A DNA stretch of 64,000 nucleotides, from the NCBI GenBank assembly GCA_973895155.1, contig OZ316892.1:2917223-2981222 (forward strand), written 5' to 3'. Source of the stretch: Marsupella aquatica (lineage: Eukaryota > Plantae > Marchantiophyta). The first letter of the stretch is position 1; each line of letters opens with the position of its first letter. Shown piece after piece: positions 1-64,000 of this stretch. Position numbers and translations under genes: made by a program. The notes beneath the pieces were generated by a model, which had not been told where the DNA came from, made no database searches, and saw nothing but the letters and a program-made list of their open reading frames with translations.

Positions 1-930
1 ATCTTAGAAATGGATGGACACCTATAGAGGCGCTGCAATCTTGGAATGAGAGGGAAATGCCGTAGGACCTTAGCAGGTTGAGTTGACTTCCCCACGTTCT
101 TATATCTGTGCTTTCCACAGATAGGGCAGGATAGGCAATCAGCATATTCTTTTCTGAAAAGTACATGGCCATTTGGGCATGCATGGATGGACACATAATT
201 CAAACCAAGTTTGCTCATCACCTTCTTTGCCTCATACATGTTCTTAGGAGCAATGTTTCCAGCGGGTAGTACTGTCCTCTGTAGGAACATCAACAACTCT
301 GTTACACATATGTTGGGCAGACGGTGACATCCACATATATTGAGGAACATCACTATGAACCCTAGTTTGGAGCAATTTGCACCACCATACAATGGGGACG
401 TAGCTTCCTCCAAGTAGGCCCCAGCTCCCAAGAATTGACCATCATCTCCAACTCCTTCTCCAATGTCAAACTCTTCTTGGTCCGACGGGCCTGCACCATG
501 CATGTTTGCTTCTTTGTCCCCCTATGCCTCTGCATCTTCATAAAGTGCATCCAGGTCTTCAAAAATGTCCGAAACCATCCTAGGAACATCTGCCCCGTCC
601 TCATTAGAAGTCTCGGGACCTCCCTGTGGAACATACTCATCTTCGGCATTGTTACCTGCATGACCAGTGACGTTATGAAAGAATGCAGAGCGTCTTGCTG
701 TATTCACATTTTCAAAATCTGCCCTCCATTCATCATCCGATGAATCCTCTTCCTCTGGCACATTCCACACCCTGCGGACTGGATGTCTTCCATGCCTTTG
801 AAGATGAGAATGCACTTGGTTCAGGGTCATCGAGTGGTATCCTCGACATTGCATGCAGGGGCATCTCATCCGGGCATTTCTGCCCGGCTTGCTCTAAGCA
901 CCTCTCTATTCCACAACTTGGAGTCATGAC
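1..930 (-). pseudogene. CACTA Tnp2/TnpD transposase (Transposase_21 family), N-terminal part, disrupted
   Basis: One minus frame reads MRCPCMQCR..HLQRHG (transposase-associated domain), then PLYGGANCSKLGFIVMFLN, PKNMYEAKKVMSKLGLNYVSIHACPNGHVLFRKEY and PAKVLRHFPLIPRLQRLY, all typical CACTA transposase motifs. There is an in-frame TAG at 522-524 and a frameshift near 870. Confidence 0.93.
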
Positions 931-1411
931 GTGCAATCCTCAGTGGGTGATGCAAAGGGAGTCGCAGTTCATTGGTATGTGTCTGATTCCTTTGCCCCAA
1001 CTGTCCATCCTCATTTGCCTGATCCATACCTTCAATTGTCGTAGGCACACCTTGGCTATGTACCCTTTGCACTAGACAGGCTTATACAATTGCATATTCT
1101 AAGTACATGGAGGGACACATGCAAGTTTCATGAAGGAAATATCACAGACACGGTGTACACTCACTATCAAGTCCGCTCTGTGCTGGCGCTTGACCTGCTC
1201 ACGTATCATCTGCTCACTGCAGGCAGCAACATCATAACAAACTTGCTATAATCAGTGAGGTGCTTGGTCGTTGACCAATCAATGGTACAACGTACATCAT
1301 ACACTGCCATACATCTCCAAATGCAAAACCCAGACATTTGGAGGATGAAAAGGAGTAATGTCTTATAGACCAAAAATAACACACAAAACTTTATTTCAAA
1401 AATGTAATCGT

Positions 1412-2365
1412 CTAGCATACAGACAGTTGAGACCTTACTTCTTCATAATCATTAGGGCTAACAGAATCATACGCACTATCAGAAAACTCTTCATCCGTGG
1501 TCTGGAACTCAGAAGTAACATATTCTGGGTCGTCATAGGGAATGAATGGCTTTGCTGGCCATACTTCATTTAAATCAAATTTATGCTCATCCAATCGCAT
1601 ATTTTCCGAAAGTGACTGCCTGACCCATTCAGGGCAGACCACACGCAGCCCATGTGCGATGAGCCATCATACCACAGACTTTCCATACTCTCGGCATGCC
1701 TTAGAATATGAATGAGCAATGACATGGGTGGTCTCATTAGTGAGCTTCTCAATCACTGTACCACCTCTTCTACTGATCTCCCTCTTGAAACGACAGACCC
1801 TATATGGCTTGATAGACTTGTCAAGTATAACAGCCCTCACACCTCTGAACATTGTACAGTCTGGGATGGGTTCTGTCTCATATGGGATAATGTTGTTGTA
1901 TACTTTTGTGATCTGGTCAATAGACGGAACCCTACTCCCACCTCTCCCTGCAATTCTACGAGCCTTGTGCCAATCTCGACTATCTTTCATCATTTGGACG
2001 TTGTTGTACTTGCTCTCAAACAAATTGTAATCATCAGGATCTTGGACACTCCCTTTTCTAAGGGAATCAGACATCCATTATGCTGAAAGTACTTTGACAT
2101 GCCTCAATAAGACTTTGTCATAAAAAACCGACCAAGATGCCATTTTCAAACAATGTTCCCATGTTTCTGCAATAATATGGGTGACTTGAATGTCCTGTAG
2201 TTGACATTGTGTCTTTGTACCATGATGCTCAATGAGTTTTCTCCTAAGGATATTCAATCTTGCACTCTGAATACCTGGGACAAAAAAGACTTTGACCCCT
2301 TGGAAGATGGGAGCACACTGGGAAGGTGGAAGGGGGACAGGTTCACGCTTCCGTTTGGAAGGCAT
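1412..2365 (-). pseudogene. Intronless tandem-BRCT protein, BRCTs resemble the N-terminal BRCT of plant DNA polymerase lambda
   Basis: ORF-track pieces 2078-2389, 1667-2074 and 1412-1642 are one reading frame with stops at 2078-2080 and 1667-1669. BRCT1 is IFQGVKVFF..RLNILRRKLIEHHG..VTHIIA..WMSDSL. BRCT2 is MFRGVRAVI..RRGGTVIEKLTNETTHVIA..VVCPEWVRQSL. ATG at 2365 (MPSKRKR, NLS-like) follows a CAG acceptor. The C-terminal tail is acidic. Confidence 0.8.
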
Positions 2366-3248
2366 GATGCCTCCTGTAATAAAAGCCAATAGAGAAATAC
2401 CAGTGCCCGCGTTGCCTGTCCCTCAATGCTTCAGCCCAATGCTCTCTGATGACACAAAGTGCACTCTAGCTCCCTGATTGTGGCCCACATGACAGGATCA
2501 AAAGTCAATACATGCAGTAAATCCCAGCACGGAGTTATAGGACAAACCATATACTCTTCAGTCAAATTATTTTCACCATGTGTTCATGTAATTACATTGA
2601 TATGAAAGTAGAATGACAGTCTGCTTCAGTATACATGTGGCCCTTTATATTGTCGTGTCTGCATATAGTCTGAATTCACATTCGAATACCTGTATCTTAC
2701 GTGACAGTGGTGGGGACTGAGAATGATATCATTAAACTGCCCAATTTCCAGTCACATCTGTAATTGTACAAATGTATGGGTCAGGCACACGACTTAAGAT
2801 GACCTTTGTTAAGAGCCGAAACAAATACATAATGGTAGCTATATATGTATTTTCATACTCCTGGGCATGCATGTTGTTTTACTCCAGGCAACAGTCTGCT
2901 TGGAATCTTTAGTCTTTCACAGTTATGGTCTCTTACCATACACACTGAAAGTGGAAAAAACACATACATCCTTGTGCAGGCCCTAACTTTTAAATTGCAA
3001 TTAACTTAATCAGTCTTCAAAATATAAGTAAACTTAGTTTTTGAGGTGTCATCGTGTACGAAAGTATAAGGACAGAACCATGTATGGCTGAACTGAAAAA
3101 GCAAAATCCAAATTTACTATGCAGTCACAAAGTCGATCGATAGCTCACTGTAGCGGGGTGTCTCTGAGCTATGGTTGACAGTGCAGTGAGGTGCCCACTT
3201 CATTAAAAAGTCCAAAATGTGAGATGTGCAATGTTGGATTCATTTAGC

Positions 3249-3974
3249 TCAGCCTGTTGGTGCTGATCCACTTGTTTTGTTGCTGGCGCTGGAGGTGTCA
3301 TCCAGCAATAGCCAAGTCAAGTGGTCTCTCGCAGGGGTCTGCAAATGAGGGTCAATCGTATGGAGGTGGCAATACAAAAACCACCTATCAACCCCGTGTG
3401 TAGAGTGGGAATAAATTTGGCGGTCACATGCATACCCTTCTGCCTGAAGGGCTAGTAAACACTCATGGTGCCAGGCTGTGGGACATCTGGGACAATGGAC
3501 CATGTCTATCCAGTAGTCATCAGCATGCTCCCCACAAGCAGGACAAATATGTAGTGGGCAAAGAGAGTTATCATGGGGCAGGCATGTCAAACCAAAAAAA
3601 TGAACACAAAACCTGTCAGGACATTTCCACAACTCTAGTTGATCCCCCCCAACAGTGCCGTTTGTGCCACATTGAGCACACTTGTTGATATTAGTGGCAC
3701 AATCAAAGCAGGTCCAAGCACCCCGATGGTCCCCCCGGAGCCCAACCCCAGGGCATGTATTCTGTGGTGCATAAGTGGACCAGGAATTAACATGGAATTG
3801 TCTCAGGCAGGGGCCATGATCACACATGACCAGGTCACCTCCATTGTCACAAATGGCACAAACATGAGCAGCTTTATGATGAATTTGTGCATTGGACCAA
3901 TGATGATGTCTACTCATGGAATGGTGCCTCACCTGTGATCCGCCTCTGCGTGCTGGCCGTTTTGGACGAGCCAT
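3249..3974 (-). CDS. Stand-alone EDM2-type triple PHD-finger protein (about 241 aa), intronless, inside the CACTA
   Basis: VCAICDNGGDLVMCD..CLRQFH, CPLHICPAC, CPRCPTAWHHECL and FLYCHLHTIDPHLQTPARDHL are colinear with the PHD region of ENHANCED DOWNY MILDEW 2 as I recall it (VCAICDNGG..CLRSFH..CPLHKC..CRRCPKSYHRKCL..LIYCQEHEID..TPVRDH). Likely start is the ATG at 3974 (MARPKRPARR). The frame is open. Confidence 0.85.
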   Translation of the reverse strand: MARPKRPARRGGSQVRHHSMSRHHHWSNAQIHHKAAHVCAICDNGGDLVMCDHGPCLRQFHVNSWSTYAPQNTCPGVGLRGDHRGAWTCFDCATNINKCAQCGTNGTVGGDQLELWKCPDRFCVHFFGLTCLPHDNSLCPLHICPACGEHADDYWIDMVHCPRCPTAWHHECLLALQAEGYACDRQIYSHSTHGVDRWFLYCHLHTIDPHLQTPARDHLTWLLLDDTSSASNKTSGSAPTG

Positions 3975-4380
3975 GACTTCTACCCCGATAGAAAACAACA
4001 CAATATGGCCAGAGTCAGTGACGTAGTGAAGCATGCAAGGAATGAGAAACAAAAACTATGAATTAATACCAAAGATTTGAGAAACTGTAATTTCAAGCTG
4101 TAAATTCAAGACGGGTTGTGTGCATGGAGGAAATTTTAAGTTTAGGACTCTGAGATTGGACACAGGCAATTACTGAACGATTTTTGCCATTAAAGGTGGG
4201 CAATTGTTGGGCTAGCATTTTCACACATTAATTTTTATAAATTTTGGGGGCCACGAAAATAGGGGAACCAGCAGAAGAATTCAAAAGTCCACAGCAGGAT
4301 ATTGCTCAGCACAGCAAGAAGGCCAGTAGAATACAATCGACGCCCCATACATAAAATCCAATCAAATAACCCAAATCTAG

Positions 4381-5310
4381 TCTACACTTCCATAGTGAAA
4401 TCTTGGCTCGACCCTGGCCCCGACCTGAGATTGCTATAGTGATGGGCATGCATAAGAGAGGGAGGGATTTCTGTACATACTTGAGGATGGGCAGCACAAA
4501 CGCTCGACCCTGAGACCACCAGTGAAGACAAAGCAATGACAATGTAGAGGGCTCTGAGTGATTACAGACCTCAGGAGTTGACAAAACCCTGGAATGATTT
4601 CTTTGTGCCTAGCTTGGCAAAAGAGAAAGCTCTCGAACGGGTGGAAAAATGATCTGCAAGTGCCACAGAGAGAGTGTGGCTCATCAGTTCTGTGGCTCAT
4701 CAGTTGTCCGTGGAGGAGTACATTATAGAGTATCACATTTGACTAATGTCATGTACATTGAATACATACAGTGGCAAAGTAGTCAATGGAAGAGTGACCT
4801 GCTCCCTTTGCATTCTTCCTATTGCCGAAACATGAATGTAGAGGTAGAATTGCATGCAGGGAAATTTGAAGTTTAGGGCTATGACATCCATGCTTTGTGC
4901 AACCTCTAATCCGAAAGCCTCCAAAGACACAAGTGAAGCATATAGGCGCGCGTAATAACTTCTAATTTAGTCATTGACAGTACAAGAGTATACTCTAAAG
5001 TCTACGATTCTGAAAGTACAAGCATTGCAGGCGCGTAGGTCTGAAAAGTTGTTCCAAGACACAAAAAGCACTAAGCGACTAAGGATAGGACCGTTGAGTT
5101 GAAATCGCAGCTCAGCAAAGGCAAAGAAAAACCCCCCGCACCCCCTCTTAGTTCTGCACAACACTTCTGCACACTAGAATACTAGTGTATAAAGATCCCA
5201 TCTACATTTCCATAGTGAAATCCAAGTTCGACGTCGACCCCGACCTGAGATTGCTATAGTGATGGGCGTGCATAAGAGAGGGAGAGATGATGACACGTAT
5301 TTGAGGATTG
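4381..5310. repeat. About 110-bp direct duplication (4381-4490 and 5201-5310), each copy containing a minus-strand splice donor
   Basis: Both copies share ttccatagtgaaatc...ccccgacctgagattgctatagtgatgggc.tgcataagagagggag at an offset of 820 bp. The minus strand reads CAG|GTCGGG in both. Confidence 0.85.
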
Positions 5311-6652
5311 CGAGAGAGAGAAATCTGCAATAGAGAGCAGACACGATGGAAGAGTGAGACACGATGGAGGAGCGAGAACGAGAGAGAGGGCGAGAGAGAG
5401 TGAGGTGAGAATTCAGCAAGAGAGGTCTCGAATAGGGACAACCTTCTATCTATGAACCATAGTTTTTGTTGTCATTAATTTCCAGAGTTAAGATGAACAA
5501 ACATAGTACAAATAGAGCACAATGAAGCACCACGGTGCGTCGCATGGGACCTCTCTCCTCTGCCTGAACACCAGCCGCACCCAACATTGCACCAGAGATC
5601 AGCGCTCTTCAAAACAAGTTGACGACCTAAACCCCGCACTTCCAATGTTGCAGCGCATTTTTGTTCTAGCTCGTTCTCCTCTTCACTGAAGAACAACCCA
5701 ACAAGCAAATGGTGGAAGATGGACCCCCACACCTTCAACTTTGTGTTTGACCCGCCAAGTCTTCCCGCAATGCCCCTACAATGCCTTCGTGAAGCAATGC
5801 CTTTGGGAAGCAATGCCTTTGGGGAGCACTTGCAAACGCACTTAGCACCTGATTGAATGTGGTCACGTTGCGCTTCAAGTGTGGCCCTAAACCCTTCCTC
5901 CTCCCTTCAATCACAAAGAGCGGGAAGAACGCCCGATAGGGTGCAAACTAAGAATCCCGTGTAGGGATGATTTTTCCCTCCTCGATCAATCGATCGTAGA
6001 CTGCCCTTGCCCAGTTGCCTTGTTTGCTCCTCCTCCTCCTTGATCAATTCAATATCGACTGCCCAAGTCTTGATAGCTCGTTGCCTCATTCGCATGATAG
6101 CTCGTTGCCTCATTCGCACCCTAAACCGTCCCCTCCCTAAACCCTCTTCGCGGACAAAGAAACATTTTCTCCCGCGCATAAGGGTGGAGAGTACTAAGGT
6201 ACTCAGCCAGTGACATGTAGGGGGCTCATGTAAGGGGCTCATGTAAGGGGGTACCTCTACTAATTGAAGCTTGTAATTGGTGAGGAGCACTCACTCACAC
6301 AAGTATTTAGCACTAAGACGTTGAGCTTGGATAGTGGACCTGCAATTTTCCTTACAATGGCATGTTGTAATAATTGAATGTCAAATTAAGTGGTATCCCC
6401 CATCCAACTTCAAAGGTGCATGGACAACATAGACAACCTTGTCCTAGACAATTAACCTTGAACCTTGAACATGCAATGAGTGATTGAAAAGAGTAGGTAA
6501 AGTCCCTCTGGCTAAGGAGTTGCCACAAATGAGTGGATAGTTTGTAGAAGTGATACTTAAGACATATGTAGTGATAACACCCTAAACTTCCATAACCTTG
6601 TCACATTAGTCAATAGTGGTATGGTAAAAAATAGGGTGTATTTCTACTAGTG

Positions 6653-7128
6653 TACTTGGCATTGGTTTGGATGGGGCGGTTACTGTGACTGCGGTGACCT
6701 CGTTGCGGGCAGGTGTCGGTGAGGGAGGCACAGGGCAACATGGTGCCGATAGAGCTAGCACTGGAGTGAGGGAAGGACGCCCTTGCGAGTGAACGGAGGG
6801 CAATTCAGTGATGCCACCGTTTGGTGCAGATGCTGTTGTGAGCAGTGCGGGCTCAGTAAACCCTAAAGGCAGCACTGCCACGTCTGCCTCCAACATAGGA
6901 TCGCCATGCAGACTTGGTTCCACGTCTACTACAATGGGCAGACGATGGGCATTGTCCCACAGAGCGAGTTTCTTGTTAGCGGCCTGAAATGAAAACCCAA
7001 TGAGTGAGTGACATGGTGTACATGTATGTCCAACTAAACTAAATTAAATTAATCAGTTCAAAGGCAGATTAAGTGAACCAAATCAGGTTTCGTCAATTTG
7101 TAAGTACCTGGCTCTTGGTTCGCGCCAT
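6653..7128 (-). pseudogene. Spliced gene starting MARTKSQ-AANKK, Pro/Thr/Ala-rich, truncated by the CACTA insertion
   Basis: Exon 7128-7108 is ATGGCGCGAACCAAGAGCCAG followed by a GT donor. The intron ends in ttttcatttcag at 6984. The exon from 6983 is in frame with ORF 6606-6923 and runs into the CACTA TIR at 6652. Confidence 0.6.
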
Positions 7129-7607
7129 ATTGTCTTCACACCTGCAATATATATATGCATACTAACCATCAATGAACAGGGAATCACATATGAATAATTT
7201 AATACTCACTAATCAATTACTAATCAGAAAAGGGGGAATCATTCATTCCATGACTGACTTCACTCGTAGCGTACGCAACAACATCGTTTCATATCCATTC
7301 ACTGAAACAATCATTGCAATACAAATTACACATGGCGCCTGAATGAACGACACCGTGAGGATCGACAATGCCAATCATTGGGACTTGAAATTTAAGGAAT
7401 AACGAATGCATGACAAGTGTAGTCAAGTCAGCATTATCGACACTGAACTTCATTAGATATTTCAGTAAAATGATGTTAGCGAGTAAAAGATTCTGTAGAG
7501 TAAACATGACACGGTAAGAATCCAGAGTAAGCACAAAACAAGACTTTGAATACAAAAACTTCCCATACTTCGTCCTATAGTCATAGTCAATCCAGCGTTT
7601 TCCTATA

Positions 7608-7994
7608 TTGGATGAAGGTGCAACACAGAGTGATAACACTTGGACCCCTACAGAGAAAGCAGTTGCATATCAAAAACAATATCCACAATTGGTGCTTGAG
7701 CTAGTTCGTTCCGATCGAGCAGAGTATAGTCAAGCAACTGACATATATGCTTTGGGCAATGTCTTTGAGACACTACTCACAGAAAATTGGGATGGAATGA
7801 CCCCAATGACACGATTTCTGAATAGGGGTTGGAATGCTAGACAGCATGGCCCTAAATTGGAGATTATGATACGTGACATGATGGCCACTGATGTGAAGAA
7901 AAGAATGGATTGTATTCATTGGAGTTTGAGAATGATGAGGACATTCCAAGATTGTAGATTAGTTCAGCACAATAGTCCTTATCTAAGAGATTAG
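7608..7994 (+). pseudogene. Protein kinase C-lobe fragment
   Basis: YPQLVLEL..EYSQATDIYALGNVF..MIRDMMATDVKKRM resembles kinase subdomains VIII, IX and XI. No N-lobe, HRD or DFG is visible upstream. Confidence 0.55.
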
Positions 7995-8682
7995 GGATGA
8001 CATAGTTTCATCGTGAATGACAATGATAGATGACATGAACTATTATCTATTTTAATCATGTCATATGAATGAAATGTATTACTCATTTTTTATTGTATTT
8101 TGTTATCATTTTTATCTTGAAGAGTGTATGGCGAATGAATGCTAAAAATATTTTTGTTATTGTAAAATCTACAAGGATGGGAAAATGGGATTTGGAATCC
8201 GACGAGGAGGAAAAAACCTAGAAAGATTCCATATTTATATTTGCAATGTAATAGAGGGGTTAAGCCCTTAAGGATAGAAAAATTATCTTATGTGAAAAAA
8301 ATAGTTTTCAATGACCATGTTGAGGACCTTGAATGACTATTTAAGCATCTGTGAGTATATTAAACGTGAATCATGCCAAGGTGCATATAAAGATGTTATG
8401 GTCCCTCATCCGACTCAATAGTGAAAGATGAATAAAACCATAAATGGATTGGTATTGGGAAAATCTGATAGCGAGGAGAGACCTACTTCAACCCCTCAAG
8501 CAAAGGTTTAACTTTGGAATTGAGGTTCAACTTTTCACAAATTTGAGTTAGACGGCTAATTCTAAGGTGAATTAATCAGTGCATTTCAACAACAAGTAGC
8601 TCAATCATTTATCAAGGTTGTGTTACCCCACCTTCCAGTAGTTCATGGAAAAAATTACACCAACTAAGTGATGGAAATTGAG

Positions 8683-9430
8683 GAGTTATTTCATCCGGAA
8701 TTTGAACCGGTTTCCATTCGGTTTTTGAGCCGGTTTTTGATCCGGTTTGGACATACCATCTGGTATAACATTTACCATAACTCTCAAACCATTTATCCAA
8801 ATCAAGATCTGTAAAGTGTGTTGGAAAGCTCTTTCCGATGCGATTAAGGTATATATAAAGAAGTCTGAAAATGGACTCGAAATGACCCACTTAATATTAT
8901 GAGACTCCAACCAGTGCAACCAGGAGATATCCAAGATTTTTGGACAAATAATGGAATGAAGATTTTGAAGCGTTGTTTCCACACCATTTGACCTTCAAGA
9001 TGTCTAACTTTGGACCAATAGAAAGCATGATCCATGATTAAAGACCTTAACCAATCAAAATGGTTGGATAAGTATGAAAGGATACTATGAAAAGATATAC
9101 CCATTCATTGGAAGATGGAGAGACTTGATAGTCAAATTCTTATTACTCTGACACTCCTACATTTTACTTACACCAATGGACATTATCTCAAGACCTCATT
9201 TTTGGAAACCTTTCACTTTGAAACCAAGAAATGTACTACTTGCTTCCTATTTTACTACTACCTTTGGAGGTATCACTTTCATGCCAAACCCTCTCAACTC
9301 CATTGATCCAGCAGTAGACTCCACATCGGTGAAGCCTGACACTTCAACTCTTGAAGAGTAAAAAGTTATTCCATCCGGAAATTGAACCGGCTTCCCATCC
9401 GGTTTCCCACCCGGTTTTTGATCTGGTTTC
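8683..9430. repeat. Two diverged ~65-bp copies of an (A/T)CCGG-rich motif in a probable LTR-like non-coding repeat
   Basis: gagttatttcatccggaatttgaaccggtttccattcggtttttgagccggtttttgatccggtttg (about 8683-8749) matches aagttattccatccggaaattgaaccggcttcccatccggtttcccaccggtttttgatctggtttc (about 9363-9430). Confidence 0.6.
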
Positions 9431-10499
9431 GTGTTTGAAGCCCTATAAAACTTAGTATAGGAAGAATTAGACTTTGAATTTTTGCTGAGCACTTTATCTC
9501 ATAGTCTAGTTTTAGACTTTAGCATTACTTTTTACTTTTACACTTAGGTTAGAAATTGAAGGGGCATACCTCTTCAACTTTTGTTTAGAGGAGACTTGTC
9601 CCTAAGTATAAGAGGGAAAGTTTCCACCATTTTACTCAGACTTGCATTTCACTTTTGAAAGTCTCCTTCTTTGAAGAGAAGTAATAGATTCATAATTTTG
9701 GTGATCTATGCTTTGTGTTTGGACATTAGTGTGTGACCATTCTTGCTAGAAAATCTATGGAAAGTGACTAGCAATGTCATAGTTAACCATTAGGCTGACT
9801 GGAAATGCATGCCTGAGACCATGCAAAGGTCTAAAGATTCATGTTGACTATGAAATACTTATGGCTTATTAAGTATTAGTGGAAGAAGCACCATACGAGA
9901 ACTCACAAATTGCGTAGTCCTAAAAGAGCAATCTGAAGGATTGAATAGAAGAATAAGTTAGTTCGGAGTAATCAGTACCACCTTTGCCTTGACATAGGTC
10001 AGAAAGTTAATACGGGCTATCTTATATGCATCTTTAACAAATTCTTAGATGGTTGGTTTTAAGGATTAGCTTTAGGCATCAGCCTAATTTAGTCAGACTC
10101 TCTGTTGACTCTTAATCGTGCCTAACTTAGTCATAGATTGCTAAGTGGCGAGAGGAGATGAGACATTTAAGGCTCGCCTAATCCTCTCTTTACGCCTCCG
10201 GCTTTTGGTTGTTTTGTTATAGTTTTAGAATTAATTATTGCACTGTTGATGATACAAACATCACAATACCTGAGGATGTATTAAAAACTCCTTCCACCTG
10301 ACCTAAGCATGTCGGTAAAGGCTTAAAATCTGAGATAGGTTAGCTTAACTATCTCAAAGTATATTAATACAATCTTTTAAGTCTCACAAGCTCTTACCGG
10401 GAATGAATTTTGGTTGTTTAAGAGGAAAGTAGTTCATATTTCCTTAAACCCTACTCTACATGCAACCTGCTCAAGATTTACACCTTTGATCTCAGGATC

Positions 10500-12322
10500 A
10501 ATACGCTGAAAAAGATTCTCAACCCATAGACGAGGACATTGGAATGAGTAGCAATCATGCAGGGCAAAGCATAACCAAAATGGATGAGGACGCCAAAGAT
10601 GTTGAATGAAACATCACAATGCCAAATGTGAAACCTCCTCACAATGAATGGCCCATCAACGCCAAAGAATTGGAGATATTGATGCCACGTGTGGAGTTCC
10701 AAAAATGGATGAAAATCATTTTTGATGATGAAAATTTATGGGCCACAAGGTCTTGGATGCAAGAGAAGTACACAATGTCCAAGGTAACACATGTGGAAAT
10801 TGGCAAGCATTGACAGCAAAGATTTCGAGAGTATGCTCCAAAGAAGGCGCAAGGCAAAACAAGCTCGGTTTATCCTCCTTTTCTCCGACTCCTAATTGCT
10901 GAATTTATTCTCAAGTGGAAAGTGGATTACCGTTGGGAAACAAAAGAGGGCAAGATGACTCACTCTGTGCATTAGTCTGTCCTGGACATTGCAAGTTTGA
11001 AGAGCAACAAAAATACTACAAAAGATATGTCGAGTCAAGCAACCAACAAAGGGTCAAAAAGAAAGATACATGACACGCAAGACATTCATGTACATCATAA
11101 AGATAAACCAACTGCATTGGAATGACTCTTCACCAAATCCGAAAGTTTCAGCGCACCAAAACATGTGGACAAAACATCACACATTGCAGCATCTATAAGT
11201 AACAATTTGCCAGGAAAGTTCACTGGTGTTTTGGATCCAAAGAAAGAATCACTGAGCATGGAGATTGTGTGCAAGAGTTTGGGCACAGAGATTGGTCATT
11301 TGATTGAGAACAATCTCCGCACAAAGTTTTATCTTGACCTTTGTGAAGTTGACAGCATTGACTACTACAAGTCAAAGTTGCAAGATAATCTTTTGAACAT
11401 GAAAGCAATGGGAAAAATGCCCATTCAAAGTGCGACTACTTTAGAGGTGAAGAAATACAAGGTGCAACTGTACGACAAGATGGAGGAGATCGCAATGCTC
11501 AACAAACAACTTGCCCAAAAGGATGGTCAATCTAGTCAAATAAAACAAGTTCAAGAGGCAGATAGAGTCATTCAGGATTTGAAGAATCAGGTTGCATCAC
11601 AAGAGGTGATCATAAGCAATTTGCAAGAGGAGATCGAGCAAATGAACACTGTTGAGGTGGATCGTTAGTCAGACAAGGAAAAATCAAGATGTAGGAACTA
11701 CAATTATATGAACTTGCAAATGATTGATCCTACGGGAGAATCTCATCTTTTTCCGGATGTGGAGGAGGATCCAGAAGATGTAGAGAAATTTTTTGACAAG
11801 TGGAAGACCGATGAAAGTATGGCCCAATTTGTTCGAGAAAATGATGGAAGATGTACTTGGTGCTTGTATTTATGGGGTCCTGATTCTGTTTTCATTTTGG
11901 GAATATGCGGTCACTTATGGCATCATGCTTGCTTGTTTCGGTGGATAAAGAAGAGCCAAAAATGTTGGTGTCGGAAACCATTTCATGAACGAGAGTATGA
12001 GCAACGAGGTTTGTTGAAACAAATGCCACCAATGGAGACACAGCAAGACACTGAAGACATGACGCAAGAGAGTATTGCAATGGCACAGATCGATTCAAGG
12101 CTCATTGACAACTTCACAATTAATGAATACAACTTGTCAGATGGTGACTTTGACAATTTGCTATTCAGTGGTAGATTCCAACAGTGGAAGGAATATGCCA
12201 TGACCAATCGACCAACAATAGATGAGCAAAACATGCAGCGATCTATTCGTCACCATCGTCGTCGTCGGCAACTGGCAGAGGTGAAAGCAGAAGCGCAAGA
12301 CAATGAAAACCGAAATGAGTAG
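10500..12322 (+). pseudogene. Intronless coiled-coil + RING-H2 finger protein (about 600 codons) with several in-frame stops
   Basis: ORFs 10619-10813, 11165-11668 and 11708-12322 share one frame and are separated only by single stop codons. There is a heptad-rich segment (KVQLYDKMEEIAMLNKQLAQKD..IQDLKNQVASQEVIISNLQEEIEQ) and a RING-H2-like motif, CTWC-x12-CGHLWHHACL-x8-CWC. Confidence 0.7.
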
Positions 12323-12812
12323 ATTGCACACACAATGTTTAGTATAGCATATTTTATTGCATAGGACTTGCACAATCCGGCATAGTATATCATAGTTTGT
12401 CGTATAGTACTAGCATGTAATACCTAAACAGATGTCAAGGTTGTGACGAAAAGTGCCTTGTGTTATTGTTTTCATTTTCTTGCAACTGTCGATCAAATTG
12501 AAATTGTCTTGTCATCCATTGGACCGGATCTGCGCTATGATATTCTTGAAATGCCCCAACACGGGAATGTATGCTTGATGTGTATGGATTTTTCATGTTC
12601 TGTCTTTCATACATATTTAGTGTTGGAGAAGCATGTTGTCCCCACTGTGCATCATCAGGTTGTGCAAACAAAGTTGGTGTTGTTCTCTCAGGACAGAGCT
12701 CCGATGCAGCACCTCGTCGTTGAAATAAGTATGAAGTACTTGCTTGGACATCATTTTGTAGATTCAATGTTGGGTATGTGAAGGATGGGTTTGATTCGGA
12801 AGGCACTACAAA

Positions 12813-14422
12813 CACTAGTACATTTTACCTCCTTTTTCCGATTCTCTCCACATCGGACGCCTTTGTAAAATAAAATTTGAAAAACCATATATCCGATACT
12901 ACTAGCATCGCAACATGCCATTTTAATAGTATCGGATATCGACAATCGGACTTCTATCGGAAAGTCCGATGGTGGGAGAATGGGAAAGTCCGATGGTGGG
13001 AGAATGGGAAAGTCCGATGCTAGGAGAATGGGAAAGTCCGATGGTGAGAGAATGGGAAAGTCCGATGCTAGGAGAATGGGAAAGTCCGATGGTGAGAGAA
13101 TGGGAAAGTCCGATGCTAGGAGAATGGGAAAGTCTGAAGCAATCAAAATGGGATATGCATTTCAGCGGACGCGACATGCTCAGGTCACCCATCTCTTCCT
13201 TTAATTGGGTTTCTACTTTCATTTGGAACTATGAGCTAGGTGCCCATCTCCCTTGACATGTGAACTCTTCAAATTTTCTCAACTAATTGGTCACCCATCC
13301 CAATTGCTATTCCTCCAACATGAGCTTAACTTTGTGGTTCTTATTCCTTACATTGTACATGCAAGCTTAGCACTTTTGTTGTTTGACTTAGAGTGTTTGG
13401 GGATTTATACACTTGTGAGTTTACTAAGACCCATAATTTGGACCCATTCTTGATCCATTTTTCTCTATCATGAGATTAGATCTTTGCATCAAGTGACCTA
13501 TTCTAGTTACCCTATTACATTCCCCTAGGAGAAACCAATAGAAATCTGGCAGGGGTCATTCATCGATAGTAAAGCCCTCCTTCATTAGATTTGATATGGG
13601 ATAATTATGGCTTATTAGTTATGGATGATATTTTGGTCCTTCCAAAGCCTTAGCGTCAATGGCTCCTGATTGTCTCATCTTTTATCAACTATGTTGTTGT
13701 TGGACTTGCAACAAAGACTACATGGGACAAGCAACCTCCTTCTAGATGATGTATTTTGGACTTGGCATGTTGAGCACATATTTCCGTAAGGGAGCAATAT
13801 GTTGGGTCTTGGAATGAGGCAAAAACAACACTCAAGTCTATTTGCCTCAAGTATGAAGTTATTCATGCATGCAAGAATGATTGCATCTTTTGGGAAGAGT
13901 ATGTCGGTGTAACCACATACCCCATCTAACACATCAAAACTTTTCATTCTAACACAATAAAAATTTTTCTTTTTGTCATAACCAGACTTTCCCATACTCC
14001 CAGCATCGGACTTTCCCATTCTTCTAGCATCGGACTTTCCCATTCTCCCACCATCGGACTTTCCCATTCTCCCAACATCGGACTTTGCCATGTTAGCACA
14101 ATCGGATATAATATCCGTTATTATTAACTACGGAAAGTTTCCGATCAATATTGTAACGCACATCATTTTCGTTACAAAAAACATCGGACATATCAATCAA
14201 AGTTTCTGTTGAGGGATCCGATGTGTTTTCTAACGGATATGATCCATTTTTTAACGCATCGGAAAGGTTCCGTTGTCAATTATATCGGAAATGAAGATAT
14301 CCAAAGCCGAGAGTATGGCATATTGCCATTTTTTGATAATCGCAATTTCCGATGCTAAAAGAATCGGACGCCGATTGTTCGCAAAAATTGAGCATCGGAA
14401 ATCAGCTTAATATGTACTAGTG
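12813..14422 (+). mobile_element. Non-autonomous CACTA deletion derivative, 1610 bp
   Basis: TIRs are CACTAGTACATTTT (12813) and AATATGTACTAGTG (ends 14422). The 3-bp TSD AAA is at 12810-12812 and 14423-14425. Subterminal TCCGAT/ATCGGA repeats are inverted between the two ends. An internal Tnp2 remnant (SWNEAKTTLKSICLKYEVIHACKNDCIFWEEY) lies at about 13807-13902 on +. Confidence 0.95.
12959..13137 (+). repeat. 24-bp tandem subterminal repeat (GGAAAGTCCGAT..GGAGAATG), about 7.5 copies
   Basis: Directly visible. About 4.5 inverted copies occur at 13982-14087. Confidence 0.95.
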
Positions 14423-17400
14423 AAAGTTTGCATCAAATGAGTAGTCATCATCATCCTGAATTTGAGACTCATCGATTGTAGGGAACATCATTAAATCCAT
14501 TTCATCTTCCCATTCTCCGGCATCACTTATTTCAGTATCTGGTGGAATACGAGTCAACATGTCACTATCATTGTGTAATGATAATCCTTGCAAAGCCTCA
14601 TCTACGTCATCAATTATATCAAAATCCTCCACGTCATCCTCTCCAAGAGCCGCACATGTAACACCATGTTGTTCAGGGTCACATCCTTCTATGGAAGTAG
14701 GCCTCGGGCCATCATTTGTTGTTGTTCTTTCATCATATCGTCTATACATAGATGTATGAGGGTTTCTCACCTTTGTGAGCTCGGGGGATCACTATATGAA
14801 GGGTCATACATCACGTGCGACGGTTTGGGTTATTTATGACCCCCTAAGTCACTTTCTAGAAAGTTGTACGGCACCAATCATGTGATGACACGTATGCATT
14901 TTGTAATTAAATAACCCTATATTTCCATAGAAGACTTAATAAGTCTTCCGCCAAAACCATTTAAATGGCCCTATACTTCATCGCACATGATATGCCACTT
15001 CCATGGAAGTGACCCCCCCGAGTTCGTGAGTCCTTTTTGCACCCTCGAATTTGTGAATACAAAAACCAAGTCTTTTGCCCGATCATTGGTCAACCTATTA
15101 CGACTTTTTGAATGGATAAAGCCGTACGAACTCCAATTTTGTTCGCATGAAGATGCACACATTTGTTGATGCGTGATTCTTCTGGCTATCAAACTTAGCT
15201 CCGCGTAATCAGCTCCATACAAATGCCACCACTCTCCTGGACTTAATTTCCTAATATTGGATTGTGCTCCTCTAATTGCAACCGATGAATTTGACAATTT
15301 TTTTTGAGCCTCAAATGCCTGCATTTGGATGTCAGAAATAAGTGTCGTCACATCTCGATCATGGTTGATTCCTGCCTTCACCTTGTTCTGCATATCTACG
15401 AACGTAATCATTGAAGCCTCTATACAGTTCTGCATCTCCTATCACATCTTCATCTTCATCGAAGAAAAATTGAGGATTCAGATATGCTGCTGCTAACATG
15501 AAATCAGTAGTAAGTGATTTTTGTCGATCCATATACACTTTCATTATCTTTGGTTTTAAGTAATATGTTACTAATGTACAACCCTCCATGCTCGCTTCCA
15601 GTTTAGCTATTCCTTTTTTCAAGCTCCAATATAGCCAAGGAGACTGTGGTGAAACTCCATCGAATTCTCACAACATTTTCACCAACGGCAGGAAAAAAGC
15701 AACTGTAGATTTTACTTGAGCCCAAAATGTATCTTGCTGTATCCACGATTTAAGTTCGTCTGCCTTTCCCCTTGTCACATGCCCCTATAGGTGACTTTGG
15801 TCGAACTGGCAAGCAATCACGATAGGATTGCCACTTATCATCAATGACCATTTGTTGTAAAGCTCCTCTTAGCTCCAATGCTCTCTGCGCCATTAAAAAA
15901 TTTGTTGCAAATCTCGTTGCATTTGGATTTAACAACTTCCTATAACCAGATTTCCTCACAAATATTGCAGACAACTTTTGTGATGATGTAACTGCTTTAA
16001 CTATCCATCTCAAGTGCTTAAAAATAATTTTGAATGGATTTTTTTCCGCTCATCTAGCACTACATTCTTGTGGCCACACATGTCTTCTAGCAACAAATTA
16101 AAAACGTGGGTAGCACACCAACTCCATGTCACATGCGGATATTTTTCATGACTATCTTTTCACCTGCTACACGATTTGCAGGCGCCCCATCGGTAACAAT
16201 TTGTATGATGTGATCGGCGCCAATGTCATGTATTTTAACCACATGTCACCAAGATACTTCCCATCTTTCTTGTCGGCTTGTGCAGCGTTCCAACTATCCA
16301 AAAAGAAATCTCCTTTTGAACTCAACAACATGACATTCATCAAAGGTTCTCTTCGGATATTTTCCCATCCATTGGATGAAAGAGAATATCCAAAAGGTTT
16401 TGCCTCTTTCATTGTTTTTGTCATGTCCTTTGTAAGATCAACTCTAGCCTCCTCCAATAATTTTATTCTCAAATTTTGCATACCCGGAAGAGAATATCCA
16501 TTTACAATCCATTTCAAGGTTTCTGTGACTGCTTCACGGAAGAAAGGATTCTCTGACACATTGAACGAAATACCACTTGAATAAAAAGCTTTAGCCCACA
16601 GCTTATCCAAATGAGCTCTATTTGGAATTTGATAAGCATCCATGATTGGGTTTGCAAAATTTGATGCTCTACTTCGATGACTCATATTTCCATCCTCATC
16701 GAGGTCAACAAAATTTGAGTCTCGAGTTGATGCTTGCCTGAGGGGTCTCACTATATGGATGTCTCCCCATCCCCTGCGACGTTTTTAGGCCTCAGACCCC
16801 CTAAAATGTAAGAAAAAAATTATTTTTCAACCCCTATAAAGTTGAAATATTCTTGGAATATTCCAAAATTTTGGTTAAAAAGACCCTAATGTTCTTATAA
16901 GTCTCAAAATTGAATTTAAAGGACCCTATTGTTCTTCTACAAAAATTCTTAAGTCTTCTCTTCAAACTAATAAATCGACCCTATACTTCGTCGCACGTGA
17001 TGTGCCATTTTTGTGGAAGTGAAACCCCCGAGATGCTTGCAAATTGGAAGATGGGTTATATGACCTACGACCTCTCATGGATAACAGAACATGACTTCCA
17101 TCACTTCGTTTGTACTTTATGGATGGGTCAACCTTTATGACATTCTACATTCTATGATGTCATCTAAGTCAACAACTCCATACAAGCCTGTGCAAGGTGG
17201 CGCATCTCCTTTGTGTATGTTTCCCATCAAATGTGCTTTGCTCGTGTTGCATGATGCGTTGTATATTTCTTGCAAAATTTGCATCTTCGATATATACGAT
17301 TAATATCATTACACGCTGATGGCGTATCACATTGTTCAAAATATTTCCACACTAGGGAAAATTTTGCACTACGATCTCGATTGTGATTTCCACCGTGCCT

Positions 17401-18417
17401 AACAGGAGTAGAATGAGCTGATGAGTTTCCCGACTCATCTTCTTCGGAAGACATGATCAAAAACAAGAACTTTACACACAAAGTGTCTTCTTATACGTCG
17501 CTAAACATAGTCTCTTAATAAAAATTGAATGCTTATTTATTAGTCTTTTGAAGTAACAATAATAAAACGAGAAAAAAAAACTACTGTGAAATATCACACG
17601 TCGAGTCAAACTCCAAACATGCGCATAGCGGTTCTCTTTTGTTTTCTGGTTGTTAACATTCCTATCCGACGTATGTGATATTTATAATTTAATGAGCATT
17701 TGCCGATATAGTGAAAACATATGAGACAATTAGTGATAATCATGTAAAATATCACATGTCAAGCTTTAGCTCCAAACATGCGTACATGAATATCAACATT
17801 GTCGAAATTTGTTTCACAATACCCACAAGTACCACTAAATTGTTGAGGGATAAGAAGAAAATTATTATGCGGATTACCACATGCCGAGTAAAACCTCCAA
17901 GCATGTGCGCGCAAAAGTCTTCTCTATCTCTTTACATAGAGTGCTCTACTTTTAGTGAAGTGTGTCTAATGAGAAAAACTCAAAGATTTATACAATTTAG
18001 AATGGAGAAACGTTCTATATTTAGCGGGGTTGAAATACTAGATAGGCGAGAAATCCACACAACCCCAAATTAGCAAATATTGCTTATCCCAATCGAGTTT
18101 ATCCACAACTCTAAAACCCGAGCTTATCTTTCCTTAACCCAGGCCGGGCCTCCCTCCTCCCTCCTCCCTCCTCCCGCCCCTCCCTTCACCCGGGCCGGGC
18201 CTTCCTCCTCCCCCCTCCTGGGCCTCCCTTCACCCGGGCCTAAGATGTGCTAATCTTGGCCGTTGGCAGTCCTTTACATTAGTGAAAGGACTGGAGACTT
18301 TTTGCCTCCTTTGGTAGTCCTCAATCTTGCAATGCACCTTCTGCTAGACGTTCGAACAATGGAAGACATGGAAGTGCCCTCCTGGATTCCTTCGTCGGCA
18401 TGGACATGTTCTTCACC

Positions 18418-19443
18418 CTAGAGCACGTCCGATATTGGCACTCCACTTGATGTACCTATTCCGCAAGAGCCCTGAGATGGAATTATTTGTGGCTGGGCTG
18501 GAGTCGCGGATGGTGTATTGCACATAGGGGCGGGGGATGACTGTACAGAAGCAGACTGGGCTGAAATATATGGGGTCCCTCCCTCATTGGAAGCGTGTAG
18601 CCGTGGCGACTGCTCAAGACGATGAGATCCTTGTCGCCGCGGAGTTTGCGTCTGTGTCCATAGACGTGACTGCGGTAATAGAGTGTTTGCTGAAATAACC
18701 TCCAACTCGTGAACAGACAGAATCCCGCGATTAATCCAGAATGTCACATTGCAGAGCGGCGCATGCTTCAGACAATCATGTATGACTTGGAACTGATCGA
18801 TTGCCTCCATACAAGCTAATGCGCTGAAATATATGGGGTCCCTCCCTCATTGGAAGCGTGTAGCCGTGGCGACTGCTCAAGACGATGAGATCCTTGTCGC
18901 CGCGGAGTTTGTGTCTGTGTCCATAGACGTGACTGCGGTAATAGAGTGTTTGCTGAAATAACCTCCAACTCGTGAACAGACAGAATCCCGCGATTAATCC
19001 AGAATGTCACATTGCAGAGCGGCGCATGCTTCAGACAATCATGTATGACTTGGAACTGATCGATTGCCTCCATACAAGCTAATGCACTTGCAGAGAGTCC
19101 CACTAAATTTATCGCAGCATCCCAAATGGCAGCTCTCAACGAGTACTTGTGGCCATTAGATTGCAATGTACATAGCATCAGTCATCAACACCTCAAAGCG
19201 ATAGAATTCACTATAAAGTCCATTCTGTAAAGCATCATGCTCGCAATGAGTGCCTTTGGGGCCTTCTATTGAAATCTTGCACAAGCCCCGGTGGATGACC
19301 TCTGTACAGCCTCGATACACAAATTTCTTCGGGAAAATATTGCTAGCAATAAAATTGAATACCACAACGCTACATGGCCCGATATACCCCGTCTCCTCTC
19401 TCATGACGGCATTTTGCACATCGACCAGAGTTGATATCGACAT
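18418..19443 (-). pseudogene. RPA70 C-terminal-like OB-fold (Rep_fac-A_C) protein, disrupted
   Basis: FVYRGC..LCKISI..HCEH..FYRFEVLMTD..LRAAIWDAAINLVGLSASAL matches the Zn-ribbon OB-fold pattern of RPA1 DBD-C (Y.AC..C.K..C..RY.L...D.....F..A..L.G.SA.EL). There is a frameshift near 19160 and an internal 263-bp duplication. Confidence 0.6.
18560..19085. repeat. Near-perfect 263-bp tandem duplication (18560-18822 / 18823-19085)
   Basis: Both copies run gctgaaatatatggggtccc...ccatacaagctaatgc; I saw only one substitution. Confidence 0.95.
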
Positions 19444-20144
19444 TGATATAATCTGTAGACGAACCGATATGGGGTTACCTCAAGTTTGTTTTGTTCGAGA
19501 GAGGAGAACGGACTGCGCCTAACTTAAGCTCTCTGCAAAAAAGGCAGAGCAATGCGTAAGCCTAGGCAAAAAAGTACAATGATTTGAAGGTCAACCTAGA
19601 CGTTGCATCCAAACAGAACAAATCCTACCAAAAATGGTGCTAAATCCCACGCTCTGCACATGCGCCTTGCATCGGAATGTCGAGTGCAAAGGTATAGAAT
19701 GCCAGGGTATGCAATCTAGGTCAGGAAATAGCAGCGCGGGAATGACTACATTCAACCAATGGGACTGAATGGGCTACCAAACACGTGAAGCTAGACACAC
19801 AAAAAATGTTTGCATACAGTATACGCTAAGGACATAGCATTGTATGTGTATACAAACGCGGACGGGGGACGGGGTCCAAGGTAGCGGCCCGACAATGGCC
19901 GGCTTGGCAGCTTGGCCGGTGAGGCGATAGTGGGCCCGGGTCCGGTGGCAGGGAAATAGAATAGGGACAGCCCGGTGGTGCCAAAGGGGACTCCCTCCCC
20001 AAACCCACGCAGCACAAAGGTCACGCTGCCCGAATCCCTTGGCAAACGGTCACCGATGACTGCGATCCTGTAAACGCGATGCCTTATTGTAAGCCCTCCA
20101 GATTGAGGCATTAATGTGCATCGATACTGGCAATCGCCGTGAAT

Positions 20145-20530
20145 TGACTCAGGGGGTCACATTAACAGATGACTACGATCGGAATACATTGGTAGGAAGC
20201 TTCAGGGAGTCATTGATCTGATCAACTGTCCAGTGATTCTGGGGACATACAGTAATCCGAAGAGACGATAGGTGATGGTGTTCAAAGCTGGACCTCACGA
20301 CAAAGAGCAGGGAGGAATTTGGGGATGACGACCAATCATTAAATCTAGTTTTCCCCTTTCGAAAGCTTGTCTACAACAAAAACATATTTCAGACAAACTA
20401 TAAAACCATATTCCCCGAGTGAATTCGCTGACAATTTCGCCTATGACAAAGAAAGTCCCACTGAACAAAATTCAATGATCATCTTGCAAGATGTTGTTGC
20501 ATTTTGTTCGCCGGCTCACCTTAGAAGAGT
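20145..20530. repeat. 386-bp near-identical copy of 36209-36594
   Basis: tgactcagggggtcacattaacag...ccggctcaccttagaagagt is present at both loci with only a few substitutions. Confidence 0.95.
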
Positions 20531-21584
20531 CACCTTAGATTCTACAATACAATTTATATGTTATTTTGGTTAGTCTTCGTCCCCTACTTGTTTCTTGTCC
20601 ATCCTCATTTCAGTTTTGTCTTTATTTAGAGTTGATGTTACTTTTCATTTACAGTTTTGACCTTATTGAAGCTCATTATTAATTTTGTCAGTGTTGGGAC
20701 TTAAGGTCTACATTTAGAGGTTTTCACTCTAGACCTAGGCACTTAAGAGTAGACTTCAGTTGGCACATTTATAGTAAGATTTCAAGTCGGTAAGTATCTA
20801 AAATCCTGAATCACATAAAAGGCATTTCATTGCAAGTTTTGTTTCAAAGAGTTCCTTGAAAATCTGAGTAAGGCGGGCGATGTGTTTGACTCCACTGCGC
20901 AAACAGTTGTTGTTGAACTCCACCGGTGCAACTCCCTGCTCACTAAGAACACTCACCAAGCTGACCTCCTGCTGCGCCCTAGATAAAGCAAACTCGCGAG
21001 CTACTCTGCAGATTTTATGTGTGTCCCATGGGTCCGTCACACTAAACCCCTAAGCTCAAACTGAACCCCATATTAACCTGGGTTACGTGCGACCGCTTTG
21101 TATCAGTGACAAAACTGAGGACAAAACCTGGGTGTGATTGGTTGGGCCTCACATTCGGTGCCAGACCAATCATGATCGTTGCCTTGACCAGCTAGAGTTC
21201 CGGGCGCAAATCATTCATGAAAAAAATGCATATCTGAGACGCCTGATTTATTCACAAACAGAAGTTAAAGTTGGGGTCTAGATATCTAGAGTGAAACCTT
21301 TAAACCGTAACTCTAGGGCCCCACCAAATGTATGTCAATGGAAAGCAGAATAGGATGTATGGTATCAAAATGAGAATCATGCATGCTGATTTTTGTTATC
21401 ACTCTATTGTGATTCAAAGAATGGGCATTCAGGCTTGTGCATATATATAAGGGGGATATGTTCAAGACTACTGGCCATATATAAGGGAGAAGTGTCCAAA
21501 ACTTCTCTATTCAGGAAAAAGCTACTATTAGTGGTGAAACCTAGGGGATCTAGGTTTTGGTATGGCTAGTGGTGATTTAAGAAG

Positions 21585-23615
21585 TGGGGGTTACGGCCAT
21601 GGCTTCCGAGTGGTCATGGATTAACAATAGGGGGTTATAGCCATGGCTTCTGAGTGGCCATCATGGATTAACAAGCGCATTTAAGACCTGCATGTAATTG
21701 TACTGTCTGCATTTATGACCTGACAATTATGCTGATATTGGCTACCCCTCAGGGTGGGCTATTTAAGGGGCCCAACATCTCATAAGCCCTAGGCCAAGCT
21801 GGTAGGGGGTAATGGCTCCTAACCATCCATAGAAATACAGATAGAAACATACTCCCAGAGGTTACGTGTACAGTACCCATGGACCCAATAGGGTTCTGGA
21901 ATGTAACTATCCCTGAGGGGGAGTTGCGGAACTCGACTACCTTAACACTTAGCTCCGGCGTCGCTAACTCCGACGCCGAGCTCCCTTATGGTCCAGGCCC
22001 AGATAGGCCATCCGGGGAGGACTTAGCATGGGGAGACTTGTGGGCAATGAGACGTGACACTAGCGAGGCACGGGGCCAAGCTGAGGACACACACTAAGGA
22101 CTTGGACTAGCCTATGGCTGGTTGGGTCAAGGGGAAATGGGCCGGGCTCAAGGGTGGCCGTCCGGACCATCGGATGGGCTTTGAGTTCTGAGGGCTTGGG
22201 AGTGAGCTCCTCTTGGGCCCAAGGCCAATGGAGTTGTTGCCATTGGCAACAGACGCTTGGGGCGCAAGTTGTGGCCCGATCCGGGTTGGGCCGGTCGGGG
22301 GCCCCGAACGACGATCAGACCTGAGGGCCTAGGCATGAGCACTGGGTCGGCCCGGTCACAACGGGCTAAGGCACTTCACTTGCGGATGCCTATCAAGAAA
22401 GTTATGGGCGTTGCCAGTTGGGGGCGCGTCCATTACGCGCGATGGGATCCGGGTTGGGGGCCAAATGTTTAGGGGGACCAAAGCTGGTCCGGGTGGCAGG
22501 TCTCCAGAAGCATATATGAGGGGAGTGGTGTCTCCCTGGGGGGCTAAGGGCGAGTCGAAGTCGTGAGCCGCGGCGGTCGCGACACGAAAGGAAACCGCCA
22601 AACGGAAATGACGATATCTTCCTAACGGGAAGTCCGTTGGAGGACTTCTTGGGTGAGTTGGAAAGCTCTTGAGAAGGGCTACGCGCTCCTGAGATCAGCT
22701 GGGTCTGGGGGTGCCACGGGTTCTCGTGGTTTGCGGGTGTTAGCTCGCCCGTTTGCCAAATCCTGCCGAACAGCAGCCAAGCCGCGTTCAGCCTCCCAAG
22801 GGAGCTTGCGTTGGGGAGGCAAGGCCAAGTAGGTATGGAGGCTGAGTCTCAAGGGCGCTCGGTCCCTAGACCATCAGTGGGGCGAACCGGGAGCGGTTGT
22901 TAGAGTCGGGGCCATTATGGTCCCGGCGTGTTGAGACAAGCTTGGGACAAGCTTTAGGATAAGCTACGCTATTTGGGCCATGAGCATGTCCTGAGGTCAG
23001 GGCGGTCAGTTGGTGATGGATAGGTACGAGGGGGAACCCGGGCCGCGCCCAAGGAAGGAGTTGTCCTGGACGGACAGTGGGCGTGGGTTCTGGTTCCGGC
23101 TTATGGCATCGGGAGGACCTATCGCTGACCTATTTACCAACGTCTGTTGAGCTTGAGTTAGGATGCTAGACTTGGCGAGTTCTAGATCCGGTGGGGTTAC
23201 TTACCGAGGTGCTTGGTTGCTTGTGTAGACAGTGAGGACTGTTGAGTAGCGGTCGTGTAAGTGAGCAAGTGCGGCTTCGTATTGGAGTGGCCGCAGGTGG
23301 TGTTGGAGGCACTTGGATGCTTGCTCGAGGTATTCCGTGGAGGCGTTTGGGCACTAAGGGCACTTAGGCGCAAGTGTTGGGATTGGTGAGGGCGCTGGGT
23401 GGCTAGGTCCACCACTGGGGGTTACAATCATGGCTTCCAAGGGGCCATGGATTAAGAAGTGTAAGCCCTGAGTTGTTATGACCTGACAATTGCACCTAAA
23501 ATTGGATAACCCTTTAGGAATGCTTCTGACCGGAGTCAAAATATCATAACCCCAAACCAGGCTGGTAGGGGGTAATGGCTCATAACCACCCATAGAAATA
23601 CAAAGAAAACAACAC
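21585..23615. repeat. Diverged direct repeats (about 21585-21850 and 23416-23612) flanking the GC-rich block
   Basis: Shared blocks are ggggttac..catggcttcc, ttatgacctgacaatt and gctggtagggggtaatggctc.taacca.ccatagaaataca. Confidence 0.75.
21902..23426. mobile_element. Possible solo LTR (GC-rich, 1.5 kb)
   Basis: An abrupt GC-rich non-coding block is bounded by TGTAAC...GTTACA. The flanks (TGGAA / ATCAT) do not form a TSD. Confidence 0.4.
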
Positions 23616-25246
23616 ACAAGGGTTTAAAGGCTCCACGATGGGTCGACAACGGAGAGATGGGTTTTATGTAAGGATAAATTGTCAGCTATGAGTTTGACTA
23701 TTTTTCAAGACAAACCCGGTAGCATGTGACTATTTTGAAAGGATTGGTCAGCTCTATGTTTGACTTTGTTTTGAAAAAAACCTAATTTCTTGTTGTAAAA
23801 CTAGCATCAGATTTTAAGAAAATGATGCTCAGCTGTGAATGATACAACCTTTTACACTTCATTCATATTGACACCTTCTAGTTTCCAAAAAGTTTTCAAC
23901 AACAAAGTTTAACCTTACATCCACATAATAAGCTCTTCTTGAGCTAGTTAGAGAAGACTGGTAAAAATCCAACCAACTTAATTTCTCTAGTTTTCATGAA
24001 AAATTGAGAGAATTACAAATATTTAAAGATTATTATATCTCTCACTATCCACACTTTGGGCTTCCAATTTTTTTTGAGGGCCTAACTTTGACATTGGACA
24101 TTCATCTCCCTTGAATTCAATGAAATTTGATTCTTTTGGGGTGGTTTGGGTGCAGGTTTATTATTAACTGCTTGGAAATATATTTCAAATGAACCTCATA
24201 CATCAAATTTAATTGAGAATTGAGCCACTTACAAATTTCCAATGATGACTCATTTCTTTTCATATTTTACCCACTTGTGTAGTATGTCTACATGAGCAGA
24301 AACAAGGGTGGCAATACATATGGGATACAAAAGTCTATAGCAGCACTTTGACAAAAATAGGGCACCTCAAACCTGTCTGTTTTGACTCTGGTCGCGGTCT
24401 AGGGCGTTTTCCCAGAACTACAGTTAACTCTCTCTAAGTGCACGCTCTCGTGAAGATGGATCTGGCATGCACTAAACCGGGTGTTGCATTCCTTGATAAG
24501 CACACCCCCCTGAAAAGTGCATTTGATATAGATTCCTTTGTTGAATTTACAGCCCCTCTGTTAGGGGGTAGTCACCCTCGTACTTCATATCCCTGCCCTA
24601 ATTTTGTGCTCACCCTCCCTAAGTGCATTCTATAGTCTACTAAGAATGGACATGCATTTATCCATAAATGCACTTTCATGATTTTGTGCGTTTACCGATA
24701 AGAGCACAGAGACACTTATCAAGGGTAAGCACTTATAAAGTTGTCTATAAGTGCAGTCATGAGTGTACAGACCAAAACTTGTAGTTTCGGGACAAGTTTT
24801 TCTTTTGCATACTGGAAGGTTTGAGACGCCCTAATGAAGGTCCATCCAGATTCATCAATGAACGAGGCGAGGCAAAAAAGTGTCAAGAAGGTGAGATTTC
24901 TCCTCTCGTTCAACCATATGTCCAATAGTTTGAAATCTCATTAATTGTCATAAAAATTGCTGGATTAGACTTTTGCAACAGGTAGTTGTTGCATGCAAGC
25001 AAACAGGAAAAATATTTATAGATCGTCACTTGATATGCTGAAAGGCAATCGCAGAGGAAAATTGCAAGCTCGAACTTCTGGACTCATCAGGCATCTCAAG
25101 AGGCAGCAAAAATGTGCTTGCTTGAATTGAACGCTCAAGTAAGTCTCTATAGCAGGAATTTAACGCACATAAAACGAGAGAAACCTCGACGACAGTAAGG
25201 GATAATGAGTCTCTTTGGCCAGGAATTCACCTCACATAAAACGAGA

Positions 25247-26415
25247 AAAATCTCCAAAAACACACAATATAATGATTTTCGCTGAAGGCTTGTCTACAAC
25301 ATTCCTAAGTCAGTTCAATGCCAAAAAATGAGGAAAGACTAGGCCACGGATAAGGACCAATTTGTTAAATTGAGCAAAATAGCTTCACACAACCGCTGCA
25401 GCAATCTCTTACACTCAGACTTTGAGCAAAATCGTTTCAAAGTGAAAGCCACCGTTCTTCAGATCAAAATCTGAAATTGAAAATTCCTAAGACGTTCTTT
25501 AAATCTTAACAAATGTTTTGCTGAATAGGTGGTGCGTGCGGTCCTGACTGCAACTCGTTATTGAACCTGAATCTAAGAAGCCAATGGACCATGATGCTAT
25601 CATCCATGTTCTCAGGAGATCTTTCCCCTTTACAGGTACATTGACTACGATCATTTCCTTTTTCTTGTGCTATCTCCCAGAGTTGGTACTTGCCATATCA
25701 TTACTGAAACTGTCAAGTCTCCAATAAATTGTCTGGCCACCTAAGATTTCTAATGCTTCCAGTGCCTGGCTTGATTCATGAGTAATTTAACCATGACATT
25801 TAGAATAGCTTGAATTGTGGTTAGGAGATAATCGGCCTCCAGCATGTTTGAGGGAGAAGTAGCACTTATTGATGTACAAGAGCTATCCAGTATTGCTGAA
25901 GAACGGAGAGACTTCAAAAAGTGAATTTCATAATTTGTAAGGTGAGATTCTCATAAAATGATCTCCAAAAACACTAAGAGATAATGAGTTTCGCAGAAGG
26001 CTTGTCTACAACAATTCGAAGTCAGTTCAATGCCAGAAAATGAGAGGAGACTACGGTAGGCCACAGGTAAGGACCAATTTATTAATGGAGCCAAATAGCT
26101 TCACATTACCGCCCTCTTCCACACAGGCTTTGAGCAAATCGTTTCAAAATTCGAGATTGATAATTCCTGAAACACTTTTCAAATCTTAGCTGCTGAAGAA
26201 GTGGTGCGTGGGGTCCCTAACTGCAATTCGTGATTGAACTTGAATTCAAGAAGGCCGATGGACCAGGATTCTATCATTGGTGTTCTCAGGCGATTGGTCC
26301 CTTTACAGTTAGATTGACTCACGACGGTCGGTGCCTTTTGCTTATGCTATCTCTCAGAGTAGTACTTGCGATGTCATTCCTTAAAACTGTCACTTCTCCA
26401 ACAAATCGTCTGGGC
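25247..26415. repeat. Diverged ~470-bp direct duplication (about 25247-25740 and 25957-26415)
   Basis: Colinear shared blocks: gaaggcttgtctacaaca, agtcagttcaatgcca, taaggaccaattt, ggtggtgcgtg.ggtcc, tgctatctc.cagagt and tctcca..aaat.gtctgg. Confidence 0.85.
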
Positions 26416-27132
26416 AAATTGTGGATCTGGGGTGCCGAAGACGAGGCACAACAGATAGCCCAAACCGACTATACTCGAAGTTACAGCACTCAAGATGCCA
26501 TACGCTCCGTTTCTATCCGAGGCTTTGGTCTCTTCTGTTTACACACACATGAAACAATTCTGCCTCAAAGACTTGAGATCACTTAAATTGAACTGTCTAC
26601 ACTAATAATTGGAGAAACGAATTTTGTAGAACTTAACCTGGAGGGCTTTTACCCAGGTGCAATCCAGGAATGAACAAAGTTCATAAGAAAGATTACCAGA
26701 TACGAGGTTACTTCTTTCACACCAGTGACCTCTTTGAAGTCAACTTGAGTTGATACCCTTCATGGTATGGACCATCAAATATCTTCCCCACCTCAGATTT
26801 CCCCCTTGCAGGCCATCGCCTAATTATGAAATCCAATTCTGCAATGTCGTCAATGAGCCGACCTGAGTTGGCCCACTGAATCTGCTGGGCTAAGATTTTG
26901 CCGCTGGTCCTAAATCCACGAATGTACAAGATCCGTAATATTTTGGATGGGTCAGAAGTTGAAGGTACCTCGTTCTGCACCGCCGTTGCATTTACACTGT
27001 CCTTCTCCACTGGTGGGTTTCCAGCTATGTGCGTTGCCATCTTCGTCCCTCCTCACGTCTCCACTTCTCTCCTCTGATCTTCTCTGCTCCGATCAACTTT
27101 GCTGTTGTGTGCGCTGCTGCGGTGTTCTGTCC

Positions 27133-27385
27133 AAAGATCACCTTCGAGAGTGCCTCTAAGATTGAAAGGCTCCCACAGTCGTAGAGCAAATCAATGCTAC
27201 ATCTCCTAAAGTTAAAGATCACCTTTGAGAGTGTCTGTGAGATTGAAAGGCTCACACAGTCGTAGAGCAAATCGATGCTAGATCTCCTAAAGTTAAAGAT
27301 CACCTTTGAACGTGTCTGTGAGATTGAAAGGCTCCCACAGTCGTAGAGCTCTCTGCTCTCAAATCGATGATAGATCTCCTAAACT
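27133..27385. repeat. 81-bp tandem repeat, 3 copies
   Basis: aaagatcacctt recurs at 27133, 27214 and 27295. On the minus strand it reads as a 27-aa repeat (IFNFRR.SIDLLYDC.SLSI...LSKV). Confidence 0.9.
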
Positions 27386-27659
27386 TTGGAGAGAGGATTC
27401 CAGGGTTCCAGCTGGTTTCCCAATCGATCCACAGCTTCGTTCATAGACGTGGGCATTTCAGTGCTAATGTCCTGTGACGACGGTATTGATCGAGACTTGG
27501 CAAACGGATGGAAGGAATCATGTACGTCACTATATGTACCGCCTTCTTGTGGTTCGCTGTTGCATTTAAAACTGTCCTTCTCCACTGGTGAGTTTCTAGC
27601 AATCTCCGTTGCCATTTTCTTCCCTCCTCTCGTCCCCTCTTCTATCCGAAGGTCACCTT

Positions 27660-28860
27660 TCAGAATTCTTCGGGTAATTCTTCGGGTTCCATTCTGACTT
27701 CTCGGAAAACAGAAACAAGACAACTGTTTAGCCAAGTTTGGGATCTCTGAGATGTGAACCCAAGCTGCGTGATTACTTCACCGTCCACTTTCAAAGGCTG
27801 TACTTGTCGTGAGCTATCACCACCTACTGGTATACAAGTAGGCCCAATGACGATATCATAACTGTGGTTATCTTCGTTAGGTCGCCCCATATTATACCTG
27901 CAAAACTCTGCCCAGGTCGAATTTGGTTCCTCGAACCAGTAAACACCAAAAGCGTTCAAAGAGTGTAGCATGGCAATCCGAACCCTGAAAACCAACACAT
28001 ATATTGGTGCAACATCATGCGAAGGATGGTTATGCAAAGGGTGCTCAAATGCATGCCTTAAAAGAATTTGTCAAGTAAAAGGTGCGCTCTAACGAAAACT
28101 CATTTGCACTAAGTGGGGGTTTAATTCCACGTGACGTAAAGGACTCCCAGGAAAAGGATCGACACCCATGAAACAAGTGGACATGTTCGGGTTCATTTGA
28201 ATAAGGGTCATATTTATGAAGGCTTTGACTTGTCACTGCGCTATGGTGACAAAACATGAAAGACCTCTTAGAAAACATATTGATTCTTCTAGGTTCACCC
28301 TTCTGAGGTGTGTTGAATTCGCCAAGATTCACATCTATGAAAGGAATATTTTGAAACAGGCCTAGTCTTCGTCTTGAATATAACCCTCCTCCCCTTCCCC
28401 GTCCACCCCTGCCCTGCCCATGTTCTCCCCTGTCCCGTCCACGTCCTCCCCATCCGCCATGGCCTGGTATTTGCCGATAATTCACAGACACTCGATCGTC
28501 ACGTCCCTGCTTATGCATTCCTTGTACTCGCCATCCGTTTCCATCATCGCTGAACACTTGTTCTAAATCTCTTAGTATTTTAACAGCGACCTGCCCATAT
28601 CCCCCTCTGAGGAAATACTCGAGACCCAAGGCAGAGTCCTTGAGACTCTCATGAGTCTTAACAACATTCAGTACAACCTTTCCTGAGAAATATTTAGTCA
28701 GAAACACAGCCAACTTCTCTACAGATGTATTTATCTCATCCGCATCCTCATCTGCAAGTACCTCCCTTTCCAGGAACTGCCATACACCAAATGATGTCGG
28801 TGGAGGCTTATCCACCAGGCAGAAGTATTCTGCCGAGATAAAACTCTTCAAAGAAGACAT
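27660..28860 (-). pseudogene. Intronless RGG-box + ADP-ribosyltransferase-fold (DUF3990-like) protein, about 399 aa, one frameshift
   Basis: ATG at 28860 follows a tgcag acceptor. The linker is Gly/Arg-rich (GGWGGRGRDRG..GRGGRGRGGG). Then HLFHGC..GI..NEFS...FYLTNS, a frameshift at about 28055, and VLVFRV..WAEFCRYN..HSYDIVIGP..TQLGFTS. This matches the LYHG / FY.T / W..F...N / YDIV.GP / Q..F.T pattern I recall for DUF3990. The span is 1201 nt, one base more than a whole number of codons. Confidence 0.7.
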
Positions 28861-29789
28861 ACTGTAACACACCTGCATACACCCCCGCAATAAGCAGCGA
28901 AGTCTCAGGCTCTGGAAATTTCACCCCCGATACCGTCGAGTAGCGAATCAGTTAACACCGTCCTCGCCCTAAACAATGCTTCGGCCTCCTCCTTCTCTGT
29001 TAGCACCCAGTCCGCCAAAAGCCCCCGATAATGTAAACAAGCACTGATAGGACAACCAGAAGAGTGAGCTATAGGCGCTATTCACAACCCTACAAGCCTT
29101 GCCGAAGACGATTGATGAGATGACACTTCTGCACACTGCTTGCGCAATCAAACCCTCGGAACAGGGCGTGTCCGCTAGGAGAATCACACGACCCCAACGG
29201 TGCGATCACACTACTGTTCGCTTTCAGAAACAAAGCTCCGCCCTCGCAAGATCGAACAGCCACCCTAAAAAGACACACGGACGAGACCTTCTCACACACG
29301 AATGGCGATTCGAGAGCTCAACAAGATCAGAGGAAGTGCAACGCAATTGTCGTGCAGTGAGAATAGGTGGTACTGTAGCAGCGCGCAGAACGCCGAACGC
29401 ACTGCCGCCTATAGCCGTAAGCTCCGCTTCCACCTCTTCTTCCACTTCCTGCGCCGCAAACCTGTTCCCTCCGTCCCTTCTCACAACGGCTTTGCAAAAG
29501 CAACAACACCGACCCGCTCGAATTTAAACCAAACGCACTCTCCTCGGCCCTTTTGATCGTAGTATCGAGCACTGTTTCTCCCCTCCTCCTCGCGTTCAGT
29601 CTAGTATGCACCCTCTCCTCTCCATTGTTGTTCACTCGTCTGCTCTCTCTGCTCTCTCCCCTCGTCTCAGCTCCTCATTGCTTTCCTCATCCCCTCGTTC
29701 ACTCCGGCCGCTCGTGCGCCAACACGCAATGCAGGCAGACGGAGCGCCAGAAGAGCAACAGCCAATACCACATCAGCACTTCAGTAGCA

Positions 29790-30372
29790 ACGTGCCTCCG
29801 CGCACGAGAAGTTGAAGCAGAAAAAAGACCAAAGTTGAGGCTGCGAAGATTTCGGCGGAGCAACGAGACGAGCTTCGTTTCTCCCCTCAACAACCACAAC
29901 CACGGCTCCAAATGAGGTGCGATGCCTCCGCAGAAGAGGGTTCTTTATCTCGCACGAGAAACTGAAGCACGAAAAGTTGTTCCAAAGAAGAAAATTACTT
30001 CGGAGTAGGCACGAGAGGAAGAGCTTGTTTTCTCCCTTCCACAGCAATAACAAAAGCAGAAGCAGTAGCAGAAGCAACGGCAGTGCCTCCGCGAAAGAGG
30101 ATTTCTATCCCCCCACCAGAAATTGAAAGCAGGAAAAGTTGTTCCAAAGAACAAGATTACTTCGGAGAGGAACGAGAAGAAGAGCTTGTTGTCTCCCTTC
30201 CACAACAATAACGACGGCAGAAGCAACGAAGGTGCCTCCGCCAAAGAGGATTTCTGATCCCCACCAGAAATTGAGAGAAATTGTAAAGCAGGAAAAGTTA
30301 TTCCAAAGAAAACAGATTTCTTCGGAGAAAAACGAAAAGACGAGCTCGTTTTCTCCTTTTCAAACCACAACT
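29790..30372. repeat. Diverged 130-160-bp tandem repeat, about 4 copies
   Basis: tgcctccgc..aagagg.tt, gaaaagtt.ttccaaagaa, ttcggag and gagct.gtt.tctcc recur from about 29791, 29922, 30083 and 30232. Confidence 0.85.
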
Positions 30373-33300
30373 TCCATTGAGAGGGCTACGGGGTTACCCG
30401 GAGTCCTCAATGAGAATATACAAGGAGAAGTATTGCCGGGCTGAATGTCGGGCAGTTGTGGGGTGAATTGTCATGCAGCTATGGGTTTATACCATTGAAT
30501 CGCCAGTGTAGTCAAAAGCCTGTCACAGTTCTAGTGGTTATTAGACTCGGGAGTGAGAGGTCGGGTGCTTGAACCTTGCACCCGAGTAGAAACTTTGTCC
30601 TGTCCTTCGCCTGGCCCTTGAACTATAATGGCCCCGGGGAGTTGACGGTGTCTTCTGTTCTGGGTGCGAGTCAAACAGAGGGGATGATGATGGGCACTTT
30701 GCCTGCGGACCACCACACTGAAGGTCAGAGAAATGGGCCCGGGAATTCCCCAGAAGGATAGAGGGGGGCCGCCAGGTGTCTGTGGCCGGTGGTTGGCTGC
30801 AGGCCCCATGGGTGTCATAGGATGGGGCCAGAGTAGTGTTTTTTTTAAGGATTTCACTTTTTCACCAAGGTGGTGAATGTAAAGTGTGTCAAGGAGAAGA
30901 TGCTCAAAAGATTCTGTATTCAATTATTTTCCTAACCGTTAGATCTCCCTAGATTTAAGGCGGACCATTAGATTTTGGCTAATGGGGCCTGGGATTAGGT
31001 GGAACACTGGCTAATGAGACAGCCAAAAAGTAGTGAATTTTAGCCAAAAGTGGCGAAGGATTTTTGGGGAGGTGGAATCTAGCTAATTTTTGCCACTAAA
31101 AAAAACCCTGGGCCAGAGCAAGGGCCAGCAGTCTCATAGAATAGCGATCGAGAGCGCCAACTTTAGGAGTCCAAGTTTTGTTGTGGCAACAAGTGGATTT
31201 TACTGGCTCTATGTTGGCCAACCACCCAGAGTCATGGCGTGGGGAGTCTGAGTTTTGTTGTGGCGACAACTGGATTTACCGGCTCGATGTTGGCCACAAT
31301 TGAGGGCGAGGATCGCAAGTGGGAAACAGGGAACCGCCATGGGAAAGAAGGGGAGACTGAGTGGGCACAGAGTTTAGTGTGCCAAGTGTGGAACGGCGAC
31401 AAGGAGAGTTATGGGGCCGGGAGTCTGGCAGTATGGCAGTCGAGAACTTCAAGAGTGTGAGAGTAACTCTGGCTACCAGGAAAAGAAAATGATGCACAAT
31501 GGTTTCTATGAAGCCTACAAAGAAAATGAGCTTATGTGTAACTTTGGTTACCAGATAGTCTTTGTGATGTTCACTGTAAACCAGACAATGTGGCATCGTC
31601 TCTTTGGTTTTTAGAGCTTTAGAGTGAGGCAGAGGCTGACCATGAGTATGTCAAGTTTGTATGACATTTTACCTTCATTCCTTATACTAGCTCACATATT
31701 TTTTATTTTCCTTTGGGCCTTTTGTTCTTCACATAATGACACTGTATAGTGAGATAGAGGCTGAGCCGCATAGCTGACGTTCCAAAGTAATTTGCCATTT
31801 GATCTTTGTGACTTATAGCTGACAAGCTTTTAATAGGGCACTACCAGGTAGACGCAGCGTCTAGTGAACGTCCGGCACTAGGTTGTAGCTTGGGTCCCAA
31901 CCCGCCTCACACTAGAAGAAAAGCACCCATTCTCAGACCCTGCCTTACATGACTTCAGCGAGACCTTCAGAAACAAGTGACTCCAAGATTGTTGGTGTCA
32001 TCTTAGTTACATCTTCTTGACTCTCTTTTGGTGAAGTTTTGGCAAGTCATGTATTTAACTATTGGGAAAGTTGCATGTGTAACTGAGTTAAGGCAAGTAT
32101 ATTGAAGTTATATCAGTGACCATGAGTTACAACATTATGTATGAGAGCTATACATTCTAACACTACAATGTCCTAGACCAATACATCTGATTTTGAATCC
32201 ACCATATATATTAATCACATTATTTCATGCAATTATATATAGTTACATCCTTTCGCTTTAACCATTGCTGAGTTTTTCTTTACTATTCCCTTGTAAGAAA
32301 ATCTAGCCTGGCCCGCCTAAACCTAGCCTATTGCGCCTTGATCAATTGATCCTTTGTGCCCCCATTTTAGACCCAATATGCTGGTATTCAATCGCACAAA
32401 CACTGTGACATAACTCCCTTACCATCTTAAGCCATTTGCAGATATAATTTGTGTATATACTATAGGTTGTGTGAAGGCCGGTAACAAAGTTTGATTTGGA
32501 TTATCATCCACATACATGGGCAACTCCACAGTTTCATTTTGTGCCATCCCCCCAAAACTGCATGCATCGTTCTCTTTGGATACCTTTAGTGCCGGCACCC
32601 CAAATCCAACCTATACATCTATAGTGTATGTATGATTCATGAAATGTTGGTGAATAGAATTCTTGTCATTCTAGTGGTTAAGGACTTTTAATTTTACTCC
32701 TTTCTATCACTTGCATTTGTGTTTATCTAACAGGGCGTCCTAAAGCTTTGTTGCTACTATGATGGCTTTTGATTAAAAACATGGCGGCAACATATTTCAT
32801 AGCATCACATAAAATCTTGTTTTTAGATTTTCTCACTAGCATCTACAGTGACTTACATTCATGGCACATGGTTGTTGCTTTACGGCAAAAGGGTATGAAT
32901 CATGAATTTGGCAATCAATAACTTTCCTTGTTCCTAATCTTAATCAAGTAGTTAATGCACATCAAGTTTTGAGGTTTGAGACCCCTTTATACAACAATTT
33001 TGATCACCGTGAGGGGATACAGGTCAGGACCAGATATGACCTCAGAGTTCAAGACAAGGGCAGCATACAGCAGGTGAAATTTAACTACAGTAGGGTCTAT
33101 CATAATCAGTCAAGTAAGACTGACAGAATGATTGCAAATGGCTCTAACTGCCTTCATTATTAACATTGGGTGACATTGAAAAATATGTGCTCCTGTATTA
33201 TTATTCATCAGTTTAAGTAAAGCATTCCATTCAGATCAAAAAAGAAAGACACCATGGGTATAGGGCCTGGGGCTAGGACGTCCGACGTTAATCCCCAATT

Positions 33301-33873
33301 ACATGCTGTTGTGGTGCATAACACCATTTAAACACACCCGGGCAGTGTTAGCACAACCCATGCTGCATGTAAAATACAGCTGACTTGGAGAAAAACATGC
33401 ACCACAACCACATGGGATAGTGTTGGGATTTAAGTGAAAAAACAGAGGGTCCAATTATAAAACTATAACTTTTAATTACTTTGCCACTAAGGAGCTCTTT
33501 GTGACCTCAAGTGCAAAGTCCAAATGCACCACAACAACAGAAACAAAATTGGTGTTTTCTCGAAAGTTTTTTAAATGGCACGAGGCTTGAGATACAAACC
33601 TACAAAGGAAAAAGGAATTTAGGTTTTCATGTACCTGACAAGACCATTATTCCATCATCGTACTTGCAAGACAGATCTAGTGTCCTGTTTGTACAACACT
33701 CTCACCAGTCATTGGAAAGGCATGGTCGGGGATGACCTGTTCACTGGAAATGCGTGGTCGGGGATGACCTGTTCACTGTACTTGCGTGGTCAGGGATACC
33801 TTGTGACAGACTCAGGAAACCAATTTTTCAATCCCTTCCAAGCCCTGTAAAATTACAACCATGGAGCCTGGCT

Positions 33874-34305
33874 AAGAGCATCCCCAAAACTGCACTATTT
33901 GCAACTCAATGTTGCCTCAATGGTGAGGTGTCCCCACTCTTCTGCGCCCCTGCACTATTTGCAACTCAATGTTGCCTCAATGGTGAGGTGTCCCCACTCT
34001 TCTGCGCCCTTCTGCGCCCCTGCACATTCTTCGTTGTTGTGAGTACATTCTGCCAGTTTCTGCCACGTGCCCAACTCCGGGTTGCTTGGGATTGGACTAT
34101 CGCTGGCGTCCACACAGTGACTAGGGTGGGCAAGCAACACTAATGCACACCGAACCTAGGGAGCACAGGAGACAATTTCTGTTGGGCCGGGCTCCAGGGT
34201 TTTAATTTTACAAGACTTGGTAGGGATCAAAAACCTGGTTTCCCGCTCCGGTCACACGACTGTTGTCCCGGGCCAAGCCTTCCCAGTACCGCTGGGAATG
34301 CTCTT
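33874..34305. mobile_element. MITE, probably PIF/Harbinger (Tourist-like)
   Basis: Inverted termini GGCTAAGAGCATCCCCA (33870-33886) and TGGGAATGCTCTTAGCC (34293-34309) match at 16/17. There is an internal 60-bp tandem duplication at 33890-34009. Confidence 0.7.
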
Positions 34306-35223
34306 AGCCCAAGCACAGGATGAACCCCTGAGATTGTGGGACACCTCTTAGGAATGCCCAAAAGCAGAACAATACTCTAAAATACTGTGTACAGAAGTCT
34401 TAATTGTCGAGTCTTCCTAGCAAATCACTTCGCACTCCTGGATCAGTGTCACACAACGGTAGCAGCAGGGCGTCAGGAAACGAATCTCTGTATACTAACA
34501 GACATGATTCGAGTCATACAAAATCTAGTCACCTATAAGTCAATACACAATGAAAGTCACCATGATCATAGACAAACGAACGCCCTGATAATTTCACAGG
34601 CAATGAGAAAATTATCGTGTCACGCAACTCCCATCCCCAAAACATCTCCTCCCTCTACCTGATGGCATTGTGGGTACTGCATCTTGAAGACCAATCTGGT
34701 ATAAAGTGCCCACAATTTCTCCAGTGGGAAAATCAAAGTCATTGGGAGAGATAAGGTGACTGAGAACATTTACATATACTTATGCTGCCCAATCTGTCCT
34801 CAACATTACCGCTCTTGCCAACTGGTCAGCAACGCCCAAGTGACACATGGAGGATCCGAATTGGGTAGGAACTCAAAGTAAATATTCACCTTTAAGAGCT
34901 CGGCTCTTCTTCCCACTGAATGCTCAGCGACACCAGAGTGACAAGACTAAAAGTGCAATAATCTTCTTCCCACGTCGGACTTCAGAAGATTGAGCCATTC
35001 AAGTTCTCCTAGTTACAGAGCCGTGCTCTAATAGCTTTAAAGTATCGTACGTAGATCTCCACAATACCACGGTCTTGGAGGCTTTTTTCTCGTTTGACGA
35101 ATCAGCCACATAAGAACATCTGTACACTACAAGACATATATCTACACACTGTATTGATACGAAGAGCGCTACTGTAGAGGCAAAATCTATGAGCTCAGTG
35201 TCAACAAGTGTTGCTTTACAGCT

Positions 35224-36894
35224 TCATATGACATGAAGAAAAGACCGTCTCAAGCCAGATGATACTATACCGAGTAAAAGCCAAGTTATCCGACTGTACA
35301 AACCCATCCAAAAGGAAAACCAAGCCATGGGAAGGAAAAAGAGACCCTTCTTGAGAAGATACTCCAGGTTGTCCAACCCTTCCTGTTGAACAATTGACAA
35401 CAATATCCTCAAAAGACTAGTCTTGCCAAATGGATCTGGTCCCATAGGTATGTCATTTCGTTCGCCAAAGGCACCTTCAGCATCAACATTGACTTTATCA
35501 AATTCCCGAGATGCCAAGGCTTCATGGGACGTTGAAGGTTCTGAGCTGCATCTCGTTGCCACCCCAGCTGCTGCGAGCCACGCCGACCACCTCCTTTCGA
35601 AATCCTCACCAGGTTCAAGACCTTGCTCAACAATTTCCTTCTTGATCCAGTCCCATAATTCCCAAGGTCCAGCCTCGATGATCAACTTGAGTAGGGCTCG
35701 CTTCTCACTACGAAGTTGTTCAACTTCTGCTTCTTTTTGAGCTAACTGGCGTTTCGCTTGCTTCGCTGCCTGCCTGCTTTGAGCCAATGCTTTCCCCATT
35801 TCGTCCAAATCCCTGGCAAAACAATCCAACAACATTAGGACAGAGGAAGCTTGACCACTATTTTCGAAGGTTATTTGAAAGCTAGCAATGTGTACTTCTC
35901 ATGTGCTATATTGGAGAAGCCAACATTTCTCAGAAATTTCCATATGATTAAACATTTGACAATGTACTTGAAATGACCGACTTTAAGTCGCCAATACTAT
36001 GACTTCAGAAACTGACCAATCCCCACTCAAACTGTTATGGAAACCTTCGATCCAGATCGTTACCACCAGCCACGGCACACATTCGCATGAGAAATAGAAC
36101 GGTCACTTCCAAAATCATAATTAGCACTTCCCAAATCATAATTAGCACCACTGCTGGGAATCCAGCCGACACACTGAAGCTCTCTTTGAAGGATCGATGA
36201 TGCCGTGGTGACTCAGGGGGTCACATTAACAGATGACTACGATCGGAATACATTGGTACGAAGCTTCAGGGAGTCATTGATCTGATCAACTGTCCAGTGA
36301 TTCTGGGGACATACAGTAATCCGAAGAGACGATAGGTGATGGTGTTCAAAGCTGGACCTCACGACAAAGAGCAGGGAGGAATTTGGGGATGACGACCAAT
36401 CATTAAATCTAGTTTTCCCCTTTCGAAAGCTTGTCTACAGCAAAAACATATTTCAGCCAAACTATAAAACCATATTCCCCGAGTGAATTCGCTGACAATT
36501 TCGCCTATGACAAAGAAAGCCCCACTGAACAAAATTCAATGATCATCTTGCAAGATGCTGTTGCATTTTGTTCGCCGGCTCACCTTAGAAGAGTATTGGA
36601 AAACTTGCTCTGCTTCGCCCTGCGCTGTGCCTCATCCTGAAACTGCTGAATCACCTTGTCACACTCTTCCTGTAACGCGAGAACAGTCGATGAGAATCTG
36701 ATCGGACCTCCCTCAGCACTTGGCCAATCCAATTCTGTCAAACCCTCTCGAACCCTCTGGACACCCGAAGGTAATGGGACCTGTTCAGCTCCGGCCTGCC
36801 TCAAAGAACCATCGCCCGAGTGCAGAGCTCCTCTGGAATTCAGCTCCCCATCAGGAGGGCGAAAGTCCTGAATTTCCTGCATCGCTTCTCGCAC
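35224..36894 (-). CDS. Putative gene of unknown function: coiled coil plus hydrophobic C-terminus; may be a pseudogene
   Basis: A 203-aa ORF at 35224-35835 has heptads (LAQSRQAAKQAKRQLAQKEAEVEQLRSEKRAL) and a TM-like end (LFFLPMAWFSFWMGLY..WLLLGIV). An upstream ORF at 36580-36894 ends at an AAG|GTGAG donor. I did not resolve the exact splicing. Confidence 0.35.
36209..36594. repeat. 386-bp near-identical copy of 20145-20530
   Basis: See the partner copy. This copy spans a predicted exon/intron junction. Confidence 0.95.
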
Positions 36895-39800
36895 CTCGGA
36901 GCTCTTGGTCTAACCCTAACAGACACCCTCACCGCCTCTAAATCAACGAACAGACCGTGCAACAATTGCGTACATCACACCATCAACTCCTTCCGTTAGT
37001 GCATTTTCCTCATATGCTCCAATTTGATTGATTTCAGTTCCGGAGGTGATCTGCATTCAATTATAGCACACATCAAGTCATCAACTCCTTCCGTTGCTTC
37101 ATAGGCCTCATGTCCTTCAATTTGATTGATCTCAACTCCGGCAACGAAGGCGATCGGCGTTTTGGTTTCCTCTCCCGAAAGAAGCGATCAATCTGTCTTC
37201 CCTCCTCCTCCAGATCCGAGGCGGGGCGATGCAGATCACTCTGCTCCACAATCCATGCCACTTCAATTCCGTTCTTCACACCCACACCCACCCCCACACC
37301 CACACCTACAATTACCACAATTCATGCCACTTCAATTATTCCGTTCTTCACACCCACACCTCCAAATTGTAGTCAATTCTCGTCTGTTCCAATGTTTCGA
37401 TCTGTACAGTCCGATTGAAGACCATTTCCTTCCACGATTGCGTCCTGAATGTACGAATTCTACACAGTTGCGTGTTCCATTTGGGTCTCGATCCACAATT
37501 TCTCCGCCGCGTGAGTCACATTCTGCGCAATCGCCACAGCTCGCGTTACTGTGTGTGTAAATGAGCGTGTTTCTTACGTCGTCGAGACTAGCTGCCCAGC
37601 ATGCCCGATTCCGGATAAACTTGCAGCCCGGGAATGGTGACCGCCTATAGGCCGTCGATCTTTTCAATTGACGGATAGGATCTGCGAATGCTTCGGAGTT
37701 TTGTTTTGTTTCTATCCGACCGGGGCCACCATGCCTGCCCGCCTACCTGCCCTCTGCGCCATTCCGGATACACTTGCTGCCCGGGAGTGGCTGCCAGTTA
37801 CACGCATTGACAGCACGTGTCGTGGCGTTACAATTTTTACGGGCCGTCGATATTTCAGATTGACGGCTAAGATTGCGAGTTCTTTGGAGGTTTGCTTGTA
37901 TCTGTCCTACCCGAGCCCATCCGTCTTACTGGGTTTTTTTTGTTTGGTTTTCTTGTAATGAATACTTTACTTATAGGACAAGTAAAACACTTTAAAAAGG
38001 GAGAGTACATGGCTAGACCACATGCTGTCAAGGACCAAAGTCACCCCAAAGCCCAGACACTGGACACTAGCAAAAACATTAAATCACAATTAGTAGTTTA
38101 AGTACTCTGGGTGACTTGGAGTACTAGTCATTTCAGAAACAGGAGTGTCCTGTTTGCGGGCCAGCGCCTCACCACAGCCCTCCCATCAAATCTCCCAGAT
38201 ATCTCATTTGTTCACCATTCGACACAATCTATGGTTCAAATTGAAGATCTCTACCAAAAAACAGGAATAAATGTTGACCCAAAATGAGTGAAAAAAATTG
38301 AAAAACAAATGGCCCAAATGGGCAGAGTGACACAGCCGCGGGCAGGACTCGGGTCCCTTTATACCCCGAGTTGTGGTTTAAACAAGAGTGAAAAGTGAAC
38401 AAACGGCCACTGGCTCACTGGCTCAGGAACAACTACCAACAGAGAAAGTAGATTTGAGGGCTGACTCAGCCCCAAAATAACAGGCAGAGGACCAACAACA
38501 ACAGTCATGAACATCTGGAACTAGGGCAAAAATCTATGAGGATTAATCACGCGAGGTTTTTTGGTTGGGTCTAGTAGGGGACTCAATGTTTGGGCAGTGG
38601 TGAAATACTGCTGTCAGTTGTGTGGTTGGAATGGCCGTGGCCCAAAAAGTGGTGGGCGACCGGGAGGGTGGTTGACAAGACCAGGCTGTGGTGTTTAGCC
38701 ATTGTCCATGACCGTGTATACTAAATTTCAAAATAGATATGGTGTGCGCTCTTGGCATTTGTATCTCTTGCGGTGTTGGGATCACCTGACAGTCTTGAAT
38801 GCAGCCTGCCCTGCGGCATCTCAGTGTTGCAAACCCCTGCCCCAGACAGTCCGTCACTGTGTACCGTCTGAGTGAACACGGCCAACCGTAAATTGCCATA
38901 AAAATTTGGAAGGCCCAAATATTGAGTCCCCCCTACAATAGTTCTAAACACTGATACAGAGGATAAGATTCTGTATGGAACGGACAATGAGGATGGAGAA
39001 AAACAATTAATTATTGAAACTACAAGTAATCTAGTTTGTGAAACTTGTGACACTTTTCAATATGCATATTCAAAGAATTTCTAAGCCCTTTGATCTAAAG
39101 GTATAAACTGGTTTTAAAATACAAAAATGAAATCTACAAAATGGTGTATGGTATTACCCTATAATTTGGAAAGAAAATATATTGGCCTTTCAAGTAGGGC
39201 ATGTGTAAACCTGACCATCACCAATAAAGAGTGTTGGAGACACTATTGCTACCCGATTTCCTATTTGAGCAGGCGCCCCCATCCCTACTGGCTTCCTTGC
39301 CCACTTTGCTTAGATTGCTCACTATTAAAATATTTATTGAAACTGAATTATTTACAGATCCCCATGGGAAACTTCTTCCAAAATCCATGGTATCATGCAT
39401 GGCCACATCAACGCATTTTATCACAAACAGGAACAGGATGTTTTCAACAAAAATAAACATGATTGAGTGTTTGTGTTTGACGTAAGTCAAGGAACAAATT
39501 AGATTCACTCGCAAGTGATGTACAACAAAGGCACTTTGGCAAAAGCCATATAAAAGCCTCTCGAACAGGATGGCCCTTATTTATTTATTTATTTACTTTA
39601 TTATTGAAACTGAATTATTTCATTTGCAAGTGATTTGTAAGGCACTTTGGCCAAAGCCACACACAAACCCTTCCCCCACATTTGGTGTGAGAAGGAGGCT
39701 TGAACCTGAAACTTGCCAGGGACTGCCCTTTTTTGTGTGCCGCCAAAGCTTTCAATTCGCGTCATGGAGGGTGGAAACTAGAAAGTTCCAAACACAGATG

Positions 39801-41403
39801 TGACTGGCCTTTGTTTGTTTTTGCCCTCAAAGTGGAATTGTTTTGAGCATGTGTTTTGGACCAACTTGGTGCCTACCCTTCCAGGCTATCTCTTGTGGCA
39901 GACATTCTTGGAACTGTGCCATATTCGTGACTACCCTACCCTATTCAAGATATTGAGGTCCCAACAGATTCTACATTTTCCAATTCAAAAATGAATCAAA
40001 CATGGGACCTTATTAGAGGTTTTCCTAACCTCATGGGCCAATGCTCAATGGTCACCGGGATTTCACTCCACCCTGAGAAACATTAGTTTCACTGAACTCT
40101 GGCCCCAAATAGGTCTGATATGAATCTCAGGGTGAAGTGACTTTGGGACACCTCCATTTTATGTGGTAGCAGCATTTGACATCTTGCTTTCATGCATTCA
40201 CACACAATGGGGTGGCTCCCTAAAATGAGGGCTTCGGTGATACTCACACTCACCTCACACAGTGCATTTACTTGTCTCACCTGACGTTTTGCCCATGATT
40301 AAAGTGCACGGTGGCAAATTGTCTTAAGTGTAGCCTAAACTTATGGCAAAGTCACCCTGAATTTCAAAAAATCGTTCCAAGGGAGAATTCTTCTGTTCTG
40401 TCCCGAGATTAAGGATACAACTCAGTTGAAAATCCTTACTAGGTCAGAACCAGACCTGAGATTTGTACTCAACATCATCCAGAGCGATCAACACTCTTTC
40501 CTTCTAATCTAATCCAATCAACATTTACTCTGCGTCCTTTCTCAACTACCTGGCGCCCTTTGTAGTACAGGTTTTTCAATATTTCTGCTTGTAGGTGTTC
40601 CAACATGCCTTCTGTGTCACACATCCTTTCACTTCACTTACTAAGGTGGTCTCGAATCTTCTGACATGGCGCTTTAGTTTTTCCAGTACCACTCGGTCGA
40701 CACAAAACAGGTATGCTTACAAACTAAGCTTTGGTGGTAATCCATCACTACCTTTAGATGTATTATGTCAATTTCTTGGGCAGTGATCAAATCATGGTTG
40801 AGAGAATATCCTCAACGTACTTGTACAAATACCTGTTTATCTCAAACCAGCTAAACAGTTGATTTTTCTACTGATTAGGGCTCTAAAACTGTACTAAAAT
40901 AAAGGGAAATCTTGTGTTCGAATGTGGGCATTCATATAATGAAATTCCTCCAAAGCAGCATACGGGTGACTTCGGGGGAAATAAGTCAGAAAGAAGATCC
41001 GCCACTTGGAACCATCACTACTCGTACTTGACAGCCCAAACAGGTTAAATGCAAGTTATGATAATTGTAGCGTGACCCCACTAAGATTAAGAGCTAAATC
41101 TGAAGAGCTGTGTTAAATCGGCTTATTTTTTGGAGCGTCTGACCAATTCCAACGATAACCTGCCTGAAGGGCTTGTAAGGATAACTGTACACCAAGAGTG
41201 AGCCGGCTAAAGGCTTCCTTTGATAAGGTGTGGACCTAGGACACAGAGACAGGTAAGGTGAGCCAGGGTGCAGCTAGATAAGGGATCCAGATTGTACCGG
41301 CAAACCCATCGAGCTGATCCCAGAATTTCAGGATCTCTGTAGTGGTCCAAGCAACCAATAATTTGGGATAATTTGCGACTGCAACACCTAATATATAGAA
41401 GCA

Positions 41404-44400
41404 TCAAGAAGATGAATTTAGAGAGGTTAACTCAGCCTGTGAAACAACATCCAGTTCAGGGAGAAGAGTGCGCCAGGCATCAGCTGTATCCGCCGCCAGT
41501 TGTGCTTGCGCTCGAGCAAACTTTAGTAAAATAGAACCAAGATCTCTGGTCTTTTCTTCCTGGAAACGCTCCATCTCTTGTGCCATCAATTTAACAATCT
41601 CTTCGAATCTTAGCCTAGCATCTGAACTTTGGATCTGTATCTGCAGGGGAGAAATGAAAATGTTATCGATTATTTGTTCTCGTCATAATGCATTTGAACT
41701 CTCAATCGTCCTATATACTAAAATGGCCCCCAAAAAGTTACTATCGGCTCAGTTGTGCAAAACAAGCAAACTTACCTCTCTCACTTCAGCTTCTGCCTCG
41801 GCAACTTTATCAGGTCTTACTAGCTTTAGTTTTTCCCTGTCAAGTAGAATTTCAAAAGAATTCAAGATCTAAATCAAAGTGTCAGGTTGGCAAAAGGTCG
41901 CGATAACTTTAAGTACAAGAGGCCCTTAAAAAATGAGAATCTATAGAGCTGAATTGAAGAGTCTAAAGAATTGCTATACTCTGATCGTAAACATAGCTTA
42001 CAAATTTAATTCCTTCAACTTGTATGTCTCTGTAAGTTCCCTCTGCAGCCGATAAGCAACTGCTCTGTCAACCATGGCAACCTGCATTTTTCCGAAAAAT
42101 TGAAGCAAAACATATTAGTTGATGATTCTCCCAGTATCATCATCTACCTATCAAAGAGCACTTAAACTGGATTTGGGAAGTATGCCGAGCTCAGGGAGAC
42201 AATCCTTCACAAACATCAAAACACAAACGTGTTTGAAAGCTTTTTCTGGAATGTTCTTGAAAGGCGGCAAAAATCCTGATATACTACCCGAGAACTTTGA
42301 CACAGTAGAAATAACACATGCATCACCTTTATCGACTGAATAATCCGGACATACTCTTTGATGGGCTCTTCGAAGGTCATCAACAAATCTTGAGCCTGAA
42401 ACTCAACATTAACAAAACTAGTTAATTGCGACGACATCATGTACCGCCGCAAAAGAAATACCTAAAGAACCAACGACGAGGATAACCGTAAACTTTAACC
42501 AACAAAGTACCCACTGTGTGTCTAATGCAAAACTGCCCTCCAAACTAGTACTAGCGTCGTTTCAAGTTTCATGATAGATAGGAACCTGGTGATGTAGCTT
42601 GACTGAGAGGAGATCAGATTGGTTGCCGAGATCAGCGAAAGCCTTTCCCAACGACCCACCCTCACATTCCCCAAGAGATTTCACTGCCTTACCGAAGTCT
42701 GCCAAACCCTGTCCCAACTCTATAGTAGCAAGACATCACAACATAAAACCATCAAACTTTACTCCAACGAACTCCTTTGAATCTCACATAAAAAGACGAT
42801 GAATTCCCAAACAATGTAGAAGTTAGATGTGGTAAAATTAATTTGAACCCCAACAACCTCAATCCTCTTACGTCAAAGTGCATTTTGGGACTGTACCTCT
42901 CTGACGCTTGACAAGACGAAAAGACTGCTTCTGTGCCTCCGCCAGGTGATCTTCCAGATCCTCTACGTAATGCTTCAGCTTTTCATATTCAGGATTAGAT
43001 TCCTCCAGTGGCTTGTCTTTGCCTAGGACAGCATCAGCCACCTTTGTTTGTACATCCTGCAAACAATAAATATAACCGGATACTATGTCAAGTTGCCGGA
43101 TTCAAGAAAACCATGCATTAAACACAATCATGCCATAACTTCCAAGATGCATTTCATGGAGACAACTTCTAGAACACTGGTAATGCCTCTACACAAGCGT
43201 CACCCACAAGGGTAGGATCGATACCAACATGCAAGTTTAAAGCACTTTGAATAGACTCAAAGTTGTATGATCTTCAGATAAAAACTACACATCAACAATT
43301 GAGGAGTCTGAGCATGATAGCATTAGAAGATCACCTATGAACTCCCTGGCTTCAATAGTTGGAAATTGTTATCGATCCTTTAAAAGAAAGAGGTACCTTA
43401 AACATTTGCATGATATCACCAGGTTTCTTCTTGAAGACACTGCTAGTCTCCGCTGCTCTTGCCCTCTCCATAGCCTGTACCACGACAAGCTCATAAGTAC
43501 ACTCATAAAACAGAATCATGCAAACCTGAATTATACTGGACATTCTCTGTCAAATTTTGGGCGACGGCATCATGCACAAGATGTGACTTCTTGGTATCCA
43601 CATTTAGGTTAGATTGTATAGCAAAGCCATTTTTGCCCAGCAGGTTGTTTGAATCTTTGGGCCTCATTGCAAGGGAATACAGTTGAGAGCATATCAATCT
43701 GAGAGACGGGTTTAAGTAACACAAAGAACTCTGATATAATAGGTGTAACATACGTAAATTCAACCTAACATCCAACGACTGACAAATTCGGAATAATGCC
43801 AACATTCAGACTGGTAATGACAAGCAAAGTTCACAGCTATGGACGCACCCAAACCTCCTCATCAGCTTGCAAGAAATTTTTTAAATCCTCATTTGATCGC
43901 AGCTTAGGATGCGAGGCAATTCGATTCACAAATATTTCCAGTGCCCGTCTGCGAACCTCAATAAACTCCGCACTGAAACGGAACTTCTCTGCGTTCCAAA
44001 GTGATCCCTGTGAGAGTGCCATAGAGAGGCTGTAATGCTATGCATGAAGCAATATTCTTCTTTCATCACTGGCCCTACATTCGCCGATGCAGCCAGCAAA
44101 CTAATAGAGGTCCTCCCACCACAGTAAATGCTCACTTTCCATCTATCCTTCCTTTTACTCATGAGCCGTGAGGTGAGCCTTTCTTTGTTCAAACGTTGTT
44201 CTATCAACTTCATCAAGTAGATTCACAAATACAACGGCAACCTAATTCCACAGAACCAGATTAAGAGACGTACCAACAGCACTTTTCTCTGGGAGAGGCG
44301 GTATAAAGAGCCCTTTATGCTTCTCCACAAGCCTATCGTGCAGCCATTCAAAGTCGCTAAATCTTCGTATCACAATTTTCTCTACTCCACGGTACTCTGT

Positions 44401-45281
44401 CAGGTTTGTCTGCCCCACATAAAGACGTAGCAAACTATCATATAGGTGACTGGTCCTAGATGCAACCTTTCAAATATGAAAACCCTAAAGTTAGAACCGG
44501 AAGACCCGAGTGCATCCTTGTCCCTTTTTCACAACTTAAGTAGAGATTCTAAAGCGTCAAATCACCTGATTTTATATCACCAGCACAAATCTAAAGTCCA
44601 GCTAAGGTCTAGCTGTTTCAACGGCTCCTTGGCCCTGACTCAGATATTTGAAGCCAGCTATACAGCCTCCTATTCGTAGTGAGAAACGTAAAGCTTGAAG
44701 TCCCATTTCGGTGTTATCAGACGAGGGCAGAATTGGCATCTATTGGAAGGCATTGCAAACTCTTGCAATTTCAAAATCAGTCCGACAGAAGGCACCTCTC
44801 CGTCGTAATTTTGCACTTCAGACCAGGATTAGTTCCACTTAAAGCCACTGCGTTCTAGATCTCGAAGCAGGCTACAGATGACGGGTGAACAAATGTCAAT
44901 ACAGAATATGGAAACCAGTGGGATTTCAACCTACTACACCCCCCGCGCATTGCTTCCGAGAGCCCTAGAGTGCGACGTGAAATTCGAAAGGGACCCAGTA
45001 CCACCTTCGATTGTCGTTGCCATCGGCATGCGGAATGTAAAATTTCCCACTCTATCCAGATCCCTAGGTGCCCACAAGTCTTTGATTGAGCTCCAGAATT
45101 GAGAGAGAGTGCGAGAAAGGCCAACCTTGGTGCTGACTCGATACGAAATGTAGGCCTGCACTCCGGTTCCCAGCTTCACAGGATCAGTCACGGATATCGC
45201 CAAATATGGTTGCTCCTGCCCAGCTGCCGGGCTTGGAGGCACCCCTCCGCCCCGCCCGCTTTGCTGCTGCCATCCATCCAT
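41404..45281 (-). CDS. SNX1: Sorting nexin 1 (PX + BAR domains), 10 exons, 414 aa
   Basis: Exons 45281-45126, 44409-44274, 43988-43855, 43474-43397, 43056-42897, 42719-42586, 42395-42327, 42081-42002, 41836-41776 and 41640-41404 are all GT-AG and total 1245 nt in frame. Motifs: [77 protein letters not shown]. Confidence 0.97.
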
Positions 45282-45318
45282 ACTCAACTCCAGCAACAAA
45301 ACTACTCAACGAATTGGG

Positions 45319-45350
<32 letters not shown>

Positions 45351-45352
45351 TC
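45319..45352. repeat. (CT)n microsatellite in the SNX1 5' leader
   Basis: A tctctc run lies directly upstream of the ATG. Confidence 0.9.
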
Positions 45353-45685
45353 TCTGTCTGTGCCTCACTCTTTCACTCTGGCCCCAGTTCACACCTCTCG
45401 ATCTCAATTGAGAGCCAACGATCTTCTTCACAATAGTCGCGGTGAAGACTCGAGAGAACAGTGGGCACTGAGGAAACGAACATTACGACGATTTGGTGAA
45501 TACGATTATGTGAACGTGGTCGACCATTTGTGCTCTTTCTACGAAGTATCGTGGACCCGATACGCGGTTACTCCTCTACCACGGCTGCTCGGCCTACCCT
45601 ACAGTAGGTACACGCAGTTTCCTGCCGTGGTTGCCCTCGTAGTGGGTATCCATGTCACGCACCTTGAAAGGGGAAAGATTCAATA

Positions 45686-46900
45686 GGGCGTCTCAAACTT
45701 TGCATTGCTGCTTCCAGTCACGGTTGCTGCTTCCAGTCACGGTCAGAGACTAAATCCCGGGAAAAAAATGGCGGACACAAAAATCCGTGTCCGCACACTG
45801 CTGAACCGTGACCGAAACTACTAGTTTCAAGCCTCTTTTTTTTCCCACGACTCGAAGGATTGAGACGCCCTAATAGGGCGTCTCAAACTTTAGAATACAA
45901 GGGATGCAGGATGCGGACCCAAAATGTAACCAGGCTCGTGACCAAAGAGGTTTGGTCACAAAAGCTAAACCCTTACAAATGCCTCTTGTTAGTATTTTAC
46001 ATTGTATTGTTTAGAATAGTATGCGCAGAATTATATGGGCAGGAAAAAAAAATTGGGAGTCATTTTTGAGCCCCGACCACAAAGCTAAACTGAAAGTTCA
46101 GCCAAAAATGGATGACTGCACTTTTTGTTCTGGGTTTTTTGCTATCTTCAGAACTTGGATTTTCCATTACTTCTACGGCTTTTACCACACCTCTCAAAGC
46201 TAACATCCCCCCCCCCCCACGCCCCCCCCTCTCCCTTTGCTTACTCATGCTTGAAATGCAGGCCCAACCTATTTTTGGCCTTGTTTTCTGGAGGTCAGCA
46301 GCCCGGATGGCTTAAGAGATGCAAACTTTAGACGCCTGTTAGGGGGTCTCAAATATTGACCCATTTCTCTCTTCCAAGAGATAGGGCCACTGCCCGTAAT
46401 GTGGCCGATAGTTCACGGTGCAGGACCCAAAATGCAAAAATCAGTGACTACACTTTTTCTCCTGAGCTTTTTTACTCTCTGCAGAACTCGGATGTTCCAT
46501 TACTTCTACGGCTTTAATTTTCCACACCTCTCAAAGTTTACCCCCCCCCTTTTGCTTACTCATGCCTGCAATGTAGGACCCAGATGGCTCGAGAAATGCA
46601 AACTTTGAGATTGCCTTTTAGGAGGTCTCAAATATTGATCCATCCATTTCTCTTCCACGAGATAGGGCCACTGCCCGTAATGTGGCCTTTGACCAGTGCC
46701 CAGAGTTTCCGAGTTCACTTACATTGGTTTGTGTAATAGCCAGGACGTGGTGGGAGGAAGTGGCCAATGGGAAACCAAACTCCCATGACAGAAGTGTGCA
46801 GGCTAGGTCTGTGAGCCCCGCATATTTTTCAGCCGTGTCGGTCCGAACCTCAACTTGGACTGCTGTGAGCATGCCCACAGACCAGATTTGAGGCCCCCCC
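45686..46900. mobile_element. Head-to-tail array of about 4 related MITEs (TIR GGGCGTCTCAAA-like, TA/TAA/TTA junctions)
   Basis: Unit 1 is GGGCGTCTCAA (45686) to TTGAGACGCCC (45870). Unit 2 is GGGCGTCTCAAA (45876) to tttagacgcct (about 46336). Unit 3 is gggggtctcaaa (46341) to tttgagattgcct (about 46616). Unit 4 is ggaggtctcaaa (46621) to tttgaggcccc (about 46897). Units 2 and 3 share internal sequence. Confidence 0.7.
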
Positions 46901-47638
46901 TATTTCATTCAAATTGGACTCTTCTTGGGTCTTATTCTGACAGAAACCGCACATGGGTGCAACTAAGCATATGGTTGATTTATTGGTTCCAAAGGAAAAC
47001 TTGAATTTTTTGTAAATGAACATGAGTGTTGTTATGTCCAATTTGAGACTGACCAAAAAAAGATATAGTTTTTTTTGTTTGTATATTTCAATCATATTTG
47101 ACAATTTATGAATAGGAAAAATTCAATTAATTATTTCTTAAATTTTAGGGTGTCAAAGCCTTCAAAAGGTTGCCACTATGAAAGAGCTTCATATAGTAAA
47201 ACCCTGGAGGGCCTCTACTTTCCAAGATTTTTAGCAAAATTCTTGGAAATATATGGGGCATCTGTCTATTGCAGTGTGGAGAGTTGAGACATTCACTATT
47301 AAACGGCTGAGGTTGTTGGTTTTAGGGACTCTGGACAAATTCCTCTTCTTGACCCGAGTCGTGACCAAGTTTATAGTCTACTAGAGAGTTTACTACACTG
47401 TCCAGGCACCATAAATCTTCCATGTCATTGATCCATTTTGCTTGCTTTCAATTGGGCTGGGTTTGGAGTTTCAAGACAAAGAAGCTGCATTCTTCTCTAT
47501 GCAACATTGCTGAGCCATTTAGACATTCAACATAAACTGAACAAAGGTCATTTTCAAAAACACATGACTTGATGTCTTGACTACTTTCTCCATGGGGTAG
47601 TCAAAGTTGTCCATTGTGATCCGCTACCAATTCCTTTT

Positions 47639-47640
47639 GT

Positions 47641-47671
<31 letters not shown>

Positions 47672-47672
47672 G
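47639..47672. repeat. (GT)n followed by poly-G
   Basis: Directly visible. Confidence 0.9.
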
Positions 47673-50600
47673 TGTAACATCAATGATCACTTTACACAGT
47701 CCAAGGGGATGGGCAGGGACAAGGTCTTGGTCCATGGGGCTTCAGATTCCCGAATTGCACTAATTAAGTATGTTAAGTCACATTATTTACCTTGTTTTAA
47801 GAGCTTGCTTGAGTCTCAATTGTCTGCCTGGATTCTTAGTGTGCAATGTTCAAAGCGAACACCTCGATTAGTGAGACAAAAGTGTGCCTTCTTGTGAACT
47901 GTAATTAGTGTGACACCTGAAATAATGTGACCCACTGACACTATTTTAAGTGTGACGCAAAATTTAAAGGGCTATCAGAATGACTCAAAGCGTCCAAGAC
48001 AAAGGTCTCCAAGAAAAATTCATGTCATTAAAATGTTTCCCTTGACTAAACTGCATTGGAACAACAGTATTGAGGCCCAATAAGCAGTCTGAGCTGGGGA
48101 ATCTCAACAATTACTACTCCCGTGATCACCTTGGGAGCCCCCACCTGAGTTCCCAAATTGGCACTAGAATGGGCATCCCCAAGTCAATCCCAGAAGGCAA
48201 GCTTGACTCTCAGTCTCAACGTGCTGCTGCACACACCGATAATAAACTATAGTAAGTATGTGATACAAGGAATATAAAAATCAAACCAATTTAAATCAAA
48301 CAAGGTATCTTTCCTTTAAACATTTTAACTTTTATAACTTTGGGGGCCACGCAAACCCCGTGGGGTGGGGGGGCGGGAACAAGCAAAAGAGTTTCAACAG
48401 TATACAACACGAAATATCTCAGCCTTGAAGCAGCCCCAAACAAGGTATCTTTGAAAAAACAAAAGTAGATTGTTACATTGCATTTGGCTGGCTGCATCTT
48501 GGCTCCATCCTTTAATTTCTTAGAGTCTGGTTCCTCCACAAAGGTAACATTTGACCTAGTCTTTCCTTTTCATTCTTCACCGTCAATGAGTACCCTCTTA
48601 CCCTTCGAGGTCTCCAAATTCATTGTGTAAGGGTAAGAAATCTCAGTGTAGCACATACTTTCGCCTTTGTGCTACGGTCATACTTTTTTTGTATGCTCGC
48701 TCACTTTATGGCCCAAAATCTTCATCCCAACCTGTAGTAAATTGTCTCTTGCTCCCATTTGCAAGATAGGTGTGGTTTGACTTTATTAGTGTTCTGGACT
48801 CCATCAGTGTCAAGATCAGCCTCTTGAATTGGTGGAGTACTTTCAGATAAGAACCAAGCGTTTTGTCACATTTGGAGTACCATGCATGTATCCTCTGATT
48901 GACCCTGGCTCTGATAATCAATGTAGTGGTAAAACAAAAATGTGGCGCTCATAGATAGAAGATGAATCACATTCTCATGGTTTCAGTCATATCAGAATCA
49001 TACTTAGTAAATGACAGCAGACCTAAAATTTTCCTTCTAAAAGCATTCCATACTTACCTTGTAAGTTTTGCTAAACCTATTGTTATACTTCACAAAATCA
49101 GCTCCAAAATCAAAGTCAGATTTCTTCATATTATAAAGCTCTTTACCACCATGGATGTTCTAAACATGATTCAACAAGAAAAACACTGGTCCACCCTCCG
49201 CTGCAGGCATCTTGAACATTTGTTAAGCCGAGTGACTACAATGAACTAGTACTCCTTCATCATTCCATGGCCAGCTCATAGGCCACAGCAACCGGCTTGA
49301 ACAAAGGGGAAGAATGCTTGTCAAATATTACTTCTGACTTTGATACCTGATTTGACAACCTGTCTTTTTTTACTTAGGCTGCAATGAAATGTTTGATAGA
49401 GCCCCAACAAGTTTTGGGAGGGTTAGATGCTACTGTTTTCTTACAAGCCTCCTCCAAAAAATGCATCAACTAGAAAATACGGGAGAAAATAGAGTTTTGG
49501 CCAACCAATTTCTTGGCAATTAGTCGCCCGTTGATCGCTCAACTTGCTGCCATCCTTGGTAAGGGTTTGTTGAAACTGAGTGTCTTTCGGCAAGAACTCA
49601 CATGACATTCCATTCAAGAGATTGGCGGTCATTTGTTTTGGTGTCATGAACTTCAGCGCAATCAGATTAGGGTCATTCAAGTACTGATATCCAATTCTAA
49701 ACAAGTGCAAGAATCAGGGGCAGATGAGCTGTGCCCAAAGGCTCAAATACTATGTTGCCTGAGGCTGCAAAAGCTGATGCCATTGTGGACATTCCTAAGC
49801 TGAATGAGGCACTTGCCCCCTGGGCAGCCCTATCATAACTAATTCAGAACATAACTAATTCAGAACGTCTTCCCTCCCCCCCCCCCCCCCCCCCTTGTGA
49901 ATGACTCAAGGTCATTTTTAATCCCATTTTGAAGTAATAATTATATTTTTTTATAAACTAATATTCCCCTATTATATTGGGGGCTGATTATAGTAAATCA
50001 ACAGGTTTCTAAAAATGTGTGCCTGATAGTTTAGAAACCTCATAATTTTATATTAAAAAACACCACAAACTTCATTATATATTGTTCATTTTGACACATA
50101 TGTTTTTAATGAGACAAAGGTATTTTGATTAATGGGACCCCAAAATGGAAACTGTTATTTGATAGTACTAACTCCTAAATGATATAGACCCTTCATAGAC
50201 CTTGAATCCATATGTCCAAAATTTCAAGGTGTTATCAAATAACAGTTTTCATATTGGTGTGATTCAGGTTCCAGTAATACTTTCAAAAATAAAATCTAAG
50301 GAAATGATTTATGTCTAAAATTTGATTAAAAAAATATTTTTTTAATAAGGGATGAGCAAAGCTATGGAAATCGAAAGCTCAGGTCGCCTTATTTGAACCT
50401 ACGGGTAACCTTAATTCGCTGAACTCATAATTACCTGATGTCCAGTAGCATTAGTTTTAAAATTAGGCGGTAATGATTACCTTTTGACATAGATATTATT
50501 ATATTGTTTTTTTACACGTAAGGCCTATCGACAACTTTGACTGTCACTCTTACGCACCATGAAGGACCACGTCATGAGCTAAAACACTCATGATTAAGCC

Positions 50601-50689
50601 CATTGGATCCGACTAGACTACTAGAGACAAACATACAATGATTTGGAGCTGCGCTTATTTGGCAGCGGAACCAAATCTTTCTCTAGATT

Positions 50690-51772
50690 CTTCAGAGCAT
50701 GGTGAAATTAAGCTCTCCATAGTTTAATAATTTTGCATAAGCAAGGTGCAGTATGATTGAGAGGGAGGATTGAAAATGAGCTCTGACTACCAATGATTCA
50801 GTTTTAAAATTGAATGATCACTGTCTCTATATTACGGTTTTGAAGATCACCTACTTTAATGGATCACCTATGTAATGTCTGAAAGCTGTACCATAATTAG
50901 TGTTACTGGCACTAATTTGAGATTAGTCATTTTTGACTTTTTGAGGTTATACTTGAAATAATGTTTTACTCACACTAATTATGTTGTACTACTGATACTA
51001 ATTTCAAGTGTATGAATTACTGTTCTTTTGTCTCAAGAATGGAAAACAGTGGGAAAAAAATTGTTCTAGAAAATATGATTAATGCTACTTTAATCGAGAT
51101 ACATACTGATTCGAGAAATATGATCCCTCATTTTACAAGCACTTAATACCAACATTAAAAAAAACTTGTTTCACTAGTTTGATAGTAATACTAATTCTAA
51201 CATAGCATTAAGTACGATGGTAAAGTTAATTATTGCATAACGCTAACTATGGTGAACAGAACTTGAAATTATACTGCATTTTTTCAGAGGATCGCATAAT
51301 TAAGCTCTCCATTTTTTTGATATCATTGGGGAAGAAGGCTGCAGTAATTACTGAAGGCGAGCTAATGATTCGGTTTCAGAATTGCTTAATTAAGCTCTGC
51401 TTCAAACTTTTGAGCATCAGCTAATTGTCGAAACGTCTGCAGTGTTGCAATCACTCTCTGGATTCTTCAGAGGATGGCGTAATTAGGGTTTCCATAATTT
51501 AATGTCTTTGCGGAAGAAAGCTACAGTAAGTAATTATTGAAAAGGACTCAGACTACCTGCGATTCAGTTTCAGAAACGAATAATGATTAATAAGTCTCTG
51601 GGAAGTTTTGAAGTTCACGTAATCTTTGAGACCTCTCTCTAATTGAATTCATTGTCTGGATTTGCGGAAGGAAGCTACGGTAATATTGAAAGGGAGCTGT
51701 GTCTTGTAATGATTCAGTTTCAGAATTAATTGCTTAATCACTCTCTCCTTCGCATTTTCGAAGATCACCTAC
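50690..51772. repeat. Old diverged ~180-bp repeat, 4 copies
   Basis: ttcagag.at....aatta.g.t.tccat / gc.gaag.aagctac.gta / gattc.gtttcagaa / ttttgaag.tcac.ta recur at about 50691, 51283, 51466 and 51661. Confidence 0.7.
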
Positions 51773-53165
51773 ACTGATTGATAAAATCTCCACAGTAGTT
51801 AGTTTCAAAGTGATTAATGTTTGACAAACAACAAAAAGACGAGAGATATGTTTAATAGACCCCTTTCTGGAAAAAAATTGTTTAATCAGCCTTTGATTGT
51901 TTTGATGGAATTTTTGATCTTAGATCTGGCTCCTTGATAGACCTTAGGGGGTCCATCAAATAACAAGTTTCATTTTGGGTAGATCAAACAAATACCTCGC
52001 AAAAATAGACAGATGCTACTATTTGTTCGCCAACTATAGACAATCAGGACCTCATTGAAAGCCCCTAAACTCACCTTCATTTTTCAAATGTATCGTCTAG
52101 GGTTGATGAGAATGGAGATCTAGCAAGTTGGTTTACTAAATTGAGACAATTTAGATTAGCAAGTGGGTTTGCTAAAACTGAAGGGACAATAATATTTAGC
52201 ATACATACTGATTCGTGTGGAGGGCAACAGCCAAATTTTCTCTGGTCTGGTTCATTTGGCCGTCGTTGAAAAGGAGCAATAAACTCGTTCTACATACTGA
52301 CAGCAAACTCAGATTTCAGATTGAATGATTATCACACTCTCCTTCAAACTCTTTGACGAAACAGTTCCGATCGTCTGATGTATTCTTGATCGAAAGAAAG
52401 ATGTCATTTCATCAGAGGATCACGTACTTCAGTTTTGGAACAAGCTCTATACTAGCTAGTTTCAGAAAATCAGAAATGAGATATGTATCGAAGTACAGAA
52501 TCCATATTGAAGCTGCTGTTACAGTGTTCCGTAATTGAGCTTTTCTCCCGAGTGACTGAGGATAATGCACTCGATCTTACACGATGAGCTCTTTGAAAGC
52601 TCTATGACAACAATGCATAAATGAGGCGAGACTCATACATAATTACTCGGCCTGTGCCATGCTTTTGATGGATTTGATCGATAAGATCGACACTTTTCGG
52701 GCATGGGTATTTTTATTCACAGCACTCTCCAATTCAAATTGTAAAGACCGCACTGCACGGATCGGACATCATCGATAAGTATACGATTCTCAAGGCCTGG
52801 TTTGGTCTACTATAGCACGCAACTCGGACCGACGTTAGATCAATTGTAACTTCTGCCGAACTAAAGCTCGCGGGATCGATCAATTTTAGCAGAATTGACA
52901 TCCGGTACAGTCTACATCGTCCCTGGATCATATACCGTGAGCTAGAGCCGCCATTGGAGCGAGACTTGAACCTGCTCTTGTATACTTCGCCTCAATTGAA
53001 GGAAACTTGATATCAATGGGGAGGGTAGGAACGACGTGTATGGAAAAGTAAGAGATTCCCACAGGAGGGACTTGAAATTGATATGTCGTCTGTTTGTACA
53101 AAATTATAACACACCGGGGCAGCTGGATAACGTGATCGAGCTACATGTTTTCAGTTTTGCAAATT

Positions 53166-55925
53166 TTAGCTTTGCGTATTAATGGACGGTGGCGGAAGCA
53201 ATGGAGATAATGGACCGGACGTACCGAGTTCCGGCATCGATATGAAAGGAGGAGCAGAAATGTTGGGCTGGAGAATGGCTGAGAAGTAGCTGCAGTTCGG
53301 GTCAAGCAATTTCACCACACGGTCCATGGTCGGGCGGTCCTCGGGGGACACTTGCACGCAGAGAAACGCGGTATACATCATGCGCTTGAATTGCTGCGGA
53401 TTGATGTCCGTCAAGCTCTGGTCCACGAGATGGTGCGTCCTCCCATTCTGCTGCAGCGTCCGGGCCCAGAGCACGAGGCTCTGCTCCATCTCCGGCAACC
53501 TCTCGTCCATCGGGCGTCTACCGGAGATGAGCTCGAGGAGCACCACGCCGAAAGCGAACACATCGGTGCGCTCATTGAAGCCGCCATACATCAAGCACTC
53601 GGGTGCCAAATAGCCGAATGTCCCGGCGCAGCTGACCTGATCATCAGTGGTGTCGCCGTCCGAGAGCCATCTCGCGAGCCCGAAGTCTGAAATCTGAGCC
53701 TCGAAGTCCTCTCCAAGCAGAATGTTGGACGTCTTGATGTCACGGTGGACGATCGGCATCGGGCTGAATGCGTGCAGGTATGCCAGCCCGCGGGAGGCTC
53801 CGAAGGCGACCTTCTGGCGCTGCGCCCAGTTGAGCTTTCTGGTGTTGGCGCTGTGGAGATTTCGTTCGAGGCTGCCTCGTTGCAGCAGCTTGTAGGCGAT
53901 GAGACGGTGCGGACCCTCTGCGCAAAACCCGATTATGGTGACGACGTTGGGATGGTTCAGTGCGCAGATGAGCATCATCATCTCCATCATGAATTCCTTC
54001 TCGCCTGACATGTCGTCGACCAGCTTCTTCACGGCCACCACGGCACCGTCGCTCAGGCGCGCTCGGTACACGGCGCTGGCTCCGCCGGTGCCGACCACAT
54101 TGCCCTGTGCAAAAGACTCCGTTGCTGCGCGGAGCTCCTCGTACGTGAACCTTCGGACCTCCGGGAGCTCCAGCTTGATTTCCTTGGACAGAGATTGCAG
54201 GCCGTCTTGGGAGAGATTGTACTTGATTTCGGAACAATTGCGTGCGAATTTCGGTGGGGAGCAATTTGCATAGCACACCAGCGCGCCTTCCTCTTCCACC
54301 TCCTCGTCCTCTTCTTTTGCGAATTTCGGTGGAGAGCAATTCGGTAAACAGACCGGCGCACTTTCCTCGTCCCCCTCCTCTTCGTCTGCTTTCTCATCCT
54401 CTCCTCCGTCTTCTGAACCTTTCCTATCCTCCTCCGATTCCTGTAAATAATAATCGGCTAATACAAGGGCACCTTCATCGTCCCCCCATGGCTGGTCTTC
54501 GTCTTTCCTGCCCTCTGATTCCTTCGGGGAGCAACATACTAGTGCCAGCGAGTCTATTCCCTCCCAATTATCTTTCCTTTCGTCTAATTCAGGTGTAACA
54601 GAAGTACACACAAGGGCAAGTTGTTGCTCTTTATCTTCTAATTCAGGTGCAACAGAAGCACACACAAGGGCAAATTGTTGCTCTTTATCTTCTAAATCAG
54701 ATGCAACAGAAGCACACACAAGGGCTAATTGATGATCTTTATCTTCTACTCTCCTAGTGTCCTCCCCTACATGAGGTTTAGAGACTACCACAAGGGCACG
54801 GTCATCCTTTGTCCGCCGGCCCTCCGGACCTTTCCTGTCATTTGGGAGCTCTGGCACAGCCTCCAGGGAGTTCGATGAGGATCTAGACCTTATCCGAGGT
54901 GCCGGCCCACCGGCACCTTTCAGCCATTCCAATTGAGAGGAAAATGGAGTGGATGATGCTGTGAATGAAGCTGTATCTCTCTGCAGAGATGACAGCTGAG
55001 AAGGGGAGAATCCTTCGTCAATCTTTTCGATCCTGTCAATCATTCCCTGATTTGAAACCCTTGGAACGTTTGCAGCCCGTAAAACGCTGATTGGAGAGTC
55101 CTCACTTCCTCCGCTGGAGAGTCCAGAAGTACTACAGAATGAAATATCCCGACTCGAATTTGTCTTTCCCGAAGACGACGACAGCAATCGCCCTGTCGTT
55201 AGAGAATTATCTGAGGAATCCGACGATCCCGGCTTCGGGCCGAGACGACTCTTCTGCCGATGCGCAGAATAGTCTTTGACAACTAAATCCTCGACTAAAT
55301 GACGTGCATTGTTACTCTCCTCAAATTGATCGTAAAGTTCCTGCTTCTTGGTGCTTAGGATCAGCGTTTCGAGAGACCGGCGGAATTTGGCCTTGCCAGG
55401 CTTTTGCACATGAACCTTACCTTTCTTCACGATGATGACGTCGCAGTATGGCTCCAAGTTCCGCACGCAGAGCCGTCCCAAGTCCGTCATCTTCTTCGGT
55501 GAAATGCCTAGCACACCTGATTTGCGCTTCCCGAGGATCACTCGCGTGGCCTCCAAATTCTGCGCCTCCTGGACAATGGCATCGCGGATGCTCCTGCTCT
55601 CCACTACTTGAACGACGGTAGACAAATGCGGGACATCGTAGTGCATCCGACAATATGTGACCAACTCGCTCAAGGTGTTTAGCATGTCCTTCTTCTGCCT
55701 TTCCCACTTTCGACTCGACAGCGATGGACATGGTTCAACGACGTGGACGACTGTCACGTTGTCTCCAGACTGGGAGCCGTGAGTGAGTGCCCATGTGACC
55801 AGCTCCCCGCCCTCCTCCGTCAACTTCACGGCCACCAAAATCCGTTCGCTCGCTCTCCAATTCCTTCGGTTTGTCACCGACTGACATCGAGATAATTCAA
55901 TCGCTGTGGTCACTCCTGTCCTCAT
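53166..55925 (-). CDS. Receptor-like cytoplasmic kinase with N-terminal USP (adenine nucleotide alpha-hydrolase-like) domain, RLCK-VI-like; single coding exon
   Basis: USP domain: RILVAVKL..ELVTWAL..GDNVTVVHVV..IVQEAQNLEATRVILG..CDVIIVKKGKV. Kinase: RRFTYEEL, GTGGASAVY, VAVKKL, HRDIKTSNILL, DFGLARW, GTFGYLAPE, TDVFAFGVVLLELISGRRP. First ATG is at 55925; the ORF track starts at a GTG at 55970. Confidence 0.93.
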   Translation of the reverse strand: MRTGVTTAIELSRCQSVTNRRNWRASERILVAVKLTEEGGELVTWALTHGSQSGDNVTVVHVVEPCPSLSSRKWERQKKDMLNTLSELVTYCRMHYDVPHLSTVVQVVESRSIRDAIVQEAQNLEATRVILGKRKSGVLGISPKKMTDLGRLCVRNLEPYCDVIIVKKGKVHVQKPGKAKFRRSLETLILSTKKQELYDQFEESNNARHLVEDLVVKDYSAHRQKSRLGPKPGSSDSSDNSLTTGRLLSSSSGKTNSSRDISFCSTSGLSSGGSEDSPISVLRAANVPRVSNQGMIDRIEKIDEGFSPSQLSSLQRDTASFTASSTPFSSQLEWLKGAGGPAPRIRSRSSSNSLEAVPELPNDRKGPEGRRTKDDRALVVVSKPHVGEDTRRVEDKDHQLALVCASVASDLEDKEQQFALVCASVAPELEDKEQQLALVCTSVTPELDERKDNWEGIDSLALVCCSPKESEGRKDEDQPWGDDEGALVLADYYLQESEEDRKGSEDGGEDEKADEEEGDEESAPVCLPNCSPPKFAKEEDEEVEEEGALVCYANCSPPKFARNCSEIKYNLSQDGLQSLSKEIKLELPEVRRFTYEELRAATESFAQGNVVGTGGASAVYRARLSDGAVVAVKKLVDDMSGEKEFMMEMMMLICALNHPNVVTIIGFCAEGPHRLIAYKLLQRGSLERNLHSANTRKLNWAQRQKVAFGASRGLAYLHAFSPMPIVHRDIKTSNILLGEDFEAQISDFGLARWLSDGDTTDDQVSCAGTFGYLAPECLMYGGFNERTDVFAFGVVLLELISGRRPMDERLPEMEQSLVLWARTLQQNGRTHHLVDQSLTDINPQQFKRMMYTAFLCVQVSPEDRPTMDRVVKLLDPNCSYFSAILQPNISAPPFISMPELGTSGPLSPLLPPPSINTQS

Positions 55926-58900
55926 ACTTCCCACACGTCTTTCGCCACCTGTTCTTGGCGAAGTATCCACCCAGATTCAAAAAGACACTAAAATCGGACC
56001 TGATCTACTTCACTCATCGACAGATGCCCAAATTAAAATCGCAGCAGCGGCAGCAGCAGCAGCAGTGAGAAATCCCTTCATTAATCGTCGGCGACCACCA
56101 CACTCAATTGAAGATAACCATAGTCTGCCACAGTAATTTGACCCGTCAAGATGAACGTGCTCGCTTGGGAATCTATTGTGCAACATTTTGGGAACAATCG
56201 AACCTGATGTGGCGCCATTCGGTTAGTAGCTACTGTAGGCCATCGCATCTCTCCTCAGTGAATATTTGCAAAACAGTCACAGGCTCTTCCAAGTTCTAGG
56301 GGTAGGGACAGCGCTCGGAGATAGCAAGCGGGCAATTATGATCATTCTGAATACCTTTCCTCCAGCAGCACCGAATGACATTGAACCGATCCGACCGCCA
56401 CTCTGACCATTCTTTCCATCGCCTCTTAACAGCTAGCTGCCGGGCTAGCTGCAACAGGATGAATCAGGAAAGCTCGCTCGGACCTCACAAGAATCACTTC
56501 TCTCCACTTGGATTCGTCCAGACGGTGAAATCAATCACTCCAGAAGAACTAGCTCGAAGCGGGACTACACACCACCGCCGAAAGCATGACGCTCCAACGG
56601 TCAAGGATCGCGATGCTAACCAGTGAACCAATTCCAAACAGGCTCCGGAACAATTCCAGCATTGTGCTGTACGCAAAATCCTCATTGAAGTCCTTCTTCG
56701 CTCCTCTCGTCCGAAAAAAGATTTGCATGATGAAAATCAAGTGGTGGAAAGAGAGGCCAGACCAGACGGACGGATAGTTCAGAGACCATAGTAGGGCCCA
56801 TAGTTGGATCGCTCGAGACATGCACTTCCTATCTGGAGGCGGGACATGAGCTACGGTACAAGCAACTAGCCTAATTTGCACGTCCAGTCCACGCTCATCT
56901 TTTGTCGCTCACACCAGAGCAAGTCCTTGGAGCTAACTGAATTCGCATTGGCAACTCTATAAGTTACTACCAAACATCTATTAAATTGTTTTGCATTTGT
57001 CCTGGCTTCGCGCGATCACGAACGCTTTCCTAGCGATGGCCCCACAGCAAATTGCAGTTAAGCCAAAACAGTTAATTATCAAATGGGGGCGGTCTGTTTC
57101 CTGCGTGCACCTCACGAGCTCACCTCGATCCTCAACGTCCTTCGTTAACCCGCTGAATGCTTGAACTTCAAACATACTTTGTTTCTAGGAGAGCTCGGCG
57201 AGAAAAACAGGACTCCTGCATAGTTCATGACCACGGCGTAATGTCCATTACACGCTTCATCCCGCTCCGTTCTCGGTCTGTTCATTCATCTCGTTCTGAG
57301 CCCGAGAAGACTAAGAGGCGCATCTGCGGTCAGCTCGGCCTCATCGCCACGCGATTCTTTGTGATAGAATGATGCTGTTTGGATATGGTAATTATCTGCC
57401 CTTCATGGCTTAATGCCACACGGTTTCTGATGTCTCCCTCGTGGCGACGGCGCGAGCAGGAGAGGACAAAAGCGCTGGACCTTGACCTCCGGACAACGTG
57501 GTAACGAAAAGCAGGGTGATGAGGCGGAGCTTGCGACATTCCGCGAGGCTCACCTTCCATCCCATTCATCTCCCGACTCTTCGTTAGAAATGAGTGATCC
57601 TCAACAGCTTCTGAAATACCTGACTGTGTTCCTTCGAAGCCGTCATTTCGCTTCACGGAAACACCAACATTGTTCTTGTCCCGGCTCTCGATCACTCAGC
57701 GCAAAACTCACTCTAGCTTCCATAGTTCCATACCATTGGCAGTCGAGATCGTTTGCGTGTCTTCCCACGCCACCGATCGACGCACTCACAGCGTTTCGAG
57801 ACTTCTTCTCATCACCACGCTCTTCTATATTTACTAGGAGAGAATTTCTTGTCAAGACTTTCAGCACAAAAGAGGAGAGTCAAGAGCAAGCGAACGGAAT
57901 TTCTGAGCTCCTTCGTCACCAAGCTCTTTGAATCGCAGTAAGAGAGTTTCGTCATAGCCGAATTCTGTGCAGCGGGCGAAGCAGCATCGATCTGATACAG
58001 ACCATGTTCTTCGTTTCCGAGACAGCGAGACTGATGCGTTCACACGTGATCGAAGACTGCTCGATCGTCCCATTCAATGAAGGCTGGTGAAGCTGCGATC
58101 GAGATTCTTTGGGGGCTAATTACGAACGAAGTGAATCGTCGATGCTGGAGTTCGAAAGAAAGCACATTCGTGCGTGAGACAATTCAACGTCGGTCGGTGC
58201 CGATTTTCAACGGTGGCGTTATTGTGAAAGCGAATCACGCGTTTGTTACGAAATATTTTCCGTTAAATTATTATCTATGCTTTATGTATGCAAGAAAGTC
58301 CCCTTTAGACGGCATTTTGGTTATATAATGTCCCCCCAAAACGAGAAATTTAGCTCCAAACTATTATTGCCCATATGCTCAACCTTATTACACTTACACT
58401 TTCTTACACATCAGTGGGGTGCTCATAATGCTCAACCCTTACTACACCTTTTTTTTTTATAAATTTTTAAAATCAGTGAAACCCCACAGAAAGGGAGGCA
58501 ATAGATCTAAGCGAGTCCAAATATCTGAACCCAAGACCTATGAGTCCAAGATCTATGAGTCCCTATTCAAGTGAGTTGTCACATAGCCATGATTGGTTCG
58601 GTTACCTTAGTGTACTTAAAAGTATGAGAGATTTTTCTTTTTTCTAACTTTTGTAAAAGAAGAGGAGAATCTTACTAAAGAGGTGATCCAGATCTTGAGG
58701 GGGGCATAATACCCTAAACCCATTATGCCCCAACATGCCCTGAAAAATAAAAAAGGAAAATCATGAAGGTCATCTTAATATAAAAGCGCCAACTGAACTA
58801 TATTCTTAAGAGCCTAGGTCTAGAGTGAAACCTCTAAACCATAACTTTATGGTCATCATGTGCATGGGAGAAACTCATGATATTATGATGTATATACATG

Positions 58901-60443
58901 TCAATTTTTTATAATAATTTTTAATTATTTACATTCAAAAAATATAAGCACTATGGTCCCACCAGTACATATGTGCATAAAAGATGGATGTGCATACAAA
59001 AAGACGGATGTGCACATACAAGAGAATAATATATTATATATGACTATTAAAATGATGAATTTTTTTATCATTTCATTAACCTTTAAAGAATATGAATAGA
59101 AAATATATTTTGATAATTCTTTTATTGTCCAAGACTTCCCCCCTTTTTTCACATTTCAATCACTGTTCTCCTCTAGCATGTCAGTTTGCTTCACAATTTT
59201 AGAAAAAAATCTCCTTTTAATGATAATTACGGGTAACCTGTAGCTTTTGAAGGGCAGTTGTACTAAGAAGCACTGCCAATGCCAGAATTTACTGTTAGTG
59301 GGGTTTTGGGCTTAAACCACCACTTTCCCCAAAGCTAAACCTGGTGGATTTAGTCTATCTTAATTAGTAGAACATATTCTTAATAAATTAATAAAGTGGT
59401 CTATCTTGTCTGCCGACAGCTTTGGGGACAGAGGCAACAATTATCACCCTTCATTTCACCCAGTCCTTTGATATATAGCTTTAGTAATAGATGAGTGAAC
59501 TCTGTCCAGCTGGTCATAAGCTATAGCGGGTTTAAACTAATTTTATATTTGTCATGACTGGAATGGAGTAATAGTAGATGAGTGAACTCAAGTCCATGAG
59601 TATGAATAAACTATTTGCTCAAATTTGTATGTTTCCATCTCCATCTAAAGCTATTTAGTCAAATATTTCCTAAGTTTGGGTTGAAGATTTGAAAATGTCA
59701 AAATATTTTTATTCTCACAGAAAGAGTATCCCATCTGAGCATAAAGCTCTATGATTCTCAATTCCTGTCATCTTATTGGAGAAAAACTAATGTTCAGAAA
59801 TATCCAATGCCAACTTATGAATCCTGTCTGTGCACAAGTTTGGGATCATGGTGACCCCATCCTAGCATATGTTGACTCTAGCAATTATACTAAGTAATAG
59901 TGCATTTCATGCAAACCAATGGCTCAGACAAGATTCCAAAGCTTTCATAATTGTCTTACTTTCTAGAAATGTGCAATTTGACAATACTGTCACAAATTTA
60001 GAGTCCCAGAGATTTTCTCTCACACCAACAGCATGTTGGGTCTCTATTGGAGCTCTTATAACTATATAAATTTCCATTAAAGTCAACCTCAGACAGTCAC
60101 ACATCCATGTCATATGGTGACACCTTACTGGCCTATGATTTATGTCACTCAGTCAGACTTTCCAAAGGCTTCTCCCAGCTACAGTATGGACAAGAGTCAT
60201 TCATTGTCATTCAGCTGTATCTGAGTAGGACATGAAACTAACAACACAGATCATTTCTATTTCTATCTGATGAATCAAGATTGAATAGTACAGTGGCATG
60301 GGAAGGGCACAAGCCTGAGAACATTTATTGTCATTCACAGTATCCGCATTGGTCATGAAACTAACACTATAGATCATTATCATTTCCATCTGATAATGAA
60401 GATTGAGTACTAGAGTGCCAATGCTGAGCTCAATTTGGAGCTC

Positions 60444-60444
<1 letters not shown>

Positions 60445-60472
<28 letters not shown>
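60445..60472. repeat. (GT)n microsatellite
   Basis: Directly visible. Confidence 0.9.
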
Positions 60473-60474
<2 letters not shown>

Positions 60475-63400
60475 CTAGGCGACAAATATGCTGACTCTCC
60501 ATGGGAATGCTAGTGGGTCTCCATCCAGGGTTTTGCTGCGTGTGTGTGCACAGAATGCCAAAGAAACCAAGACTATGTGGGTGGCACCCAATGTTCTCCC
60601 AGGCAGACTCATTTGGTGACCTGTGGCAAGAATCCTGAAGACAGACAAATGGAACTTAAAAGTGAGGAGAGACCCCACAAGCTCATGCTAGGGTGAGTAA
60701 GGGTCAGGCAGGGTTAGTTCAGGAAGGCGAAGAGTAAAAGGATATGGGCTAGAGAGAGGCCATGATGATCTTGATAACACCCATAACAGCACTCCCACTG
60801 GTCTACAATCAGGCCTGGCCGGGAGCATGTATTCCGGGACCAGCCGTGCCCAGGTCTACTACACACTCCAACATCACAGCCTGACATTTTTTCCTCCTGA
60901 GGCCAGCAGTCCTGTACTCCACAACCTAGTGGGACACAGCCGCCGAGACCGGTCAAAGAGTGTGATTGGACCCTCTTACTTTTGATTGACCATCTGCTCT
61001 GGTTAGTGCACAACAACTCACTTGTAACTCACATGTTTTGCTAGTGTGAAAGGTGGGACAGGTGGAGAAACATGTCAGATCATTCGCATAGACAGATGCA
61101 CAGGCACCTCACGCGCTTGCTACTCAGGGGCCACACTCCAAGGGAGGTCCTATATCACGTGCAAAGTTTTCAAGTAATAAACACCCTAAAACTTAGAAAA
61201 ATTAAGTAGATTCACTATTTTTAACCCCTAAATTTATGGAATATTTTAGGAATGGACAATTTATGGAACATTTGGTATGAAAAAACCTTGTAGTTCTTAT
61301 AATTCTCAAAATTGGATTAAAACACCCCTGTATTTCTTCAACAAAAATTTGAAGTCTTCCAATTGAATTAAAAACCCCTAACTTCTTTGCACACGATGGG
61401 TCAGAAGAAAAGAAGTGAGGACCCAGGGCTTGATATCTCCCCATGACGGGACTGTTTGGTGTACACCAGTGGCCCGAGTGCTCTGAGTTGCAGGCAAGAG
61501 GCTACGTAAAAGAAACTTAAGGATGGTTGGGGGAAGTAGGACCACAAACTCATAAGATATCCAAATCTTCCCTCCCCAATTCCATCCATTACGATCAGAA
61601 ATTGCATAAGAGCTCCAAATGTGCCTCCCTAAATCTAACCGTTATGATTGTAAATAGCATATCAAGAGCTCTGTCAAGAAAAGGTCAGCAGCAATAGGAT
61701 GTTTGTCATTGGCCCACCATTAGATTGCCCAGGGTGTTGAATGGCATCCAATATATTGCATCATAGTTGCAACAAATTGTCTTCAGTGAAGTCAACCATA
61801 TAAGTGTCTGGTGTGGCACTTTTTGTTCTTTGGTTGTTTGATATATAGTATGGAGCATGGATAGAATATCCACAAAGATATACAAAGACAACTCCAATAA
61901 AGCACAATAGGAGTCATGCAAAGTGGCTCAATAAAGGAGTCTCATGAGAACCAAGCACAACACAACACAACACCCACAAAGGAACAAATGGCATGGGGAC
62001 AATTTGAGGAGAAACTTGATCCAACACCAGACAAAAACCTTGAAAGACAGAATGCCAATGGGACAAAATAATTCAACTCCCACAAATATATGAGTATTGC
62101 TTGTATGTATCCAAAAGAGAACAAGAAAACCTCAGGTATCTCTAAGCTATGCAAGGGATAATGGTAATTCCTTATACCTTCAATTTCAGTGAAAGTAAGA
62201 AAGTACAGCCCAGATGGATTGACATATTTTCCATGATGCTCCCATGGGCTGACAAAAGGGCCATGAAGTGTACCAAAATGTCTGAAATTGCTTTCAAACT
62301 GTATTGTGGTATAGCCGGAAGAATCAAAAGTGACACTTTTCACTTAAAGACCAAGGTTTCGATCCCTTTAAGAACAAAATAGGAATGGATTGAATGATTG
62401 TAACTGTTTTGAAGACTTAAGAGTATCACTCAACAAAATCTTCAGACAAAAGAGAAACAAATGGATAAACTAACAAAATGAACAGAAAAGATTAATTCCC
62501 AAGTCATGGATTATGGAAAAGCTTTTTGAACCAAGGTCCAATGGATTGAATCTCCACTTCCACTCCTTCAAAAGGATTATGGTCTTACTGTGTTAACAAG
62601 ATTGCAACAAATCTCGCCTCAATTGCTCTTCTCCATCACCATGAAAATATAAACAGAAATGATAAATGTTCACCAACACCAAAGTAGCTTTCTGGTGACC
62701 GATACAATGATACTCACTAAAATGCCGTCAACATGGATAGAACTTCGGCGATACGCAACTCCGATCTATCACTAGTGGGTATGCCAAAGTATGGGTAACG
62801 ATACTAACTATTCTGAAATCAGAATCTTGCTCCTTTCTATCCACATTTATCATTGAATTCTTAGCGATTCTTGACCCACAAGCAATCCTAATTTGAATTC
62901 ATATGATCTTGGAAATTTGTAATGAAAACTCAGGCACCAACAGGAATAAATTCATTACATCACAAAGGAAGTGTTTTACTTCATTCATAAATCATTCTCG
63001 AAAGCAATGATTACAAAGGAAGGAGGGAAACTTGTAAAAGTTTGCAATACTGAATACAAGCTTCACTGAAAAACAAAAAGGAAAACAATAATCTTATAGG
63101 TCTAAGTGGAGCATAAAAAGGGGAAATGAAAAGTCATGCCTTTTCAAAACTAGAAAAAAAGGTAATAAAAATTGAGTACTAAAGTAAGGTAGAAAAAGAT
63201 CACTAAATAACTAGGGTAAATGGGTAACAAAAATCTGTCTTCGAACTTCCGCCGAGTATCGTCCTTCATAAGTTTGGTCTCCATGGGACACCTCTCAGAA
63301 GCGTCCTTCACAAGTATTGTCAGCAAGGTAAAGTTGAGTATTTGGGTACCAAAATGCAATTAATTCGTGAACTTTGCATCTTATTTCCATCTTCCATTGA

Positions 63401-64000
63401 TTTTGCAAAAAATTCAGGTGTCACATGTACTGTCTCATGTTGTACTAAAAAAAATGGCTTGTACAGGCCAGACAATTGGTTGTTCAGAGTTTTCAGTTGA
63501 CCCACTCATCATCACTTTGTTGTCAAGCCTCTTTGTAAAATCCTACAGCTGCAAGTAGTTAGGGCATTTTCCAAAGGTCTGAATTGACATCTTACACAAC
63601 GGGGTCATCGAGTCATCAATTGCTATGGACGGAACGGTCGCTTTTGAATTTCTTGAGTAACTGACAGTTGACCGTGCCTTGCAATCTGAGTACATGCGCA
63701 CAAGTTTGGAGTGAGGTAACATGTGGGGAAGGCAACCGCGGGCCTGAGCAAAGCATTCACGCAGCTAGTAATAATAAACAGCACAACAATCAGGCCATTA
63801 CAATTCGTAATATGAAAATCACCACAATTAAACTAGTATTCAGAAGTACGTTATTTATACCCACTTGTTCAAAGAAAAGTAAGCCCAGATGGACCAAAGG
63901 GTTTCTTCTGCCCATTCCATTGCAACACACACTGCCTCACATTACACTCAAAATTCACACTGATGGGCTGCGTTTGAAAGGATGCTTCATTTTTGAGAAG

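What the first reader, a model, noticed from the sequence alone, without database searches (positions are those of the whole stretch)
3249..3974. CACTA transposon encodes a stand-alone EDM2-type PHD histone reader: candidate anti-silencing or RNA-processing factor
Seen: an open, intronless ORF with a basic N-terminus and the triple-PHD cassette of EDM2, between a CACTA TIR (6652) and the Tnp2 gene and co-oriented with it. The flanking BRCT and Tnp2 frames carry nonsense codons; this one has none, although one PHD2 His ligand appears replaced (HFFGLTC versus YFYHPHC). Known: Arabidopsis EDM2 reads H3K9me2-marked chromatin through these PHDs and, with ASI1/AIPP1, promotes full-length transcripts across heterochromatic TE-containing introns. 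TE-encoded anti-silencers exist (VANC of VANDAL MULEs). Inference: the element captured only the reader module, lacking the EDM2 C-terminal methyltransferase-like region. It might use it to stay expressed in heterochromatin, act as a dominant negative or guide target choice. I do not know of this being described for CACTAs.
Basis: partly seen in the sequence, partly recalled or inferred. Interest (0 to 1): 0.9.

Follow-up and report, generated by a model that had tools for sequence, protein, structure and literature searches.

The report
Transposon carries captured EDM2-type histone reader
A multi-copy plant cut-and-paste transposon carries its own stripped-down, selectively conserved version of the zinc-finger module of the host chromatin protein EDM2, which it likely uses to stay transcribed in silenced chromatin, although the copy in this window is decaying.

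Summary
Real feature, with corrections. The 241-aa ORF lies inside a CACTA-type element (33-bp terminus at 6652), upstream of a tandem-BRCT ORF and the 5' part of a transposase. It carries the EDM2 PHD cassette plus EDM2's C-terminal motif. It belongs to an unnamed clade of stand-alone proteins (20 others found, support 99-100) with a signature His-to-Cys zinc ligand. In public assemblies PHD, BRCT and transposase parts share one depth, about 9-70 times that of the insertion-junction contigs. Between two subfamilies the ORF shows purifying selection (pN/pS 0.29-0.41, p 0.001-0.016). This copy is not specially preserved: its private changes are 10 nonsynonymous to 2 synonymous, including loss of that zinc ligand. 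The donor is unresolved; short host EDM2 paralogs lacking the C-terminal half already exist in liverworts and mosses. Expression and histone binding are untested, and CACTA linkage of the distant homologs could not be checked. Best reading: a transposon accessory chromatin reader that supports expression in heterochromatin (0.4). Rivals: transpososome targeting (0.3), non-histone role (0.2), passenger (0.1). CACTA anti-silencing by TnpA is known; I found no EDM2-type reader on a CACTA in print.

The parts
6620..6652 (-). CACTA-type terminus, about 33 bp (likely terminal inverted repeat; 5' end of the element)
   Evidence: Exact CACTAGTAGAAA. Depth falls beyond 6750 in 4 of 4 runs. Contigs X2:16 and X4:32 begin exactly at 6653 with 73 other letters before. 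High-depth contigs diverge at 6620 in X1, X2 and X4, as a second terminus would. Target-site duplication not testable.
5201..5308 (-). Leader unit 1: 108-nt duplicated block after a CT-rich tract; candidate splice donor at 5300
   Evidence: 82% identical to 4381-4488. The window lacks the donor G at 5300; the listed contigs of all 4 runs have it. The role is inferred.
4381..4488 (-). Leader unit 2: duplicated block with candidate donor GT at 4480-4479
   Evidence: role inferred from motif only.
3249..3974 (-). Stand-alone EDM2-type PHD cassette gene, 241 aa (PHD1 39-92, PHD2 99-131, PHD3 144-172, C-terminal motif 201-218); decaying copy
   Evidence: 24 of 26 EDM2 Cys/His columns are Cys/His here. 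Private changes include Gly128 (Cys elsewhere) and an extra codon at 3816-3818. Candidate acceptor AG at 3981-3980 with a CTGAC at 4018-4014.
1412..2365 (-). Tandem-BRCT gene, 317 codons, basic N-terminus, two nonsense codons (2078-2080, 1667-1669)
   Evidence: Pfam BRCT E 6.7e-13, two stretches, read with X at the stops. PDB Rad4/TopBP1 BRCT E 3e-5. Candidate acceptor CAG at 2376-2374. Same depth as the PHD gene.
1..1027 (-). 5' part of a CACTA-type transposase gene (runs off the window); stop at 522-524, frameshift near 882
   Evidence: PF13963 Transpos_assoc E 3.7e-6, 27.4 bits against cut-off 27.7. Both lesions are absent from the listed contigs of the 4 runs (tables 3 and 4). The start at 1027 is a candidate.

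Best explanation
The ORF is an accessory gene of a multi-copy CACTA-type transposon, derived from the EDM2 PHD cassette and kept under purifying selection, and its protein likely binds histone H3 tails on the element's own silenced chromatin to help the element be transcribed. Shown: homology, position inside the element, equal depth with the BRCT and transposase parts, selection between subfamilies, and CpG depletion of the element. Inferred: (1) the protein is made from a leader exon spliced to the acceptor before its ATG; (2) the cassette still reads H3 tails, perhaps with a specificity different from EDM2's; (3) it would promote read-through to the downstream BRCT and transposase genes, either by recruiting or mimicking the host ASI1-AIPP1-EDM2 function or by displacing repressive readers. 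The copy in this window is probably non-functional.
For: EDM2 cassette including the C-terminal Y-C..H...TPxR[DN]H motif, which the 2 NSD-like proteins aligned lack. Family monophyletic, support 99-100 in three trees. Main-contig depths for PHD, BRCT and transposase: 201, 226, 247 in X2 and 2315, 2294, 2443 in X4, against junction contigs of 23 and 32. Subfamily divergence 12.7 S: 12.3 N, pN/pS 0.29-0.41, p 0.001-0.016. In one X4 contig, noncoding DNA differs at 47 of 397 bases against 9 of 271 in the ORF, p 5e-5. CpG observed/expected is 0.26-0.43 in the element against 0.96 in a host kinase ORF, the footprint of methylation. EDM2 PHDs bind H3K9me2 and other marks, and the complex promotes distal polyadenylation in heterochromatic introns (PMC7472560 and PMC10241880, passages). 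EDM2 promotes COPIA4 transcripts (PMC3632883, passages).
Against: No binding or expression data. The family lacks EDM2's RFD-like N-terminal domain (PF12047) and its C-terminal half, so partner recruitment may be lost. The acidic stretch before PHD1 (net charge -5 to -10 in 9 long EDM2-like proteins) is replaced (-3 to +4 in 18 family proteins), one PHD2 ligand is Cys, and the PHD2-3 linker is shortened. A histone reader has no evident way to find its own element, unlike TnpA or VANC, which bind DNA motifs. EDM2 represses the DNA transposon Mu1 (PMC3632883). The splice model rests on motifs only. Genomic context of the 20 distant homologs is unknown.
Confidence: 0.4

Rival explanations
1. The PHD protein, with the tandem-BRCT protein, would act as a chromatin adaptor of the transpososome: it reads histone marks to steer insertion or excision, while the BRCT protein handles repair of the breaks.
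For: The element carries two reader-type modules next to the transposase at equal depth. Chromatin readers on Gypsy integrases are linked to targeted insertion (PMC12477816, passages). Loss of EDM2's other domains fits a pure tether.
Against: The PHD ORF has its own start and stop and is not fused to the transposase; no longer relative was found by word search (weak evidence). No insertion-site data. The one insertion seen lies in repeat-like DNA, which does not discriminate.
Confidence: 0.3
2. The cassette has been repurposed and no longer reads histones; it would bind DNA, RNA or a host protein (for example as a decoy or an element-end-binding cofactor).
For: Long stem branch (1.7-2.2 changes per column). 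Family-wide His-to-Cys change (11 of 11 family proteins with the motif, against 2 of 162 others), new pre-PHD1 motif, basic N-terminus.
Against: PHD1 acidic and Gly positions (D43, G45, G46, D52, G54, R58, F60) and nearly all zinc ligands are kept as in EDM2. The best solved relatives are the NSD2/NSD3 and AIRE PHD fingers.
Confidence: 0.2
3. It is a neutral passenger: a host gene fragment carried along in Pack-CACTA fashion, or conserved for a past host role.
For: The window copy decays neutrally (10 N: 2 S). Several homologs appear frameshifted or truncated. Host stand-alone or short EDM2-like genes exist in grasses and Marchantia.
Against: Purifying selection between two multi-copy subfamilies. 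Zinc ligands are kept across members only 31-54% identical to the window protein. A 54%-identical subfamily appears at high depth in the same runs.
Confidence: 0.1

Closest known systems
EDM2 (ENHANCED DOWNY MILDEW 2) and its land-plant paralogs; Arabidopsis EDM2_ARATH, Selaginella XP_002976689, Calypogeia CAM6087769, Riccia KAL3685775
   Same: Whole PHD cassette and C-terminal TPxR[DN]H motif; 29-36% identity; 24 of 26 Cys/His columns.
   Different: 220-257 aa stand-alone; no PF12047 domain, no C-terminal half; His-to-Cys in PHD2; short PHD2-3 linker; no acidic stretch before PHD1; transposon-borne and multi-copy.
TnpA of En/Spm (CACTA), e.g. Arabidopsis KAKUSEI/Spm1 and Spm3; VANC of VANDAL MULEs
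   Same: Transposon-encoded accessory regulators that counter silencing; TnpA and the transposase arise from one gene by alternative splicing in Spm3 (bioRxiv 10.64898/2026.08.24.746577, passages).
   Different: Those bind DNA motif clusters, and TnpA acts through DNA demethylases. That text has 0 occurrences of 'PHD' or 'BRCT'. This protein is a host-derived histone-reader module.
Chromatin-enzyme accessory genes of EnSpm/Plavaka and other DNA transposons (TET/JBP in fungi; SET, methylase and 2OG-oxygenase PAG genes in red algae)
   Same: Separate chromatin-related genes carried beside a CACTA-superfamily transposase (PMC12730594 and bioRxiv 10.1101/2025.02.11.637652, passages).
   Different: They are writers or erasers; this is a reader without a catalytic domain. 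'PHD' occurs 0 times in both texts.
NSD2/NSD3 PHD1-3 cassette (PDB 7cro, 29hg)
   Same: Same three-finger cassette; best solved relatives.
   Different: Weaker match; no SET or PWWP domain here; the C-terminal EDM2 motif is absent from the NSD-like proteins aligned.

Membership tests
EDM2 orthologues | NSD-type PHD cassette with conserved zinc ligands | tested here: met
   24 of 26 Cys/His columns; the missing PHD2 ligand is Cys in the family.
EDM2 orthologues | C-terminal extension Y-C..H...TPxR[DN]H after the last PHD | tested here: met
   TPARDH at 213-218, aligned with Arabidopsis EDM2.
EDM2 orthologues | N-terminal RFD-like domain (PF12047) | tested here: not met
   Only 35 residues precede PHD1; no PF12047 hit, present in Arabidopsis EDM2.
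EDM2 orthologues | C-terminal methyltransferase-like half | tested here: not met
   The protein ends 23 aa after the motif, against 360-868 aa in the long EDM2 proteins.
EDM2 orthologues | Nesting inside the EDM2 clade | tested here: inconclusive
   With NSD-like outgroups the family falls outside EDM2 at weak support (82/86) with a long-branch warning. Without them it joins the short liverwort paralogs at 64/66; no alternative rejected, p-AU 0.12-0.42.
EDM2 orthologues | Binding of H3K9me2-bearing tails; association with AIPP1/ASI1 | not testable with these tools
   Needs peptide arrays and pull-downs.
CACTA/EnSpm transposons | CACTA/G terminus that marks a repeat boundary | tested here: met
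   depth step and contigs breaking at 6652/6653.
CACTA/EnSpm transposons | Second inverted terminus and 3-bp target-site duplication | tested here: inconclusive
   The other end lies outside the window; loose ends at 6620 in 3 of 4 runs fit a second 33-bp terminus. No genome is held.
CACTA/EnSpm transposons | Tnp2/TnpD DDE transposase | tested here: inconclusive
   Only the 5' part is present; PF13963 27.4 bits against cut-off 27.7; catalytic domain outside the window.
CACTA/EnSpm transposons | Multiple copies | tested here: met
   Ratio of element contig depth to junction contig depth about 20, 9, 49 and 73 in X1-X4; a rough ratio, not a copy count.
TnpA/VANC-type anti-silencers | Sequence-specific DNA binding and trans-hypomethylation of cognate copies | not testable with these tools
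   No homology was reported by Pfam; the activity needs transgenics.

The most novel reading that the evidence does not exclude
The element has captured the host's heterochromatic read-through factor and built a feedback switch from it. The PHD gene sits inside what would be the long first intron of the BRCT and transposase messages; the PHD protein, made from the short message, binds the element's silenced chromatin and licenses read-through to the transposase. Together with a captured tandem BRCT this makes a CACTA lineage with two chromatin and repair readers, spread as an old, unannotated family.
Probability: 0.2. Interest if true: 0.85.

Novelty: new variant of a known kind. Interest (0 to 1): 0.62.

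Why it matters
The plant transposon counter-silencers I found in print bind DNA motifs (TnpA, VANC), and other accessory genes are chromatin enzymes. A transposon that keeps a pure histone-reader module taken from EDM2, the host factor that lets polymerase cross heterochromatic transposons, would be a third strategy. It also offers a natural, minimal EDM2 cassette of about 220 aa for working out how these atypical PHD fingers read marks, and a testable case of how a silenced CACTA element is expressed or targeted.

Tried and rejected
No whole genome is held, so copies could not be counted or given termini. No RNA holder listed among 6 runs; no evidence either way on expression. Search for longer fused relatives: none among 338 candidates (weak). 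Context for homologs: metagenome scan 1 gave 0 of 95 stretches and the viral scan 0 of 24. Metagenome scan 2 gave 11 loci at 23-41% identity, those I could read being EDM2-like or generic PHD proteins rather than family members, with no transposase or BRCT hit. Structure models were poor (pLDDT 42 and 55); Foldseek gave no match at E 0.001, only weak PHD/PZP rows; not used as evidence. The ESM Atlas hits were under 0.9: leads only. BRCT donor: no homolog among 419 candidates; a resemblance to plant DNA polymerase lambda BRCT is recalled and untested. H3-tail likeness of the N-terminus: no PDB hit at E 10, so not supported. No second copy of the element in the window. Earlier scan findings: nothing relevant in 4 look-ups. 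Rejected: 'this copy is selectively intact'; 'ligand loss is a family trait' (it is private to this copy); a named donor lineage. The host lineage was not determined beyond a plant-like gene and transposon content. No complex prediction was run.

Full report
Observation. The ORF is as described: ATG at 3974, stop at 3249-3251, minus strand, 241 aa, no internal stop. On the same strand it follows a CACTAGTAGAAA terminus at 6652 (the only exact match in the window) and about 2.7 kb of noncoding leader. It precedes a tandem-BRCT frame (2365-1412, two stops; Pfam BRCT E 6.7e-13 when read with X) and the 5' part of a transposase gene (PF13963, 27.4 bits against a cut-off of 27.7) that runs off the window. 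The catalytic transposase domain and the second terminus are outside the window, and no genome is held.

What the protein is. Pfam gives sub-threshold NSD-type PHD hits and the best solved relative is NSD2 (E 6e-6). A full HMMER scan of 1.84 billion representatives gave 201 hits at E 0.001, of which 150 were listed. Eight of the top 9 are short unnamed proteins; the first named hit is Selaginella EDM2 (E 1.5e-19). I looked up 30 of the hits by exact sequence; the named ones include EDM2 or EDM2-like proteins of liverworts, mosses and flowering plants and the Arabidopsis EDM2 cluster. The window protein aligns with Arabidopsis EDM2 over 212 aa at 29%, through the C-terminal Y-C..H...TPxR[DN]H motif that the two NSD-like proteins in my alignment lack. 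Of 26 columns that are Cys/His in at least 6 of 7 EDM2-like proteins, 24 are Cys/His here.

An unnamed family. By motif I assigned 17 of the 150 listed hits, 2 more and 1 to one family of stand-alone proteins (20 besides the window's; the complete ones are 220-257 aa, many others are fragments). For the 10 whose sources I checked, 7 come from Logan, 1 from ENA and 2 from JGI; none has an NCBI or UniRef record. The members used are monophyletic in three trees (10, 7 and 6 members; support 99-100; stem 1.7-2.2; one search is a quick tree). Family traits: Cys in place of the PHD2 His in 11 of 11 members with that motif, against 2 of 162 other proteins; a short PHD2-3 linker; and a QK(A/S)(A/P)H-type motif instead of EDM2's acidic stretch before PHD1. 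The donor is unresolved. With NSD-like outgroups the family falls outside EDM2 at weak support with a long-branch warning. Without them it joins short liverwort paralogs at 64/66, and no alternative is rejected (p-AU 0.12-0.42). The family profile scores the Calypogeia and Riccia short paralogs highest among named host proteins (136 and 125 bits, against 99 for Arabidopsis EDM2 and 70-93 for the algal and NSD-like rows). These paralogs and the moss ones end 6-50 aa after the cassette, so the C-terminal half may have been missing before capture.

Part of a multi-copy element. Six public runs from three coded organisms hold the stretch, none on record as RNA. Laid on 1-7500, four runs show depth falling beyond 6750. 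Contigs identical to the window across the junction have depths 137, 23, 110 and 32 in X1-X4; main element contigs are about 20, 9, 49 and 73 times deeper (the tool warns that depth is not copy number). PHD, BRCT and transposase contigs share one level (X2: 201, 226, 247; X4: 2315, 2294, 2443), and three X2 contigs tile 1724-3741 from BRCT into PHD with 30-base overlaps; no single contig spans the element. Two contigs begin exactly at 6653 with other letters before them, and contigs diverging at 6620 fit a second 33-bp terminus. In one search depth peaks at the PHD1 and PHD3 motifs in all four runs laid (X2, X4, X5, X6). The loose ends there, read by eye, give GPCMRHFHL and MWHFHCLK, which among stored proteins occur only in P0001, 54% identical to the window protein. 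So a diverged subfamily also seems repeated in these genomes; its link to CACTA ends is not shown.

Selection. One search listed 40 of 46 majority differences in the ORF. I classed 12 as private to the window copy (all four runs differ) and 25 as separating the X4/X5/X6 subfamily from X2 and the window. I left out 3 (3475, beside a compensated one-base indel pair, and 3870 and 3332, with mixed support); 3825 and 3923 are ambiguous but were kept. Private changes are 10 nonsynonymous to 2 synonymous (pN/pS 1.5-2.1, compatible with neutrality); they include Gly128, where other copies have the Cys ligand, and there is an extra His codon as well. Subfamily changes are 12.3 to 12.7 (pN/pS 0.29-0.41, binomial p 0.001-0.016 over transition ratios 1-6). 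A single X4 contig differs at 47 of 397 noncoding bases and 9 of 271 ORF bases (p 5e-5), whereas the X2 contig shows no such contrast (17 of 501 against 12 of 502, p 0.35). The transposase stop and frameshift are also absent from other copies; the BRCT stops were not among the 40 of 581 rows shown. The gene is therefore constrained in transposing lineages, and this copy is decaying like its neighbours; lacking a stop has probability 0.33-0.64.

How it likely works. The element is CpG-depleted (0.26-0.43 against 0.96 in a host kinase ORF), so it has likely lived in methylated chromatin. The PHD and BRCT start codons are each preceded by an acceptor-like sequence, and two duplicated leader blocks begin with donor-like sequences, one of which is intact only in other copies. 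If leaders splice to alternative acceptors, BRCT and transposase messages must read through the PHD gene inside silenced chromatin, the situation in which host EDM2 suppresses early polyadenylation (PMC7472560, PMC10241880). I therefore favour a reader that supports the element's own expression (0.4). The rivals are a transpososome adaptor for targeting (0.3), a non-histone role (0.2) and a passenger (0.1). That the gene is a functional, transposon-borne EDM2-type cassette I put at about 0.85. The weak points: no expression or binding data, altered residues before PHD1, loss of EDM2's other domains, no evident means of self-recognition, and EDM2's opposite effects on Mu1 and COPIA4 (PMC3632883).

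Literature. Nine full-text searches listed no paper whose title or abstract start describes a PHD or EDM2-like gene on a CACTA element; 'EDM2-like' with 'transposase' gave 0 papers. I saw matching passages only, not whole texts, of bioRxiv 10.64898/2026.08.24.746577 (TnpA anti-silencing in Spm), PMC13547354, PMC13317346, PMC12730594, PMC12477816, bioRxiv 10.1101/2025.02.11.637652, PMC7529245, PMC7472560, PMC3632883 and PMC10241880. The word 'PHD' occurs 0 times in the first six. PMC4120745 (PHD domains in LINE ORF1) was seen as a listing only. No supplements were read; Repbase and subscription journals were not searchable and could hold such families.

Verdict. Observation confirmed, interpretation partly supported. 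Not an EDM2 orthologue (two defining domains absent), but an EDM2-type reader module maintained as a CACTA accessory gene: a new variant of a known kind, interest 0.62.

Noticed in passing
window 2081-2365 (-): The first BRCT and its basic N-terminus resemble the N-terminal BRCT of plant DNA polymerase lambda (recalled, no call confirms it). If so, the element also captured an end-joining repair module.
   Followed up: partly
window 3945-3974 (-): The N-terminus MARPKRPARR resembles the start of histone H3 (recalled); R3 is nearly invariant in 12 aligned family members. It could be a tail mimic or simply a nuclear localisation signal; no PDB hit.
   Followed up: partly
proteins P0055, P0056, P0207, P0083, P0038; loci L002-L006: Separate short EDM2-like PHD proteins (259-401 aa), some with basic N-termini, exist in Eleusine, Triticum/Aegilops, Miscanthus and Marchantia. 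They keep the His ligand where the motif was read and are not in this family; whether any is transposon-borne was not checked.
   Followed up: partly
window 6596-7010: Contigs across the insertion junction are identical to the window in runs labelled organism A and organism B, while the dominant subfamily differs between them (about 3% against 6-8% from the window). This suggests separate recent bursts.
   Followed up: partly
window 4251-6250: In X3 and X4 depth drops several-fold over the noncoding leader and recovers near the terminus, so the dominant subfamily there has a different leader.
   Followed up: no
window 14971-16784 (-): Broken hAT transposase pieces (DUF659 E 1.6e-9, Dimer_Tnp_hAT E 2.4e-10).
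   Followed up: partly
window 11126-12322 (+): A coiled-coil-like ORF followed by a RING-like ORF (sub-threshold Pfam), next to repeat-rich frames at 12751-14127; possibly cargo of the neighbouring hAT element.
   Followed up: no
window 53166-55976 (-): Open 936-codon frame with a Usp domain and a protein kinase domain, not CpG-depleted; likely a host gene.
   Followed up: partly
window 44934-45305 (-): An exon that looks like the start of a sorting nexin 1 gene (recalled).
   Followed up: no
window 7587-7994 (+): A 135-codon frame with a kinase-like DIYALG motif just outside the terminus; no Pfam hit.
   Followed up: no
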